Positions 1-64,000 of a DNA stretch of 64,000 bases are shown here, piece after piece. The notes beneath the pieces are model-generated. The model saw only the letters and a list, made by a program, of their open reading frames with translations. It did no database searches and was not told where the DNA came from. The DNA comes from Acidimicrobiia bacterium (GTDB lineage Bacteria > Actinomycetota > Acidimicrobiia > Acidimicrobiales > Aldehydirespiratoraceae), in contig JAJEHD010000017.1 of NCBI GenBank assembly GCA_022819505.1, positions 1,516 to 65,515 on the forward strand, written 5' to 3'. Made by a program: the position numbers and the translations under genes. Position 1 is the stretch's first letter. Each line of letters starts with the position of its first letter.

Positions 1-2588
1 TCCTCGAAGCTCTGCAGGAGCGCCGGTTCCACGCCGCCACCAATGCGTTGAGGCCGCGCCACACCTACGGGACTTCGGGTCGGGTGCTGATCGGGGATGC
101 TGCCGGGCACTACCACCCGCTGACGGCGGTGGGGATGACCCTCGGCTTCGGTGATGCGTTCACGCTGGCTGACAGTGGCGACTTTCGCGACTTCGCCAGG
201 AAGCGGACCCAGCAGACCCGCGCGCCGGAGCTCCTCGCCATGGGGCTGTACGAGGTGTTCGCCGACCACAGGGCGGAGGCCGTCGCGCTCAGGCGCACGA
301 TCTACCGGCAGTGGCGCGAGAAGCCCGCAGTCCGCGACCGCACCATCCGGCTGCTCGCCTGTGAGGACACCTCGGTTGCCAGCCTGAGTTGGTCTCTCGG
401 GACGGTAGCGACACGGGCGGTCGCGCCGGAGATCACGCAGTCCTACAGGCTCTCGGCCTGGCGCCGCACACACCGCCTGGCGCACGCGCTGGCGGTTCGC
501 ATCTTCTCTCTCGGTCGTGGGATGCGACAGCTCCGTAAGGCGGGCGCCGTCGTTGCGAAGCAGGAACGGGCGCGGGAAGCCCTGTCCGGCGCGTTTCCGG
601 TCTCCATGCCGCGGCCCGGCACCGACGCGGGGCCCGGCCGCGTCGAGGAGCCCGACCCGCCCGATGCCTCCCCGGCGCTCAGGAGCGCGACCGCGCACCT
701 GTTGAGCCTTCAGCAAGGTGACGGCTCCTGGGAGGGCGAGGTGGTGTGGTGCCCCATGCTCACCGCGCAGTACGTGCTGCTGCACCACATCACACAGCAG
801 CCGCTCGCCCCGGACCGGCGCCAGCTCGTGCTGCGCTCCTTCGAGCACACCCGCCTCGAATCAGGCGCCTGGGGTCTGCACGAGCACTCGCCACCGCACC
901 TGTTCGTCACGACGCTGGTGTACGTCGCGGCGAGACTGCTGGGCGTCGGACGCAACGATCCGTTGATCGAGCCAGCCGGGCGGTTTCTTCGGGCAGAGGG
1001 GGTGCTCAACATCCCGACCTGGGGCAAGTTCTGGCTTGCTCTGGTCAATCTCCACGACTGGCGAGGCGTCAACCCCGTTCTGCCGGAGTTGTGGCGGCTG
1101 CCGCGCCGGGTTCCGCTGCATCCTTCGAACTGGTACTGCCACACCCGGCTCATCTACATGGCGATGGCGGCCATCTACCCGGTGCGGTTCCAAGCACCCG
1201 TCACGCCCGTGATCGCATCGTTGCGGGAGGAGTTGTTCGGCGAGGGTTTCGCCGACCTGGACTTCGCCGCGTCCCGCAACCGGCTGCGGGACGCCGACCT
1301 GTTCGCCCGCCCCGGCGTGTGCCTGCGCGCCGGGTACGGGCTGGCACGGTGGTACGAACAGTTCGGAAGCAAGCGCCTGCGGGCCCGCTGCACCGCCGAA
1401 CTCGTCGATCGCATCCGATGGGAGCTACGGACCACCGACCACACGAGCATCTCGCCGGTCAGCGGCCTTCTCAACATTCTCTGCCTATGGCTGCATGACC
1501 GCGACGACGCCGACTGCCGCAAAGCTCTGGCCCGGCTTGACGGCTGGATCTGGGAGGACGAGGAGGCCGGAACACGAGTCGCCGGGGCAAGGAGCGCTTC
1601 CTGGGACACCGGGTTCGCTCTGCAGGCGCTGGCGGCCGCGCCGGGGGTCGAGGGGGTCACGGGCGCGCGGCGGCGCGGTGCCGATTTCCTGCGCCGCCAG
1701 CAGATCGCTACCAGCTTCGAAGGGTTCCGCGAAGCCTTCCGGATGGACCCCGACGGCGGCTGGTGCTTCGCCGGGGCGTGGCACGGCTGGCCGGTGACGG
1801 ACTGCACCGCAGAGGCGGTGCGGGGCATGATCGCAGCCGATCCCGAGGCCGCGAGGTCGGAGACGCTCGGCGACGCCGTCCGCTTCATGCTGCGCGGCCA
1901 GAACCGCGACGGCGGCTTCGGCAGCTACGAGTCGCGCCGCTCGGCGGTCGGTCTCGAGTGGCTGAACCCCGCGGAGATGTTCGGCGAGTCGATGACCGAG
2001 CACTCCCATGTCGAGTGCACGGCGTCCTGCCTGGCCGCGTTCGCCGCTTGCCGGCGGCACTCGCCCGAGGTTCTGGGCGCGGAGGCCGCGAGCGCCGTCG
2101 GGCGGGCCGACTCGTGGCTGCGCCGGGCCCAGGAGCACGACGGGTCGTGGCGAGGCGTGTGGGGCGTTCAGTACATCTACGGCACCTTCTTCGGGATCAG
2201 GGGCCTGCTGGCCGCCGGGGCCGCTCCCGCCGATCCGGCGCTGAGGGCCGCCTGCCGTTGGCTGCTCGACCGCCAGCGGCCGGACGGCGGTTGGGGCGAG
2301 CACTACCGCGGCTGCCTGACCGGGCGCTACGTCGCCCACGACGCGAGTCAGGTCATCCACACCGCGTGGGCGCTGATCGCCCTCCTCGAGGCCGACGACC
2401 CGGACTGGGCCGCGATCGCCCGGGGTGCGCGGTTCCTGATCGACACCCAGGAGGCTGACGGGCAATGGCCCAAGCAGGACTCAGCCGGGGTGTTCTTCCG
2501 CACCGCGCTTCTCGACTACGTCCTGTACCGGCAGTACTTCCCGCTCCACGCCCTCGCCCTCTACGAGCAGCGCCGCCCGATCAGGTGA
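1..2588 (+). CDS. Squalene monooxygenase (C-terminal part) fused in frame to oxidosqualene cyclase; 5' end lies outside the window
   Basis: Frame 3 is open from nt 3 (LEALQERRFHAATNAL precedes the listed TTG at 48). The N-part has the squalene-epoxidase-type motif GDAAGHYHPLTAVGMTLGFGDA. The C-part has repeated QW-type motifs (DGSWEGE, DGGWCF, DGGFGSYE, DGSWRGVWG, DGGWGEH, DGQWP) and the OSC catalytic motif VTDCTAE. Confidence 0.8.
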   Translation, partial: LEALQERRFHAATNALRPRHTYGTSGRVLIGDAAGHYHPLTAVGMTLGFGDAFTLADSGDFRDFARKRTQQTRAPELLAMGLYEVFADHRAEAVALRRTIYRQWREKPAVRDRTIRLLACEDTSVASLSWSLGTVATRAVAPEITQSYRLSAWRRTHRLAHALAVRIFSLGRGMRQLRKAGAVVAKQERAREALSGAFPVSMPRPGTDAGPGRVEEPDPPDASPALRSATAHLLSLQQGDGSWEGEVVWCPMLTAQYVLLHHITQQPLAPDRRQLVLRSFEHTRLESGAWGLHEHSPPHLFVTTLVYVAARLLGVGRNDPLIEPAGRFLRAEGVLNIPTWGKFWLALVNLHDWRGVNPVLPELWRLPRRVPLHPSNWYCHTRLIYMAMAAIYPVRFQAPVTPVIASLREELFGEGFADLDFAASRNRLRDADLFARPGVCLRAGYGLARWYEQFGSKRLRARCTAELVDRIRWELRTTDHTSISPVSGLLNILCLWLHDRDDADCRKALARLDGWIWEDEEAGTRVAGARSASWDTGFALQALAAAPGVEGVTGARRRGADFLRRQQIATSFEGFREAFRMDPDGGWCFAGAWHGWPVTDCTAEAVRGMIAADPEAARSETLGDAVRFMLRGQNRDGGFGSYESRRSAVGLEWLNPAEMFGESMTEHSHVECTASCLAAFAACRRHSPEVLGAEAASAVGRADSWLRRAQEHDGSWRGVWGVQYIYGTFFGIRGLLAAGAAPADPALRAACRWLLDRQRPDGGWGEHYRGCLTGRYVAHDASQVIHTAWALIALLEADDPDWAAIARGARFLIDTQEADGQWPKQDSAGVFFRTALLDYVLYRQYFPLHALALYEQRRPIR

Positions 2589-3924
2589 GCGCGGTGGCCC
2601 GCCTGCGCGACACGAATGGAGGGTCGAGCACCGTGGCCCGCATGTCCATCGTCGGGAGTTCGCCGCCACCCCATTTGATGACGACTTCGGTTCCCGGCTC
2701 GGTCAAGTCCACGTTGATGCGGCCGAACGAGAACACTCGCCGCAGTGTCGGGCTGTAGCAGACGCTCGTCGCCCATCCGACCGGCTCACCGTCGTGGACG
2801 ATCGGGTGCGCTTCGGGGAACACGGGATGTGGCAGCTGTATTGGCGGCGGTGACAGCTCGTCCCTGAACTGCGCCGCGAACAGCTCGATCACGTCGTCGC
2901 TGTTCCATACCAGCCCCTTCATCCGCCGGGCCGGTCCCCCCGCGTCGATCTCCGCCTGCAGCGCGGCCTTGCCCATGAAGTCGTCGTCGCGGTCGAGTCC
3001 GATGAGATAGTCGAGGTTGAGTTCGAACGGTGAGCACAGGCTCATCTCCGGATCCATCTGGTTGCGGCGCAGGATGCCGGGATCACCCTCGAAAGCGCAC
3101 TGGTAGTCGAAGTGCAGCATCACCAGGCCGGCCTCGGCCCGGGTCAGCCTCGAGGTGTAGTTGCCGAGGAATCCGACCCCGTGCTGGCCGCCGACGTCGA
3201 CGAGGTGGGCGACCACGTCGTTGGTCCGGGCGGCCTCGACGTAGATCTCGTAGCCGACCTCACCGGTGAACCCCTGCCGCAGGATGTAGGACGGGATTCC
3301 GGCAATGTCGGTGGACTGCAGCCGTGAGAAACCGAGTTCCTCCATCGACCGCCCGACGGCGTCGTTCATCAGCGCGGTGGAGTTGGGCCCCTGGATCGAC
3401 AGGAGGCAGTAACGGGTGCGGATGTCCTCGATCAGCACGTCGAACTGGCCGAGCTCGACCACCTCCCGCAGCCAGCTCTCAATCTCGTCCGTCGTGATCA
3501 TGTACGAGTCCTCCGACACTCGCGTGATCAGTGGATCCTGGACGACCTTTCCGTCGTCACGCACCAGCACCGTGTACATCGACTGGCCGACTTCGATGTC
3601 GGCGAAGTCCTTCCTGGTCTGGATGAACCTCATGAACGGGTGTACATCCGGGCCCGACACGTTGAACTTGCAGATCGGGCTCCAGTCGCCGATCACCACA
3701 TTCTCACGGAGCTGGATCGCCTCCTGGTACCAGCCGACGTACTCGTCCACGATCAGGAAGGGGCCCCATTGCGTCCACCTCTGGGTCTTGCTGGCCAACT
3801 CCATCTGCCCGGCGCCGGGAACAAAGAACATGGGCCGCTCTGCCCCCAGGGGGAGGTCTGTCCTCAAGGACTGCCGGTACCGGTCCTGGTCGTAAGGCCC
3901 CTGGTAGCTGCCTGTCTCGAGCAT
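2581..3924 (-). CDS. GcvT/aminomethyltransferase-fold protein (tetrahydrofolate-dependent demethylase-like)
   Basis: 447-aa ORF with GcvT-like blocks (LLSIQGPNS, FTGEVGYEIYV). Size resembles DmdA/LigM-type enzymes. ATG at 3924 is preceded by AAGGTAGGGAAG. Substrate unknown. Confidence 0.55.
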   Translation of the reverse strand: MLETGSYQGPYDQDRYRQSLRTDLPLGAERPMFFVPGAGQMELASKTQRWTQWGPFLIVDEYVGWYQEAIQLRENVVIGDWSPICKFNVSGPDVHPFMRFIQTRKDFADIEVGQSMYTVLVRDDGKVVQDPLITRVSEDSYMITTDEIESWLREVVELGQFDVLIEDIRTRYCLLSIQGPNSTALMNDAVGRSMEELGFSRLQSTDIAGIPSYILRQGFTGEVGYEIYVEAARTNDVVAHLVDVGGQHGVGFLGNYTSRLTRAEAGLVMLHFDYQCAFEGDPGILRRNQMDPEMSLCSPFELNLDYLIGLDRDDDFMGKAALQAEIDAGGPARRMKGLVWNSDDVIELFAAQFRDELSPPPIQLPHPVFPEAHPIVHDGEPVGWATSVCYSPTLRRVFSFGRINVDLTEPGTEVVIKWGGGELPTMDMRATVLDPPFVSRRRATALT

Positions 3925-4035
3925 GGCTTCCCTACCTTGAGTAGCTGACTACTGAGAGTTCCGACGCTATACCGGTGGCGGCGCAGCAAGCCGATCGAGT
4001 CGAGTTCTTGGCTGCGGGGCTAGGAGGATCAGGGC

Positions 4036-5175
4036 ATGGACTTCGAGGTCGACCGTCGAGACTTTCGCCGCACGCGGATCGCTGCGGGCCGGAGGCCAGG
4101 GCTGAGCCCGGGCCAGATCCGGCTGGAGATCGAGCGGTTCGCGTTGACGACCAACAACGTGACCTACGCGGTGGTCGGCGACATGTTCGACTACTGGGGC
4201 TTCTTCCCCACCGAGGCGCCGTGGGGGCGGCTGCCGGTCATGGGGCTCGGCTCGGTGGTCGAGTCGGCCCACCCCGGCATCGCGGCCGAGGGCCGGCACT
4301 TCGGCTTCTACCCGATGTCGTCGGAGGTGGTGATCACCGCCGAGCCGCGCTCCGGAGCGGTCGGGGCCCGGCCCGACGGGGCCCGGTCAGGCGGCGAGGT
4401 CGCCTTCCGCGACGTCGGAGCGCATCGCGCACAGCACGCCGCGACCTACACCGACTTCCGCGACGTCGCCACCGACGCGACGTTCGACTTGGACAGGGTC
4501 GACGAGTACCTCCTTCTGTGGGGCATGTTCATGACCTCGTTCCTCGTCGACGACTACCTCGGCGACCCTGCCGCCCAGGGCGGGATGTTCCGCGGCGCCG
4601 GCCAGACGCTGGTCACCAGCGCATCCTCGAAGACGTCGATTTGCTTGGCCGCCTGCCTGGCCCTACGCGACGGCCATCACAGCATCGGTGTGACATCGCC
4701 GCGCAACCGGGCCTTCGTCGAGGGTCTCGGCCTGTACGACGAGGTGATCACCTACGGCGAGATCGACCGGACCGACGCCAGGGTCGCCTCGGGCCTGGTC
4801 GACATGGCCGGCAGCGGCCCGGTGCGGTCGGCGATCCACACGCACTTCGCCGACAACCTGAAGTTCTCCATCGCGGTCGGCGCCACCCACCGGGCGGACA
4901 TGGGCAGCGACGGCGACCTCCCAGGCACCCCGCCCGAGTTGTTCTTCGCGCCCGCACAGAGCGCCAAGCGTGCCAAGGACTGGGGACCCGACGAGTTGGC
5001 GAACCGGACCGCCCGGGCGTTCAACGACCTCCTGGACCAAACCGAGCGATGGCTGACCGTGGTGCACCGGACCGGCTCCGACGGCGTCGAGGCCACCTAC
5101 CGGGAACTGCTCGAGGGCCAAGCCGACCCGTCCATGGGCTACGTCTGCTCGATGAGCAAGGACGGCCTGTCCTGA
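4036..5175 (+). CDS. DUF2855 family protein (MDR-dehydrogenase-like)
   Basis: The N-terminus MDFEVDRRDF...FALTTNNVTYAVVGDMFDYWGFFP is the pattern I recognise for DUF2855. Strong SD (AGGAGG) lies 7 nt before the ATG. Confidence 0.65.
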   Translation: MDFEVDRRDFRRTRIAAGRRPGLSPGQIRLEIERFALTTNNVTYAVVGDMFDYWGFFPTEAPWGRLPVMGLGSVVESAHPGIAAEGRHFGFYPMSSEVVITAEPRSGAVGARPDGARSGGEVAFRDVGAHRAQHAATYTDFRDVATDATFDLDRVDEYLLLWGMFMTSFLVDDYLGDPAAQGGMFRGAGQTLVTSASSKTSICLAACLALRDGHHSIGVTSPRNRAFVEGLGLYDEVITYGEIDRTDARVASGLVDMAGSGPVRSAIHTHFADNLKFSIAVGATHRADMGSDGDLPGTPPELFFAPAQSAKRAKDWGPDELANRTARAFNDLLDQTERWLTVVHRTGSDGVEATYRELLEGQADPSMGYVCSMSKDGLS

Positions 5176-5241
5176 AGCCTGGACCGGCGCGCTCGCTGGG
5201 TAGCACCTAGGCATGGGAAGGCCCTGACCTGGGGTTTCGTT

Positions 5242-5284
5242 AGTCGGGCTGAGGAGATTTGAACTCCCGACCTTCGGTCCCCCA
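5242..5284 (-). repeat. att-type direct repeat: copy of tRNA-Pro from anticodon loop to 3' end (1 mismatch)
   Basis: gtcgggctgAggagatttgaactcccgaccttcggtcccccag matches 9701-9743 with one mismatch. No matching 5' acceptor, D arm or 5' strand of the anticodon stem follows. Confidence 0.85.
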
Positions 5285-5432
5285 GTTGCGCAAAGGCCGT
5301 TCCAGCCGGTACCAACGAGTACCGAAAATCCCATCTGACATGGGGTTTTGCAGATTCGGCTTCACAACCCGTACCTGCGAATAACCCCTAAAAACGGATC
5401 GTCCGTTAGAAGTTCCGTTAGAAGATTCGCCT
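5285..5432. repeat. Conserved element-end sequence (copy A), homologous to 8533-8667
   Basis: Shared blocks with copy B: ccggtacc.acgagtacc.aaaat, ccatctgac, gttttgcagattcggcttcaca, cgtccgttagaagattcg. Confidence 0.7.
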
Positions 5433-5476
5433 GCGGATGACGCTCCCGTCGTGGCCCGCACGCCGTTTGTCCGAGA

Positions 5477-5869
5477 CTAGGGCAACCGCGTCACGCGAAG
5501 TCGGATCCAGTCCGTGAGGTCATCCACTGAGAGGTCCCCGGAGGCAACCTGGACGACCGTCTTGAAGGCCTCCTCGACCGGTAACAGGTCCAGATCGTAC
5601 CCGTTCGCGTTCAAGAACTGAAGTGTGGCCAACACGGCGACGCGCTTGTTGCCGTCGATGAATGCGTGGTTGCGCGCAAGCCCGAACAGCAACGAAGCAG
5701 CCTTGGCCTCCACAGTTGGGTAGAACTCCTCACCGGCGAAGCCGGCACCCGGCCGTGCGACAGCCGAGTCTGCAAGTCCAAGATCTGTCACATGCATGAG
5801 CGCGTCCACCTCGAGCCCGAGAACCTCGCACGCGATGGCGAGCACGTCGTCGAGTTCAAGGTAGATCAC
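5477..5869 (-). CDS. doc: Doc (death-on-curing) Fic-fold toxin
   Basis: 130 aa with the Fic/Doc motif HAFIDGNKRVA. It starts 2 nt after the stop of the upstream RHH gene. Confidence 0.85.
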   Translation of the reverse strand: MIYLELDDVLAIACEVLGLEVDALMHVTDLGLADSAVARPGAGFAGEEFYPTVEAKAASLLFGLARNHAFIDGNKRVAVLATLQFLNANGYDLDLLPVEEAFKTVVQVASGDLSVDDLTDWIRLRVTRLP

Positions 5870-5870
5870 T

Positions 5871-6098
5871 TCAGCCGTCTGCGAGAATGCTCAGCAGCTC
5901 CTCATGGCGCCGAAGGTTGCGCTTCAGCATCGCTTGAAACTCCGGATCGCGGCGCCGGCGCTCGACATGCTCGGCCAGCGCATCTCGAATGACATCGCTC
6001 ACGGTGGTGTCCTCGACCTCCGCAATCGTCCGCACCCTCTCTGCGAGGTTCTCGTCAATACGCAATGTCATGCTCTTGGTATCTCCCTGCGGTGCCAT
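5871..6098 (-). CDS. Ribbon-helix-helix (CopG/Phd-like) antitoxin
   Basis: Start chosen at MAPQGDTKSMTLRIDENLAERVR (ATG 6098 preceded by AGGAGGG). The MTLRIDENL beta-strand start is typical of RHH. It is adjacent to doc. Confidence 0.75.
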   Translation of the reverse strand: MAPQGDTKSMTLRIDENLAERVRTIAEVEDTTVSDVIRDALAEHVERRRRDPEFQAMLKRNLRRHEELLSILADG

Positions 6099-6403
6099 CT
6101 GGCCCTCCTGTGGCGGTGTCCTGATCACAAGAATACACCTTGGTGGTGAGAATGCAAGATACCTAGATATCTGGCTCCCAGGCGCCAGCGGGCCAACGGG
6201 GGACGCGGGACGCGCTGCCTGCCACCTCGGTACGCCGATGCGGTCGAACACGGTGGTGCGGCAACCGCACGGTGGTGCATCTGCCCAGAGCCAGAAGAAT
6301 GAGCAAGATGCACAGAGCGAGGGCGCTCACGAGATCTTCCTCAAGTCTTCTGGAGGGACTTTGGTCATCCGAAGGCGCACGCGGAGGCGTCCGGGACGCC
6401 CCC

Positions 6404-6581
6404 CTCGAGGACTTCGACCTGCGGGACGTCACGCTGTTCCTGAGCGATTGGAGCGGTCCGATGGGTCTCGACTTCGCTCGTCGGAATCCGGGTCGAGTCA
6501 AGAGGCTCGTCATCGCCACCTGGTGCTGGCCGGTGAACCGCGACTCTCGCCTCTGGTTCGTCAGTCGGATGATGGCGAACC
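6404..6581 (+). pseudogene. Alpha/beta-hydrolase (haloalkane-dehalogenase-like) gene fragment
   Basis: Only an internal block is recognisable: LEDFDLRDVTLFLSDWSGPMGLDFARRNPGRVKRLVIATW (nucleophile-elbow region). No credible N- or C-terminal parts. Confidence 0.45.
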
Positions 6582-6691
6582 CGCCAAGGCAGTTTCGAAT
6601 CAGGCGGCGTCGCGGAACGAGGTTAACCCCGGTCGGTGGCGCCACAGACGCCGTTAGATCCGCCGATCCTCCGGGAACTCTTACATAAATC

Positions 6692-7723
6692 TCAGGTCCG
6701 AGGCGAGAACCGATCAGCTCTCCTCGTCTCCGGGCTGTGATCATCGTCAAAGAAACGGCCTTCAACAAAGTCCAAGAAATCAGGAACGTCACTCTGCTTC
6801 AGTTGTAGTTCGCCATCTACTACAAGGTGACCTAGTTTTCTTTGTTCAAGTGCCTTCAGAAACGCTGAACTATCTAAGTCAAGATCCGCCAACCGCCCGT
6901 AGACTAGATTGTGCAGTCTCCTTGCGTTCCTGGGACCACTGTTGCAAGCAATCCTGAGCGCATCAAGACTACCTGCTGTAAGGGGAATACACTCATTGAG
7001 TGCCGCGTCAACCGCGTCGACATTAGGGTCAACATGCTGCATCACGAGATCTACATCTCGGAATAGAACCTGGACCGAGCCATCCGAGATAATTGCGACA
7101 TCTTCGGGTCCAACTACAATATCAACCCTCTCATCTATGACAATGTCAGGCTGCTCCATGCGTTTCAGGGTGTCTCCGTATTGAAGATACCGCAGCCCCG
7201 GCTTCAAGGACCGCCTCGGATTGGCCTGGCGGATGAACCCCACGAAGGAGTTGCTTATGTGAAATGAAATAGCGTAAAGATTGAATCTTGAGACTTGACG
7301 AAGATCTGCAGCTGACAATACTGGGTGCTGATCGGTCTCGTCAATGATCCTTAGGGCTTCAGCCACGCCGAACAACTCATCTGGACCGTTTGCATCCGCC
7401 GAGAGCGAATCGTCACGCGTCAGCCCTCGCCTATTCTTCATCTTCATCGAGCGTGGTATCTCACCTCTCTCAAGCATGAAGTGCTCATCCTCTTCGAGTG
7501 CTCCGAACGGAGCGTAAGGACGTCCAGTAGATCGGCCCAAGAAATCTAGAGCGGAGAGCCCAATTTGCCGAAGATCTGCAAACAGGTCCTGATGGATCTC
7601 GATGTTGTAGCAGTCCATTAGCCCGGATGCCTTGCGATATCCGACGATAAACCTAGGATCACCCTCTAGGCTCGTTGCCGCCCACGTGTTGTTCATGGGT
7701 AATCTGTTCCTCCTTTCGAACAA
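6692..7723 (-). CDS. DUF4868-like protein, candidate KwaB of a Kiwa-type defence pair
   Basis: About 340-aa soluble protein directly downstream of, and overlapping, a 4-TM protein gene. The locus is AT-richer than its surroundings. The C-terminal pattern (DFLDFVEGRFFDD...) resembles what I recall of DUF4868. The start may be MNNTW at 7696. Confidence 0.5.
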   Translation of the reverse strand: MFERRNRLPMNNTWAATSLEGDPRFIVGYRKASGLMDCYNIEIHQDLFADLRQIGLSALDFLGRSTGRPYAPFGALEEDEHFMLERGEIPRSMKMKNRRGLTRDDSLSADANGPDELFGVAEALRIIDETDQHPVLSAADLRQVSRFNLYAISFHISNSFVGFIRQANPRRSLKPGLRYLQYGDTLKRMEQPDIVIDERVDIVVGPEDVAIISDGSVQVLFRDVDLVMQHVDPNVDAVDAALNECIPLTAGSLDALRIACNSGPRNARRLHNLVYGRLADLDLDSSAFLKALEQRKLGHLVVDGELQLKQSDVPDFLDFVEGRFFDDDHSPETRRADRFSPRT

Positions 7724-8354
7724 AGAACCTTCCGAACCTGACGACCGAAACCGATTGATCGGTTGCTAAGCGTGCCGTCCGTGGAACCAAGACTACAGCG
7801 ATTGGATCAATCTTGGTACTCGTTCTCGTGCGAGCGCGCACAACGCGGTATCCAAATGCGTAGAGAGTCGGATTGATCGCAGCGAGGTCGGACTGAACAA
7901 ATATCGCCCAAACCACGACGAAGAACACCAGTATTCCGAGAACTTCCTGGATCGTAGAGAGTTCGAAGCCAACAAACGGTAACAGAAAGGTCGCCAAGTA
8001 GGCCGCTATTGCTCCTGACTGATCTTGAATGTCATAGAATTCCATTTGGATACTGCCCTTGCGGAGAGCGCTGCGAGGGAGGCGCCAGGCATCGACCAGA
8101 CCCCAGGCCGCCCATGCAGCCGCCAACCAGAAGACGTACATTCTGATCTGGCACGACCGCCAGTCGCATGAGGTTTGGATTGCCAAGATCAGGGCTAGCG
8201 GTGCGAAGGCTACCAAGAACAGCCGGAACAACCGCAATAGTGCTGTCGCGTCCTGCCCGTTCATGCCGTCAAACGTACTCCCGCCGTGTGACAAGGTCCT
8301 CGTCCGCGCGAGATCAGAGTTCGTAGAGGTCGAGCGAACCGTCGTGGAGCCCAA
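7659..8354 (-). CDS. Four-TM membrane protein, candidate KwaA
   Basis: Four hydrophobic helices (LFRLFLVAFAPLALILAI, YVFWLAAAWAAWGLV, AIAAYLATFLLPFVGF, VLGILVFFVVVWAIFV). It precedes the DUF4868-like gene. The start is more likely MNGQD at 8264. Confidence 0.5.
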   Translation of the reverse strand: MGSTTVRSTSTNSDLARTRTLSHGGSTFDGMNGQDATALLRLFRLFLVAFAPLALILAIQTSCDWRSCQIRMYVFWLAAAWAAWGLVDAWRLPRSALRKGSIQMEFYDIQDQSGAIAAYLATFLLPFVGFELSTIQEVLGILVFFVVVWAIFVQSDLAAINPTLYAFGYRVVRARTRTSTKIDPIAVVLVPRTARLATDQSVSVVRFGRFFVRKEEQITHEQHVGGNEPRG

Positions 8355-8490
8355 GACGACGTTGGCCGCCGGGCCAGCGCCTCCCGGGCGACGGTCCTTA
8401 CGTGCTCACCGACAAGAGATGGGAGTTCTGGTGCCAACCGTTCTCAAGGAGATGTTCGTGCCACATGGCGACGTAGAGCCTACGCCTCTT

Positions 8491-8532
8491 GTCGTGGGTG
8501 GGAGGCTTCAACTCTCGACCTTCGGTCTCCAG
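8491..8532 (-). repeat. Degraded copy of the tRNA-Pro 3'-half att repeat
   Basis: gtcgtgggtgggaggcttcaactctcgaccttcggtctccag aligns to 9701-9743 with roughly three quarters identity. It is followed by the same conserved flank as copy A. Confidence 0.6.
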
Positions 8533-8667
8533 TTGCTGAAGGGCTATTGCACCCGGTACCGACGAGTACCAAAATGTCCATCTGACGTAGTGTTTTGCAG
8601 ATTCGGCTTCACATCTCGTAACTGTGGATACCCCCCATAACGAACCGTCCGTTAGAAGATTCGACCT
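8533..8667. repeat. Conserved element-end sequence (copy B)
   Basis: Homologous to 5285-5432. Contains tgtggata (8623-8630) and cgtccgttagaagattcg (8646-8663). Confidence 0.7.
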
Positions 8668-8755
8668 GTGGGTCGCACCGGGAGTCCGGTCGGTTGATGG
8701 CGGTCAACGACACTATTCTGGATGTGGCAAGGCGCTACCGGGAGGATCAACGGCC

Positions 8756-8935
8756 ATGACCACTGTGCCTATCGCCGACACCGGCCACGATCCGCTTGAG
8801 GAGCCGGTGACACTCGCCGAGCTGGACGCGAGCGTCGGGACCGGGCCCGATGTGCCCGAGCACGAGGTCGCCGTGCGCTACTACACGGATGAAGCGTTCC
8901 TGACGGCGATCCAACTGCGCCGCAACGGCCTCACC
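8756..8935 (+). pseudogene. Orphan 5' gene fragment (hypothetical), truncated at the junction with the IS fragment
   Basis: ATG at 8756 is preceded by GGGAGGA. MTTVPIADTGHDPLEEPVTLAELD... runs into the antisense of the truncated transposase gene. Confidence 0.2.
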
Positions 8936-9417
8936 ACCGACGCCTTGGAGCCGTCAGTGAGCATCACCCCGCCCATCACGTCCATCTGCCACAGCTCCAT
9001 CGCCCGGCTGCGCTCCCAGCGCTTGTAGTCAGACCTCTTGCGGCGCCTCGCCACAGGCTGGATCAGCCCGTGACGCACCAAACACCGATACACCGACGAC
9101 CTCCCCGGCAACGGCACCACCCCGCGGGCCTCGAGACCGAACAACAACGTGCGCGGACCCCACCCCGGATTCTCCCGCCGCAGCCCCACCACCAAAGCCT
9201 CCACCTCCGCCGGCATCTGATGCGGGCACGAACCAGGCCGCGGCGACTGATCCGCCAGCCCCGCCAAACCCCTCGACGCATAACGGCGCAGCCACCGATG
9301 CACCGTCTGGCGGGTCACCCCGAACCGAAGGGCCACATCCTTCACCGCAGCGCCGTCGCGCAACACCTCCAACACCGCCGCATGCCGCTGCTCCACCACA
9401 CCGAGCTCCACCAACAC
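8881..9417 (-). mobile_element. IS481-family transposase gene, N-terminal fragment only (truncated)
   Basis: HTH region (VALRFGVTRQTVHRWLRRY) and the start of the DDE domain (ELWQMDVMGG) are present. IS481-like similarity then ends and a stop follows about 28 codons later. No terminal inverted repeats identified. Confidence 0.7.
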
Positions 9418-9605
9418 GACGACCCCCTCCCATGTGACGACCAGGCCGCCACAAGTGAAGAAGGCTCAGCACCACCAGACGTGGACCGCCCCCGTGTAAC
9501 ACAGCTACCGGAACCAGTGTCGCCCAGCTACCGGAACCGCGTCCGAGAAGTGTCACACACCTACCGGAGCCAACGCGTCAAGCATGTACCGGGACAGGAC
9601 AAGAT

Positions 9606-9630
9606 CGTCCGTTAGAATTTTCGTTAGAAA
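9606..9630. repeat. CGTCCGTTAGAA motif pair next to tRNA-Pro (third locus of this motif)
   Basis: cgtccgttagaa (9606-9617) plus tcgttagaaa (9621-9630). The same motif occurs at 5399-5428 and 8646-8663. Confidence 0.6.
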
Positions 9631-9701
9631 TTTGGGCGATCCCAGAGTTATCCACAGGTGAGCCTGGATCAGAAATGTACTCTTACCTTGGATTTTATCT
9701 G

Positions 9702-9776
9702 TCGGGCTGGGGAGATTTGAACTCCCGACCTTCGGTCCCCCAGACCGACGCGCTAACCAAGCTGCGCCACAGCCCG
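9702..9776 (-). tRNA. tRNA-Pro (anticodon GGG)
   Basis: Hand-folded 75-nt cloverleaf: acceptor CGGGCTG/CAGCCCG, D stem GCGC/GCGC, anticodon stem TCGGT/ACCGA with loop CTGGGGG, T arm GGGAG-TTCAAAT-CTCCC, discriminator A. CCA is not encoded. Confidence 0.9.
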
Positions 9777-9795
9777 AATGGGCTGAGGCTAGCGG

Positions 9796-10008
9796 CTACA
9801 GCAGGAGGGCGACACCCTGCACGGCCCGCCAGGCTAGGTAGACCGTGGCCGCTCCCAGCAGCAGCCAGAAGTGCCACGGGATGCGCTCCGCCACCGGTGC
9901 GGAGGGCTCGGGCGGATGCTGGACCTCGGCGCCGCAGCCGGGGCAGGCGCCCTCAGATGTGAGGGTGGACGGCGTCAGGTATCGCTCGCAGGACTGGCAC
10001 CATGCCAT
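9796..10008 (-). CDS. Small zinc-ribbon membrane protein
   Basis: 70 aa with CxxC...CxxC (CQSCERY...CPGCG) followed by one TM helix (WHFWLLLGAATVYLAW). Confidence 0.45.
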   Translation of the reverse strand: MAWCQSCERYLTPSTLTSEGACPGCGAEVQHPPEPSAPVAERIPWHFWLLLGAATVYLAWRAVQGVALLL

Positions 10009-10012
10009 GGGC

Positions 10013-11110
10013 TCAGTCGCGGCGGATGGCCATGATGGCGGTGTCGTCGCCTATCGACCCGCCTGCGAAGTCCTTGGCCGCGTCGAGCAGCGACTTGCAC
10101 AGCACGTCGGGGGCGGCGTTGAGGTCGCGCTCCACCGACTTGATGATGCGGGCCTCGCCGAACATCTGCCGGCCGGCTCGGGCCTCGGCCAGGCCGTCGG
10201 TGTACATCACCACCAGATCCCCCGACACCATCGGGATCTCCCGGGAGAAGTACGTCGAACCCGGGTCGAGCATCAGCAGCGGGCCTGTCGAGCGCAGCGG
10301 CATCACCCCGTCCGCCTGGAACAGGAACGCAGCCGGGTGACCGGCCGACGAGTAACGCAGCGTCCCGGCCTCGGTGTCGAACACCACCACGCACGCCGAG
10401 ATGAACTCCTCGTTGCGGTCCCCGGCCGAGAGCTGGGCGTTGATCTCTTCGAAGGCCTGGGCCGGGTCGCGGAACTGCCTAAGGAACACCCGCAGCAGGT
10501 ACTTGGCCTGGAACGCGGTGATGGACGACTCGATGCCGTGGCCGGCCACATCGCCGATCACCGCGGCCACCCGGTGGCGCCCCACCCGGTGCACGTCGAA
10601 GAAGTCGCCGGCCATCAAACCCGAGCCGGCCTGGTAGACCCGGCCGATCTCGAAGCCGCTGAAGTCCGGGACCTCCTCGGGCGCCAATCGGGCCGCCCAC
10701 GCCTTCGGGGCGAGCTGCTCCTGCTCAAGCGCCTGCTCGGCCCGACGCTCCAGCCCGATGCGGTTGCGGGCCATGCGGGCCTCCTCCACCGAGGTGCGGG
10801 CCCACCACACCGACAGCAACGCAGGCAGAGCCAGAAGCCCGAGCACCACTGCGACGTTGGCGGCGTCCACCCGGCCAATCAGCAGAGCCACCGGCACCAG
10901 CAGCGCGTAGACGATCACGCCGTGGATCTCCTTGCGCAGCGAGGTCATGGCCAGGATCCGCGCTTCGGGATGCGCGCCGGCGTCGGCCTCGACCAGGCGC
11001 AGGACCCGCAGCCGGTGACGAGCCGAGCGGATGTAGAAGATCATGGCCAGCGCGCAGGACAGGGCCAAGAGATCGAGAACGATCGTTCTCACACGCACCC
11101 CTCCCCGCAC
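10013..11110 (-). CDS. Membrane-anchored PP2C/SpoIIE-family serine phosphatase
   Basis: N-terminal TM helices, then GDFFDV...VIGDVAGHGIESS...VVMYTDGLAEA, typical of SpoIIE/PP2C. Confidence 0.8.
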   Translation of the reverse strand: MRGGVRVRTIVLDLLALSCALAMIFYIRSARHRLRVLRLVEADAGAHPEARILAMTSLRKEIHGVIVYALLVPVALLIGRVDAANVAVVLGLLALPALLSVWWARTSVEEARMARNRIGLERRAEQALEQEQLAPKAWAARLAPEEVPDFSGFEIGRVYQAGSGLMAGDFFDVHRVGRHRVAAVIGDVAGHGIESSITAFQAKYLLRVFLRQFRDPAQAFEEINAQLSAGDRNEEFISACVVVFDTEAGTLRYSSAGHPAAFLFQADGVMPLRSTGPLLMLDPGSTYFSREIPMVSGDLVVMYTDGLAEARAGRQMFGEARIIKSVERDLNAAPDVLCKSLLDAAKDFAGGSIGDDTAIMAIRRD

Positions 11111-11261
11111 TCGGCCGGCCGCTGCACTTCATCGTACCGCCATCGGCCGTGTGCGAGCCGACACGCATCCCCAGCACCCCTCACGGGACAGCTCCCCGAG
11201 CACGCCTCGACGACACATCGGTGTGCTCGCTGCCGCCGGAGGGGGCGGCGCCGGCCGGCGG

Positions 11262-12623
11262 CTACTGGTCGCGGCGGCGAACCCTGAGCTTCATGGCGGT
11301 GGTGCCCAGATCGAAGCTCTCCCGCAGCTTCCGCTCGATGTAGCGCAGGTAAGTGCGGGGCAGGGTCCGGTTGGCGAACAGCGTGAAGGTGGGCGGGTCG
11401 GTGGCCACCTGGGTGGCGTACAGGATGCGAGCACCGGCGGGCGCGGGCTGGGCGGCCTGGGCCGCCCGGACCACCTCGTTCACCCGGCGGGTGGGAATAC
11501 GGGTCCGGTACTCGGCCACCGCCACGCTCAGCGACGGCCACAGCCTCCCCACCCCCTTGCCGCTCAACGCGCTGATCCGCATCACCGGCGGGTCCCCCAG
11601 AAAGCCCAGCCGATCGCCGACGGCCGCGGCGAGGTCGAGCCTGGCCTCGGTGCCGACCAGGTCCCACTTGTTGAGCAGCACCACGATCGGGCAGCCCGCC
11701 GCGTCCACCCGCTCCGCGAGCCGCTGGTCCTGGTGGGTGACCCCCACCGTGGAGTCGACCACCAGCAGCGCCACATCGGCGGCGTCCACCGCCCGCAGCG
11801 CCCGCACCAGCGAGTAGTACTCGGTGCCCGAGTCGATGCGGGCCCGGCGGCGCATCCCGGCGGTGTCGATGAAACGCACCGGGCCCTCCTCGGTCTCGAT
11901 GAGGGTGTCGATGGCGTCGCGGGTGGTGCCGGGAAGGTCGTGCACGATGGCACGCTCCTCCCCTATCAGCCGGTTGAACAGCGTCGACTTGCCCGCGTTG
12001 GGCCGGCCCACCAGCACCACCGAGAACGCCTCAGCGGCCGCCGCGGCCAGCGAGCTGTCGGGTTGGTCGGGCGCCGCTGCTCCGGGACCGTCCCCGCCGC
12101 CCGAACCCGACCGGCTCGCCCCGGCGGAGGCCTCGTCCAGGCGGGCGACAACCTCCTCGAGCAGGTCACCGGTGCCGCGGCCGTGCAGCGCGCTCACCTG
12201 GTGGGGGGTGCCCAGCCCGAGCCCGAGCAGCTCCCAGACGGCGTCCGCCTGGTTGGGGTGGTCGACCTTGTTGGCCACCACCAGCACAGGCACATCGGCC
12301 GAGTACAGCACGCGGGCGACCTGCTCGTCGTCGGAGGTCACCCCCACCGACGCGTCCACCACGAACAGCACCGCGTCGGCCTCGCGCACGGCCCGCTCCG
12401 CCTGGGCGCTGACCTTGGCGTCTAGCTCGTCGCCGCCGGCGCTCCAGCCGCCGGTGTCGAGCACCGTGAAGCGCCGGCCCTGCCACTCGGCCTCCACCGC
12501 CTTGCGGTCGCGGGTGACGCCCGGGCGCTCCTCGACGATGGCCTCGCGGCGGCCGAGGATGCGGTTCACCAGCGTCGACTTGCCGACATTGGGGCGGCCC
12601 ACCACGGCCACTACCGGGTTCAT
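11262..12623 (-). CDS. der: Ribosome-associated GTPase Der (EngA)
   Basis: Two GTPase domains (VGRPNVGKSTLVN, VGRPNAGKSTLFN; DTGG and DTAG) plus a KH-like C-terminus. Confidence 0.95.
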   Translation of the reverse strand: MNPVVAVVGRPNVGKSTLVNRILGRREAIVEERPGVTRDRKAVEAEWQGRRFTVLDTGGWSAGGDELDAKVSAQAERAVREADAVLFVVDASVGVTSDDEQVARVLYSADVPVLVVANKVDHPNQADAVWELLGLGLGTPHQVSALHGRGTGDLLEEVVARLDEASAGASRSGSGGGDGPGAAAPDQPDSSLAAAAAEAFSVVLVGRPNAGKSTLFNRLIGEERAIVHDLPGTTRDAIDTLIETEEGPVRFIDTAGMRRRARIDSGTEYYSLVRALRAVDAADVALLVVDSTVGVTHQDQRLAERVDAAGCPIVVLLNKWDLVGTEARLDLAAAVGDRLGFLGDPPVMRISALSGKGVGRLWPSLSVAVAEYRTRIPTRRVNEVVRAAQAAQPAPAGARILYATQVATDPPTFTLFANRTLPRTYLRYIERKLRESFDLGTTAMKLRVRRRDQ

Positions 12624-14029
12624 GACGGCTCCAGCGCCAGCCTCAGCGCCCGGCCGTGGGTGGCTACCACCTCCACCGGGCGGGGAAGGTCACCGACGTC
12701 CATCCCGTCGAGGAAGCGGCCCCGGCTGAGGCACACGTCGGGCAGCAGGTACCGGTCACCCTCAGGCTGGCCGTCGAGGACGCGGGCCACGTCCTCGCCC
12801 ACCATCAGCCCGGTCACCCCGATGTTCCCGCCGAAGAAGCGGTTCTCGACGGGCACGACCCGGGCGTCCTGGCGCCCCAGCGACGCCACCAGAGGCGACA
12901 CCACGGCCGCTCCCAGGGTTCCGGTGAGCACCGCGACGGCAGCATCACGAGCGGGGCGGCGCCGCCCAAGCGCTACCGCCACCGGCGAGGCACCGGGCCC
13001 GGCCGCCACCGCCTCGGCCGCGGAGCCCTGGCGGGGGGCGCGGTAGCCGTCGGCGGGCGCGCCGTCCACCCAGGCGAAGAAGCCCGACCGGGGCGGCGTG
13101 GGCTGGTGGCCGTCGGAGCCGAACTCGGTCTCGAACGCCCGGGCCATGCCGATGCCGTCCTCGTGCATCTCGAAGCCCTCGTAGTGCTCGGCCGGCGGGA
13201 ACCCGCGCCCGCACATCAGGTAGTACTCGTCTGCGACGAAGGCCAGACGGCGTCCCAGCACCCGAAGGAACACCGACTGCCAGCTCTCCACCACGTCGAC
13301 GACCGCGGCCGCTTCGGCGGTGGTGTGCATCCGCATCCGAGCCTGGCGGTTGAACCTGGACAGCCCGAGGGGGACCACGCACAGCGAGCGGAGCTCACAG
13401 AAGCGGTCAAGCACGCCGGCGAGAGTGTCGGCCAGCACCTCGCCGTCGTTGACGCCGGGGCACACCACGACCTGGCCGTGCACCTCGATCCCGGCGTCGA
13501 GCAGCAGCCTCAGCCAGCGCAGCGAAACGGCGCCCCGCCGGTTCTGGAGGATCGCGGCCCGCACGTCGGGGTCGGTGGAGTGGATCGACACGTACAGCGG
13601 CGACAGCCGCTCGGTGACCACCCGCTCGAAGTCGAGCTCGGTGAAGCGGGTCAGGGTGGTGAAGTTCCCGTACAGGAACGACAGCCGGTAGTCGTCGTCC
13701 TTGAGGTACAGCGATCGGCGCATGCCCCTCGGCAGCTGGTGCACGAAGCAGAACTCGCAGTGGTTGTCGCAGGTCTGCACGCCGTCGAACACGGCTGCGT
13801 CGACCTCGGCGCCCAAGGGTTCGCCGTCGCGCTTGTGGACCACCAGCTCGAACCGGTCTCCGGCCCGCTGCACGTCGAGGGGGACCTCGGCCCCGTCGCT
13901 GAGCAGCTGCCAGCGGATCACGTCGCGGGGCGCCTCCCCGGCGATTGCCGCGATCTCGTCGCCGGGCCGCAGCCCGGCCCGCTCGGCCGGCGACCCGGAC
14001 GCGACCGCCACGATCTGCGGACCGGCCAT
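12620..14029 (-). CDS. DUF512 protein (PDZ domain plus radical-SAM-like Cys cluster)
   Basis: GSPAERAGLRPGDEI (PDZ), CDNHCEFCFVHQLP, LSFLYGNFTTLT. Its stop overlaps the der start (ATGA). Confidence 0.75.
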   Translation of the reverse strand: MAGPQIVAVASGSPAERAGLRPGDEIAAIAGEAPRDVIRWQLLSDGAEVPLDVQRAGDRFELVVHKRDGEPLGAEVDAAVFDGVQTCDNHCEFCFVHQLPRGMRRSLYLKDDDYRLSFLYGNFTTLTRFTELDFERVVTERLSPLYVSIHSTDPDVRAAILQNRRGAVSLRWLRLLLDAGIEVHGQVVVCPGVNDGEVLADTLAGVLDRFCELRSLCVVPLGLSRFNRQARMRMHTTAEAAAVVDVVESWQSVFLRVLGRRLAFVADEYYLMCGRGFPPAEHYEGFEMHEDGIGMARAFETEFGSDGHQPTPPRSGFFAWVDGAPADGYRAPRQGSAAEAVAAGPGASPVAVALGRRRPARDAAVAVLTGTLGAAVVSPLVASLGRQDARVVPVENRFFGGNIGVTGLMVGEDVARVLDGQPEGDRYLLPDVCLSRGRFLDGMDVGDLPRPVEVVATHGRALRLALEPS

Positions 14030-14192
14030 CGCCCAAGGCTACCGGCAGGCCGTCTCGGGAACGGCCGGTGAGCGGCACTACCAGGCCTAGAATTGCAGAT
14101 TCAGTCTTTTTCATGTATTTTACTGCTATGTTCATTATGTCAGTGCTACAAGGGCCGTGTGACAGCGGCGGTCGAGACGGGGAGGGCCGACC

Positions 14193-15677
14193 GTGGCGGT
14201 CGTGACTGTCAGCCGCGCAGGGGACCGCCTGATCGCGGTCAAGCAGGTTCCGGCGGAGCACGTCCACGACATCGAGCAGGAGGCCGAGAGCCTTCAGCGG
14301 ATCGCCCATCCCGGCGTGGTGAGATTCGTCGATCTCGTGGAGACGCCCGACCACGGCCGAGCCATGCACACCGAGTTCGTGAGCTCTGACACATGGGCCA
14401 CCCGGCCGACCACCGACCCAACCGAGCGAGCCGCTGGCGTGGCCGCGCTGGCGGGAGTGGTCGCCGACCTTCACAACATGGGTCTCGCTCACTGCCAGAT
14501 CCACCCGTCCCATGTGCTCCACGGCGATGGCGACCGGCCGGTGCTCTGCGGGTTCCGGCTCGCCTCTGAGGCCAGCCCCGAGAACCGCCGCGCCGACCTG
14601 GCCGCCCTTGCGGACCTGTGCCACGACCCCGCCCTCGGGCAAGGTCCGCTCGTTGACAAGCTGTCGGCGCTCGCCGATGCGGCGCGAGCGGGGCGGCTGG
14701 ACGTCCGGGAGCTGGCCAGAAGGCTCGCCATGGTCCACGACAAGCGCTCAACCGCGGCTGAGCCGGACCGGCCGGCCGCCGACGGAGCGAGCCGCCGTCG
14801 CAGGGTGCGGTCCAGGACCAGGCTGATGGTGGCCGCAGCCGTGCTCGCCGTGTTGGCGGCGGTACTGGCCGCAGGCATCTGGAGTCGCGGCCAAAGAACG
14901 AGCGCACCGGCCACCATCACCGACGCGGCCGGCTTACCTGCAACCGAGACCGGCGGCCCGGCAGGTGCCTCGGACCCGTTCGGCGCGATCGTGGCGGCGC
15001 CCGGGAATGCCGCCGCACCGAACCCGGCCAGCGCGCAGGCCGAAGCCAAACCAACGAGCGCGGCCGCCGCCACGGACCCGACTAGCGCACCGCACGCCGG
15101 TACGGCCCTAACCGGCACCGCAACCGCGAGGACGGACCCGACCGACACCGACATCACAGGCGCCGACCCAACCGGCGCAACCGTCGCAAACCACACGGCA
15201 TCTGCCTCGCCGATGGTGCCCGGTGCGGTTGCCCTCGGTGCGGAGGCCAGACCGAGCGGCCTCGCCGGCAGCCCCGGCCCGGACGACGGCGACCCGTTGC
15301 TGGCCCCGACTCTGATCCCCCCGATCCAGATCCGACCCGACGACACATCCGCGCACCAGCCGGGCGCGGTTCTGGAGCACGGCGGCAGCCGTTACCGCGT
15401 CGGCACCGCCGGGGACTTCATCGCGACGGGAGACTGGGACTGTGACGGGGAGCCCACGCCGGCGATCGTCCGTCCTGGCACCGGCCACGTGGTGCTGTTC
15501 GACACCTGGCCCGCTACGGGCCAGAGCCTCGCGATGCCGGTGCGCTGGGAGGTGGACGCCCCCACCGGCGCCGAGGCGGTGGCACACGGCGCCTGCCACC
15601 TGCTCAGGGTCTACACGTCAGCCGGCTCGAGGCTCTTCGACCCCATGGAGGGCCGCTGGGAGCCCGACCGAAATTAG
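14193..15677 (+). CDS. Ser/Thr-kinase-like (probable pseudokinase) single-pass membrane protein
   Basis: GTG start with GGAGGG 6 nt upstream. Kinase-like N-lobe (IAVKQV, EQEAESL), but HCQIHPSHV replaces HRDxKxxN and CGF replaces DFG. TM helix LMVAAAVLAVLAAVLAAGIW. The C-terminal domain is extracytoplasmic. Confidence 0.55.
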   Translation: MAVVTVSRAGDRLIAVKQVPAEHVHDIEQEAESLQRIAHPGVVRFVDLVETPDHGRAMHTEFVSSDTWATRPTTDPTERAAGVAALAGVVADLHNMGLAHCQIHPSHVLHGDGDRPVLCGFRLASEASPENRRADLAALADLCHDPALGQGPLVDKLSALADAARAGRLDVRELARRLAMVHDKRSTAAEPDRPAADGASRRRRVRSRTRLMVAAAVLAVLAAVLAAGIWSRGQRTSAPATITDAAGLPATETGGPAGASDPFGAIVAAPGNAAAPNPASAQAEAKPTSAAAATDPTSAPHAGTALTGTATARTDPTDTDITGADPTGATVANHTASASPMVPGAVALGAEARPSGLAGSPGPDDGDPLLAPTLIPPIQIRPDDTSAHQPGAVLEHGGSRYRVGTAGDFIATGDWDCDGEPTPAIVRPGTGHVVLFDTWPATGQSLAMPVRWEVDAPTGAEAVAHGACHLLRVYTSAGSRLFDPMEGRWEPDRN

Positions 15678-15774
15678 TAGAGAAACCCGTCACATGTGAG
15701 GAGTATCCACACAGATTTCACGAGAGCCTGACCGCGAGCCTTGACCGGCGCTTCCCCGTACGCTCCCGCCAGGC

Positions 15775-16509
15775 TCAGGCCAGAGCCTCCCCCGCCGCCG
15801 GCAGGTGTCCGCTGCGTCTGGCTGCGAGCATCGCCGCGGCCGCCACCGCGGCCGTCTCGGCTCGCATGATGTGCGGCCCGAGTCCCACATGCACCGACAC
15901 GGCGGCCAACTCGGCGTCGGCCCATCCCCCTTCGGGACCGATCAGCACGAAGTTCTCGCCGCCGGTCATGGTCCGGCCCACCGAGGCGGCCAGCGCGGCG
16001 CCGGTCAGGTCGAGTTCGGCGAAGTCCCGCACCCGATCGATCCGCGGCAGCCACAGACGCCGGCATTGCATGACCGCCTCGCGGGCTACCCGTCTCCAGC
16101 GCTCGACCTGCCGACCGGCCCGAGGCTCGTCCCAGCGCACCACCGACCGCTCGGCCACGAACGGCGCGATCCGGTCGACGCCAAGCTCAGTGAGCTTCTG
16201 CACGACGCTCTCGGAACGTCCGCCCTTCAGCACTGCGAAGCCCACCGCAACCTCGAGCTCCGGTGCCGCCACCGCAACGGCATCACCGTCGGGCTCGATC
16301 ACCGCTCCGAACCGGCACGGCCTCCAGCGTCCGGCGCCGTCGCCAACCGTCAGCGGGTCGCCGGACCGCAGCCGCAGCACCCGCTCCAGATGGTGGCGGT
16401 CGTCGTCGGACAGTTCGGGCCTGTCGACGTCCTCGACGAGAACATGCGGCCCGGACCCGCCAGCCGACCCGCCCGCGCCGGCGCCCGCGACGGACGCCAC
16501 GCCGCTCAC
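15775..16509 (-). CDS. rsmE: 16S rRNA (uracil1498-N3)-methyltransferase RsmE
   Basis: 244 aa with LIGPEGGW near the C-terminus. Position downstream of dnaJ is typical. The GTG start overlaps the dnaJ stop (GTGA). Confidence 0.75.
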
Positions 16510-17624
16510 CGGAACGCGGTGCGGATCCGGCCCAGCAGGCCCTCACTCGGCTCGGCGACCTCCTCGCCCCGCAGCTCGGCCAGCCGGCGCACCAGCTCCT
16601 CCTGCTCGTCGCTGAGGTCGTCGGGAACGTCGACCACCAGACGGATCAGCAGATCGCCGCGGCCCCGGCCCCGCACATGGGGCACCCCTCGGCCCCTCAG
16701 CCGTAGCACCGCACCGGTCTCGGTCCCCCTGGGCACCGCGATGGCCTCGGTGCCGTCAAGCGTCTCGTACTCGAGCCGGGCCCCCAGCGCGGCCTGCGTG
16801 AACGGCACGTGCAGCTCGTGCACCAGGTCGCTGCCCTCCCGATGGAAACGAGGATGGGGCCGGACCCGGGTGTGGACATACAGGTCGCCGTGGGCACCGC
16901 CGCGGGGCCCGGCCGCCCCCCTGCCGCTGAGGCGCAGCGTGGTCCCGTCGTCGACCCCCACCGGGACCTGGACGCTGTAAGTGCGCCGCTCGAGCCTGCG
17001 CCCGTGGCCGTCGCACTCCCCGCACGGCTGCTCGATCATCTCGCCGAGGCCGCCGCAACGGTCGCACGCCCCGGCTGTGACCATCTGGCCCAGCATCGAC
17101 TGCCGAACCTTGCGAACCTGGCCGGAGCCGCCGCACTGCGAGCACCGCACCGGCGAGGTCCCAGCCTCGGCGCCGCTGCCGTCGCATGACTCACAACGCA
17201 CCGCGGTGCGCACGCTGACCTCCCGCTCGGCACCGAACACCACGTCGCTGAGCTCGAGGTCGACGTGGGTCTCCAGGTCCTCGCCGGGGGGCGGCCCGTG
17301 GTGCCTGGGCGAGGAGCCGAAGCCGCCGAAGGGAGAGTCGGAGCCGAAGAAGGCGTCGAAGATGCTGCCCAGCCCCCCGCCGAAGGGATCGGCGGCACGG
17401 GCCGCGTTGGGGTCGTCGGTGCCGAACCGGTCATACAGGGAGCGCCGCTCGGGATCCGACAGCACCTCGTAGGCCGCGCTCACCTCCTTGAAGCGGGCCT
17501 CGGCATCGGAGTCGTCCGGGTTGGCGTCGGGATGGTAGCGGCGGGCCATCTTGCGGTAGGCCCGCTTGAGCTCCTCGTCGGTGGCGTCGCGGTCAACGCC
17601 CAGAGTCTCGTAATGGTCCGCCAT
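16506..17624 (-). CDS. dnaJ: Chaperone DnaJ
   Basis: J domain (YETLGV...YHPD), G/F region, and four CxxCxGxG zinc motifs. Confidence 0.95.
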
Positions 17625-17671
17625 CTACAGATCGCCCATTGCTCGCATGGCCCGGCCGCGACCGACCATAC

Positions 17672-18664
17672 CTACGATTCGCTCAGAGCGGGTCCCAGCC
17701 GGCTGCTCACCGCGGCCACCGCCGAGAGCGCCTGCGGATAGTCCATCCTCGTCGGCCCGATCACGCCGATGGTCCCGCCGCCGCTGCCGTCCGTACTGTA
17801 CGGGGCCAGCACCAGCGAGCAGTCGGCCAGCGAGGGCACGCCGGTCTCCTCGCCGATGGCCACCCGCAGGCCCCTGTCGAGCACCCTGCGCATCACGGTG
17901 ACCACCACCAGCTGCTTCTCCAGCAGGCCGAGGACCTCGCTCAACTGCTCCACCGCGTCGAAGGCGGCCGCCAGCTTGGAGGTGCCCCCGACGAACACCT
18001 CGTGATGGGCCCGGGCTTCCCGCAGCGCGGTGAGAGCCGCGGCCAGGAGCCGGTCGTCGGGTTCGTCGCAGTCCCCGATGTCGGCCAGGGTCCGGCCCAC
18101 CACCCGCCGGGCCAGCCGCTGGGAGGCGTCGGCCACCACCTCTGCCGAAGTGTCGACCGGCACCTCGATCGTGCGCTTCTCGATGGCGCCGTTGGACATG
18201 ACCGCAACCACCATCACCGTGCCGGCCGCCAGTTCCACCAGCTGGGCCGAGCGGACGGTGGCCGCCGAGGGGCTGGGCGCCACCACGACCGCGGTCCAGT
18301 CGGTGAGATCCGACAGCAGCCCGGTGGTGTCGCTCAGAATCGACTCGAAACCTCCGTGGGAGACCGCGAAGAACTCGTTCACCTGCTGGCGGTCGACCGG
18401 GTCGAGGGTGGGCGCGGGCGAGTGCCTACGCCACTGGTCGACAAAGAAGCGGTAGCCCTTCACGGTGGGCACCCGGCCCGCGCTGGTGTGGGGCTGGACC
18501 AGGTACTGCTGGTCCGACAGCGCGGCCATCTCGCTGCGCACCGTGGCCGGCGACGCCTCGACGCCGGGCGAGCGCGCCACCCGGGCCGAGCCCACCGGCT
18601 GGGCGGTGCTGATGTACTCCTGCACGACGGCGTAGAGGATGGCGGCCTTGCGGTCGTCGAGCAT
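17672..18664 (-). CDS. hrcA: Heat-inducible transcription repressor HrcA
   Basis: MLDDRKAAILYAVVQEYISTAQPVGS is the canonical HrcA N-terminus. It lies upstream of dnaJ. Confidence 0.9.
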   Translation of the reverse strand: MLDDRKAAILYAVVQEYISTAQPVGSARVARSPGVEASPATVRSEMAALSDQQYLVQPHTSAGRVPTVKGYRFFVDQWRRHSPAPTLDPVDRQQVNEFFAVSHGGFESILSDTTGLLSDLTDWTAVVVAPSPSAATVRSAQLVELAAGTVMVVAVMSNGAIEKRTIEVPVDTSAEVVADASQRLARRVVGRTLADIGDCDEPDDRLLAAALTALREARAHHEVFVGGTSKLAAAFDAVEQLSEVLGLLEKQLVVVTVMRRVLDRGLRVAIGEETGVPSLADCSLVLAPYSTDGSGGGTIGVIGPTRMDYPQALSAVAAVSSRLGPALSES

Positions 18665-18674
18665 GGCGGAGATG

Positions 18675-20459
18675 CTACCCGTCCAGCGTGAGCGCCGAGA
18701 TGAAGGCCTCCTGGGGAATGTCGACCCGACCGATGCTCTTCATCCGCTTCTTGCCCTGCTTCTGCTTCTCGAGGAGCTTGCGCTTGCGGGTGACGTCGCC
18801 GCCGTAGAGCTTGGCGGTGACGTCCTTGCGGTACGCCTTGACGGTCTCGCGGGCGATTATGCGACCGCCGATGGCGGCCTGGATGGGCACCTCGAACTGC
18901 TGGCGGGGAATCAGCTCCCGCAGCCGGCCCACCATGGCCCGCCCGTAGGAGTAGGCCTTGTCGCGGTGCACGACGGTGGAGAAGGCGTCCACGGCCACGC
19001 CCTGAAGCAGGACGTCCACCTTCACCAGGTCGGACTCGTCGTAGCCGTCGGGCTCGTAGTCGAGGCTGGCGTAGCCCTGGGTGCGGCTCTTGAGCTGATC
19101 GAAGAAGTCGATGACCACCTCGGCCAGCGGCAGCCGGTAGCGCAGCTCGACCCGCTCCGGGGACAGGTACTCCATGCGGTCGAGGTCGCCCCGACGGGAC
19201 TGGCACAGCTCCATGAGCGTGCCCGTGTAGTCGGTGGGCGTGATCAGCGCCACCATCAGGTACGGTTCGGCCACCGCCTCGATCTGGCCGGCCGGGGGCA
19301 TGTCGGACGGGTTGGACACCGGCACGACCTCGCCGCCGGTCATCGTCACCCGGTACTCCACCGACGGCGCGGTGGAGATCAGCGCCAGGTCGAACTCGCG
19401 CTCGAGCCGCTCCCGGACTATCTCCATGTGCAGCAGCCCCAGGAACCCGCAACGGAAGCCGAACCCGAGCGCGCCGGAGGTCTCGGGCTCGTAGGTGAAC
19501 CCGGCGTCGTTGAGGCGCAGCTTCGACAGGGCGGCCCGCAGGTTGGTGAAGTCGTCGCCCTCGGTGGGGTAAAGGCCCGAGAAGACCATCGGCTTGGGCT
19601 CGGAGTACCCCTCCAGCGGCGCCCCCGCGGGCCGGGACTCGCCGGTGACGGTCTCACCAGAGCGAGCCTCGCCCACGTCCTTGATGCCCGCGATCAGGTA
19701 TCCGGTCTCGCCGGGGCCGAGCCGCTCCACCACCTCGTTGTCGGGGGTGCGCACCCCCACCTCGTCGGCGGTGTGAACGGTGCCGGCCTGCATGAAGCGC
19801 ACCCGGGCGTCGGCGGCGAGCACCCCGTTGACGACCCGCACCGACGACACCACCCCCCGGTACTGGTCGAAGTGCGAATCGAAGATCAACGCCTGCAGGG
19901 GCGCTTCGGCGGTTCCTCGGGGCGGCGGTGTGCGCTCCACGACGGCGTCAAGCAGTTCGGCCACGCCGTCGCCGGTCTTGGCCGAGATGTGCAGCACGTC
20001 GGCCGCGTCAATCCCGAGGACCCGCTCGATCTCCTCCGCGCAGCGCTCCGGCTCGGCCGCGGGCAGGTCGATCTTGTTGACCACGGCCACCACGTCGAGG
20101 TCGTTCTCCATGGCCTGATAGCAGTTGGCCAGGGTCTGGGCCTCGATGCCCTGGGCGGCGTCCACCACCAGGATCACCGACTCGCAGGCAGCCAGCGAGC
20201 GGCTGACCTCGTAGCTGAAGTCGACGTGGCCCGGCGTGTCGATCAGGTTGACGATGTGGTCGCGCCAGTTGAGCCTCACCGACTGGAGCTTGATGGTGAT
20301 GCCCCGCTCGCGCTCGAGGTCCATCGAGTCGAGGTACTGCTCGCGCATCTCCCTGGCGTCCACCGCGCCGGTCAGCTCCAGCATGCGGTCGGCCAGGGTG
20401 GACTTGCCGTGGTCGATGTGGGCGATGATCGACGTGTTGCGGATGCGGTTCAGGTCCAT
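18675..20459 (-). CDS. lepA: Translation elongation factor 4 (LepA)
   Basis: Start set at [27 protein letters not shown] (ATG 20459). DTPGHVDF is present. The longer ORF to 20624 is an unlikely extension. Confidence 0.9.
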
Positions 20460-20651
20460 GGGGCTCTCGATCGGGCTGCGCCGGCGCCTTCCGGGGCGTG
20501 TCCACAGGGCTCCGTTCGGCTCGGATCCGGCGCCAGAGGTGCGCTCCAAGGCTACCGACGCCTCCCGAAGGGCCACGCGGTGCGACCACCCGGCCGCGGC
20601 GGTAGCCTCGTCGGTCGGCCTCAAGGGCCTCTAGATGACCGGCAGGTGAGC

Positions 20652-20918
20652 GTGGCCAACATCAAGTCCCAGATCAAGCGCAACCGGCAGAACGAGAAGC
20701 GCCGCCTGCGCAACCGCAGCGTCCGTTCGGAGATGAACACCCGGACCAAGGCCGCGCTGGACGCCGCCGAGCACAACGACGAGGAGACCGCCGCCGAGGC
20801 GCTGCGGCTCGCGGCCAAGCGCATCGACAAGGCTGCGGTCAAGGGCGTCATCCACAAGAACACGGCCGCCCGGCGCAAGAGCCGCCTGGCCCGCGAGATC
20901 CAGCGCCTGGCCGACTGA
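20652..20918 (+). CDS. rpsT: 30S ribosomal protein S20
   Basis: GTG start. VANIKSQIKRNRQNEKRRLRNRS..., 88 aa. It sits in the tail of a long artefactual ORF (18639-20918). Confidence 0.9.
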   Translation: MANIKSQIKRNRQNEKRRLRNRSVRSEMNTRTKAALDAAEHNDEETAAEALRLAAKRIDKAAVKGVIHKNTAARRKSRLAREIQRLAD

Positions 20919-20924
20919 GCCGGC

Positions 20925-21941
20925 TCAGCGGGACGACAACTGGGCCAGGCGGGCCACCAGCACCTCCAGCACCAGCTCGTCGGGCCAGTCGACCGTTCCC
21001 CTCAGCGCGAGGTCGGCGTCGGCGAGGAGCCGGATGGCCCGGGCGATCTTCTCCGAGCCCAGCCTGCGGGTCTGACCGAGGATCTTGCGGGCCGGGTAGG
21101 TCGATCCCTTCATGCCCAGCATCGCTGCGGCCTGGTGCTCATCGGCCGCCCCGGCGCCGTCGAGGCGCAGCATGCGCTGGTACCGGCCGTGCAGCGCCGC
21201 CAGCACTTGGAGCGCATGGCGCGACGGCAGCAGGCGGTGCAGGACCTTGAGGGCGGCCGCGATGTCGCCCCGGTCGATGGCGTCGTCGAGCTCCCACGGC
21301 ACCACCGATCCGGCTTCGCCGCCGTAGACGGCCACATCGTCGGCGGTGACGGTGCTGCCCGCGCCCAGTGCCCCCTCCAGGGTCCTCAGCAGCCCGACGA
21401 CGTTCCCCCGGTCTGCGCCGACCAGGTCCTCCACCGCCGCCACCGCGGCCGGCTCGAACCTGAGGCTGGACTGGTTCAGCTGGTCGCGCAGCCACTTGCC
21501 GGCGTCGGACTTGCGGGTGGGCGGGTTGACGTCCAGCTTGGCGCCCCCGGCGGCCTTCACCGCGGCCGCGAGCTCCTTGGGGACGGCGGGCAGGCGGCCG
21601 CCCATGGTCGGGTCCACTCCCCTCTCCCACACCAGGACCAGGTCGGTGGTGGCCGGGAGGCTCTCCAGCAGGCGCACCAGTTCGTCGCACTGACCCTTAC
21701 GCGAGAACCGGGCCAGGTGGCGGCCCACCACCACCCGCCGCAGGGTCAGGAACGGCTCGGTCTGGGCCGCGTCCACCAGCGGGGCCAGGCTCCATCCCCC
21801 GTCGGGGTCCCGGAGGCTCGTCTCGTCGAGCTGCTCCAAGGCCAGGCTGCGGTCCTCGTCGCCAAGCGTCTCCTTGACGATCCTGGCCACCGCCTCAGCC
21901 AGCAGCACAGGGTCGTCTCCGGTGACGAGCTGGACGCTCAT
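20925..21941 (-). CDS. holA: DNA polymerase III delta subunit (HolA)
   Basis: 338 aa. The call rests on size, N-terminal pattern and the conserved rpsT/holA/comEC/comEA neighbourhood. Confidence 0.65.
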   Translation of the reverse strand: MSVQLVTGDDPVLLAEAVARIVKETLGDEDRSLALEQLDETSLRDPDGGWSLAPLVDAAQTEPFLTLRRVVVGRHLARFSRKGQCDELVRLLESLPATTDLVLVWERGVDPTMGGRLPAVPKELAAAVKAAGGAKLDVNPPTRKSDAGKWLRDQLNQSSLRFEPAAVAAVEDLVGADRGNVVGLLRTLEGALGAGSTVTADDVAVYGGEAGSVVPWELDDAIDRGDIAAALKVLHRLLPSRHALQVLAALHGRYQRMLRLDGAGAADEHQAAAMLGMKGSTYPARKILGQTRRLGSEKIARAIRLLADADLALRGTVDWPDELVLEVLVARLAQLSSR

Positions 21942-21959
21942 CCCGGTGCCCTCACCGGG
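21942..21959 (-). promoter_or_regulatory. GC-rich hairpin abutting the holA start codon
   Basis: On the minus strand, CCCGGTG-AGGG-CACCGGG lies immediately before the ATG. The SD-like AGGG is in the loop. Confidence 0.35.
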
Positions 21960-22050
21960 CGGTGTTCCGACAGATCGGGGACCAACGATGACATGGCGCC
22001 GCGGATACTACGGCCGCCCTGCGACCAGTGTGGCCGCGGCCCCATCACCT

Positions 22051-22102
22051 CGAAATCTGTGTCGGTTCTGCACCATAGTGACGCCTTTCTCTACAGATTT
22101 CG
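22051..22102 (-). other. Perfect 10-bp inverted repeat spanning the comEC stop codon
   Basis: CGAAATCTGT (22051-22060) and ACAGATTTCG (22093-22102) are separated by a 32-nt AT-richer loop. No U-tract follows. Confidence 0.35.
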
Positions 22103-23929
22103 CGCGGCGACCGCGACAACCAGAGCGGGACCGTCGTCGACGATCTCGACGGACACCCCGCCGACGTGCACGACCGAACCGGCACGCACCGTACGGGCGT
22201 GCGGGACCCGGTGCATCGGGGGCGCCACCACCGTCGCGCCCCGGTAACGGTCCTTCAGGGCCAGCACGGCATGGGCGTCTGACGCGCCCCCGCTGGAGGC
22301 CACCACCAGGTCGACCCGGCGCAAACCGGCCATCCGCAAGGACTCCAGCAGCGTATGCGGCCGTACCGAGCCGTCGAGCACGACCACCGTGGTCGACTGG
22401 TGGTGGAACACCCGCGCCCCCGCCAACTCGGACCAGCCCGACGGGGGCGACGCCGCCGTCAGGGCGCTGGCTGCGAAGGCGACCGCCACCAGCGCCGCGC
22501 CCACCGGCGCCAGCCCCCGGGTCCGCTCCAGCCTTCGAGAAGCCAACAACAGCACGACGCCCACCCCAACCGCGACGGCACCGCCCGCGCCCAACACGGC
22601 CGGCGGAGCAGCCGCGGCGGCCTTCGCCACCGCCCCGATCCACCACAGCAGCGCGGCGGTGGGCCGGTGGATCAGCCACGCCGGCCACCCGCCGGCCAGA
22701 CCCGCGCCCAGTCCCCCGGTGAGACCCCACATCATCACCGGAGCCGTCGCCGGACCGGCGGCCACATTGGCGGGCAGCGACGCCAGCGGGACGGTGCCGA
22801 AGACGGCCACCAGCAGCGGCATCACCGCCAGCTGGGCGCCGGCGGTGGTGGCGGCCGCCAGCCGCAGGGGGCGGGGTCCCGGAAGCATCTCGGCCAGCAC
22901 CGGCGTGATCCACAGCAGCCCGCAGGTGGCGCACACCGAGAGCTGGAAGGCCAGCACCCGCACCAGGAACGGATCGGCCAGCAGCACGCCGGCCACGGCC
23001 CAGGCCAGCGTCCGGCGCCCGGTCTCGGGCCGGCCGAGGGCGGCGCTGGTGACGGCGGTGCCGGCCATGGCCACGGCCCGCAGCACCGACGGCTCGAAGC
23101 GGGTCAGCAGCGCGAACACACCCAGCAGGGCCAGCAGCACCACCAGGCGGACCCCGGGACGGGCCCGGGTGACCAGAGGCGAGGCCAGAGCGAGCACGAA
23201 GGCGACGTTCTGGCCCGACACCACCAGCAGATGGCCGAGGCCCGCGGCCCGGAAGTCGTCGTACAGCCGGGGCGACTGGCTGCGGTCGTCGCCATAGACC
23301 ATCCCAGCGAACATGGCCCGGCTGTCGTGGGGCAGGCTTGCCGCCCCGGACTCCAGCAGCCGCCTGATGCGGTTGGCGAAAGCGGCCACCGGCGCAGCTC
23401 CCGCCCGTTCGCCGACCGTGTTCACGGTGAGGGTGGCCGCGACATGGCGCCACCGGTGCCAGTCGCTGGTAGCGGGCCGGGCCGACCCCGAGACTTGGAC
23501 CCGCTCGCCGGCCAGGGCGTCGTCGAGGCGCCCGGCGACCGCGCCGTAGGCGCGGGCCTCCAACCGGGTGTCGCCGTGGCGGACGGTGACCCTGACGCCG
23601 CCGGTGCCCAGCGGTCTGGGATCGTCGAGAAGGGTCACCCAGCCGTCGATGCGGCCCTGCGGCGGATCGGCCAACCCGTCAAGGGCCCGGGACCCGAAGA
23701 ACCCCGCGAAGGCTGCGAACACCACGAAGACGAGAAGCGGGCTCGGCCTCCAGGCACAAGCCGCGGCCAGCGCCAACGCCAGTGCGAGCGGGACGCCGAC
23801 CAGCAGCCACGATCCGAGCACCGCGCCGGCCGCGGCCGCGTACGGCATCGCCTCTGCGCTCTTGAACCAGCCGAGCCCGGCAGGCGCCACTCGCAACCCG
23901 GAAATCGACAGGTGCCGGTGACCCGTCAC
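22091..23929 (-). CDS. comEC: ComEC/Rec2-family DNA internalisation protein
   Basis: Polytopic membrane core. Start set at the GTG (VTGHRHLSISG) overlapping the comEA stop (GTGA). The ORF extension to 24229 would overlap comEA. Confidence 0.8.
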   Translation of the reverse strand: MTGHRHLSISGLRVAPAGLGWFKSAEAMPYAAAAGAVLGSWLLVGVPLALALALAAACAWRPSPLLVFVVFAAFAGFFGSRALDGLADPPQGRIDGWVTLLDDPRPLGTGGVRVTVRHGDTRLEARAYGAVAGRLDDALAGERVQVSGSARPATSDWHRWRHVAATLTVNTVGERAGAAPVAAFANRIRRLLESGAASLPHDSRAMFAGMVYGDDRSQSPRLYDDFRAAGLGHLLVVSGQNVAFVLALASPLVTRARPGVRLVVLLALLGVFALLTRFEPSVLRAVAMAGTAVTSAALGRPETGRRTLAWAVAGVLLADPFLVRVLAFQLSVCATCGLLWITPVLAEMLPGPRPLRLAAATTAGAQLAVMPLLVAVFGTVPLASLPANVAAGPATAPVMMWGLTGGLGAGLAGGWPAWLIHRPTAALLWWIGAVAKAAAAAPPAVLGAGGAVAVGVGVVLLLASRRLERTRGLAPVGAALVAVAFAASALTAASPPSGWSELAGARVFHHQSTTVVVLDGSVRPHTLLESLRMAGLRRVDLVVASSGGASDAHAVLALKDRYRGATVVAPPMHRVPHARTVRAGSVVHVGGVSVEIVDDGPALVVAVAARNL

Positions 23930-24654
23930 GGGCCGGCTGCGGTGGCCCGCGGGCGGATCTGCTCCAGCTTGACCGGGCCGATGCCGGAGACGTCGATCAG
24001 GTCGTCGACGGCGGCGAAGGGGCCGTGGCGTTGCCGGTGCTCGACAATGGCCGCAGCCAGCGACGGGCCGATACCGGGCAGAGACTCCAGCGAGGCCGCG
24101 CCGGCGGTGTTGATGTCGACCGTCCCCGATCCGGGCTCGCGGCCACCCTCGGCCACGCCGGCCCCGCCCGAGCCGCCGATGACGGGAACGAGATCCGGTC
24201 CCGTCAACTCGCCGATCGCCGGCACCCACACACGCGATCCATCGGCCACGGGCTGGGCCAGGTTGAGACGGATGCGATCGGCGCCGGCCGTGAAGCCACC
24301 GGCGGCGTCGATGGCGTCGGAGACCCGGCTGCCGGCGGGAAGCTCATGCACCCCGGGACGGACCACCGCCCCGACCACATCCACCACGATCCGGGCCGGT
24401 TCCGGCGCCGGCGTCGGGGGCGGGGCCGGAGTGGGGATCGGGACCGAGCCGGCCATAGGAAGGATCTCTGCGGGGTCCGGGCCGGCGGGAGGGCGCAGCG
24501 CCCACCAGCCCCCGACTGCGGCTGCCACCACCCCGAGCACGCCGAGGACCACTGCCGCGGCCGACACCCCGAGGCGGTCGGCCAGAGCCCCCGGTGACAG
24601 CGATGACAGGATCGGGGCTCTGCGCCCCTCATGGCGATCCGCCGGCGTGTGCAC
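23926..24654 (-). CDS. comEA: ComEA-family DNA-binding protein (helix-hairpin-helix)
   Basis: N-terminal TM helix. C-terminal INTAGAASLESLPGIGPSLAAAIVEHRQRHGPF...DLIDVSGIGPVKLE. Confidence 0.85.
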   Translation of the reverse strand: MHTPADRHEGRRAPILSSLSPGALADRLGVSAAAVVLGVLGVVAAAVGGWWALRPPAGPDPAEILPMAGSVPIPTPAPPPTPAPEPARIVVDVVGAVVRPGVHELPAGSRVSDAIDAAGGFTAGADRIRLNLAQPVADGSRVWVPAIGELTGPDLVPVIGGSGGAGVAEGGREPGSGTVDINTAGAASLESLPGIGPSLAAAIVEHRQRHGPFAAVDDLIDVSGIGPVKLEQIRPRATAAGP

Positions 24655-24743
24655 CCCATGTCTCCCGCGCCGCTTGCAATGAGACCGACACGGGAGGCGG
24701 CCGGCTAGCCGCCCGTGAGGCTAGCGGTGCACAGGCAAGATGT

Positions 24744-25463
24744 TCAGAACAGGGCGGCGGAGAGGCGCTTGCGCCAGGCGGAGGTGCGAGGGTCGTCGGG
24801 GCCGAGCACCTCCAGCAGGTCAACGAAGCGCTGGCGGGCCTCCTCGTCCGACTTCACCGTAGCCAGCAGCCCGGCCAGTTCGGCCTCGATGTCCTGGGCA
24901 CCGTCCCCAGAAGCGACATCGGAGTCCAGTACCCGGGCCAGGGCCATCAGGCGCCGTGTCTCGGGCGTGTCGGGGACCCGCTCCAGCAGGGTTACCGCCT
25001 CCACGCTGCGACCGTCGTCGATCAGCAGCGACGCCAGCGCGGCCACCGCGTCGGGGTTGTCCGACTCGATCTCGAGCGCGGCCCGCAGCGACGCCTCGTC
25101 GCCCGCCGCGATCAGCCTCTCCACCTCGGTCATCTCCGGCGTCGGCACGAACCGCTGCACGAACTCGCGCACGGTGGCCTCGCCCTGGGCGCCCAGGAAG
25201 CCGTCGGCGACCTGGCCGTCGACCATGGCGTAGACCGCGGGGATCGACTGCACCCGGAAGGCTTGGGCGACGCCGGGGTTCGCCTCGATGTCGACCTTGG
25301 CCAGCTCGATGGCGCCGTTGGTCTCGGCGATGACCTTCTCCAGGATGGGAGTGAGCTGCCGGCAGGGCTCGCACCACGAAGCCCACAGGTCCACGATCAC
25401 GGGGACGGTCCGAGACCGGTCCACCACCTGGGCCTGGAATGTCGCGTCGGTAACGTCGGCCAT
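24744..25463 (-). CDS. Thioredoxin-domain plus TPR-like co-chaperone (YbbN/CnoX-like)
   Basis: Start at MADVTDATF (ATG 25463). WASWCEPC thioredoxin motif, then a helical-repeat C-terminus. Confidence 0.75.
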   Translation of the reverse strand: MADVTDATFQAQVVDRSRTVPVIVDLWASWCEPCRQLTPILEKVIAETNGAIELAKVDIEANPGVAQAFRVQSIPAVYAMVDGQVADGFLGAQGEATVREFVQRFVPTPEMTEVERLIAAGDEASLRAALEIESDNPDAVAALASLLIDDGRSVEAVTLLERVPDTPETRRLMALARVLDSDVASGDGAQDIEAELAGLLATVKSDEEARQRFVDLLEVLGPDDPRTSAWRKRLSAALF

Positions 25464-25582
25464 CGGCACCGCAACGTAGCGGCGCCGGGCCTCGATCACC
25501 CCACCCGCCGCCCGAACGCCGGCAGGGCCGGGCATCATGTAGCACCCGCACGGCGCAGTCGGCATAGTCCAAGGAGAACCGC

Positions 25583-26611
25583 ATGAAGATCGACGCCTGG
25601 ATCGGACTGCCCGAGGCGTCCAGCAGCAGCGAGCTGGAGAGCATCGGCGACCGGGCCCGGCGAATGGAACAGGACGGCTACAGCGGGCTGCTGTCGGCCG
25701 AGACCAGCCACGACCCGTTCCTGCCCCTGGCGCTGGCCGCCCAGAAGACCGAGCGCATCGAGTTGATGACCGCAATCGCGGTGGGCTTCGCCCGCAACCC
25801 GATGGTGCTGGCCCACGTCGCCTGGGACCTGCAGGCCCTGTCAAGGGGCAGGTTCCTGCTGGGACTGGGCAGCCAGATCCAGGCCCACATCACCAAGCGC
25901 TTCTCGATGCCCTGGTCTCGGCCCGCGGCCCGCATGGAGGAGATGATCCACGCCATCCGGGCCATCTGGGACGCCTGGCAGACCGGGGAGCGCCTCAACT
26001 TCCGGGGCGACTTCTACCGCCACACCCTGATGACGCCCATGTTCAGCCCGGGACCCATCGACGTGCCGCCCCCGCAGATCCTGATCTCGGCGGTGGGGCC
26101 GCTGATGACCAGGGTGGCGGGCCGGGCCGCCGACGGGCTCGTCTGCCATGCCTTCCAGACCGCCGAATACCTGCGGGCGGTGACCCTGCCGAACGTGGAC
26201 GCCGGCCTGGCCGAGGCCGGACGGGACCGTTCCGAGTTCCAGATCTCGATGCCGGTGTTCGTGGTGTCGGGGTTCCGCGAGGACGAGGTCGCGACCAAGG
26301 CCGCCCGGACCCGCGAGCAGATCGCCTTCTACGGCTCGACACCGGCCTACCGGGCCGTACTGGAGCACCACGGCTGGGGGGACGCCCAGACCGAGCTCAA
26401 CCGGCTGTCGAAGCGTGGCATGTGGAAGGAGATGGGCGACGTGATCGACGACGAGATGCTGGACGCCTTCGCCATCGTGGCCGAGCCCCACGACGTGCCG
26501 GCCCGCATCGCCGAGCGCTTCGGCGGCTCGCTCGACCGGCTCCAGTTCTACGCCGGGGTCAGCGACGCCGACCGCTGGGAGCCGATCCTCGAGGAGATCA
26601 AGGCGGCCTGA
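25583..26611 (+). CDS. Luciferase-like (LLM-class) F420-dependent oxidoreductase
   Basis: 342 aa with LLM-family blocks (GRFLLGLGSQIQAHITKRFSMPW, FYGSTPAYRAVLE). Confidence 0.7.
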   Translation: MKIDAWIGLPEASSSSELESIGDRARRMEQDGYSGLLSAETSHDPFLPLALAAQKTERIELMTAIAVGFARNPMVLAHVAWDLQALSRGRFLLGLGSQIQAHITKRFSMPWSRPAARMEEMIHAIRAIWDAWQTGERLNFRGDFYRHTLMTPMFSPGPIDVPPPQILISAVGPLMTRVAGRAADGLVCHAFQTAEYLRAVTLPNVDAGLAEAGRDRSEFQISMPVFVVSGFREDEVATKAARTREQIAFYGSTPAYRAVLEHHGWGDAQTELNRLSKRGMWKEMGDVIDDEMLDAFAIVAEPHDVPARIAERFGGSLDRLQFYAGVSDADRWEPILEEIKAA

Positions 26612-26664
26612 GGTCCCACCGGTGCCGTTGGCCGGTACCCAGCCGGTAGCCTGTCGGGACCCTC

Positions 26665-26737
26665 GGGGCTATAGCTCAGTTGGTAGAGCGCTTCCATGGC
26701 ATGGAAGAGGTCAGGGGTTCAATTCCCCTTAGCTCCA
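26665..26737 (+). tRNA. tRNA-Ala (anticodon GGC)
   Basis: Hand-folded 73-nt cloverleaf: acceptor GGGGCTA/TAGCTCC with the G3:U70 pair, anticodon stem CTTCC/GGAAG with loop ATGGCAT, T arm AGGGG-TTCAATT-CCCCT. CCA is not encoded. Confidence 0.9.
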
Positions 26738-26905
26738 CCCCTCAAATCACATAAGCAGAGGTCAGAGGCTATAAATGGCGTAGTCACCGGCTCTGTATGT
26801 TGCTTTTGTTGTCACTATCGGGCCGCGAAGAGGCGGGCGGGAGCGCGTGCTGTCAGTCTCGGAACCAGGGCTGGGGCGGCTACGGCCCAGGCAGCGAGTG
26901 GTGGC

Positions 26906-27787
26906 TTACAGGAACAGGCCTGGGTCGCCGCGTCCGGCCTGAGGGTCCTGTCGGGTGCGTTGTTGTTGGATGATGTGTTGTTGGCGCAGCCGGTGCAGTT
27001 CGCCCGGTTCGAAGCAGTTGCTCCAGCGGTCGCGCTCTTCGGTGACGTAGCGGTCGACGCGCTCGAAGATCTCGTCGAAGTCGGCTTGTAGGGGGAGTTG
27101 GCCTTGTTGTTGGAGGTCGCGCCAGGCTCTGGCAATGCGGTCGCGGCGTCCGAGGTAGGTGCTGCGGATATCGGCGGGATGGTTGCGATGGCCGTACTCG
27201 CGGGCGGGGTCGTTGTAGCTGTCGGCGTACATGTCCCACGCCTTGGCGAAGTCCACTTCTGGTGATCGGGCGAGCTGGTCGAGGTCATAGATGTCGCGTG
27301 GCGCGCTTCTGCGGGACAGGCAGCGCAACTTGTCGGCGGTGACCGCGGTGGCGGTGTATCCCAGAATGGGCGCCGCGTCGGGACGTGTGCCCCAACGCGC
27401 GTTGATGGGCCACAGCTGGGTGGGAACCGATGAGGGCTCGGTCAGCAGGGTGGCTTCGGCGCGGATCGGTGCCGGTGTCGCCTCGGCGACGATGTTGACG
27501 TTCACCGCGCCGGCGGTTTGGGTTGTGAGTGGGGTACCGACGCTGGCTGCGGCTCGCGTCGCGGCGGCATCGACTAGCGCCCGGAACTGTTGGGGTGAAC
27601 CGGCCCAGTCGAAGTCGAGATCCTCGGACCAGCGGTAGTCCTCGAACACGCAGACCCGCAACAGGGTCCCACCCTTGAACACCAACCGGTCGTCGCCGGC
27701 CTCTGCGAGCGCCGCGACGACATGATGCAAGATCGCGTCGCGGCGGCTGTGGGCGTCGAAGCGCTGGATGCTCACAGCCGAGTTCAA
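26906..27787 (-). CDS. AbiEii/AbiGii nucleotidyltransferase toxin (type IV TA), copy 1
   Basis: FKGGTLLRVCVFEDYRWSEDLDFDW signature. Its start overlaps the stop of the upstream AbiEi-like gene. Confidence 0.8.
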   Translation of the reverse strand: MNSAVSIQRFDAHSRRDAILHHVVAALAEAGDDRLVFKGGTLLRVCVFEDYRWSEDLDFDWAGSPQQFRALVDAAATRAAASVGTPLTTQTAGAVNVNIVAEATPAPIRAEATLLTEPSSVPTQLWPINARWGTRPDAAPILGYTATAVTADKLRCLSRRSAPRDIYDLDQLARSPEVDFAKAWDMYADSYNDPAREYGHRNHPADIRSTYLGRRDRIARAWRDLQQQGQLPLQADFDEIFERVDRYVTEERDRWSNCFEPGELHRLRQQHIIQQQRTRQDPQAGRGDPGLFL

Positions 27788-28554
27788 TACAGCAGGTGCT
27801 CGGCAAGCTCAGCGGGTGTGGTGTGCCACCAGACCCGCCGACGGCGATCCAACATCACCGCGGTGTCCTGGGGCTCCCGGGGGTCAAGTCCCAGCCACCG
27901 CTCCCCTGACCCGGCCCGCTCACACAACGCTGCGTGGGCGCGGTCAACCGCCACCAACGGCCGCGCGTACGCCGGTATCGGACCTTCACTCGCCGCGACC
28001 GCGGCCAGAGCTTCCGCCACCGACGCGACCCGTCGCAGCCCCGCGCGCCAACCAAGCTGCGCCGCCACCGCGGCCAACTCCTCAGGATCAAACAACTGCG
28101 GCGACTTCGACAGCGCCTGCGCAATGATCTCATCGGCACCAACAACCCACCACGCGTGCTGAGCGCACTCCAACAACGCTCGCGCCGGCGTCGACATCCA
28201 CGTGTCGGCACCAACCTCCACAGCAGCCACCGACAGCGTCGCCGAACCCTCAGCCACATGACGCCACCCACCGCGGCGGGCCTGCCCATACCACGCTCCC
28301 GGCGCGCTAACCGTCACACCAGCCATCAACGCCATCCCCCCCAAAGACAACGCGCTGCGATGCGAGATACGCCTAGGCACACGCCCATACACCTCCCTCA
28401 GCCGCCGCTCAAGAGACTCAGACAGAACCGAACCGCCGACCCTGGCCAAAGCAGGCAACCCTGGAGCTCCCCCAAACCCCGAACCAGAACACACCATCAC
28501 ATCAGACACACCACACCCCCCTTCTGCCGCTACACGCCCCAACCCTACCCGCAA
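27784..28554 (-). CDS. AbiEi-like antitoxin, copy 1 (appears to lack the N-terminal wHTH)
   Basis: Shares TWMSTPARALLECAQH and QLGWRAGLRRVASVAEAL with copy 2 (31318-32169). TTG start. 256 aa. Confidence 0.6.
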   Translation of the reverse strand: MRVGLGRVAAEGGCGVSDVMVCSGSGFGGAPGLPALARVGGSVLSESLERRLREVYGRVPRRISHRSALSLGGMALMAGVTVSAPGAWYGQARRGGWRHVAEGSATLSVAAVEVGADTWMSTPARALLECAQHAWWVVGADEIIAQALSKSPQLFDPEELAAVAAQLGWRAGLRRVASVAEALAAVAASEGPIPAYARPLVAVDRAHAALCERAGSGERWLGLDPREPQDTAVMLDRRRRVWWHTTPAELAEHLLY

Positions 28555-28826
28555 GCCACAGATACCTCATCGCCTCGGCGCGCCACAAGCAGCCAATAGC
28601 CGTTGATCGCTCACACCAAGGCTGCCGACAGAAGCGACACGACATGCTGGCAGGCCTTCAGAACCTCACCACGAAACAAACCCACAACGGCCGCCTGTGG
28701 ACCAACCAAGTGGTCGTCATCTAAGTGCCGTTTGCAAACCGCGGTGGCAACGGGCCTATCATCAAAGCGGCCTGACGGCTCCGGTTAGTAGGCTCCGGCT
28801 GAACAAGACCGTACGCCCCAGGTGAC

Positions 28827-28859
28827 GGGACCCCGGACCGCACGGGGTCCCTTTCTTTT
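28827..28859 (+). terminator. Intrinsic terminator with no annotated upstream gene
   Basis: GGGACCCCG-GACCGCA-CGGGGTCCC followed by TTTCTTTT. Confidence 0.65.
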
Positions 28860-29005
28860 GTGCTGCCTACCGCTGTCTATGAGGTGGCGACGGTCCTGAC
28901 ATGTCTCTCGGTGTGGACGTCCGGACCTGTGCGCGCAGCAAACAAGAGCGGGAGCACCTGCCGCCTCGGCCGGCCAGGGGCCGACTGGACGCACGTCGGA
29001 CCTAC

Positions 29006-29011
29006 TAGGGT
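29006..29011 (+). promoter_or_regulatory. Candidate -10 element (TAGGGT) for a leaderless transcript starting at GTG 29019
   Basis: Fits TANNNT and lies 7 nt upstream of the GTG. No SD is present. Confidence 0.3.
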
Positions 29012-29018
29012 CGTATCA

Positions 29019-29468
29019 GTGAATGACGTGAACTTTCCCCCACAGGCGCCTGGAGGTGGCGAGCGGCGGGTGGGGCCGCTGCTGGCACGGCGGTATGTGG
29101 TGGTGGGCGAGCTGCCCGCGTTGATGGCGATCCCCGGGCGCGGCGCCGGCTACTTGCCGGTGGTGCAGTTCATCAAGGACTGGAACAATCAGCCCGAGTC
29201 AAGAGAGCTCATGCTCGCTGGTGGTCTTCGCGCAGGCACCGACCCAACGGCTGCGGTGAAGGTGGCGGCGGTGGTCCATGCTTTGTGCCAGCGCGACGCC
29301 CACCCGTTGCCGGAGTGGGTGCCTGCGGCGCGCTCGCCGGTTGATATGACGTTGGTGCCCGATGTGGACTTGGAGTCTTCCTATGGGCAGCGGCTGCGCC
29401 GTGACGCCCCTGGGGTGTGCCATTACCACGGGGTCTACTTCTCGGTTGTGGACCTCCGCTCGACGTGA
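29019..29468 (+). CDS. Hypothetical protein, putative antitoxin partner of the downstream nucleotidyltransferase
   Basis: Its stop overlaps the downstream GTG (GTGA at 29465-29468). No family recognised. The start is uncertain because the ORF is open from 28860. Confidence 0.4.
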   Translation: MNDVNFPPQAPGGGERRVGPLLARRYVVVGELPALMAIPGRGAGYLPVVQFIKDWNNQPESRELMLAGGLRAGTDPTAAVKVAAVVHALCQRDAHPLPEWVPAARSPVDMTLVPDVDLESSYGQRLRRDAPGVCHYHGVYFSVVDLRST

Positions 29469-30139
29469 CCGACTTCGGGTCGCCTATCCCGCCCGATCCG
29501 CTGCTGGGCGCGGCGGACATCCGGCGCATGTTCGACAAGCTGTCGTCGCATCTGAACGACGCTGGCTCCACGGGTCACCACCTGATGATCGCCGGCGGTG
29601 CGGCGTTGGCGCTGATGTGGGAGAACCGGCTCACCCACGACATCGACGTTCCCGAGCATCGCTTCCGCGCCCCGACCGACACCGACGCTGAGCGGCTCAC
29701 CACCGCGGTGGACTTCATCTCGATGCGGTTCCCCGCCGAGCTGGCCCGCGCCGCCCGTATGGTCGCCGACGCCGAGGGCCTACCACGCAACTGGCTCAAC
29801 GGCGCCGTTGCGATCTTCACCCCCGCCGGCGACCTCCACCCCCAGATCCTGCACCAAAGCGACTGCCTCACAGTCGAGGCACCCTCCCCCACGGTGCTGT
29901 TGGCCATGAAGCTGCACGCGGCGCGCCCGTTGGACCTCCAAGACGCCGCCCGGCTGACCCGAGACACCGCGATCACAGACCCCGACCAGCTGCTCGGGCT
30001 GGTCGCGGACGCGTACGGCGCCGACGTCGCCACCGCAGAAACCGCCGACTTCGCCCACCGCGCCCTGGAGCTCGCCCTGGACCAGAACCACGGCAGAAGC
30101 CGGCGGCTGCCGGGCCACGGATTCGGCGTCGGACTCTGA
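29465..30139 (+). CDS. Minimal nucleotidyltransferase-fold protein (DUF6036/AbiEii-related), putative toxin
   Basis: LMIAGGAALALMWENRLTHDIDV (hG[GS]...DxD NTase core) and TVLLAMKLHAARPLDLQDAARL. Confidence 0.55.
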   Translation: MTDFGSPIPPDPLLGAADIRRMFDKLSSHLNDAGSTGHHLMIAGGAALALMWENRLTHDIDVPEHRFRAPTDTDAERLTTAVDFISMRFPAELARAARMVADAEGLPRNWLNGAVAIFTPAGDLHPQILHQSDCLTVEAPSPTVLLAMKLHAARPLDLQDAARLTRDTAITDPDQLLGLVADAYGADVATAETADFAHRALELALDQNHGRSRRLPGHGFGVGL

Positions 30140-30148
30140 CCACGCTAC

Positions 30149-30168
30149 GGGACCGTTACCGCGGTCCT
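30149..30168 (+). terminator. Weak hairpin after the NTase gene
   Basis: GGGACCG-TTACCG-CGGTCCT, 10 nt after the stop. Only TT follows. Confidence 0.3.
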
Positions 30169-30607
30169 TGAGAGGCTGTCGCCGTCGGCCAACCCGGGAG
30201 TCACCCGCATCCTGCTTGAGGCCGGTCCCAAAGAGAGTACAGACTACTATAAGGTGCGGCATCGGTTGGTACTCGCTTACACGCACAGAGTGGCACCTAT
30301 CGCAGGTGGGAGCGCATCACCGACGGCTTCCCGGTGTGACGTCGCGGCCGCGTCATCACGTCGAGCTTTCGCACAACTCCACAGCGGTGCCCCGGCGCGA
30401 TCCGCGAACCCGCCCTGACCCGATGAGCCACCAACCCCGCCCCAACCGCCAGGCCCGGCGCACCGGCAATCCCGGCCGACACAACACGGCCCGCCCCCGA
30501 GCCGAACTCGAACTGACCAAGTACCCAGAACCACAGGTCCCGTTCCCGAGACGGACCGAAGGACCACACATCGAAACAGACCTCGTTTCAACAACAAGGA
30601 GGAAGCA

Positions 30608-30811
30608 ATGTCTCTAGACACCGGCGACGAGATGCCCGCAGAGGTGCTGCGGCCCCGCGAGGCAGCCCGATACGTGGGCATGAGCCGACCCACGATTGAT
30701 CGCTGGCGCAAAGCCGGCAAGTTCCCCAAGGCGCTACAACTCGGCGCTCAGGCCATCGGCTGGCGCCGCTCCGACCTTGATGACTGGCTCAACAGCAGGC
30801 CATCGGTGTGA
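30608..30811 (+). CDS. AlpA/excisionase-type HTH protein
   Basis: LRPREAARYVGMSRPTIDRWRKAGKFPKALQLGAQAIGWRRSDLDDWL. SD AAGGAGGAAG. Confidence 0.8.
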   Translation: MSLDTGDEMPAEVLRPREAARYVGMSRPTIDRWRKAGKFPKALQLGAQAIGWRRSDLDDWLNSRPSV

Positions 30812-30911
30812 TGACCGACCGTGCCGTCTGCCCGTGCCCGCCGCCGGATAGGCCAGGGTTGGGCCGCCAGGTGTCGCAGCGCGATTGACGGCGACGGTGC
30901 GGGGAGCTGAG

Positions 30912-31133
30912 ATGTCATCGCGGGTCTCTGCTGAGTCAATGTTGCGAGTGCCAGAGGTGCTTGACCTCGTCGGCGTCAGTCGCCGAACGTTGTGTCGATG
31001 GCGCGCAGATGGCACGTTCCCCCAGGCGCTGAGGCTGGGCGCGAACTCCATCGGCTGGCCCCGTCACGTCGTCGATGAGTGGCTCGCCAACCGGCCCCTC
31101 GCTTGCTCTGACGCCCCTGCATCACCTGCCTGA
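30912..31133 (+). CDS. AlpA/excisionase-type HTH protein
   Basis: LRVPEVLDLVGVSRRTLCRWRADGTFPQALRLGANSIGWPRHVVDEWL. ATG 30912 has GGGGAG upstream. Confidence 0.75.
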   Translation: MSSRVSAESMLRVPEVLDLVGVSRRTLCRWRADGTFPQALRLGANSIGWPRHVVDEWLANRPLACSDAPASPA

Positions 31134-31282
31134 GAGCACTCTGGCCCACGCATCGACCAAGCCCCTGTGGGAACGTCCGCGACGATTCGGGGGGGATTGC
31201 GTGACGGCGAATGCGAGCGCAGCTTGTGGCTATCGGGCAGCGGTGGGCTGCGGTGGCAGCGGGGGATCGAGCGACCGTGATG

Positions 31283-31319
31283 TATGTTTCTCATATCGGC
31301 TCTGGTATATTTCTCGTAT
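31283..31319 (+). promoter_or_regulatory. AT-rich promoter/operator candidate of AbiE copy 2
   Basis: Direct 14-mers TATGTTTCTCATAT (31283-31296) and TATATTTCTCGTAT (31306-31319) match at 12/14. TATATT lies 6 nt before the ATG, suggesting a leaderless transcript. Confidence 0.4.
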
Positions 31320-32169
31320 GGGCTCTGTCGAGGTATTGGAGCGTCTGGCGCCGGTGTTTTTGACGCGGGAGTTCGAGCGGGCGGCTGGGGTGCGGCCGTC
31401 TTCGGCGTCGCGGGCGCTGGGCGAGTTGGCAGCTGTGGGCCGGGTGGAGAAGATCCGCCGGGGGACGTGGCGCAACTTCGTTGTCTCATGGCCGTCCGCG
31501 GCCGAGCTGTTGGTCGGCGCGGGCTCTGTTTCTCATCACTGGACCGCGCAGTGGGAAGCGGAGCTGGAGGCGGCCTACGGCAGCGCTGTTCGACGGATCT
31601 CAGGTCTGACCGCTTTGGGGATGGCGGGGGTGGCGTTGATCTGCCGGCCAGAGGTCAGCGTGGCCGGCGGCGTCGCGTTCGACACCGGCGCGTTCGGGTT
31701 CGTGTCTTGGCGCGAGCGCCCGGAGTCGCTGCTGGTGGCAGCGGTGCAGCTGACCGAGCACACATGGGTGTCGACTCCGGGGCGGGCGGTGTTGGAATGC
31801 GCCCACTGGCCGCACCGCTCGCACCGCTGGGAGGAGTATCTGGGCCGCATGCTGGCCTACCGCTTCGAGGTGTGCCCGCCAAGCGAGGTCGCCGCCGCAG
31901 CCGACGCCTTGGGATGGCGCGCCGGCCTGCGGCGGATCTCGTCGTTGGCGCAAGGCCTGGCCGAGTCCCCCACAGGGCAAAGTCTGGGGTTCGACATCGA
32001 CCGCCGGTGGGCCGAACTGGGCTCCGCGGCGGTTCGCGGCGACGACTGGATACACCTCACGCCGCTGCGCCGCACCGCCAGCCCGCCCCGCGTCGCGCAC
32101 CGAGACACGGCCCGCAAAGTCAACTGGGCGGCTGCCCCCGACGCTGTCGCGGCTGTGGTCTCGACATGA
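31318..32169 (+). CDS. AbiEi antitoxin (type IV TA), copy 2
   Basis: N-terminal wHTH pattern (ALGELAAVGRVEKIRRGTWRNF) and TWVSTPGRAVLECAHW. The stop overlaps the AbiEii start (ATGA). Confidence 0.7.
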   Translation: MGSVEVLERLAPVFLTREFERAAGVRPSSASRALGELAAVGRVEKIRRGTWRNFVVSWPSAAELLVGAGSVSHHWTAQWEAELEAAYGSAVRRISGLTALGMAGVALICRPEVSVAGGVAFDTGAFGFVSWRERPESLLVAAVQLTEHTWVSTPGRAVLECAHWPHRSHRWEEYLGRMLAYRFEVCPPSEVAAAADALGWRAGLRRISSLAQGLAESPTGQSLGFDIDRRWAELGSAAVRGDDWIHLTPLRRTASPPRVAHRDTARKVNWAAAPDAVAAVVST

Positions 32170-32978
32170 GCGGGCCGACCAGCCGGCACAGCAGATGGGA
32201 GCCGGTCGACCTGGTCCAGCACCAGATAGTCTCCGCGGTCGCGGCGCGCCAACAAGGCGTCCCGCGGGTGATGTTCAAGGGCGGGACTCTGCTTCGGGTC
32301 TGCTACCGGCGCGACTGGCGGTTCTCAGAAGACCTGGATTTCGACTGGATCCACGCCGACGACACCAAGCCAGCCATACAGGACTTCTTTGACCGAGTCC
32401 TCAACACAGCGTCGAGGACTTACCGGACCGCGTTCGACACGAAATGGGGCGCCAACAAACTCAACATCTACTGGGAGCTGCCCAACGCCACGACCGGCGT
32501 CATCTACACCGACGTGAAACCCCGCCAGCACCCCGGTGCCGGGCCCACCGCCGCGCACTGGACCATCCTGGACAGATACCCACAAGTCGACACCACCAAC
32601 CCCATCTTGGGATACTCGCCAGCTTCGATGCTGGCAGCAAAACTCGACTGCATCGCGAACCCCTACCGGCTCGCACCACGCGACTACTACGACCTGAACC
32701 GCCTGCTCCAAGACCCCTCGATAGACACCAACGCGGCCCTCGACGAGTTCACCGCACGCCACCAAGCCGCACACCCCGCCACAGCAGGCCGCGACTGGTT
32801 CGACATCCTGTTCGACAACGCATACCAACACGAAGCAGAACTCGCCGAAAGATGGACCGAGATCACCCGAACAGGCATGATCCAAGACCCACACCAGAAC
32901 TTCGCCGCCATACTCGACACCGTCACCGACGCCACACAACACGCCCTCGACGACTACACAGCCACAACCACAAACTGA
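32166..32978 (+). CDS. AbiEii/AbiGii nucleotidyltransferase toxin, copy 2
   Basis: FKGGTLLRVCYRRDWRFSEDLDFDW. This is the C-terminal part of the listed 564-aa ORF, whose N-terminal part is out-of-frame overlap with AbiEi. Confidence 0.8.
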   Translation: MSGPTSRHSRWEPVDLVQHQIVSAVAARQQGVPRVMFKGGTLLRVCYRRDWRFSEDLDFDWIHADDTKPAIQDFFDRVLNTASRTYRTAFDTKWGANKLNIYWELPNATTGVIYTDVKPRQHPGAGPTAAHWTILDRYPQVDTTNPILGYSPASMLAAKLDCIANPYRLAPRDYYDLNRLLQDPSIDTNAALDEFTARHQAAHPATAGRDWFDILFDNAYQHEAELAERWTEITRTGMIQDPHQNFAAILDTVTDATQHALDDYTATTTN

Positions 32979-32979
32979 A

Positions 32980-32997
32980 AACCGCCAGTCGGCGGTT
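32980..32997 (+). terminator. Hairpin just after the AbiEii copy 2 stop
   Basis: AACCGCC-AGTC-GGCGGTT with a weak T tract. Confidence 0.35.
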
Positions 32998-33150
32998 CAA
33001 TGTGCTCTATCTCGTATCCCAGGCTTGTGATCACCAACGGACACGCATTCGCGCCAACTGAAGCGTGCCAGCGATAGCCAGGCCGCGGATGTAGTCAGTC
33101 AGCGCCCTCACGGCGCTGACCCCTATCCCGGTTCGCATGGTGGTGGACGC

Positions 33151-34335
33151 TCAGTGCAGGTACCTGCACCAGTCCTCCATCAGTGGGCGGCGGCGTTCCA
33201 GCATGTCGGACCGGGCGTAGGCCCGTTCGGCGGAATCTCGCACGACGTGGCCGAGCGCCATCTCGGCGAGGTCTCGCGCAACGGCCGTGTCTGAGCACCA
33301 GGATCGGAAGCAGCTTCTGAATCCGTGGGCGGTGGCGTCGATGTCGTGGTCGCGCAGCAGCTTGTTGAAGGTGGAGTCTGACACTGCTCGACCGGTTGTC
33401 GTGCTGGGGAGCACGAGACCTTGGCCGTGGTTGAGGCTTCGGGCTTCGGCGAGGACCTCCAGCGCTCGGCTGCTCAACGGCACCCGGTGTGAGACGCCGG
33501 TCTTGGTCCGCGTGGCTGGGATCTCCCACACCCGGTTGTCGATGTCGAACTCTGACCAGTCGGCGAAGCGGACTTCGCCGGAGCGGGTCGCGGTCAGCGC
33601 GAGCAGCTCCAGCCCGAGCCGACACGCCGGGGTCGCGTTCGACTTCCTCACCCGGTCAAGGGCGTCGGCTACTTCGCTGTGGTGGAGGGCGCGGCGGTGC
33701 TCGACCTTGTGGCGGTGCTTGGGCATTGATGCCTTGGCCGCGGCGGTGGGGTCGCTGTCGCGCAGGTCGCGACCCATCGCCCACTGCATCGTGGTCGAGA
33801 TTCTGCGGACAGTGCGGCGGGCCAGTTCGGGGCGGTCCCACACCCGGTCGAGCACCGACACAACGTCGGCGGCGGCCACGTCGGCTACCGGCATCGGGCC
33901 GATGGTGGGGTCGATGTGGTTCTCTAGCAGCGCCCACCACTGGCGCTCGGTGTTGCTGGTGGCCTTCCAGTTCGGGCGGTGCAACAGGATCACCTCGCGC
34001 ATGGCGTCCGCGAAGGTGACTGCATGGCGACGGCGGGGATCGCGGCCTTCCTCTACGGCCTGCCGGTTCGACAAAGCCCGTTCACGGGCCAGCGCCAACG
34101 ACACGGCGGGGTAGGAGCCGAGGCCGAGGCTGACCGTCTTGCCGCCGATGCGGAGGCGCTGCGCCCAGGTCTTGGACCATCTGCCGTTGGCGGTGGTCTT
34201 GACCAGTAGGCTCAGCCCGTGGGAGCCGCGGCCGTCGCCGTAGCGTCCGGGCCGGTTGATCGTGCGCACGAAGGCGGCGGTCAGCACCTTCGGCCGAGAG
34301 GGACTTGAACTCGTGGATACCTTTTTCATTACCAC
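33151..34335 (-). CDS. int: Tyrosine recombinase/integrase (P4-like, DUF4102-type N-terminus), int1
   Basis: GRYGDGRGSHGLSLLV...LGSYPAVSLALARERA arm-binding domain. Catalytic blocks ATRSGEVR, HGFRSCFRSW, LGHVV...AYARSD. Confidence 0.9.
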   Translation of the reverse strand: MVMKKVSTSSSPSRPKVLTAAFVRTINRPGRYGDGRGSHGLSLLVKTTANGRWSKTWAQRLRIGGKTVSLGLGSYPAVSLALARERALSNRQAVEEGRDPRRRHAVTFADAMREVILLHRPNWKATSNTERQWWALLENHIDPTIGPMPVADVAAADVVSVLDRVWDRPELARRTVRRISTTMQWAMGRDLRDSDPTAAAKASMPKHRHKVEHRRALHHSEVADALDRVRKSNATPACRLGLELLALTATRSGEVRFADWSEFDIDNRVWEIPATRTKTGVSHRVPLSSRALEVLAEARSLNHGQGLVLPSTTTGRAVSDSTFNKLLRDHDIDATAHGFRSCFRSWCSDTAVARDLAEMALGHVVRDSAERAYARSDMLERRRPLMEDWCRYLH

Positions 34336-34442
34336 TTCACGTCTGACAAAGGACGCTATATGGGAGCCCGGCGGGGTACAACCAGTCGCCCGGAATAGTG
34401 CTCTTAACAGGGCATTTTGACGTTGGATTATGGCATTACACG

Positions 34443-34499
34443 GCGTCCGGCGGCGCTACTTCCCACAGGTAGGGTTCGATGCTCACCCCGGACGCACCA
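34443..34499 (+). other. tRNA-like relic ending in ACCA (possible vestigial attachment site of int1)
   Basis: GCGTCCG (34443-34449) pairs perfectly with CGGACGC (34489-34495), which is followed by ACCA. The internal GGTTCGAT is T-loop-like. No D arm and no canonical anticodon arm. Confidence 0.4.
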
Positions 34500-35445
34500 G
34501 CGCTACAACGATCCGGTCGAGGGGTCTTGCCCCCCTTCCGAAGGCGGCGCTGTAATTTCGCTTGGCGGGTCGCACCTGGCCGCGTCGGCCAGCTCCCCCA
34601 CCCCACAACCCAACGCCTCACGAGCTGCGCGCAACAGAACCCCGGCGAGGTCTGCCGCTCGCTGAGAACGCAGAAGTCACGAAATACACCGTTGTCGCTG
34701 TAGCGTTCGCGAGCGTTCCTCAGCGTTCCTCGGGCCCTCGGACGGCTCCGGCGGCGGCGTGTCGGCCCGCCATTATTGGCGGACGCGCACCCTTTGTGAC
34801 CTCGGCGGGCTCTTTAGTGCAAGCGTGTGGTGGCCAGACTGACCCAGAAACGCCGTCGCGAACGGTCCCCACCAACAACGGAGCCCGAACGACCTCCGAC
34901 ACCACCGGACACAGCCCCAACACCGAACTCCGAGCCCCGCCGCTCAACAGCCAGGAACGCAACCCGAATGACGAGGAATACAACCCTCAACGACCCACCG
35001 TTCCCCTTGCAGAGCACCCCACCGGGCAGGGCGGGTCGACCGCCGCCCTGGGCCTGGGCTGCCTTGCAGCGGTCGAACCGCCAAGGCTCTCTCGGGGAGT
35101 TCGTCGCTTGCAGCGGTCGACACCGTCCCGAGGCGGGATCACCCGACTCGGGCGGCCCCGCTGGGCCGTTCGACCTCGCCGGTCTTGACAAGACGAGCCG
35201 CCGAGACGACAGCGAACTGTGCATCACGCGCCCCGGCAGGCGCCACCACCGGCCTCTCCTACCCGATCCCTTCCCGCTGCCAACACCAAGTGTTGGGTCG
35301 CGTTCGAGCAGGTCAGCACAGGTGCGTTCGCGAGCGTTCGCGTCTCGTCTCTAGGTTGCGGGCATGGCTCAGCACTGCCTGACCCACACGACAGGCGGCT
35401 CACAGCTGGTATCAAGGCACCCAACGCTCCCACCGGAGGAAGTCC

Positions 35446-35643
35446 ATGCTCGCGACCTCACGACCCGAACACCAGATTCTGCGGGTCGCCGACCTCCAAG
35501 CCCAGCTAGGGCTGTCAAGAACAACCATCTGGCGCCTCCGCCGAGCGGGCGAGTTCCCCCAGCCCATCCGACTCAGCGCCAACGCCGTCGGCTGGCCCAC
35601 CCACCTCATCGACGAATGGCTCACAGCACGTCCCGAGGCATGA
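35446..35643 (+). CDS. AlpA/excisionase-type HTH protein
   Basis: LRVADLQAQLGLSRTTIWRLRRAGEFPQPIRLSANAVGWPTHLIDEWL. SD GGAGGAAG. Confidence 0.8.
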   Translation: MLATSRPEHQILRVADLQAQLGLSRTTIWRLRRAGEFPQPIRLSANAVGWPTHLIDEWLTARPEA

Positions 35644-35877
35644 CTACAAGCACAACCTCGCTCAAGGGCCCACCAACGGGCCTCGATCCGATAGCGAGAT
35701 CTACTCAATGTCGAGGGTCCTGCCCTCGTCACGCAGAACCACCGCCCCATTGAAGTCGCACACGGTGGTCAAGGACCATCTCAGGCACTCCGAGCCCGAT
35801 GAGCGCAGGATCCCCGAGTGCTACCGCCGCCGTCGCCCGCTGCAACTACTCTCGACGCTGTGTCAAGCCCCGCCACC

Positions 35878-36078
35878 ATGACGGCCATCACCGCCCCCGC
35901 GGCCTCTGCGGCAGAGGCCCTGGAGCCCTGCGAGAGAGCGATCCTGTCGGTGCTGCGCTTGTGGCCACGCGGCGCCGCCGAAGCCGCGGTCGCTGACCGC
36001 GCCGGCCTCGGCACCACCACTGCAGCGCCTTCTTGGCGGAGTCGTCGTCCTCAGGGAATCGGCAGAGTTGATGCCTGA
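35878..36078 (+). CDS. Small winged-helix-like protein (hypothetical)
   Basis: 66 aa. EPCERAILSVLRLWPRGAAEAAVADRAGLGTTTAA resembles the small wHTH proteins of actinobacterial mobile elements. No SD. It ends 30 nt before the 718-aa ORF. Confidence 0.3.
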   Translation: MTAITAPAASAAEALEPCERAILSVLRLWPRGAAEAAVADRAGLGTTTAAPSWRSRRPQGIGRVDA

Positions 36079-36108
36079 ACAGGGCCGTTGGGCCCGAGCT
36101 AGTAGTCG

Positions 36109-38265
36109 ATGTCAATTGCACGCACCGATGTAAGAGTGGGGCTTGGCCCGGCCCGCGGCGCCTACCTCGTTAGGGCCGGCGATCGACGGGGATTTGTCGC
36201 GGCGATTCAGACGGCGTCGACACGCTGGGGAGGCGTGACGGAGCCCATCATTCCTGTAAGGGCCTCTGGACGAATCGACGACATGTGGGTGCAAGTCGTC
36301 AAATGCAGTGGCGTCCACGGGCTGATCAATGTGAGCGTTGCGCCCAGCGCAGCAGCGACAGCGCAGCGGCGACTTGGCCTACGACTCATCGACGTGAGAG
36401 ATCTTGACCTCGATGCGCTACTTGGACGCACCCTGTATCCGACCGCTGTGTCCCCAAACGACGAGGAGTGGAAGCGCAGGGCTGTGCTGCTTGCCGACGA
36501 ACACGCCCCGCTGTGGCTGAAGGTTGCGCTAGGCACGTTCCCGCCAGGACATCAGCAGTTCCGGCATCCCCTACCGGAAGCCATGATCTTAACGACGGAC
36601 ACTCAGGGCGATCTCGACCGCGCCATAGGTGCGCAGGTTGACCACAATACTTGGCTCGATTTTGGGGCGAACTCACTGGGAGCCTTCTTAACCGGCGGCC
36701 AGCTGGGCTTCACGCCGGTAATGGTGTGGATGACTCGTAGAGACAATCTGCGTGATTGTGTCTTCTTCTGGAATCTGCGTGCGCTCCGGTCTCTGAGGTT
36801 CTTTGTACTGACACCGATGTTGCTGTTGCCGCAGGGTCTACAGGTCGATTGGCAACGACTAGGGCGTGTGATTGCTCGGAACATTCCGTCGTGGAGCGAT
36901 CATGAGCCGAGTGTCCTAATGGGTTCACTCGCTGTCGAGGAGAACATTCTTAAGGAAGTCGCTGGCCTGCTCGATTTGGTTCCGACATCAAGTACGCCTG
37001 TTCCTGGTCAGATTTCAGGTCCGCGAGGCGTACCGGGCCCTCCTTATTCGTTCTGGATAGGACGGACGCCGCAAGACTACTTTCGGTTCACACGCTTCTA
37101 TGGGGTCGCCGCTGGAACGGTCGCACAGATGCACGGGCAGGACGGCCGCATCGAGTTTCCGTCACCTGTCGGTTTTCGTGCACCAGGACGATTGATCGCT
37201 CGTGTCGAAACGCAGCTTCTTGACGGGTTGCCGCGGCGACCTGTCATTGCGTCGATGGTCCACTCGGGTGCTCAGTGGCATCAGGACAGCTTGCAGGTCG
37301 ATGTGAACACACAGGAGCGTTATCGCATCCCCATTCAGGTACCGACCCTCGAACAAGCTGCTCGAGCACTGCTGGAGAACGCCTGTGATCGAGCAGAGGT
37401 CTCAGACAAGGGCAGATTAGGTCGGAGGCTCCTTGAGATGGGCGGCCATCGTCTACTCCTAGACGAACAGGTTCGCAATACAGCTGCGGAGCTGGTGACT
37501 CGCCGATCGAATCAGTTGCTCAAGGAGCTGTCACGCCTGCGCGATGAAGACCGACCTGATGAGGATCTAGTGCAACTGGCTCAGCGATGGGGAGGCACGC
37601 AGCAGCGTCGCTATCGCTCAGCCTCAGACCTTCGTAGCGTAATCGGCAAGACGGCGGGCGCAAGCGCGGAAAAGTTATGCACAGCAGGCTGGGCCGAGCG
37701 CGGTCTCGGTATCGACTGCGCACATTGTGGAATCCGCAGTTTCGTAGCCCTAGAGCAAGCGTTCGCTGCGCCGACGTGTCCGGCGTGTGGTGCTAGCCAG
37801 CCATACAAGGTCAACGCCAGCACTGGGGTGCCTGAGATGCACTATCGCTTGGGCGCCCTGATCGACCGTGCCGCAGATCAGGGCGTCGTGTCGCACCTGC
37901 TCGCTATTGCCGTACTCGAGGAAGCCTATGAGCGCTCCTTCCTGATTCCGGGCGCCAGTATCTGGTTCTCAGACGGTACTGAGCGCGAGGTCGATCTATA
38001 CGGTGTGTGCGACAGCATGGTCGTAGCTGGCGAGGCTAAAACGAGCCCTAGGTCCTTCAGCGACGATGACACCGCAAGGCAGGTTGAACTGTCAGCAACG
38101 CTCGGGGCGGATACCCACCTGATGGCTGCAACCGGCAAGATTGCTGGGGCAGCCATCAATGCCGCGAAGCTCAGCGCCATGTGTCACGGCATCGGCCTGA
38201 TCGTGATCGAAGGAGAGAGCATGCGCACACTCGCGCTGCCGCAACAGCAGGACAAAGACGCCTAA
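36109..38265 (+). CDS. Large uncharacterised island protein with C-terminal zinc ribbon and PD-(D/E)xK-like motif
   Basis: 718 aa with no family recognised. C537-x2-C540-x16-C557-x2-C560, then EVD629LYGVCDSMVVAGE642AK644. Clean single long ORF, less GC-rich than its neighbours. Confidence 0.6.
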   Translation: MSIARTDVRVGLGPARGAYLVRAGDRRGFVAAIQTASTRWGGVTEPIIPVRASGRIDDMWVQVVKCSGVHGLINVSVAPSAAATAQRRLGLRLIDVRDLDLDALLGRTLYPTAVSPNDEEWKRRAVLLADEHAPLWLKVALGTFPPGHQQFRHPLPEAMILTTDTQGDLDRAIGAQVDHNTWLDFGANSLGAFLTGGQLGFTPVMVWMTRRDNLRDCVFFWNLRALRSLRFFVLTPMLLLPQGLQVDWQRLGRVIARNIPSWSDHEPSVLMGSLAVEENILKEVAGLLDLVPTSSTPVPGQISGPRGVPGPPYSFWIGRTPQDYFRFTRFYGVAAGTVAQMHGQDGRIEFPSPVGFRAPGRLIARVETQLLDGLPRRPVIASMVHSGAQWHQDSLQVDVNTQERYRIPIQVPTLEQAARALLENACDRAEVSDKGRLGRRLLEMGGHRLLLDEQVRNTAAELVTRRSNQLLKELSRLRDEDRPDEDLVQLAQRWGGTQQRRYRSASDLRSVIGKTAGASAEKLCTAGWAERGLGIDCAHCGIRSFVALEQAFAAPTCPACGASQPYKVNASTGVPEMHYRLGALIDRAADQGVVSHLLAIAVLEEAYERSFLIPGASIWFSDGTEREVDLYGVCDSMVVAGEAKTSPRSFSDDDTARQVELSATLGADTHLMAATGKIAGAAINAAKLSAMCHGIGLIVIEGESMRTLALPQQQDKDA

Positions 38266-38385
38266 CTGGTGGCCCGTGCTTCGCGTAGTCGGTGGTGCGC
38301 CCCGTGTTCCGCGCGGCCGGGTTGTTTGATCTCCGACGGTGTGTTGGCGTGGCGCAACTCGTAGCCGAGGAGAGCGAGCATGTAG

Positions 38386-39558
38386 CTAGGTGATGTACTG
38401 GCCCCAGGCGTTCATGACCTCGCGGCGTTGCTCTAGCAGGTCGGAGCGCCGGTAGGCGGCTTCTACGGTGTTCTTGACGACGTGGGCTAGGCACGACTCG
38501 GCCAGCTCGCGGCTGACGGCCGACTCGGCGCACCAGTCGCGGAATGATGAGCGGAGGCCGTGTGGGGTCATGCCCAGGTCGAGGTCGTGGCAGAGTTTGG
38601 AGAGGGCTTCGGGAGTGATCTGCCGGCGCCGTGCCGAGGGAAAGACCAATGAGTCGGGAGCGCCGTCGCTGTATGGGCGTGCCTCGTCGAGCACGGTGAG
38701 CGCCTCGGGGCTTAGCGGGACCCGGAAGTCGCGGCCGACCTTGGTGCGCTGGCCTGGGATCGTCCAGGTGTCGGCCTCGATCTCGTTCCAGCGCATGCCG
38801 CGGACCTCTCCGGAGCGGGTCGCGGTCAACGCCAGCATCCACATGGCGAGCTTCGTGGTTGGGTAGGCGGCTGAGGCATCGATGGCCGCTAGCGCGGCAG
38901 GCACCTGGTCCGGCGGCAGTGCGGCGATGTGGCGGCGGGCGACGCCGTTGCGGGGCAGCGCCGCCAGCAACGCCTCGCCGGCGGGATCGTCGACACGGTG
39001 TCCGGCGGCCATCGCCCATCGGAACGCCAAAGAGAGCCGCTGGCGAACCTTCTTGGCAGTGTCGTGACGGTCGGTCCACAAAGGCCCGATGACTCGCAGC
39101 ACGTCTGCGGTATCGATCTGGTCAACTGGGCGGTGAATTAGGTTGTCGGCGTGGTTGCGGACGCTGTTGCGCCAGATCTCAGCCGAGCGGCCGCCGTTCT
39201 TCCACGACCCCGAGCGTGCCTCGATCACGGCTTCAAGCGCGTCGGCGAGGGTCGGGGTCGGGTTCTCGGTGATGCGCGGGTCGATGCCTTGGTCGATTTT
39301 GCGGCGGTTGTCCAGCGCCCGCTCGCGTGCGGTGGCCAGTCCCACCACCGGGAACGATCCCAGCCCCAAGTTGGTGGCGCGGCCGTTGATGCGGAGTCGC
39401 TGAACCCAGATCTTCGACAGCCGGCCGTTGGTTGTGCGCCGCACCCGCAGGGTGAGTCCGTAGCCGCCGCGGCCGTCGCCGTAGACACCGGGCCGGTTGA
39501 CCTGCCGCACGAAGGTCGCGGACAGTGGCAGACCGGCCCGCGAGTTCGATTCTCTCAC
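38386..39558 (-). CDS. int: Tyrosine recombinase/integrase, int2 (paralogue of int1)
   Basis: GVYGDGRGGYGLTLRV...LGSFPVVGLATARERA. Catalytic blocks ATRSGEVR, HGLRSSFRDW, LAHVV...AYRRSD. It lies about 145 nt from the att repeat. Confidence 0.9.
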   Translation of the reverse strand: MRESNSRAGLPLSATFVRQVNRPGVYGDGRGGYGLTLRVRRTTNGRLSKIWVQRLRINGRATNLGLGSFPVVGLATARERALDNRRKIDQGIDPRITENPTPTLADALEAVIEARSGSWKNGGRSAEIWRNSVRNHADNLIHRPVDQIDTADVLRVIGPLWTDRHDTAKKVRQRLSLAFRWAMAAGHRVDDPAGEALLAALPRNGVARRHIAALPPDQVPAALAAIDASAAYPTTKLAMWMLALTATRSGEVRGMRWNEIEADTWTIPGQRTKVGRDFRVPLSPEALTVLDEARPYSDGAPDSLVFPSARRRQITPEALSKLCHDLDLGMTPHGLRSSFRDWCAESAVSRELAESCLAHVVKNTVEAAYRRSDLLEQRREVMNAWGQYIT

Positions 39559-39564
39559 TTCTGG

Positions 39565-39692
39565 GTGTCACTTTCTCTGTCGCGAATGTCACTTGATGGG
39601 ATGCTACGCCCTGCAACCGGCTGAAACGGGGATACGCCCTCTCACCTGCGAATATAGGTGACACAAAGCGACAAACTGCAACCCGCTGAAAC
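39565..39692. promoter_or_regulatory. Candidate arm-type recombinase binding sites between int2 and the att repeat
   Basis: 17-nt direct repeat CTGCAACC(G/C)GCTGAAAC at 39611-39627 and 39676-39692. TGTCACT at 39566-39572 and 39587-39593. Inverted GTGACAC at 39658-39664. Confidence 0.45.
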
Positions 39693-39700
39693 CCCGAATA

Positions 39701-39718
39701 AATTCTCCTTAGCTCCAC
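39701..39718 (+). repeat. att repeat: copy of the tRNA-Ala 3' end (right island boundary)
   Basis: aattcTccttagctccac matches the tRNA at 26719-26736 (aattcCccttagctccac) with one mismatch. Confidence 0.8.
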
Positions 39719-39756
39719 TCGGAGGAACTCGCCAGGGACTATCAGGAGTTCCCGGC

Positions 39757-40530
39757 TCAGCCGGCCGTGAGCTGGCGAGTGAAGATCCGCCCCAGCCCAT
39801 CGATTCCATCGGCAATCCCGGCCAAGCGCAGCATGTGCCAGAACAGGGCCATGTTGCTCGACAGGACCGGCACACCGACTTCTGATTCCAGATCCGCGAC
39901 GGAGGCCAGGAGCCGGAGGCTGGTGCACGACACGAACACCGCGTCGCAGGGCGCGCTGCGGGCGATCGTCCGCACGCCATCGGCGACCGACTGCGGCGAG
40001 ATGCGCGCCACGGTGAAATCGTTCGACTCAAGGAAGGACCCCAGCGCGGTCACGGAGAGGCCTTCGTCAGCGAAACTCCGAGCGATCGGTTCGGTGACCT
40101 CAGCGGTGTAGGGGGTGACAACCGCGACCCGGCAGGCGTCGAGCGCACGGAGCGCGGCGACGGCGGCCGTGATCGGGTTGGTGCAGGCCACCCCAGGGTG
40201 CTCGCTCTGGATGGCGGCGGTCACGCGGTCGGCGCTGATCAGTGTCGCCGCCGAGGTGCAGCCAAAGCCGACCACGTCAAAATCGAACTCTCTGGGCAAC
40301 AGGGCGGCCGCCGCGGGAAGCCGCTGCTCCATATCGGTCAGGGTCTCTGACGTGACCTCCATCGAATTGGGGATACGTGAGTGGTAGAAGTCCACATCGG
40401 GGAGGTTCAGCATGCGGGCCTCGGCCTCGATCGTCTGATCGCTCTCAAGCACGATCAGACCGATGCGGGCTCGGGAACCAAAGCCATCGTCGGTGGCGAA
40501 CGGCAACTGCACCAGGTCGGGAACGGTCAT
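39757..40530 (-). CDS. Asp/Glu/hydantoin-racemase-superfamily protein (EutA / maleate-isomerase-like)
   Basis: Start at MTVPDLVQL (ATG 40530, a TGATG overlap with the upstream stop). Blocks RIGLIVLESDQT, GFGCTSA, VFVSCTSLR contain the paired catalytic Cys contexts. Confidence 0.6.
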   Translation of the reverse strand: MTVPDLVQLPFATDDGFGSRARIGLIVLESDQTIEAEARMLNLPDVDFYHSRIPNSMEVTSETLTDMEQRLPAAAALLPREFDFDVVGFGCTSAATLISADRVTAAIQSEHPGVACTNPITAAVAALRALDACRVAVVTPYTAEVTEPIARSFADEGLSVTALGSFLESNDFTVARISPQSVADGVRTIARSAPCDAVFVSCTSLRLLASVADLESEVGVPVLSSNMALFWHMLRLAGIADGIDGLGRIFTRQLTAG

Positions 40531-41681
40531 CAGATGATGGGAAGGTCGGGAGCGGCCCGTCGGCAGAGCAACTCGGCACCGCCTGCCCGCACGACGATGT
40601 TCTCCTCGTGGACCATCACCTTGCCGGCCGCCCACAGCAGACCCGGCTCGATCGTGAGCACCATCTGTTCCACGAGCGGAGTCTCGTCTGACGCAGTGTG
40701 CGAGGGCCATTCGGTGATCTGCATACCCAAGCCATGGCCCATCCGACCGACATCGTTCCCCAGAGACCCGGCCACCTTCAGCACCTCGTTCATGGCGGTG
40801 AAGACGTCGGTTGTGGTCGCCCCGGGCCGGGCTGCGGCGATGCCGGCCTCGGTCGCCTCCCACACCGCCCGGTACGCGTCCTTGGCGGCTTGTGTGGCGC
40901 TGGTGAAGGCGAAGTTGCGGTCGAAGTCGCTGAAGTACCCGTCATGGGTCGAGCCGGTGTCGAAGATCAGCATGTCGCCGTCGACGATCTCCCGATCAGT
41001 CGGCTGGCGGATGATGTCGTCGATCCCGCCCGGGCCGGTCGCCCCGACCAGATAGGGGACGTCGTCCGCGCCCTGCCTGAGGATCTCGGCACGGAACGCG
41101 GCGAACGCCTGCCGTTCGGTCATGCCGGTGGACAGCAGGTCCGGGAGCTCGTCGAAAGCGTCGGACACCACGCCACAGATGAAGCGATGCTTGTCGATCT
41201 CGAGCTCGCTCTTGACCATCCGCAGACCGCTCACGATGTCGGTGACATCGGTGAAACCACCGACCGCCGCCCGCACCCGGTCGAGATCACGGAGCGGCAT
41301 CCGCACGTGCGTCTCGGGACCCATCGGCATTCCGATCCGGCCGCCGGCGGAGAGTTCACGCAGGCAATCAACCAGCAGCGTCACGCCGTCGTCGTCCGGC
41401 CTGGGCGACGACCAGGTCCGGATGTCGTCGATCCATGTCGCGGCCATCGACGCCCGTCCGATGCTCGGGATGATGGCAACGGGCTTGCCGGTGGCCGGGA
41501 TGACGGTGAACCAGGGACGTGTCGGGCTCTGCCAGAACGGGGTGTGGAACCCGGTGAAGTACCGGACCTCCGGCTCGGTGGTGACGAGGATGGCTGCGAT
41601 CCCGCGCTCGTCCATCTCGGCCTGGCAGCGTCGCGTGCGCTCCGCGAACTCCTCGACGGGGAATCCTCGTTGAGGGACCAT
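40530..41681 (-). CDS. M24-family hydrolase (creatinase / ectoine-hydrolase DoeA-like)
   Basis: Start at MVPQRGFPVEEF (ATG 41681). Creatinase-type N-domain plus pita-bread core (IFDTGSTHDGYFSDFDRNF, GHGLGMQITEWP, LTIEPG). Confidence 0.7.
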   Translation of the reverse strand: MVPQRGFPVEEFAERTRRCQAEMDERGIAAILVTTEPEVRYFTGFHTPFWQSPTRPWFTVIPATGKPVAIIPSIGRASMAATWIDDIRTWSSPRPDDDGVTLLVDCLRELSAGGRIGMPMGPETHVRMPLRDLDRVRAAVGGFTDVTDIVSGLRMVKSELEIDKHRFICGVVSDAFDELPDLLSTGMTERQAFAAFRAEILRQGADDVPYLVGATGPGGIDDIIRQPTDREIVDGDMLIFDTGSTHDGYFSDFDRNFAFTSATQAAKDAYRAVWEATEAGIAAARPGATTTDVFTAMNEVLKVAGSLGNDVGRMGHGLGMQITEWPSHTASDETPLVEQMVLTIEPGLLWAAGKVMVHEENIVVRAGGAELLCRRAAPDLPII

Positions 41682-41682
41682 C

Positions 41683-42603
41683 TCATCCCTCCATGCCGGC
41701 CTTGGCCTGCTGCGAGAAGAACGAGGCGCCCGTCGGCACCTCGGGGAACTCCATCTCATAGGTCGAGCACCGCACGCGGTTGGTTCGCTCGCCCCGCACC
41801 ACCTCACCGTCGTAGATGCTGGGGAGATGGCTGACCTGTAACGGCTTGGAATCCTCGGCCCGGTACTCACTGATGAACAGAGTCCGTGGACGGTCCGACC
41901 CGTTCGGCGCCGATCCGTGCAACAGCCGGGTGTGCATCAAGCAGGCCGAACCGGCCGGGCCGTAGATCGGAACCGCGTCGGCGACATGGTCGGCCACGAC
42001 CTGCGGGCTGACCGCACCGGTGAACACCCCGTCGTGCCAATGATCGAACAGTTCTCCGCGGTGGGTTCCCGGCACCACGTTCAACGGACCGTTCTCGAGG
42101 GTCACGTCGTCGAGGAAGAACAGCACGGCGATGAGGTCCTCGTTGCTGTGAGGCTGGAACAAGAAGTCCTGGTGGTACTTGACCTCGGTGGACGCTCCGG
42201 GCTGCTTGGCGTTGATCTTCGAGTTGTTGAACTCGACGTTCGGCCCGATCAGCTGGGCGACGGCATCGAGGGCCCGATTGTCCCGCACCGCCGCCAGGTA
42301 ATGGTCCGAGACCTCCAGCGGCGAGGCAACCCGGCGGAGCCGTGGCGCCTCGGCGGTGTGCTCGGGCGCCAGGTCGAATCGCGGCCGACCGGCGAGCGTG
42401 TCGCCGTAGGGCTCGTTGTGCTCGCGGCTCTCCTCGACCCAGGCGTCGAAGTCGGCGACGAGGGCTTCGAGCTGCTCAGCGGTGATGGCGTGCTCGACGA
42501 ACAGGTAGCCGTCTGCCCAGTACGAGTCGATCTCCTCGGGCGACAAGGGACCGGCCGCTCGGGCCTCCACGGTTGGCCGGGCTGAAGGCTGCTCGACAAT
42601 CAC
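41683..42603 (-). CDS. PhyH-family Fe(II)/2-oxoglutarate dioxygenase
   Basis: YWADGYLFVEH, HxD motif in KYHQDFLF, and a distal His in LLHGSAPN. Confidence 0.7.
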   Translation of the reverse strand: MIVEQPSARPTVEARAAGPLSPEEIDSYWADGYLFVEHAITAEQLEALVADFDAWVEESREHNEPYGDTLAGRPRFDLAPEHTAEAPRLRRVASPLEVSDHYLAAVRDNRALDAVAQLIGPNVEFNNSKINAKQPGASTEVKYHQDFLFQPHSNEDLIAVLFFLDDVTLENGPLNVVPGTHRGELFDHWHDGVFTGAVSPQVVADHVADAVPIYGPAGSACLMHTRLLHGSAPNGSDRPRTLFISEYRAEDSKPLQVSHLPSIYDGEVVRGERTNRVRCSTYEMEFPEVPTGASFFSQQAKAGMEG

Positions 42604-42693
42604 GACGTGAACAGTACCCGGCAGCCGGATCCCGCCTCAGACGCGATAACTAGGCTCGCCGGGGTGCCGTGTGAAGCTGCCCGATGTCGCCTC

Positions 42694-42735
42694 TGAGCAC
42701 AAGTCCTCGCGGTCGAGTGATCGGGCTCGTGCTCA
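42694..42735. promoter_or_regulatory. Inverted repeat in the divergent intergenic region (candidate operator)
   Basis: TGAGCAC (42694-42700) and GTGCTCA (42729-42735), spaced by 28 nt, between the PhyH and cupin gene starts. Confidence 0.25.
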
Positions 42736-42940
42736 CAGCCACGTTCTTGTACGCGTCGGCGCCACCGCTACTCCACCTCACGGCCTCAGTCTTCCCAGAT
42801 TCGATCTGTTCCTTGTGGGCGCAATACTGATACTGACCGCGTCAATGTGATGATTCAATTGCGGCCCCAGGCGGGCATCCGGTCCCGGTAGCGGTTCCGG
42901 CCTCAGACCATCCCGACGATCCGAACACGAAGGAGCACCC

Positions 42941-43495
42941 ATGACCAAGTCACTCCAGCGCAACAGCACCACCCCGACCGAGTTCCGGGCCGTCGACCCG
43001 ACCGCGGCAGAGCTCCAGAGCCATCCCGAGTACTTCGCGGGGTCCATCCCGCCGGCGATCCGGCCCGCGTACTGGTCGATGCGGGAGATCCGGTCCCGCC
43101 TCCAGGCGATGGCCGACGATCCCCAGTGGGACGGCAACACCCGCTACCTGTCGCTGCGATCGACCGACGGGCCCAACAACTCGACCATCCCCACCATGTG
43201 GGTGACCATCCACCTGCTCAAGCCCGGAGAGCGGATCGACATGCACCGGCACACACCCGGGTCGATGTACTACATCATCAGCGGATCGGGGTACTCCACC
43301 ATCGACGAGTACCGCATCGACTGGGAGGACGGCGACTCATTCTCGTGCCCTTCCTACTCGTACCACGAGCACTGGAACACCGGCGACCGCGACGTGTTGA
43401 TGTACACCGTGCAGGACGCACCCACCTACGCATACAACCGGATGATGGCGTTCCAGGCCGGCGACAGCGAGGCGATGGAGTCGCTCCACAAGTGA
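42941..43495 (+). CDS. Cupin-domain protein
   Basis: GERIDMHRHTPGSMYYIISGSG...SFSCPSYSYHEHWN contains the two cupin motifs. SD GAAGGAG. Confidence 0.7.
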   Translation: MTKSLQRNSTTPTEFRAVDPTAAELQSHPEYFAGSIPPAIRPAYWSMREIRSRLQAMADDPQWDGNTRYLSLRSTDGPNNSTIPTMWVTIHLLKPGERIDMHRHTPGSMYYIISGSGYSTIDEYRIDWEDGDSFSCPSYSYHEHWNTGDRDVLMYTVQDAPTYAYNRMMAFQAGDSEAMESLHK

Positions 43496-43508
43496 GCGCC
43501 GCTCCGTC

Positions 43509-44624
43509 ATGACCTCCCCGGCCGCTCGCCTGTACGCCGCCCTCCACGAGGTGGCCTGCGACAACGACGCCATCCGGATGCGGCCGGGTCTGGCTCACGG
43601 CGACTACACATCGGCCGCCGCGCTGGCGCTGGAGGACGAGCGGATCTTCCAGCGGAGCTGGGTGTGCCTCGGGCATGGGTCCGACATTCCCGATCCCGGC
43701 GACTACGCGGTCGAGGCCATCCTCGACCACGAGGTGCTGCTCATCCGGGGGGACGACGGCGCCGTGCGGGCCTTTCATAACGTGTGCCGGCACCGTGGCC
43801 ACCCGGTCGCGGCCGGCTGCGGCAACGCCCGCAAGCTCATGTGCCCGTACCACGCATGGACGTACGCGTCCGACGGCTCGCTGTTCCATGCGCCCCACAC
43901 CGCGGACGTCGCCGGGTTCGACCGGGCGGCGCTCGGGCTCCGGCCCATCCGGCTCGAGACCGTCGCCGGCGCCCTGTTCGTGAGCCTCGACGCCGACGGT
44001 CCACCCTTCGAGGACTGCTACCCGGGGCTGCGAGCCGAGATCGAGGTCTGGGCGCCGAGCCCGGAGGCGATGGAGTTGGTGTACGAGTCGCCGGCCCGCC
44101 ACGACGGCAACTGGAAGGCCTCGGTGGAGAACTTCTCGGAGTGCTACCACTGCGGCCCGGTCCACAAGTACCTGACGGACAACATCATCGACCCCGGCTC
44201 GTACCAGGTCTCGGGGGCGAGGCTCGTCCAGCGCCACATTGTCGGGGGACGGGACCCGTCGATGACCCAGCGGCTCTGGCACGTCTGGCCCAACACCGCG
44301 ATGGGTCTCTACCCGCTGCCGGGGGTGGGGCTGGTCTGGTGCATCCGCCACATGTATCCCCGCACGGTGGCCTCCTCGACGTACCACTACCGCTGGTACG
44401 CGACCGGTGAGCAGCCGGCCGACGCCATCCGCGAGTACGCGGCCCACCATGCGGCCACCACCGGCGCTGAGGACGCCGCGGTCGTCGCCGGCGCGCAGCG
44501 CGGTATGCGGGGCGATCCCGCGGCCGCCAACGTGCTGGTTTGCAACCCGGCCCGCGGGGTCGGCAGCGAGCATGTGATCGCCTACTTCCACGACCTCGTG
44601 CGGGTCGCGCTCCAGACCCCGTGA
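43509..44624 (+). CDS. Rieske [2Fe-2S] non-haem-iron oxygenase, alpha subunit type
   Basis: CRHRGHPV-x-CPYHAW Rieske motif. Mononuclear iron block NFSECYHCGPVH. Confidence 0.8.
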   Translation: MTSPAARLYAALHEVACDNDAIRMRPGLAHGDYTSAAALALEDERIFQRSWVCLGHGSDIPDPGDYAVEAILDHEVLLIRGDDGAVRAFHNVCRHRGHPVAAGCGNARKLMCPYHAWTYASDGSLFHAPHTADVAGFDRAALGLRPIRLETVAGALFVSLDADGPPFEDCYPGLRAEIEVWAPSPEAMELVYESPARHDGNWKASVENFSECYHCGPVHKYLTDNIIDPGSYQVSGARLVQRHIVGGRDPSMTQRLWHVWPNTAMGLYPLPGVGLVWCIRHMYPRTVASSTYHYRWYATGEQPADAIREYAAHHAATTGAEDAAVVAGAQRGMRGDPAAANVLVCNPARGVGSEHVIAYFHDLVRVALQTP

Positions 44625-44670
44625 CGACCGTCCGGAAGCACAGGCCGCCAACGGATCGGAGATACCGCTG

Positions 44671-46353
44671 ATGCCCGGTAAGGAGACCGTTTCAAGCGCC
44701 GACCTGACCGGCGACGACGTGTACCGCCTTTTGACGTCGATCATCGTTCCGCGTCCCATCGCGTGGGTGTCGACCGTCTCTGCCGGCGGGGTGCGCAACC
44801 TGGCGCCGCACTCGTACTTCAACGGCGTCAGCAGCTCGCCGCCGCTCGTCATGTTCAGCGCCGAACTCAGCGGCGACACCGCTGCGAACATCCGCTCCAC
44901 CGGCGAGTTCGTGGTGAACACGGTGAGCGTCGCCCTGGCCGTGCCGATGGAGACGACCGCATCCCGGGTCGACACGTCGGTCGACGAGTTCGCGCTCGCC
45001 GGTCTGACCCCGGTGCCGGCGGTGGACGTCGAGCCACCGCTGATCGACGAGTCGCCGGCCTCGCTCGAGTGTGTCGTGCGCGACGCCCGGCCGTTCGGCG
45101 ACAGCCTGATGGTGGTCGGGGAGGTCGTGCGGATCCACTACGCGCCCGGGCTGATGGGCGACACCGGGAGGCTCGAGCCCGAACGCCTAGACCCGCTCTG
45201 CCGGCTCGGCAAGGCCTACGCCCCGATCGGGAGTGTCTTCCGCCAGGACCGCCCTACGCCCGGGGCGCTGGGTGTGCCCGGGCGCCCTGAACACGCCGCC
45301 CCCCGGGCGATCGGCCGGGCCCACCTCGTCGGCAGCGTTCCCCGCGACACTGCGGCCGAGGTGATGGAGCTCTGTGCCGGGCACCTGGGCGCTCATCTGG
45401 CCGCCATCCCCGACGGCGAGACCGGAGACCGCCTCGACTGGACGACGTTCCAGGCCGTCCACGTCTTCCACCCCAATCCCGGGCTCGAGACCGTCTCGCA
45501 GCCGGCGTCGTTCGCGGACGACCCAGACGGGTGGCGGCCGGGTGACCTCGAGGAGGACGCCTGGCTGTTCCGGGTGCGTGACGGCGTCGGGATGCCCCAC
45601 TTCGACCGGCTCGGCTACGTCGAGGCGGCCGTGGAGTCCTACGAGATCTTCCGTGAGCTGCGCTCAGCCGGCCGGATCACGGCGGGGGTCCGCTTCCAGG
45701 TCTCGCTGCCGGCGCCGCAGAGCGCGGTGTCTTGGTGGTTCCACGACCCCGGCGACGCCGACCGGGTTAACACGGCCTACACGCTGGCGATGGCCGAGGA
45801 GGTCCGGCGGCTGTGCCAGGCGATCCCGCACGACGACCTCACCATCCAATGGGACGCCTGCTGGGAGACCGTCGTCTTCAACGACCTGTTCGACTGGGCG
45901 CCCGCCGGCGATCCGATGGCCCGGATCGCGCTTCAGACGCCGGTCATCAGCATGGGGATCCCCGACGCCGTCATGGTCGGCTACCACTTCTGCTACGGGA
46001 GCATGCACGACGAGCACTTCATCGAACCGGCCGACCTCGCCCGGTGCGTGGCCCTCGCCAACTTCGTGGTCCACAACTCGGGGCGCCGCATCGACTTCGT
46101 CCACATGCCGGTCCCGATCGACCGTGACGACGACGCCTACTTCGCGCCGCTGCGCGGCCTTCGCATCGGCGGCTGCCACGTTTACCTCGGGCTGGTGCAC
46201 TATGAGGACGGCGGCGCCGGCGCCAAACGGCGGATGGCGGCCGCCCGCCGCCATCTCCCCCATTTCGGCATCGCCGCCGAGTGCGGCATGGGACGCATGC
46301 ACCCCGACCTGGTCGTCCCGCTGCTACAAGCCCACGCCGACGCGCTCGCCTGA
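44671..46353 (+). CDS. Fusion protein: flavin-reductase (split-barrel) domain plus MetE-like/UROD-fold C-terminal domain
   Basis: N-part: IVPRPIAWVSTVSAGGVRNLAPHSYFNGVSSSPPLVMFS. The C-part (about 45313-46353) has a HxC (GYHFCYG) and a distal ECG (AAECGMG), reminiscent of the MetE zinc ligands. Confidence 0.6.
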   Translation: MPGKETVSSADLTGDDVYRLLTSIIVPRPIAWVSTVSAGGVRNLAPHSYFNGVSSSPPLVMFSAELSGDTAANIRSTGEFVVNTVSVALAVPMETTASRVDTSVDEFALAGLTPVPAVDVEPPLIDESPASLECVVRDARPFGDSLMVVGEVVRIHYAPGLMGDTGRLEPERLDPLCRLGKAYAPIGSVFRQDRPTPGALGVPGRPEHAAPRAIGRAHLVGSVPRDTAAEVMELCAGHLGAHLAAIPDGETGDRLDWTTFQAVHVFHPNPGLETVSQPASFADDPDGWRPGDLEEDAWLFRVRDGVGMPHFDRLGYVEAAVESYEIFRELRSAGRITAGVRFQVSLPAPQSAVSWWFHDPGDADRVNTAYTLAMAEEVRRLCQAIPHDDLTIQWDACWETVVFNDLFDWAPAGDPMARIALQTPVISMGIPDAVMVGYHFCYGSMHDEHFIEPADLARCVALANFVVHNSGRRIDFVHMPVPIDRDDDAYFAPLRGLRIGGCHVYLGLVHYEDGGAGAKRRMAAARRHLPHFGIAAECGMGRMHPDLVVPLLQAHADALA

Positions 46354-46389
46354 GCAGTCACGAGCCAGCGAGAAGGCAGACGGCAGCGG

Positions 46390-47127
46390 CTATGTCGTCC
46401 CCAGGGGCCGACCTCCGTCGACCGCCACGATCGAACCGGTGGTGAACGGAAGGTCACCGACCACGGCGCTGACCGCGGCGGCCACGTCGTCGGCGGTGGC
46501 GAGGCGGCCCAGCGGAGTGGCATCGCGCTGGGTGTCGAGCACCTCGGGCGGCATGCGTTCGGCGTACTTGCCGAGCACCCATCCGGGCGAGACCGACACC
46601 ACGCGGATCGACGGCGCCAGCGCGCGGCCCAGCGAGCGTGTCATCGAGTCGAGGGCTGCCTTGGACGCGCAGTAGGCCACGTTCGAGCCCTGCCCGGTGA
46701 TGCCGGACACCGAGGAGATGTTGACCACGACGCCGGCTTCGGCCGCGTCGAGGAGCGGGCGCAGGGCCCGGATCGTGGCGAACGGGCCACGCCAGTTCGT
46801 GGCGAAGATCTCGTCGACGAGTTCGTCGTCGAGGCCGTCGAGGTCGTCGTGGGGCACCGCCCGGGTGATCCCGGCGCAGTTGACCAGTACGTCCAGCGCA
46901 CCGGACCCGGCGCTCAGGGACGCCGCGAACTCCTCCAGCGATGCCGGCTCCAGGACCGAGATCCGGGCGGTCCGGTGGCCTGAGCCGGGCAGGTCCGCAA
47001 GCAACTCTTGGGCCCGCTCGGCGGCCGCGTGGTAACCGACGACCACAGCGAAGCCGTCGGTGGCCAGCCTGCGGGCGATCGCCGACCCGATCCCGCCGGT
47101 GGCGCCGGTCACGACGGCTGTCCTCAC
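46390..47127 (-). CDS. Short-chain dehydrogenase/reductase (SDR)
   Basis: GTG start overlapping the upstream stop (GTGA). TGATGGIG cofactor motif. SxnYxxxK (NISSVSG...YCASKAAL). Confidence 0.8.
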
Positions 47128-48407
47128 GAGCCGGCCTTGCTGTAGCGGCGGACCCGGATGTCGGCCTGAGCCTGGTGGGCGGCGAAGTTCTCGATGGCGC
47201 ACAGGCGGCTGCAGTACTCACCGATCAGTACGCTCGAAGCGGGGTCGGTGACTCGCTGGTAGGTGACAGTCTTGATGAACTTGCCCACCCACAGGCCGCC
47301 CGTGTAGCGGGCTGCGCTCTGCGTGGGCAGCGTGTGGTTGGTGCCGATGACCTTGTCGCCGTAGGCGACGTTGGTCATCGGCCCGAGGAACAGGGCTCCG
47401 TAGTTGGTCAGGTTGGCGAGGAAGAAGTCGTCGTCACCGGTCATGACCTGGACGTGCTCGAAGGCCAGATCGTTGGCCAGCGCCAGCATCTCGGCGTTGT
47501 CATCGCACACGATCACCCGGCCGTAGTCGGCCCACGCCTTCGAGGCGATGTCGGCGGTGGCCAGGGTCTCGAGCTGGGACTCCACCTCGGTGAGGGTGTC
47601 GAGGCCCAGCTGACGCGACGTGGTGAGCAGGACCGCCGGCGACGTGGGACCGTGCTCGGCCTGACCGAGCAGATCGGTTGCACAGACCTCGCCGTCGACG
47701 GTGTCGTCGGCCAGCAGCAGCGTCTCGGTGGGACCCGCCATCAGGTCGATGCCGACCCGTCCGTACAGCTGACGCTTGGCCTCGGCGACGTACGCGTTGC
47801 CGGGCCCCACCAGCACGTCGACGGGCTCGACGAACTCCGTGCCGAGCGCTAGCGACGCGACCGCCTGCACCCCGCCCAGCAGGTAGATCTCGTCGGCGCC
47901 GGCGAGGTGCATGGCCGTGATCGTCTCGGCCGGGACGGCGCCATTGATGGGCGGAGTGCATGCGGCGACTCTCGGCACTCCGGCGACCTTCGCGGTCAGC
48001 ACGCTCATGTGGGCCGACGCCACCATCGGGTACCGGCCGCCGGGCACGTAGGCCCCGACCGCCGACACCGGGATGTTCCGGTGCCCCAGCGTGACGCCGG
48101 GGAGGGTCTCGACCTCGAGGTCGGTGAGCGTCTCGAGCTGGGCCTGGGCGAAGTTCCGTATCTGGGTCTGGGCGAACCGGATGTCGTCGATCGTCGACGG
48201 ATCCACCCCGGCGACGATCTCGGAGATCTGATCCTGCGTCAGCTCGAACTCGTCGGGTTCCCAACCGTCGAAGTCCGACGACATCTGCCGGACGGCGGCC
48301 TCGCCACGGGCCTCGATGTCGGCGATCAGCCCGCGAACCCGTTCCGTCAGCTCGGTGTCGGATCCGTGGGCGTGCTTGGCGGTCGCGTCCTTGAGGATCT
48401 CAGCCAT
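47124..48407 (-). CDS. Histidinol-dehydrogenase-family oxidoreductase (HisD-like, catabolic context)
   Basis: Start at MAEILKD (ATG 48407, SD GGAGAGG). Blocks [28 protein letters not shown]. Confidence 0.7.
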
Positions 48408-48594
48408 GGCCTCTCCGCATCGTCTCTTCCCTGGCGAGACGCACTGTATTGACTGCCTGCGGGCGGGCACACCATCGGCTCGTCACGAACGACATCGACC
48501 CGGTCCGACCCGAGCATTGAGTCCCGCCAAGTAACTCCGGCTACGGTGCTCGGGCCGACGCTCGGCCTCACGGGCAGGACGCGACGCCGGAGGA

Positions 48595-50202
48595 GTGCCA
48601 TTGGCTGACCGCAAGTCGTTCTGGGCCTGGTGCCTGGAGTCGGAGGAGCCCTCCGACGCGGACCGGGCCGCGCTGGCGGCCAAGCTGTCGAAACGCTACG
48701 GCGTCGAGGTCACCGCCAAGCCGGTGCCGTCGCTGGACGACGCCGAGTTGCGGGCACCCCGGATCGCGGTGCCGGACTCGGTGGCCCGATGGTGCTCCAC
48801 CACCGTCTACGACCGGGCCCGCTACGCCTACGGCGCCCACTTCACCGAGCGGGTGCGGGCCTTCAACCTCGACTTCGGCAACCCGCCGGATGTGGTGGCC
48901 CATCCCCGCAGCGACGCCGAGGTGGAGGCCACCCTCGACTGGTGCGACGCCAACGGCTACGTGGCCGTCCCCTACGGGGGAGGATCGTCGGTGGTGTGGG
49001 GCGTGACCCCTCACGACGACCTAGGCCCGACGGTGGTGATATCCCTCGACCGGCTCGACCGGGTGCTGGAGATCGACGACGTGTCACGGGCGGCCCGCAT
49101 ACAGGCGGGAGTGTTCGGGCCACACCTCGAAGACCAGTTGCGGCCCAGCGGCCACACCCTGCGGCACTTCCCGCAGTCGTTCCGGTTCTCCACCCTCGGC
49201 GGCTGGATCGCCACCCGCTCCGGAGGCCACTACGCCACCAACCACACCCACATCGACGACTTCGTGGAGTCGGTGCGGATGATCACCCCAGCCGGCTGGT
49301 TCCAGTCCCGCCGGCTGCCGGGCTCGGGCGCCGGCCCCAGCCCCGACCGGATGATGATCGGCTCGGAGGGCATATACGGGATCATCACCGAGGCCTGGAT
49401 GCGGATCCAGCGCCGGCCGGTTTTCCGGGCCACAGCGGGCGTGACATTCGACTCGTGGCAGGAGGGCTGCGAGGCCGTCCGCCGCGTCGTGCAGGCCAAG
49501 CTGTGGCCGGCCAACCTGCGCATCCTCGATCCGGCCGAGGCCCGACGGGCCGCCGGACTCGACGGCGAGCAGGCTCTGGTGATCGTGTCGTTCGAGTCGG
49601 CCGAGCTGACGCAGCGCCACAACATCGCGGCCGCGGTCGAGATCGCCCGCGACAGCGGCGGGGTTGTGGACGACAACGACATCCGCGTCAACGACGGCAC
49701 CGGCGCTCCGACGGGACGGGGCGGAGCGGTGGGCGCCTGGCGCAACGCCTTCATCGGTGTCGGCAACGGTGTGGAGACCTCGCTGGGCCTGGTCAACGAC
49801 ACGTTCGAGACGGCCATCACCTGGGACCGCTGGCCCGACTTCGACGCCGAGATCCGCAGCCGGGTGGGTGCTGCGCTCACCGACACGTTCGGACCGCACC
49901 ATTCGCTGTCGTGCCGGTTCACCCACGTCTACACCGACGGCCCCGCCCCCTACTACACCTGGTCGGGCATGGGCGTTCAAGGCAGCGAGATCGCACAGTG
50001 GCAGGCGGTCAAGGACGAGGCCAACCGGGCGGTGGTGGACGCGGGCGGCACGGTCACCCATCACCACGCGGTGGGGCGGATGCACCGGCCCGACGGCTAC
50101 GACCGCCAGCGCCCGGAACTGTTCGCCGAGTCCGTGCGGGCCGTCAAGAAGCGTCTCGACCCCAACGGCATCCTCAATCCCGGAGTCCTCATCGACCCCT
50201 GA
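48595..50202 (+). CDS. FAD-linked oxidase (alkyl-DHAP-synthase / GlcD-like)
   Basis: 535 aa with PCMH-type FAD-binding blocks (VPYGGGSSVVWG, RIQAGV) and an oxidase C-domain (HHHAVG). Confidence 0.7.
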   Translation: MPLADRKSFWAWCLESEEPSDADRAALAAKLSKRYGVEVTAKPVPSLDDAELRAPRIAVPDSVARWCSTTVYDRARYAYGAHFTERVRAFNLDFGNPPDVVAHPRSDAEVEATLDWCDANGYVAVPYGGGSSVVWGVTPHDDLGPTVVISLDRLDRVLEIDDVSRAARIQAGVFGPHLEDQLRPSGHTLRHFPQSFRFSTLGGWIATRSGGHYATNHTHIDDFVESVRMITPAGWFQSRRLPGSGAGPSPDRMMIGSEGIYGIITEAWMRIQRRPVFRATAGVTFDSWQEGCEAVRRVVQAKLWPANLRILDPAEARRAAGLDGEQALVIVSFESAELTQRHNIAAAVEIARDSGGVVDDNDIRVNDGTGAPTGRGGAVGAWRNAFIGVGNGVETSLGLVNDTFETAITWDRWPDFDAEIRSRVGAALTDTFGPHHSLSCRFTHVYTDGPAPYYTWSGMGVQGSEIAQWQAVKDEANRAVVDAGGTVTHHHAVGRMHRPDGYDRQRPELFAESVRAVKKRLDPNGILNPGVLIDP

Positions 50203-50273
50203 GCCGCGTCGGCGCGACGAATCACCAGTGCAGCTCTCACGGCCCGGCCCGAACCCGTCCTTACACTGACGCC

Positions 50274-51515
50274 GTGACTGACGGGAACGTTCCGGGCCTG
50301 CTGGCCGGGGTGCGGGTGATCGAGTCCAGCCTGCTGGGGCCGGGCCACGCCGGCACCTTCCTGGCCGACCTGGGCGCCGACGTGATCAAGGTCGAGTCGC
50401 CGGCGGGCGACTACATCCGCCAGATGACCTGGCCCATCGTGGAGGGCGTGTCGCTGCTGCACCTGCACACCCACCGGGGCAAGCGCAGCGTCACCCTCGA
50501 CCTCAAGAACCCGGCCGGCCGCCAGCTGTATATCGACCTCGTCACCGGTGCCGACGTGGTGATCGAGGCCATGCGCCCGGGCACCCTGGCCCGCCTCGGC
50601 CTCGGCTTCGAGGTGCTGAGCGCGGCCAACCCCCGCATCGTGGTGGCCACCCTGTCGGGCTACGGCGCCACCGGCCCCTACAAGGACATGCCCAGCCACG
50701 GAATCGCCTACGACACCTGGTCGGGAATCGTGCAGCCGGTCGTCGACGACGAGGGCTTCACCCGCATCCCTCCCGACATGCCCAACGTCGGCATCAACGT
50801 GGGGCCGATGCTGGCCGCCATGGCGGTGCTGGCCGCGGTGATCAAGGCCCGCGACACCGGCCAGGGATGCCAGATCGAGGTGGCCCAGTCCGACGCGTCG
50901 GCCTACATGGACTGGTACCGCATCGAGTCCGAGCGGGCCTACCTGCGGCCGGAAGACGAGGTGACCGGCAACCCGTCCGACGACTACGTGCGCCGCCCCG
51001 CGGGGCTGGCCGGAATGTGGGAGGGCGTGCGCTACCAGGCCTACGCGGCCTCCGACGGCCACGTGCTGTTCATGGCCTCCGAGCAGGCCTTCTGGCGGAA
51101 CTTCTGCGAGGGGGTCGGCCGCATGGACCTGTTCGAGCGCTGGCCGGGGTCCACCTACGCCGACCATGCCCGGGGCAACACCGAGCTCCAGCGGGAGCTG
51201 ACCGCCATCTTCGCCACCAAGACCTGCAGCGAGTGGCTCGACTTCAGCAACGAGGCCAACACGCCGATCGCCCCGTTCAACACGCCGGCCAACATCGGCG
51301 ACGACCCCCAGTTCCAGGCCCGCATCGGCTTCCTGCCCACCGAGGATGTGGGCTGCGAACAGCTGCCCCTGCCGGTATTCGTCGACGGCGACAAGCCCCC
51401 CACCCCAACGAGGGCCCCCACAGTAGGCCAGCACACCGACGAAGTAATGGAAGAGGTCCTAGGCCTGGACGCGGAACGAGTCGCGAGCCTCAGAGCTAAC
51501 GGCGCCTTCGGCTAG
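50274..51515 (+). CDS. Family III CoA-transferase (CaiB/BaiF)
   Basis: GTG start. LAGVRVIESSLLGPGHAGTFLADLGADVIKVESP. It is embedded in a 961-aa artefactual ORF. Confidence 0.8.
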   Translation: MTDGNVPGLLAGVRVIESSLLGPGHAGTFLADLGADVIKVESPAGDYIRQMTWPIVEGVSLLHLHTHRGKRSVTLDLKNPAGRQLYIDLVTGADVVIEAMRPGTLARLGLGFEVLSAANPRIVVATLSGYGATGPYKDMPSHGIAYDTWSGIVQPVVDDEGFTRIPPDMPNVGINVGPMLAAMAVLAAVIKARDTGQGCQIEVAQSDASAYMDWYRIESERAYLRPEDEVTGNPSDDYVRRPAGLAGMWEGVRYQAYAASDGHVLFMASEQAFWRNFCEGVGRMDLFERWPGSTYADHARGNTELQRELTAIFATKTCSEWLDFSNEANTPIAPFNTPANIGDDPQFQARIGFLPTEDVGCEQLPLPVFVDGDKPPTPTRAPTVGQHTDEVMEEVLGLDAERVASLRANGAFG

Positions 51516-51556
51516 CTCGCGGCCCGTCCCGCCAGGCCGGGGGGTGGCGACGAGTC

Positions 51557-51596
51557 AGATGACCGACGAATAGGGCGAAGCCCGTGTCGGTCATCT
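51557..51596. terminator. Bidirectional-type hairpin between convergent genes
   Basis: 11-bp perfect stem AGATGACCGAC/GTCGGTCATCT with an 18-nt loop that itself contains GGGC-GAA-GCCC. Confidence 0.45.
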
Positions 51597-51634
51597 CGGC
51601 TCGGCGACAGGACCCGCCGGCCGGGACAGACCTG

Positions 51635-52618
51635 CTACCGGCGCGTGACGACTACCTCGCGCCCGGGAACCTCAGGCTCGTCGTCGACCATCTCGGCCGG
51701 GAACCCAGGGGCCAGCACCGACACCCCGGTGGCCTCCTCCAGACGCCGGACCACGTTCGGCGACCACTCCCGGGGCCCGTAGCGGGCGGCGGCGTCGTCG
51801 AAAATGTCGATCAGCACCGGCGACAGCTCCAGCGGCACCCCGGCCCGCTCGGCCACCGCCGCGAACAGCGACAGGTCCTTCTGCACCAGGTCCATGGTGA
51901 AGTTGATGTCGCGGCTGCCGTTGAGCATCACCTGGCTCTCGGTCTCATGCACGAACGAGTTTCCCGACGAGATGCGGATGGCCTCGTAGGCGGTGTTGAG
52001 GTCGATGCCGGCCAGCTTGGAGGTGACCAGCGCCTCGCACAGCGACACCAGGTTGGCGGTGGCCAGGTAGTTGGTGACCACCTTGAGGATCGACGCCGAC
52101 CCGACCCCGCCGGTGTGCAGGATGTTGCGGCCCATGGCGGTGAGCACGGGCAGGGCCCGCTCGAACGTCGCACGGTCGCAGCCCGCGAAGATGGAGATGT
52201 TGCCGGTGGCGGCCCGGTGGCAGCCGCCCGACACCGGGCAGTCCACCGCGGCTCCACCGGCGGCTCGTACGAGTCCGGCCAGGCGACGCACCTCGACCTC
52301 GTCGGTGGTGCTCATCTCGGCCCAGATGGGGGCCTCGGCACCGGCACGCTCGCCGCCCCTTGCCCCGAAGCCGGCAAGGATGCCGTCGCTGGCCTCCATC
52401 ACTGCGGCGCTGGCTGCCGGGCTGGGAAGGCACGTGATCACCATGTCGACGCCGGCCGCCATCTCCGCAGGACTTCCGGCCCAACCGGCGCCCGCGGCCT
52501 CCAGTTCGGCCGCGGCCGAGCGGTCGAGGTCCCGCACCTCCAGATCGAAGCCATTACGCAGCAAGCTGCCGGCCAGCTTCGACCCTACATTGCCCAATCC
52601 GATGAAGCCGACCCTCAT
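51635..52618 (-). CDS. NAD(P)-dependent 3-hydroxyisobutyrate/6-phosphogluconate-dehydrogenase-family oxidoreductase
   Basis: Start at MRVGFIGLGNVGSKLA (ATG 52618), which carries the Rossmann GxGxxG. Confidence 0.75.
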   Translation of the reverse strand: MRVGFIGLGNVGSKLAGSLLRNGFDLEVRDLDRSAAAELEAAGAGWAGSPAEMAAGVDMVITCLPSPAASAAVMEASDGILAGFGARGGERAGAEAPIWAEMSTTDEVEVRRLAGLVRAAGGAAVDCPVSGGCHRAATGNISIFAGCDRATFERALPVLTAMGRNILHTGGVGSASILKVVTNYLATANLVSLCEALVTSKLAGIDLNTAYEAIRISSGNSFVHETESQVMLNGSRDINFTMDLVQKDLSLFAAVAERAGVPLELSPVLIDIFDDAAARYGPREWSPNVVRRLEEATGVSVLAPGFPAEMVDDEPEVPGREVVVTRR

Positions 52619-53735
52619 AGGTGATCTCCTCCCCCCGAGTGCCTTACGGGCGCCGCTCGATCCGCTGCCGTTTGCAATCAGGGAGCGGCCCGGCGACGCT
52701 AGCGCCGTGGCCCGGGCGCCGAAGGGAATCGATCCGGAGCCGGTCACGGCGTGGCTGGCAGCCGAGGTGGGAGTGGCCCCGCCGCTCGACTTCGACCCCA
52801 TCGCGGGAGGGGCGTCCAACCTCACCTTCGTAGTGACCGACGCGGACGGGCGCCGGGTGGTGTTACGGCGCCCCCCGACGGGGCATGTTCTGGCCAGCGC
52901 TCACGACATGGGCCGCGAGCACCGGGTGATCTCGGCACTTGCGCCCACACCGGTGCCGGTGCCGCCCGCGCTGGGCCTGTGCACCGACCCGGCCGTCAAC
53001 AGCGCTGACTTCTACGTCATGGACCATGTCGAGGGCTCAGTCGTGTTCGACCGGGACGACGCCATGAGAGTGGACGAGACTGTCCGCCCTGCGATGGCCC
53101 GGTCGATCATCGACACCCTCGCCGACCTGCACTCGCTCGATCCTGACGCGGTAGGACTGGGCGACCTGGGCCGCCGAGAGGGCTACTGCTCCCGGCAGCT
53201 GCGACGCTGGCAGCGGCAGGTGGACGAGGGATCAGACCGCGACCTGCCCCTCGTGCGGGCGTTGCACGACCGGCTGATCGCGTCGATCCCCGAGCAGCAG
53301 GGGGTTGGGATCGTGCACGGCGACTACCGCCTCGACAACTGCATCATGTCCGCCGACGGCACGGTGGCCGCGGTGCTCGACTGGGAGCTGTGCACCCTCG
53401 GCGACGTGCTGATGGACGTGGCCGGGCTGGTGACCTGGTGGGGCGACTCGAAGGCGTCGGGTCGCCTGGGCGACATGCCGACCACCGTCGAGGGTTTCGG
53501 CAACCCCACAGACGTGTTGGAGCGCTACGGCCAGCGCTCCGAGCGGGACCTGTCGTCGCTCGATTGGTATGTGGCCCTGCAGTTCTGGCGGGTGGCCTGC
53601 ATCATCGAAGGAGTGAGGGTGCGCCACACCGCGGGCGCCATGGGCGACAAGCAGCACTACGACGACACCGGCGCCCGCCAGTTCATCGACTACTCACTGG
53701 CCCGCTGCGCCGAAGCCCTCGACGCAGCCTCCTGA
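52602..53735 (+). CDS. Phosphotransferase (APH/choline-kinase fold, acyl-CoA-dehydrogenase-associated type)
   Basis: GGASNLTFVV, and IVHGDYRLDNCIM (HGDxxxxN). The start is uncertain: ATG 52602 overlaps the divergent gene start by 17 nt. Confidence 0.7.
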   Translation: MKPTLIGDLLPPSALRAPLDPLPFAIRERPGDASAVARAPKGIDPEPVTAWLAAEVGVAPPLDFDPIAGGASNLTFVVTDADGRRVVLRRPPTGHVLASAHDMGREHRVISALAPTPVPVPPALGLCTDPAVNSADFYVMDHVEGSVVFDRDDAMRVDETVRPAMARSIIDTLADLHSLDPDAVGLGDLGRREGYCSRQLRRWQRQVDEGSDRDLPLVRALHDRLIASIPEQQGVGIVHGDYRLDNCIMSADGTVAAVLDWELCTLGDVLMDVAGLVTWWGDSKASGRLGDMPTTVEGFGNPTDVLERYGQRSERDLSSLDWYVALQFWRVACIIEGVRVRHTAGAMGDKQHYDDTGARQFIDYSLARCAEALDAAS

Positions 53736-53743
53736 CTCCGGAT

Positions 53744-54244
53744 CTAGCCCAGGGCGGAGATGGCCGCGTCGTAGTCGGGCTCGTCGGCGATCTCTCCAAC
53801 CAGCTGCGAGTGCAGCACGGTGCCGTCGGAGCCGATCACCACAACCGCCCGGGCGCACAGGCCGGCCAGCGGTCCCCCGCCGATGCCGACTCCGTAGTCG
53901 TCGAGGAACTCGGGGTTGCGGAAGGTAGAGCCGATGGAGACGTTCTCGATGCCCTCGGCGCCGCAGAATCGTCCCGCCGCGAAGGGAAGGTCGGCCGACA
54001 CGCACACCACAGTCGTATCCGCGAGGCCGGCGGCACGCTCGTTGAATGTGCGCACGCTCTGGGCACAGGTCGGAGTGTCGATCGACGGAAAGATGTTCAG
54101 CACCACCCGGCCGCCCGCCAGGCCCTCTGACGTCACCGCGCCGAGGTCGCCTCCGGTGAGGGTGAATGCCGGGGCCGCAGTGCCCACAGCCGGCAAGTCG
54201 CCACTGGTGTTGATGGGATTGCCCCGGAACGTGATCTCGGCCAT
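53744..54244 (-). CDS. tpx: Thiol peroxidase
   Basis: Start at MAEITFRGNP (ATG 54244), 166 aa. FPSIDTPTCAQS peroxidatic-Cys motif. Confidence 0.85.
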   Translation of the reverse strand: MAEITFRGNPINTSGDLPAVGTAAPAFTLTGGDLGAVTSEGLAGGRVVLNIFPSIDTPTCAQSVRTFNERAAGLADTTVVCVSADLPFAAGRFCGAEGIENVSIGSTFRNPEFLDDYGVGIGGGPLAGLCARAVVVIGSDGTVLHSQLVGEIADEPDYDAAISALG

Positions 54245-54331
54245 GTTGTACTCCTCGCAAGTCTGCTTGTGCCGCGTGGTGACGCTCCCCGAGGCCGCGA
54301 AGACCCGGCTGAGCGTCATGCCCACCGGAGG

Positions 54332-55096
54332 CTAGCGACCGAGCGACTCCAGATAGCGCCTGGCCGCCTCGCGTGACTCCGGGTCGCGGCGAGCCGCGGC
54401 CAGCGAGTCGGCGTCGTTCCAGGCTCCGCCGGTGGGCACCAGCGCCTCAGCGGCTGCGTCCACCGCCTGCAGGGTGGCCCGCAGCGTGTACGCCGACTTG
54501 GCGGCCAGCCGGTGAGCGAGCTCCTGCACGGTGCCGTCGAGCTCTGCGGCCGGCACCACCCGGTTGACGAAGCCCAGTGCCTGGGCCTCGGCCGCACCGA
54601 ACGGGCGGCAGGTCATCACCAGGTCGCGGGTCGCGGCCGGACCGATCTCCCGCACCAGCCTCGGGATGCCTCCCCACGCCAGCGGGATGCCCAGGTCCAC
54701 CTCCGGGATCACGAAGCGCACATCGTCGGCGGCAACCCGCAGGTCGCAGGCCGACGCCAGCACCACTCCCCCGCCGACGCAGTGCCCGTGGATGGCCGCC
54801 ACCGTCACCGCCTGCATGGCGGTGAGCGCCTCGGCCATCACCCGCCCGGCGTCCGTTCCGGCCCGGTCGAATCCTCCCCCGCCGGTGAAGGCGGCCAGAT
54901 CCGCTCCCGCGGTAAAGGCCCGGCCGTTGCCCTTCACGATCACCACCTTGACGTCTTCGTGGCCGTCGAACCACCGGGCCGCGTCGGTCAGCTCCTGCAG
55001 GCACGCCACCGACAGCGGGTTGAGCTTGGCAGGCACATCCAGCGCCAGCGTGCCCACCGGCCCATCGATGCCGACTGTGATCGTCTCGTAGTCCAT
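54332..55096 (-). CDS. Enoyl-CoA hydratase/isomerase (crotonase) family
   Basis: GNGRAFTAGADLAAF, plus the HGHCVGGG oxyanion-hole region. Confidence 0.8.
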   Translation of the reverse strand: MDYETITVGIDGPVGTLALDVPAKLNPLSVACLQELTDAARWFDGHEDVKVVIVKGNGRAFTAGADLAAFTGGGGFDRAGTDAGRVMAEALTAMQAVTVAAIHGHCVGGGVVLASACDLRVAADDVRFVIPEVDLGIPLAWGGIPRLVREIGPAATRDLVMTCRPFGAAEAQALGFVNRVVPAAELDGTVQELAHRLAAKSAYTLRATLQAVDAAAEALVPTGGAWNDADSLAAARRDPESREAARRYLESLGR

Positions 55097-55182
55097 CGGG
55101 TCTTCCTGTTCGGGTCCGGGTTCAGCGACAAGGATGCAGCTATTGCCCGCCCCGCGGCAAACACCTGATAGAAGTCATCGGT

Positions 55183-55971
55183 GTGCGAAGCAATCCCATG
55201 AGAGAGCGCTGGGCCGCGGGTGAGGCCGCCCTGGGCGGCTGGCTGGCCATCCCGAGTTCCTTCTCGGCTGAGATAGTGGCCCGCTGCGATCTCGACTACG
55301 TATGCGTCGACACCCAGCACGGGCTCGTCGACTACAGCGACTCGTGGCCGATGCTGCAGGCCGTCAACCTGGGCTCGGCCACGCCGCTGGTGCGGGTGCC
55401 CTGGAACGAGCCGGGCATCATCGGCAAGAGCCTCGACGCCGGCGCCCGCGGGATCATCGTGCCCATGGTCAACACCCGGGCCCAGGCCGAGGCGGCCGTG
55501 GCGGCCTGCCGGTACGCGCCGGAGGGCGGGCGCAGCTACGGCCCGGCCAGGGTGGTGCGCCAGGAGGGCTCCGACTACTACGCCCACGCCAACGCCGACG
55601 TGGCCGTGATCCCGATGATCGAGACCGTCGAGGCGCTGACCAACCTCGACGACATTCTGTCGGTGCCGGGTGTGGACGCCGCCTACGTGGGACCGTCGGA
55701 CCTGTCGGTGAGCCTGGGCCTGCCCCCCGGCAACAACGACGGCGAGGCCGCCTTCGACGAGGCTCTGGCCGCCATCGCGGCCGGCTGCGTGCGCCACGGC
55801 GTGATCGCGGGCTGCCACACCGTGTCGGAACTGTGCCCGCGCCGCATCGAGCAGGGCTTCCGCATGATCACCATCACCTCGGACACCACCGCGCTGGCAC
55901 GGGCCCTGGAGGACGAGCTGCGCCGGGCCCGGGGGCAGGAGCCGGTCGTGCGGTCCGGCTCCATGTACTAG
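55183..55971 (+). CDS. HpcH/HpaI-family aldolase
   Basis: DYVCVDTQHG, VRVPWNEPGIIGKSLDAGARGIIVPMV, VIPMIET. The start may be MRERW at 55198. Confidence 0.75.
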   Translation: MRSNPMRERWAAGEAALGGWLAIPSSFSAEIVARCDLDYVCVDTQHGLVDYSDSWPMLQAVNLGSATPLVRVPWNEPGIIGKSLDAGARGIIVPMVNTRAQAEAAVAACRYAPEGGRSYGPARVVRQEGSDYYAHANADVAVIPMIETVEALTNLDDILSVPGVDAAYVGPSDLSVSLGLPPGNNDGEAAFDEALAAIAAGCVRHGVIAGCHTVSELCPRRIEQGFRMITITSDTTALARALEDELRRARGQEPVVRSGSMY

Positions 55972-55999
55972 CGGCGACTCCGCACCAGTCGGTGCCGGG

Positions 56000-57253
56000 A
56001 TGAAGCTCGGAGACATCGCCAACGAGGCCTTCGCCGGCGGACCCCGACCGCTGGAGGGGGTCCGGGTGCTCGCCGCCGAGCAGATGGCCGCACTGCCCTT
56101 CGCCACGCAGCTCATGGCCCGGCTCGGCGCCGAGGTGGTGAAAGTGGAGAGGCCCGGCGACGGTGAGACGGGTCGCCAGTCGCAGCCCGCCATCACCGAC
56201 CCCGAGGGGCGCTCGGTGGGCGCCACCTTCCTGCGCAACAACCTCAACAAGCGCAGCGTCACGCTGAACCTCAAGGACCCTCGGGGCGTGGAGATCTTCC
56301 TTCGGCTCGCACCCCATTTCGACGTGATATGCGAGAACTTCAAGGCCGGCGGGGCCGACGCACTCGGGATCGGCTACGAGGCGGTCCGGGCCGTGCATCC
56401 CGGCGCGGTGTACCTGTCGGTGTCGGGCTTCGGCAGCGGGCCGGAGTCGCCCTACCGCGACCGGGCTGCCTACGCGTCGATCGTGGAGGCCATGTCGGGG
56501 ATCCTCGAGTACAAGCGGAGACCGGACCATCCCCCTACCGCCAACCCGGTCGGCGCCCTCGGGGACATCTCCGCGGCCCTGTTCGGGGTGATCGGCGTGC
56601 TGGCCGCGCTGCGCCAGCGGGATCGTCCGGGACCCGAATTCGGACTGGGCCAGCACATCGATGTGGCCATGCTCGACGCCACCATCGCCATGACCGACAT
56701 CGTCACGAACTTCTTCTCGATGGGCATTGCCGACGAGGCGGCCGCCGACGTGGGCATCGTCGAGACCTTCGCCGCCGGGCAGGGTCATTTCGTGCTGCAG
56801 GTGGTGCGCGAGCACCACTTCGAGCGCCTGGCCGAGGTCACCGGCAATCCTCAATGGCTCCGTGACAGCCGGCTCGCCTCCCGCGGCGGCTGGGTGATGC
56901 ACCTCGAGGATGTGCTGCGTCCCGGCGTGGAGGGATGGGCCGCCGGCAAGACCAGCACGGAAGCGGTGGCCGCTCTGACCGCGCAGGGACTCGCGGCCGG
57001 CCCGTCCATGACCAGCGCAGAGGTTTGCGCCGACCCGCACGTGGCCGGGCGCAACATGATCGTGGAGATGCCCAGGCCCTACGGCGGGGACCCCGTCTTC
57101 ATCCCGGGGAACCCGATCAAGATGAGCCGCACCGCCGAGGGTCCCGAGACCAGGGTCCCCTGGCTCGGGGAGCACACCGACACCGTGTTGGCGGCGGAGC
57201 TCGGGCTGGGCCCCGACGAGCTGGAGCGGCTCCGGGCCGGCGGTGTGATCTGA
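56000..57253 (+). CDS. Family III CoA-transferase (CaiB/BaiF)
   Basis: LEGVRVLAAEQMAALPFATQLMARLGAEVVKVERP. Confidence 0.8.
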   Translation: MKLGDIANEAFAGGPRPLEGVRVLAAEQMAALPFATQLMARLGAEVVKVERPGDGETGRQSQPAITDPEGRSVGATFLRNNLNKRSVTLNLKDPRGVEIFLRLAPHFDVICENFKAGGADALGIGYEAVRAVHPGAVYLSVSGFGSGPESPYRDRAAYASIVEAMSGILEYKRRPDHPPTANPVGALGDISAALFGVIGVLAALRQRDRPGPEFGLGQHIDVAMLDATIAMTDIVTNFFSMGIADEAAADVGIVETFAAGQGHFVLQVVREHHFERLAEVTGNPQWLRDSRLASRGGWVMHLEDVLRPGVEGWAAGKTSTEAVAALTAQGLAAGPSMTSAEVCADPHVAGRNMIVEMPRPYGGDPVFIPGNPIKMSRTAEGPETRVPWLGEHTDTVLAAELGLGPDELERLRAGGVI

Positions 57254-57314
57254 TCCGCCGGTCGGCGGCCCCCCGGTACGCTGCCTTCTGTCGCAGCCAG
57301 CCGAGGGACCGCCC

Positions 57315-58538
57315 GTGGATTTCGAGTTCTCCGATGAGCACAGGGCATTCGCAGCCGAGGTCGAGGCCTTCCTCAACGCCCACGACGACCCGGACGTGTT
57401 CGACCTGACCAGGGAGAACATGGCTCAGCTGGTGGACACCCCCAAGCGCCGGGCCTTCATGAAGGAGATGGGCCGCAAGGGATGGCTGGGCATCACCTGG
57501 CCCGCGGAGTACGGCGGCAGCGAGGGCGAGGGCGTCTACGAGTACCTGCTCAACGAGGCGCTGGCCGCCCGGGGCGGTCCCCAGATCGGCAAGGGTGTCG
57601 GGATCGTCGGCAAGACCATCATCGCCCACGGCTCCGAGACGCTGAAAGCCGAGTTCCTGCCGATGATCCTCGAGAACGACGTCGAGTTCGCGGTGGGCTA
57701 CTCCGAGCCCGACGCCGGCTCCGACGCGGCCTCCATGCGCTTGAAGGCCGAGCGTCACACCGCCACCGACGGCACCGAGGGTTGGATGCTCAACGGCCAG
57801 AAGATCTGGACGACCTCCGCCCACTTCGCGGAGTGGTACTGGCTGGGCACCCGCACCGACCCCGACAACAAGCACATGGGCATCACCCTCATGCTGGTGC
57901 CGCTGGACCAGCCCGGCATCACCATTGACGCCATCTGGACCATGGGCGACGAGCGCACCAACTCGGTGTTCCTCGACGACGTGTTCGTGCCCGACGACTA
58001 CGTGGTGGGCGAGGTCAACCACGGGTTCCGCTACATCAGCCAGGCCCTCGACCTCGAGCGATTCACGATGTTCACGTTCTCGCCCATCAAGCAGCGCCTC
58101 GACCTGCTCACCGACTGGGTGCAGACCGCAGAGCGCGACGGCGAGCCGGTGCGGGACGATCCCAGGGTGCGGGCCCGGCTGGCCAACCTCCACACCGAGG
58201 CCGAGGTGGCCCGGGTGCTGGGGCTCAAGTTCGTGGCCGAGGCGGTCAAGGTCGAGCAGGCGGTGCGGGAGGGCAAGGAGGGGTTCCAGCCGCCCACGGT
58301 GGCCGCCTCGGAGTACAAGCTCTACGCGACCGAGCTGTCCAAGCGCCTGGCCGACGCGTCGATGGACATCGCCGGTCCTGGGTCGCAGCTGAGGGTGCAC
58401 ACCGAGGACGCCCCAATGAAGGGGCGGGCCGACTCCACGTACCGCTTCACTGTGATCGACACGATCGGCGGGGGCGCATCGGAGATCCAGAAGAACATCA
58501 TCGCCCGCCGGGGACTCGGACTCCCCAAGAACTTCTGA
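57315..58538 (+). CDS. Acyl-CoA dehydrogenase
   Basis: MDFEFSDEHRAF... N-terminus. GWMLNGQKIWTT. C-terminal GGGASEIQKNIIARR. Confidence 0.85.
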   Translation: MDFEFSDEHRAFAAEVEAFLNAHDDPDVFDLTRENMAQLVDTPKRRAFMKEMGRKGWLGITWPAEYGGSEGEGVYEYLLNEALAARGGPQIGKGVGIVGKTIIAHGSETLKAEFLPMILENDVEFAVGYSEPDAGSDAASMRLKAERHTATDGTEGWMLNGQKIWTTSAHFAEWYWLGTRTDPDNKHMGITLMLVPLDQPGITIDAIWTMGDERTNSVFLDDVFVPDDYVVGEVNHGFRYISQALDLERFTMFTFSPIKQRLDLLTDWVQTAERDGEPVRDDPRVRARLANLHTEAEVARVLGLKFVAEAVKVEQAVREGKEGFQPPTVAASEYKLYATELSKRLADASMDIAGPGSQLRVHTEDAPMKGRADSTYRFTVIDTIGGGASEIQKNIIARRGLGLPKNF

Positions 58539-58542
58539 TGGC

Positions 58543-59739
58543 ATGCCGGTGACAGCCGAGGGGTCGCTCACCGCCCGCCCGTGGGCCCTGGAGGGCACAA
58601 CGGTGCTCGACCTGTCCTCGGTCGGGCCCGCGGCCCGGGCCACCCGCCTGCTGGCCGACTACGGCGCTCTGGTAGTAAAGGTGGGTCCCGTGCCCCGTCG
58701 GGCCGGCGTCGCCACTGCTCCCCCTGCCTACGCCTATAGCGGCCACCGGAGCATGAGGCGGGTGTTGCTCGATCTGAAGGCCGGCGGCGGTCGCGACGCC
58801 TTCCTGGACTTGGCCCGCGGCTCCGACGTAGTGGTCGAGAGCTTCCGCCCCGGGGTCGTCGACCGCCTGGGCATCGGTTACCAGGCGGTCCGCGCCGTGA
58901 ACGGGCGCATCGTCTACTGCTCCACCAGCGGCTACGGCCAGACCGGCCCGAGGCGGGACTGGGCCGGGCATGATCTCAACTATCTGGCAGTGTCGGGCTA
59001 CCTGCACTGCAGCGGCCGCGACGCCGACGGCGCTCCCGCTCTGCCCGGTGCCACAGTGGCCGACATCGCCGCGGGCGGTATGCACGCCGCGCTGGCGATC
59101 ATGGCCGCGCTGTTGCGCCGGGAACGCACCGGCTGCGGCGAGCAACTCGACGTCTCGGTGGCGGACGGCGCGCTGGGAATGATGGCGCTGTACGCCGACG
59201 AGCATCTGGCCACCGGAGTCGATCCCGGTCCGGGCCACTACATCCTCACCGGCCGGTACGCCTGCTACGGCGTCTATGCCTGCGCCGACGGCGAGTACTT
59301 GTCGGTGGCCGCAATCGAGCCCGCCTTCTGGGCCAATCTGTGCCGCGCTCTCGGCCTCGACGATTACATCGACGCCCAGACCGACGACGAACGCCAGGAC
59401 GAGGTCAGGGCTGCGCTGACCCGGCGGTTCCTGTCCGCCACCCGCGACAAATGGGTGAACCTTCTCGGCCCAGCCGACTGTTGCGTAGCCCCGGTCAACT
59501 CTGTCGCCGAAACTGTTCAGGACGAGCAGTACCGGTCCCGGAACGCCATCGTGAAGGCTGACCACCCGACGGAGGGTGTGATGGAGCAGGTCGGGCCGGT
59601 GTGGGCCGGAGCCGCACCACCCGAGGACCCGTACTCGCTGCCGGACCTGGCCGCCACCGACACGGCCGAGCTGCTGGCCGAGGCCGGATACGACGAGAGC
59701 CGCCTAGCCGAGCTGACCGCCGCAGGAGTCATCGCATGA
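58543..59739 (+). CDS. Family III CoA-transferase / alpha-methylacyl-CoA-racemase-like
   Basis: LEGTTVLDLSSVGPAARATRLLADYGALVVKV, GHDLNYLA. Confidence 0.75.
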   Translation: MPVTAEGSLTARPWALEGTTVLDLSSVGPAARATRLLADYGALVVKVGPVPRRAGVATAPPAYAYSGHRSMRRVLLDLKAGGGRDAFLDLARGSDVVVESFRPGVVDRLGIGYQAVRAVNGRIVYCSTSGYGQTGPRRDWAGHDLNYLAVSGYLHCSGRDADGAPALPGATVADIAAGGMHAALAIMAALLRRERTGCGEQLDVSVADGALGMMALYADEHLATGVDPGPGHYILTGRYACYGVYACADGEYLSVAAIEPAFWANLCRALGLDDYIDAQTDDERQDEVRAALTRRFLSATRDKWVNLLGPADCCVAPVNSVAETVQDEQYRSRNAIVKADHPTEGVMEQVGPVWAGAAPPEDPYSLPDLAATDTAELLAEAGYDESRLAELTAAGVIA

Positions 59740-60797
59740 CCGGCGAACTGCCTGCCGACGTCGCCGAGCTGATCGGGCGCCCGATGTACCCCGAGGCCGC
59801 GGATTTCCCGGTCGAGATGGGCTACGGCTGGAACACGCTGGCCGCTACCGAGAACGGCAACCCGCTGTACTGGGAGCCGGCCGTGGCCGAGATGCTCGCC
59901 GGCGGGACGATCCTGCCCCTCAGCACGCTGTCGCTGTGGATGCGGCCCCACCGCTGGGCGCCCGGCGCCACCACCGAGCAGGTGGCTCTCCAGGTCCACT
60001 TCGACCTCAAGGACCGGCTGGAGCTGCCCGAGGCCATCATGAGCGACAACACGATCGCGTTCCACGAACCCGTGCGCCCCGGCGACGTGATCAGCCACCA
60101 CCAGGTTCTGCGGTCGGTGAGCGGACCCAAGACGACCCGGCTCGGCTCCGGACGGTTCTGGGCGATCGACGTCGAGTACCACAACCAGGACGGGACGCTG
60201 GTGGGCGTGGAGTCCTACACCGGTTTCGGCTACCGCCGCGACGGAGCCGCCCCGACCGAGCAGCCTCGGGAACCCCGTCCGGCGGAGTCCCCGTCGCCGG
60301 CCGAGGCTTCCGGACCGCGGGCCAAGCCGGACCCCGCCCACGACCAGGTTCGGGTGGGCGACGCCCTGCCCGAGCTAACCCACGACGTGACCGCGACCAC
60401 CGTCGTGCTCGGCGCCCTGGCCAGCCGCGACTGGAGGCCGATGCACCACGACTACCGCTTCGCCACCGAGCGCAACGGCACCCGTGACATCTTCCTCAAC
60501 ACACCCAACCAGCTCGCCTGGATCGAGCGGGCCATCACCGACTGGACCGGCCCAAAGGGCCGCCCGGGCCGGATCTCGTTCCGCATGCACGACCCGGTCT
60601 TCCCCGGCGACAGGATGACCATCGCGGCACGGGTGACCGCAACCCCGATCGACGAGACCGGATGCGGCTGGGCCGAACTCGACCTGGCCGTCCGGGGTGG
60701 GGACCGCACCTGCACCACCGGCACCGCCCGCGTCGCCTTGCCCATTTCATCGGCGGACAACCCGTGGCTTCGTCGCGGCGAGGACTGGCGACCGTGA
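59736..60797 (+). CDS. Double hot-dog (FAS1-like dehydratase N-domain plus MaoC-like C-domain) enoyl-CoA hydratase
   Basis: ATG overlaps the upstream stop (ATGA). The two halves are separated by a P/A/E-rich linker. The C-half has HHDYRFA...IFLNTPNQLAW. Confidence 0.65.
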   Translation: MTGELPADVAELIGRPMYPEAADFPVEMGYGWNTLAATENGNPLYWEPAVAEMLAGGTILPLSTLSLWMRPHRWAPGATTEQVALQVHFDLKDRLELPEAIMSDNTIAFHEPVRPGDVISHHQVLRSVSGPKTTRLGSGRFWAIDVEYHNQDGTLVGVESYTGFGYRRDGAAPTEQPREPRPAESPSPAEASGPRAKPDPAHDQVRVGDALPELTHDVTATTVVLGALASRDWRPMHHDYRFATERNGTRDIFLNTPNQLAWIERAITDWTGPKGRPGRISFRMHDPVFPGDRMTIAARVTATPIDETGCGWAELDLAVRGGDRTCTTGTARVALPISSADNPWLRRGEDWRP

Positions 60798-60840
60798 CGC
60801 CCCCGGATGACCCGATGCCACCGGCTGGACCCGGGAGCGC

Positions 60841-61989
60841 GTGATGCTGGACCTGGACTTCACCCCGGAGCAGGACATGCTGCGCGAGATGGTGAGCGGC
60901 CTGTGCGGCGAGCTCTCGCCTCTGGAGCGGGTGCGCGAGCTCGAGGACGACCCTGACGGCATCGCCCGAGACCTATGGGCCCGTTTCGGGGATCTGGGGA
61001 TGTGCGGACTGATGGTCCCGGAGAGCGCCGGAGGATCAGGGATGAGCCTCCTCGACGGGGTGGTGCTGTATGAGGAGCTGGGCCGCTCGCTGGCGCCGCT
61101 CCCCCACTTCGTGAGTTGCGTGATGGCCGCCGGCGCTATCACCCAGGCCGGTTCGCCGGAGCAACGGGCCGGGCTGCTTGACGGGATCGCTTCGGGCGAC
61201 ACCATCGCCACCGTGGGATGGCTGGAACCGGGCGGGGGCTTCAAGCCCCGCGGCGTGCAGCTAACCGCTCGGCCCAGCGGCGACGGCTTCGTGCTCGACG
61301 GAGCCAAGAACCACGTGCAGTTCGCCGCCGCAGCCGACCTGCTCGTCGTGCTGGCCCGCACCGGGAATGGCGACGCCGACATCGACCTGTTCGTGGTGCC
61401 CGCCAACGCGGGCGGCCTGACGATCGAGCAGCGTATGTCGATCTCCTCGGACACCCAGTACCTGGCCACCTTCGACGGTGTGACCGTCCCGGCCGATACT
61501 TGCCTCGGCGGGCTGGACACCGCACCGGGAGCTGGCTGGGCCGCGTGGGACCGAGCCATGCATGCGGGCGCAATCCTGGCCGCGGCCCAAGCCGTCGGCG
61601 GCGCCTCCTACGCGCTGGAGATCACCGTCGATTACGCCAAGGCCCGGCACCAGTTCGGCAAGGCCCTGGCCGAGTTCCAAGCCATCTCGCACTACCTGGC
61701 CGACGCCCGCACCACCCTCGACGGCGCCCGGCTGCTGGTGTGCGAGGCAGCCTGGGCCCACAGCACCGGCCGTCCCGTGGATCGCCTGGCCCCGATGGCC
61801 AAGCTGTTCGCCTGCCGCACCTACCGGGACATCACCGCCATGTGCCAGCAGGTGTTCGGGGGGATCGGCTTCACTCTGGAGTACGACATCCAGCTCTACT
61901 TCCGGCGGGCCAAGCAGCTCCAGCTCTCCTGGTGGGACACGGCCGCCTGCGAGGACCGCATCGCCGATGCCGTCCTGGGAGCGGCCTAA
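60841..61989 (+). CDS. Acyl-CoA dehydrogenase
   Basis: 382 aa. MLDLDFTPEQDMLREM, and the C-terminal GGIGFTLEYDIQLYFRRAK. Confidence 0.85.
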   Translation: MMLDLDFTPEQDMLREMVSGLCGELSPLERVRELEDDPDGIARDLWARFGDLGMCGLMVPESAGGSGMSLLDGVVLYEELGRSLAPLPHFVSCVMAAGAITQAGSPEQRAGLLDGIASGDTIATVGWLEPGGGFKPRGVQLTARPSGDGFVLDGAKNHVQFAAAADLLVVLARTGNGDADIDLFVVPANAGGLTIEQRMSISSDTQYLATFDGVTVPADTCLGGLDTAPGAGWAAWDRAMHAGAILAAAQAVGGASYALEITVDYAKARHQFGKALAEFQAISHYLADARTTLDGARLLVCEAAWAHSTGRPVDRLAPMAKLFACRTYRDITAMCQQVFGGIGFTLEYDIQLYFRRAKQLQLSWWDTAACEDRIADAVLGAA

Positions 61990-62007
61990 CCGGCCCCGGG
62001 AAACAGC

Positions 62008-63003
62008 GTGATATTCAGCAAATGGCTCACTTCCCGGCGGGTGGACCTGCTGCTGGGGGTGGCGGTGACGGTGGCCGCGGTGACCGGACTGGTGTCCTGG
62101 GGCGTCGGTAGCGGCTGGGCCCGCTGGGTGACGGTCATACACGCCCTGGCCGGACTGAGCCTGCTAGCGCTGGCCCCGGCCAAGCTCAGGGGATCGGTAC
62201 GGACCGGGTTGAAGCGCCGCCGGGTCACCCGGTGGCTGTCGATGCTGCTGGGAGCGCTGGTGGCAGCCACTGTCGTCCTCGGCATCCTGCACGCCACCGG
62301 GCTGTGGCACGGGGTGGGCTACTGGTCTGCGCTGTGGACCCACGTCCTGCTGGCGGCGCTGCTGGCGCCGCTGGTGATCTGGCACATCGCCAGCCGGCCG
62401 GGCCGCCCACGCGTCACCGATCTGGATCGCAGGACCCTGGTCGGCGGAGGGGTCGCGGTGGCGGCCGCGGGCATCGCCTACGGGATCCAGCAACTGGCGG
62501 TGGGCGACAACCGGCGCTTCACCGGCTCCCACGAGATCGCCTCGTTCAACCCGTTGGAGATGCCCACCACGATGTGGCTCAACGACCGGTCCCCCCGGGT
62601 ACCCGCCTCCGAATGGGAGCTGACCGTCGCAGGCAAACCGGTGGCACTGGAGGCTCTGCACGAGAAGACCAGACCGTTGGAGGCTGACCTCGACTGCACC
62701 GGGGGATGGTGGAGCCGCCAGTCCTGGGATGCGGTGCCGCTCGCCGAGTTGATGCCGGAACTGGACCGACCCACCCTGGAGGTCACCTCGCTGACCGGCT
62801 ACAGCCGACTGTTCCCGGCCCGCGACGCGGCCAACCTGTACCTCGCCGTCGGCTACAACGGCGAGCCGTTGCGCCGGGGCCACGGCGCGCCGGTGAGGCT
62901 GGTGGCCCCGGGTCGCCGTGGCTTCTGGTGGGTGAAGTGGGTCAGCCAGGTCAAGGCGATCGACCGTCCGTGGTGGCTCCAGTTGCCGTTCCCGCTGGAG
63001 TAG
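62008..63003 (+). CDS. Membrane-anchored molybdopterin-dependent oxidoreductase (sulfite-oxidase/YedY fold)
   Basis: About 4 N-terminal TM helices, then GYNGEPLRRGHGAPVRLVAPGRRGFWWVKWVSQV. Confidence 0.75.
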   Translation: MIFSKWLTSRRVDLLLGVAVTVAAVTGLVSWGVGSGWARWVTVIHALAGLSLLALAPAKLRGSVRTGLKRRRVTRWLSMLLGALVAATVVLGILHATGLWHGVGYWSALWTHVLLAALLAPLVIWHIASRPGRPRVTDLDRRTLVGGGVAVAAAGIAYGIQQLAVGDNRRFTGSHEIASFNPLEMPTTMWLNDRSPRVPASEWELTVAGKPVALEALHEKTRPLEADLDCTGGWWSRQSWDAVPLAELMPELDRPTLEVTSLTGYSRLFPARDAANLYLAVGYNGEPLRRGHGAPVRLVAPGRRGFWWVKWVSQVKAIDRPWWLQLPFPLE

Positions 63004-64000
63004 GCGCCACCGAGGCGGCTGCGGCCTTCGCGGCCCGCCGGTAGGCGCTCCGCATCGCGGCCACGTCCGCTCCGGAAGCAGGCTCGACATCGTCGCCGGC
63101 GCCCAGGCCCCAGGCTCCGGCGATCTCATCCAAGCGAAGCCCGCAGTGCTGCGCGGCCTGCACGCAGGCTCCGGTGGCCACCGCCTCCTCGGCGTCGGGC
63201 ACCCGTACCGGCGCACCCCAGCAGTCGGCGGCAACCTGGCGGTAAGCGGAGCTGCGCGCCCCTCCCCCGACCAGATGCAGCCGGCCCGCCACCGACGCCC
63301 CCGCGGCCGCCAGCGCCTCGATGCCGTCCAGCAGGGCGCACACCACGCCCTCGTGGGCGGCTCGGGCCAGATCGGCCCGCGCGGTGGAGAAGTCGAGCCC
63401 GTACAACGAACCGGTGGCCTCGGGCAGGTTCGGCGTGCGCTCGCCGTCGAGGTACGGCACCATCACCGCTCCGCCGGCGCCGGGAGGAGATGAGAGCGCG
63501 GCGGCTGCCAGCTCGTCGCGGTCGAGCCCTATCCATCGGGCCACGGCGTCGGTGACCCGGGTGGCGTTGAGCGTGCAGACCAGCGGCAGGAAGCCCCCGG
63601 CTGCGTCGCAGAACCCGGCCACCGCCCCGGTGGGGTCGTGGGTCGGCTCGGAGGACACCGCATAGGCGGTGCCGGAGGTGCCGAGCGACACCGCGATGTC
63701 GCCCGGCCGCAGGCCCATGCCCAGGGCCGCCGCCATATTGTCGCCCGTTCCCGCGCCCACCGGTATGCCCTCCTGCAGCCCGGTGGCGCCCGCCGCGGCC
63801 GGGGTCACGCGGCCGGCGAGAGCGTCAAAGGCGAGCACTTCGGGCAACGCCTCGAACCATTCCAGCCCCGGGCGTCCTCCGACGAGATCGAGCAGATCGG
63901 ACCGGTACCTGCCGACCGCGGTGTCGTACCAACCGGTGCCGGAAGCGTCGCCGCGATCGGTGACGTGGCGGCCGGTCAGCCGCATCGTTAAGTAGTCGTG
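62951..64000 (-). CDS. xylB: FGGY-family carbohydrate kinase (xylulokinase-like), N-terminus outside the window
   Basis: The frame is open to the right edge (HDYLTMRLTG...TDRGDASGTGWYD). C-terminal FGGY blocks (VGGGARS). Confidence 0.7.
   Translation of the reverse strand, partial: HDYLTMRLTGRHVTDRGDASGTGWYDTAVGRYRSDLLDLVGGRPGLEWFEALPEVLAFDALAGRVTPAAAGATGLQEGIPVGAGTGDNMAAALGMGLRPGDIAVSLGTSGTAYAVSSEPTHDPTGAVAGFCDAAGGFLPLVCTLNATRVTDAVARWIGLDRDELAAAALSSPPGAGGAVMVPYLDGERTPNLPEATGSLYGLDFSTARADLARAAHEGVVCALLDGIEALAAAGASVAGRLHLVGGGARSSAYRQVAADCWGAPVRVPDAEEAVATGACVQAAQHCGLRLDEIAGAWGLGAGDDVEPASGADVAAMRSAYRRAAKAAAASVAPTPAGTATGATTDGRSP

Follow-up and report, generated by a model that had tools for sequence, protein, structure and literature searches.

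What does the largest gene of a bacterial genomic island do when it resembles nothing that carries a name? The question is raised by a 64,000-nucleotide stretch of the Acidimicrobiia bacterium contig JAJEHD010000017.1 (the whole of the DNA analyzed, here called the window), where the plus-strand ORF at positions 36109 to 38265 encodes a protein of 718 amino acids (aa). The initial annotation regarded this ORF as the largest of the island, which is correct, as no larger real gene is found there, and took it to form, with a 66-aa winged-helix ORF just upstream, a cassette of possible defense function with a nuclease core of the kind seen in Shedu-type proteins. Some parts of that description hold and others do not.

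The island is bounded by a tRNA-Ala(GGC) gene (positions 26665 to 26739, plus strand; predicted by ARAGORN and by Rfam at 69.9 bits, the sole match of the Rfam scan). The 3′ end of this gene (26721 to 26738) supplies the composite island with its attL core, and a 17/18 repeat of it forms attR at 39701 to 39718 (plus strand). The 18-nt att sequence has two matches within the window versus 0.01 expected by chance, and a search allowing as many as 3 mismatches detected no intermediate att site in the interval separating the two integrase modules. The island also holds three AbiEii toxin genes. In the module of interest, the order is as first described, i.e., after AlpA and before the integrase and att site: an AlpA-family HTH gene of the excisionase/regulator type comes first (35446 to 35643, plus strand; Pfam Phage_AlpA, E = 9.3e-13; DNA 80 to 82% identical to the AlpA genes of the related islands L073 and L074), followed by the 718-aa gene, a P4/CP4-57-type tyrosine integrase (38386 to 39558, minus strand; Pfam Arm-DNA-bind_3, Phage_int_M, and Phage_integrase), and attR. 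The GC3 of the 718-aa gene is 0.63 versus 0.85 for neighboring host genes, and judged by its sequence the gene is foreign in origin. A scan for promoter and terminator consensus sequences was empty, which carries little weight at such GC content.

The ORF is not a chance reading frame, because it has 737 homologous clusters (50% identity level, E ≤ 1e-3). Nearly all are about 700 aa long, an architecture shared with the 38 clusters of the 90% identity set. The family, of which this gene is the founder within the window, is concentrated in Actinomycetota, and its distant members from low-GC organisms (716 to 805 aa) retain every motif. It had been said to match no family that could be named, and the scans agree: the full-length protein has no match in Pfam, NCBIfam, or PADLOC (PADLOC v2), the last being one of the checks that had been suggested. 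Searches of PDB sequences (one single-sequence and two profile searches) returned only insignificant coiled-coil and zinc-ribbon matches, and no described system with the architecture of the 718-aa protein was found in the literature. The family motifs are absent from the six validated Streptomyces systems, and from the other candidates listed in the supplements, in the available portion of 10.1101/2025.01.08.631966. A full-length AlphaFold2 (AF2) model was obtained at pLDDT 89.5 and pTM 0.84; Foldseek comparison of it with viral structures (BFVD) gave no full-length relative, with viral PD-(D/E)xK proteins among its weak matches. Conservation is even between the domains (0.36 to 0.47), and no fast-evolving specificity region, as in some immune sensors, was seen in the family, which counts against a defensive role. 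Taken together, these proteins constitute a large unannotated family in which a new module of about 500 residues is joined to a zinc ribbon and a predicted nuclease domain.

The C-terminal third offers the clearest indications of function. Residues 501 to 582 (positions 37609 to 37854, plus strand) form a winged-helix-like unit with a four-Cys zinc ribbon, as delineated by conservation and zinc-ribbon matches. The ribbon, C537xxC540-x16-C557xxC560 (Cys residues encoded at 37717 to 37788), had been recognized at the outset, and all four of its Cys residues proved invariant in 36 homologues, as did E530, R531, and G532 in the 'WAERG' motif (528 to 532) upstream of them. When the C-terminal parts were scanned leniently with Pfam, 32 of 52 members gave zinc-ribbon matches below threshold, and weak ones were obtained also in PDB and BFVD.

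Residues 583 to 712 (37855 to 38244, plus strand) correspond to a PD-(D/E)xK-type nuclease domain according to conservation, AF2 topology, and Foldseek. The putative catalytic residues are D590/Q591, E627, D629, E642, and K644, the E627-K644 core being encoded at 37987 to 38040. The E627-V-D629-x12-E642-A-K644 motif is at least 90% conserved in both the 36- and the 52-sequence sets. In the AF2 model the domain has an alpha-beta-beta-beta-alpha-beta topology (helix 583-606; strands 610-619, 625-634, and 637-644; helix 652-664; strand 669-674) with pLDDT >90, in which D629 lies on strand 625-634 and E642-x-K644 on strand 637-644, the beta2/beta3 places of the PD-(D/E)xK superfamily. The core proposed from the EVD-x12-EAK pattern is thus corroborated by its conservation and by a confident predicted fold. 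No curated sequence model passed for this domain, and weak Hjc and NERD matches appeared in a few members (lenient Pfam, 52 C-terminal parts); the nuclease is accordingly a predicted one, assigned from the motif and the modeled fold.

The AF2 and Foldseek analysis, likewise among the checks suggested, recovered a nuclease-like fold whose best PDB matches are Cdn1 (9u49, E = 2.8e-4), VC1899 (1xmx), and Can2 (8bao, 8q43, and 7bdv), at TM scores of 0.2 to 0.36; among the matches listed, these alone reached a probability of about 1. Can2, Card1, and Cdn1 (DUF1887) are type III CRISPR nucleases activated by cyclic oligoadenylate. They are the top-ranking structural match of the C-terminal domain and the only one of significance, and a sensor-then-nuclease order is common to them and the 718-aa protein. 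The E-x-D-x12-E-x-K spacing of E627-K644 is identical to that of the Cdn1 catalytic residues E308/D310/E323/K325 (PMC12825302). The domain thereby conforms to the Can2 type, whose active site reads E..E-x-D..E-x-K.

The kinship originally suggested, with Shedu (SduA, DUF4263), was not confirmed. Like Shedu, the gene is single and has no conserved partner, is found in defense islands, and encodes an N-terminal sensing/regulatory part followed by a C-terminal PD-(D/E)xK domain, shared traits that do not amount to membership. In contrast to what membership would predict, no DUF4263/Shedu model matched in Pfam or PADLOC or among the 25 most frequent families for the 52 C-terminal domains (E ≤ 5), no Shedu structure was present among the listed Foldseek matches, and the N-terminal module is unrelated and not variable between members of the 718-aa family.

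The N-terminal residues, about 500 in number, had been left unassigned, and they found no known relative in our sequence and structure searches either. Residues 1 to 300 (36109 to 37008, plus strand) comprise two alpha/beta lobes (1-130 and 131-300), as deduced from secondary structure and invariant columns. Their invariant residues (R16, Y19, R39, W40, G42, E45, N74, W221, N222, R224, and W248) sit in motifs 'TRWGGxTEPIIPV' and 'DCxxFWNLRALR', and we propose this region as a sensor or regulatory module. Residues 313 to 500 (37045 to 37608, plus strand), defined by the AF2 model and conservation, consist of a beta-rich domain (313-412), with R329, G332, P375, and W390 invariant, and a helical domain (413-500), with S432, G435, and L462 invariant and K434, T464, and R466 nearly so. 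A lenient Pfam scan (E ≤ 5) of 52 N-terminal halves gave no recurrent family, and a profile search based on the first 500 residues retrieved the same architecture and no other. Foldseek comparison of a separate N-terminal model with the PDB yielded nothing CARF- or SAVED-like among the matches. Similarity to SlpA CWB2 domains was weak (TM about 0.35), and the module was rejected as a SlpA CWB2 domain, racemase, periplasmic binding protein, or adenylating enzyme, the Foldseek matches being weak tandem alpha/beta ones.

Against this background, we consider it somewhat probable that the 718-aa protein is a stand-alone mobile nuclease, most likely acting as a single-gene defense against phages or other invading DNA, both activity and defensive role being predictions. 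The C-terminal third, with its winged helix, four-Cys zinc ribbon, and PD-(D/E)xK domain, would bind nucleic acid, and cutting would be metal dependent via D629, E642, and K644; E627 and D590/Q591 would contribute to metal binding. Until an infection cue is perceived (a small ligand, for example, or some feature of a nucleic acid), the nuclease may be kept inactive by the N-terminal module. The gene, partnerless, is carried in small integrase islands that target tRNA genes and have no other cargo.

The genomic loci of the homologues bear on this proposal. At five of them (L005, L009, L044, L046, and L049), a tRNA gene on one side and an integrase on the other enclose the gene and no more than one small ORF besides. 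Clustering identified integrase neighbors at 18 + 4 loci, so that the figure obtained by tblastn with four query integrases (10 of 61 loci) is an undercount. All-against-all clustering of neighbor ORFs from 65 loci disclosed no conserved neighbor cluster other than integrases. One and the same protein, P0002, was present in three contexts to which a 2,636-bp block alone is common; the gene thus appears, from these sequence comparisons, to move by itself as a 2.6-kb block and to need no partner. In some loci, the neighbors include BREX PglX/PglZ/BrxL, AIPR, and AAA_15/21; type III restriction-modification (R-M) and DUF4062; MADS, PD-T4-6, type I S subunits, Mrr, and pSAM2 RepSA; or a caspase-like peptidase together with integrases. 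Defense genes are present at several loci; most neighbors are unannotated, and others are ordinary genes. The survey upholds the expectation that homologues reside in mobile islands or near defense genes and not in housekeeping contexts. IS elements and pSAM2-type RepSA genes adjoin some of the loci.

These same contexts could suggest a service to the element itself, with the protein being a relaxase, a replication-initiation nuclease, or a maintenance (addiction/homing) nuclease of small integrative elements. Relaxases with a restriction-endonuclease fold exist (the MOBC type, with pAD1 TraX and CloDF13 MobC), and a winged helix, zinc ribbon, and nuclease would fit site-specific nicking; the gene is repeatedly the sole cargo beside a tyrosine integrase and a tRNA gene, and RepSA and IS elements occur nearby as noted. 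However, many copies lack an integrase within 10 kb and stand instead beside BREX, R-M, or AIPR genes, no integrase travels with the 2.6-kb block, and no Pfam relaxase or Rep family matches the family sequences. Disrupted copies moreover persist in islands (frameshifts affect 6 of 57 genomic copies, and only fragments are left at 6 loci). We regard an element-service role as unlikely, if still worth weighing.

We assign the same low likelihood to modification-dependent (type IV-like) restriction, a special case of defense in which the N-terminal module would read modified phage bases and direct the nuclease to them. As in Mrr-type and other type IV systems, the nuclease is solitary, has no methyltransferase partner, resides on mobile islands, and combines a winged helix with a PD-(D/E)xK domain in a layout resembling that of Mrr-type enzymes. 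Its N-terminal module, which is conserved rather than hypervariable and has Arg, Trp, and Tyr residues that are invariant, would suit a chemical ligand such as a modified base. Yet no Mrr_cat, SRA, EVE/PUA, GmrSD, or McrBC model matches the family, the listed Foldseek matches include no known modified-base reader, and the protein departs from the Mrr-type/type IV enzymes in its domain order and its 500-aa N-terminal module.

The Can2-like nuclease domain invites a further possibility, namely, a second-messenger effector in the manner of Can2/Card1, with the N-terminal module binding a cyclic oligonucleotide whose synthase, of the type III CRISPR or CBASS-like kind, would be encoded elsewhere. 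The significant structural relatives of the nuclease domain are exclusively cA4-activated Can2-family enzymes, and the N-terminal part consists of Rossmann-like alpha/beta lobes. Unlike Can2/Card1/Cdn1, though, the 718-aa protein has no detected CARF domain, either by sequence or in the N-terminal model, which has no SAVED match either; it is twice as long, carries a zinc-ribbon winged helix before the nuclease, and has no CARF, SAVED, or DUF1887 match at the sequence level. A CRISPR or cyclase neighborhood is also missing from the family, with no Cas10, CD-NTase, or other cyclase in the window, in the Pfam-annotated contexts, or among the top families of 141 neighbor ORFs, and the gene moves alone. 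Such a mode of activation is in our judgment improbable.

More improbable still is a housekeeping nuclease of DNA repair or recombination: PD-(D/E)xK domains with zinc-binding elements are known in repair enzymes and 4 of 52 members have the weak Hjc matches, but the distribution is patchy (65 loci in 185,579 species genomes), the composition of the gene is foreign, it lies in islands and within terminal inverted repeats and in multiple copies, pseudogenes are frequent, and there is no conserved syntenic neighborhood.

The least credible reading is the two-gene cassette, with the 66-aa winged-helix protein as regulator or antitoxin of the 718-aa protein: the small ORF is on the same strand, ends at 36078, 30 nt before the 718-aa gene, and has an N-terminal half that looks like winged-helix proteins, but it is neither intact nor found upstream of the gene at any of 70 homologue loci, including that of the 60%-identical P0002. 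The ORF can be read as 86 aa from a GTG at 35818 or as 66 aa from an ATG at 35878, and its GC at codon positions 1/2/3 (0.70/0.72/0.72) reveals no coding bias. By blastn, the segment from 35825 to 36026 (plus strand), i.e., the upstream region and first approximately 50 codons of a backbone winged-helix gene, is 85 to 90% identical to L071-L074. This homology stops exactly at 36026, inside the small ORF and within the DNA-binding region, past which the frame reads on through unrelated sequence to its stop. The relatives of the ORF are longer (116 to 148 aa); intact ones (P0182-P0187) read on '...ALRRLLDAGLVVSSEE...RIVFWRL' and have weak TrmB/MarR/HTH_27 matches over residues ~15 to 73. The junction between island backbone and incoming block consequently falls at 36026/36027, where GC drops from 0.74 to about 0.63, and the 82-nt leader at 36027 to 36108 (plus strand) came with the 718-aa gene. 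Of the cassette as first described, then, the spacing and the winged-helix character of the N-terminal half stand and the pairing does not, and the small ORF was rejected as a functional partner gene in favor of a truncated backbone-gene remnant, missing from all other loci of the family.

What preceded the 718-aa gene in this position is indicated by the related island L073, where AlpA is followed by an intact winged-helix gene, a 118-aa ORF, and AbiEii, with the winged-helix gene holding the AbiEi position and preceding AbiEii instead of a 718-aa homologue. AbiE (AbiEi/AbiEii) occupies the cargo slot of AlpA-integrase modules in the same island and in related ones, as the 718-aa gene does here. 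In contrast, it is a two-gene nucleotidyltransferase system and has no homology to the 718-aa protein; the truncated upstream remnant alone derives from the winged-helix gene at the AbiEi position. The equivalence of the slot with that of AbiE in the neighboring module, recognized early, thus extends to its history: the 718-aa gene evidently took the place of an AbiE-type cassette, and about 50 initial codons of the old winged-helix gene remain as the scar.

The locus is a clear case of a P4/CP4-57-type integrase module exchanging its cargo, with an AbiE-type cassette swapped out and a datable scar left behind. If the prediction of a stand-alone defense nuclease holds, the 718-aa protein would represent an unnamed defense family of several hundred sequence clusters, comprising a single gene, directly testable, and found mainly in Actinomycetota, whose antiviral repertoire is poorly charted. 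The nuclease half ties the family to CRISPR-associated Can2/Card1, and the sensing half, without a known relative, could reveal a new trigger of immunity. More tentatively, the protein may be a new single-protein immune sensor, in which the novel module of about 500 residues, with its invariant Arg/Trp/Tyr/Asn constellation, reads an infection signal that known receptor domains do not recognize and then switches on a Can2-type nuclease. If so, this would be a CARF-independent route to a Can2-type effector, one that minimal islands integrating at tRNA genes have disseminated within Actinomycetota and outside it.

The 718-aa ORF (36109 to 38265, + strand) is flanked by an AlpA-family gene (35446 to 35643; Pfam E value, 9.3e-13) and a tyrosine integrase gene (38386 to 39558, − strand) with Arm-DNA-bind_3, Phage_int_M, and Phage_integrase domains. 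One further copy of the 18 nt at the 3′ end of tRNA-Ala (attL, 26721 to 26738) lies, with one mismatch, at 39701 to 39718 (attR), giving two matches in the window versus 0.01 expected by chance. The repeat therefore bounds a composite tRNA-Ala island of 13 kb (26665 to 39718) whose last module contains the 718-aa gene, and together with the Pfam matches it confirms the AlpA-integrase-att setting described in the initial annotation. The island comprises three AlpA genes, two P4-type integrases, and three AbiEii-type toxin genes (26906 to 27787, −; 29417 to 30139, +; about 32166 to 32978, +) and looks like a tandem accretion of small defense/TA modules. No recognizable copy of the tRNA-derived att core was found at the junction of the two integrase modules (34336 to 35445), where ~1.1 kb without a convincing gene separates the first integrase from the following AlpA gene. 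The 718-aa gene has a GC3 of 0.63 versus 0.85 in the adjacent integrases and an overall GC of 0.60 versus about 0.70 in the surrounding sequence, indicating that it was acquired horizontally. Elsewhere in the window, which derives from a metagenome scaffold, a low-GC patch (5000 to 9800; 0.52 to 0.62 versus about 0.70) adjoins tRNA-Pro(GGG) (9701 to 9776, −). Its ORFs (5989 to 6657, +; 6692 to 7723, −; 7659 to 8354, −) have no Pfam match, and the patch may be another integrated element.

The 718-aa protein had been said to match no nameable family, and this holds: there was no match in Pfam or NCBIfam, among PDB sequences, or in PADLOC, which had been proposed as a check. A word-indexed search returned 38 clusters, each full length (~700 aa) and unnamed or "hypothetical," and HMMER, run exhaustively against 1.84 billion representatives, gave 737 homologous clusters at an E value of ≤1e-3 (216 at ≤1e-30), with the same length and end-to-end alignment in nearly all of the best 150 of the 737. 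With one genome taken per species, 65 family loci were found, most of them in Actinomycetota (Streptomyces, Lentzea, Embleya, Kitasatospora, Amycolatopsis, Frankia, and Acidimicrobiia) and single loci in phyla beyond. Distant members of 716 to 805 aa from low-GC organisms retain all motifs (hhalign probability, 98.9 to 99.7%). Some genomes have two copies; in Streptomyces sp. NBC_01538 (L012/L013), homologues lie in both chromosome ends (positions 122591 and 10161478 of 10.3 Mb), evidently within terminal inverted repeats. Embleya sp. NBC_00896 has two copies on a 3.1-Mb plasmid, one of them frameshifted. The 718-aa gene is real, foreign, and a member of a large unannotated family.

An AlphaFold2 model built from a 36-sequence alignment was confident (mean pLDDT, 89.5; pTM, 0.84), and its secondary structure delimits six units: two alpha/beta lobes (residues 1 to 130 and 131 to 300), a beta-rich domain (313 to 412), a helical domain (413 to 500), a winged-helix-like unit bearing a four-Cys ribbon (501 to 582), and an alpha-beta-beta-beta-alpha-beta domain (583 to 712). 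Mean pairwise identity (0.36 to 0.47) is similar across all six. Invariant or near-invariant columns, taken from the same alignment and confirmed in wider sets, include R16, Y19, R39, W40, G42, E45-P-I47, N74, W207, W221-N222-x-R224, and W248 in residues 1 to 300; R329-x-Y-G332, P375, W390, S432-x-K-G435, and T464-x-R466 in the middle part; and W528-A-E-R-G532, C537, C540, C557, C560, D590-Q-G592, E627, D629, and G641-E642-x-K644 in the C-terminal third. The four cysteines and the E627-V-D629 … E642-A-K644 motif, from which a zinc ribbon and a PD-(D/E)xK core had been proposed, are thus present as described and conserved family-wide. In the model, the second core strand of the last domain holds D629 and the third holds E642-x-K644, the canonical PD-(D/E)xK arrangement.

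In Foldseek searches of the PDB, the full model matched with a probability of ~1 only structures of Cdn1 with bound cA4 (9u49; E value, 2.8e-4), VC1899 (1xmx), and Can2 (8bao, 8q43, and 7bdv), all CARF-plus-PD-(D/E)xK nucleases of the Can2/Card1 family; motif and topology were the grounds for attributing the match to the nuclease domain. The Cdn1 active-site network consists of E274, E308, D310, E323, and K325 (PMC12825302), its E-x-D-x12-E-x-K spacing being identical to that of E627-x-D629-x12-E642-x-K644 (PMC12825302). A nuclease-like C-terminal fold was recovered by structure prediction, and motif, topology, and Foldseek matches all argue for the putative PD-(D/E)xK core. A viral structure library gave only weak matches to small PD-(D/E)xK proteins and CxxC-CxxC ribbons, and profile searches against PDB sequences gave only insignificant zinc-ribbon matches. 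Among 52 C-terminal domains, 32 had subthreshold zinc-ribbon matches, 4 matched Hjc, and 2 matched NERD. The C-terminal third is accordingly modeled as a zinc-ribbon winged helix followed by a divergent PD-(D/E)xK nuclease, predicted to be closest to the Can2 type. Residues 1 to 312, modeled separately (pLDDT, 82.8), matched only tandem alpha/beta proteins, and weakly (best, the Clostridioides difficile SlpA CWB2 domains; E value, 8e-4; TM, about 0.35; rmsd, about 11 Å), with no CARF-, SAVED-, or TIR-like fold among the structural matches. No Pfam family recurs among N-terminal halves even at an E value of ≤5, and the N-terminal ~500 residues match no known family in searches of sequence and PDB/viral structures.

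The 718-aa gene had been paired with a small "wHTH" ORF directly upstream. This ORF does exist, ending at 36078, its length being 86 aa if translation starts at GTG 35818 and 66 aa if it starts at ATG 35878, but it lacks coding bias (GC of 0.70, 0.72, and 0.72 at codon positions 1, 2, and 3) and is found upstream of the family gene in 0 of 70 other loci, among them all three contexts in which the closest homologue, P0002 (60% identical), occurs. Its relatives (73 to 93% identity) are 116 to 148 aa long, run on beyond "TTTAA" as "...ALRRLLDAGLVVSSEE...RIVFWRL," and give repeated weak winged-helix matches across residues ~15 to 73. In related islands they come after AlpA; in L073, the order is AlpA, the small-ORF relative, a 118-aa ORF, and a clear AbiEii gene (E value, 3.5e-12), the winged-helix gene occupying the AbiEi position. 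At the DNA level, the window is homologous to these islands over AlpA (35427 to 35655) and from 35825 to 36026, where homology ends, 83 bp short of the 718-aa start codon. Given this end point and the longer relatives, the small ORF corresponds to the opening ~50 codons of a backbone gene, continued into unrelated sequence. It is a truncated remnant, a scar rather than a partner; the 718-aa gene, together with its own 82-nt leader, took the place of the earlier cargo. The two-gene cassette thus retains next to no probability and is effectively excluded. Different cargos appear to be swapped in behind one and the same 5′ gene segment. In the related islands L071/L072, the winged-helix backbone gene occurs twice (6966 to 7351 and 1 to 508), with one copy followed by an AbiEii gene (240 aa) and the second by an unannotated 248-aa ORF.

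When all the ORFs lying up to 6 kb from the family gene in the 65 loci were clustered, no neighbor proved conserved apart from tyrosine integrases, which occur in 18 + 4 loci, upstream or downstream and in either orientation; neighbor identity, spacing, and orientation all vary. The commonest Pfam domains in 141 flanking ORFs were Phage_integrase, rve, DDE transposase, and pSAM2 RepSA, with Mrr_cat and BrxL also found, and PADLOC models matched MADS components, BrxL, PD-T4-6, type I S subunits, and several candidate systems; no cyclase, CD-NTase, or Cas10 was among the top families for these ORFs. The survey of homologue neighborhoods that had been suggested thus yielded islands, integrases, and defense genes, the last as raw occurrences: annotated contexts include BREX PglX/PglZ/BrxL with AIPR and AAA_15/21; type III R-M with DUF4062; an integrase with an HTH_17 gene; and integrases with IS91/IS21 elements and a caspase-like peptidase. 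In five loci (L005, L009, L044, L046, and L049), the family gene, unaccompanied or joined by no more than one small ORF, has a tRNA gene on one side and an integrase on the other. The P0002 protein is found, without sequence change, in three contexts that have in common only a 2,636-bp block, consisting of the gene, ~260 bp upstream, and ~250 bp downstream, with short dispersed repeats at its borders. In L001, these are at 7740 to 7954 (215 bp) and 10375 to 10525 (about 110 to 150 bp), with further copies, some inverted, on the same contig (2018 to 2232, 2690 to 2831, 3748 to 3899, and 16849 to 16998); they may be MITE-like elements mediating the gene's movement. Frameshifts affect 6 of 57 near-full-length genomic copies, and six family loci hold only fragments. 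Two database members carry integrase-like extensions, arm type and N-terminal in P0032 (980 aa) and C-terminal ("HTLRHDF") in P0027 (842 aa), probably because gene calling fused them with neighboring integrase genes that are partly degraded; this again points to a tight linkage of the family to integrases.

On balance, we lean toward the 718-aa protein being a stand-alone nuclease that spreads as island cargo, most likely for defense against phages or other mobile DNA. Nucleic acid would be bound by the zinc-ribbon winged helix of the C-terminal part and cut by the PD-(D/E)xK center, and the conserved N-terminal module is predicted to control the nuclease. The main nondefense alternative, service to the element itself, e.g., as a relaxase, Rep, or addiction nuclease, keeps a small share of the probability, being weakened by copies that have no integrase and lie in BREX and R-M neighborhoods and by the solitary mobility of the gene. 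Within the defense reading, modification-dependent restriction, counted separately, is a similarly minor prospect, and a Can2-like second-messenger mode is quite improbable, since the searches turned up neither a CARF or SAVED fold nor a cyclase. A housekeeping role is very improbable and effectively excluded.

As a defense protein, it is predicted to work like the single-polypeptide sensor-nucleases Shedu, Mrr-type enzymes, and Can2/Card1 effectors, yet it belongs to none of them: it lacks the CARF domain and CRISPR association that define Can2, the Mrr_cat of Mrr, and the DUF4263 domain of Shedu, with which it had initially been compared. The family is absent from PADLOC v2, from the literature searched, and from the Streptomyces candidate sequences in the supplementary tables of 10.1101/2025.01.08.631966, as far as these were compared (two in part). 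It represents a new, sizeable family of candidate single-gene defense nucleases with a putative sensing half of no recognized kinship.
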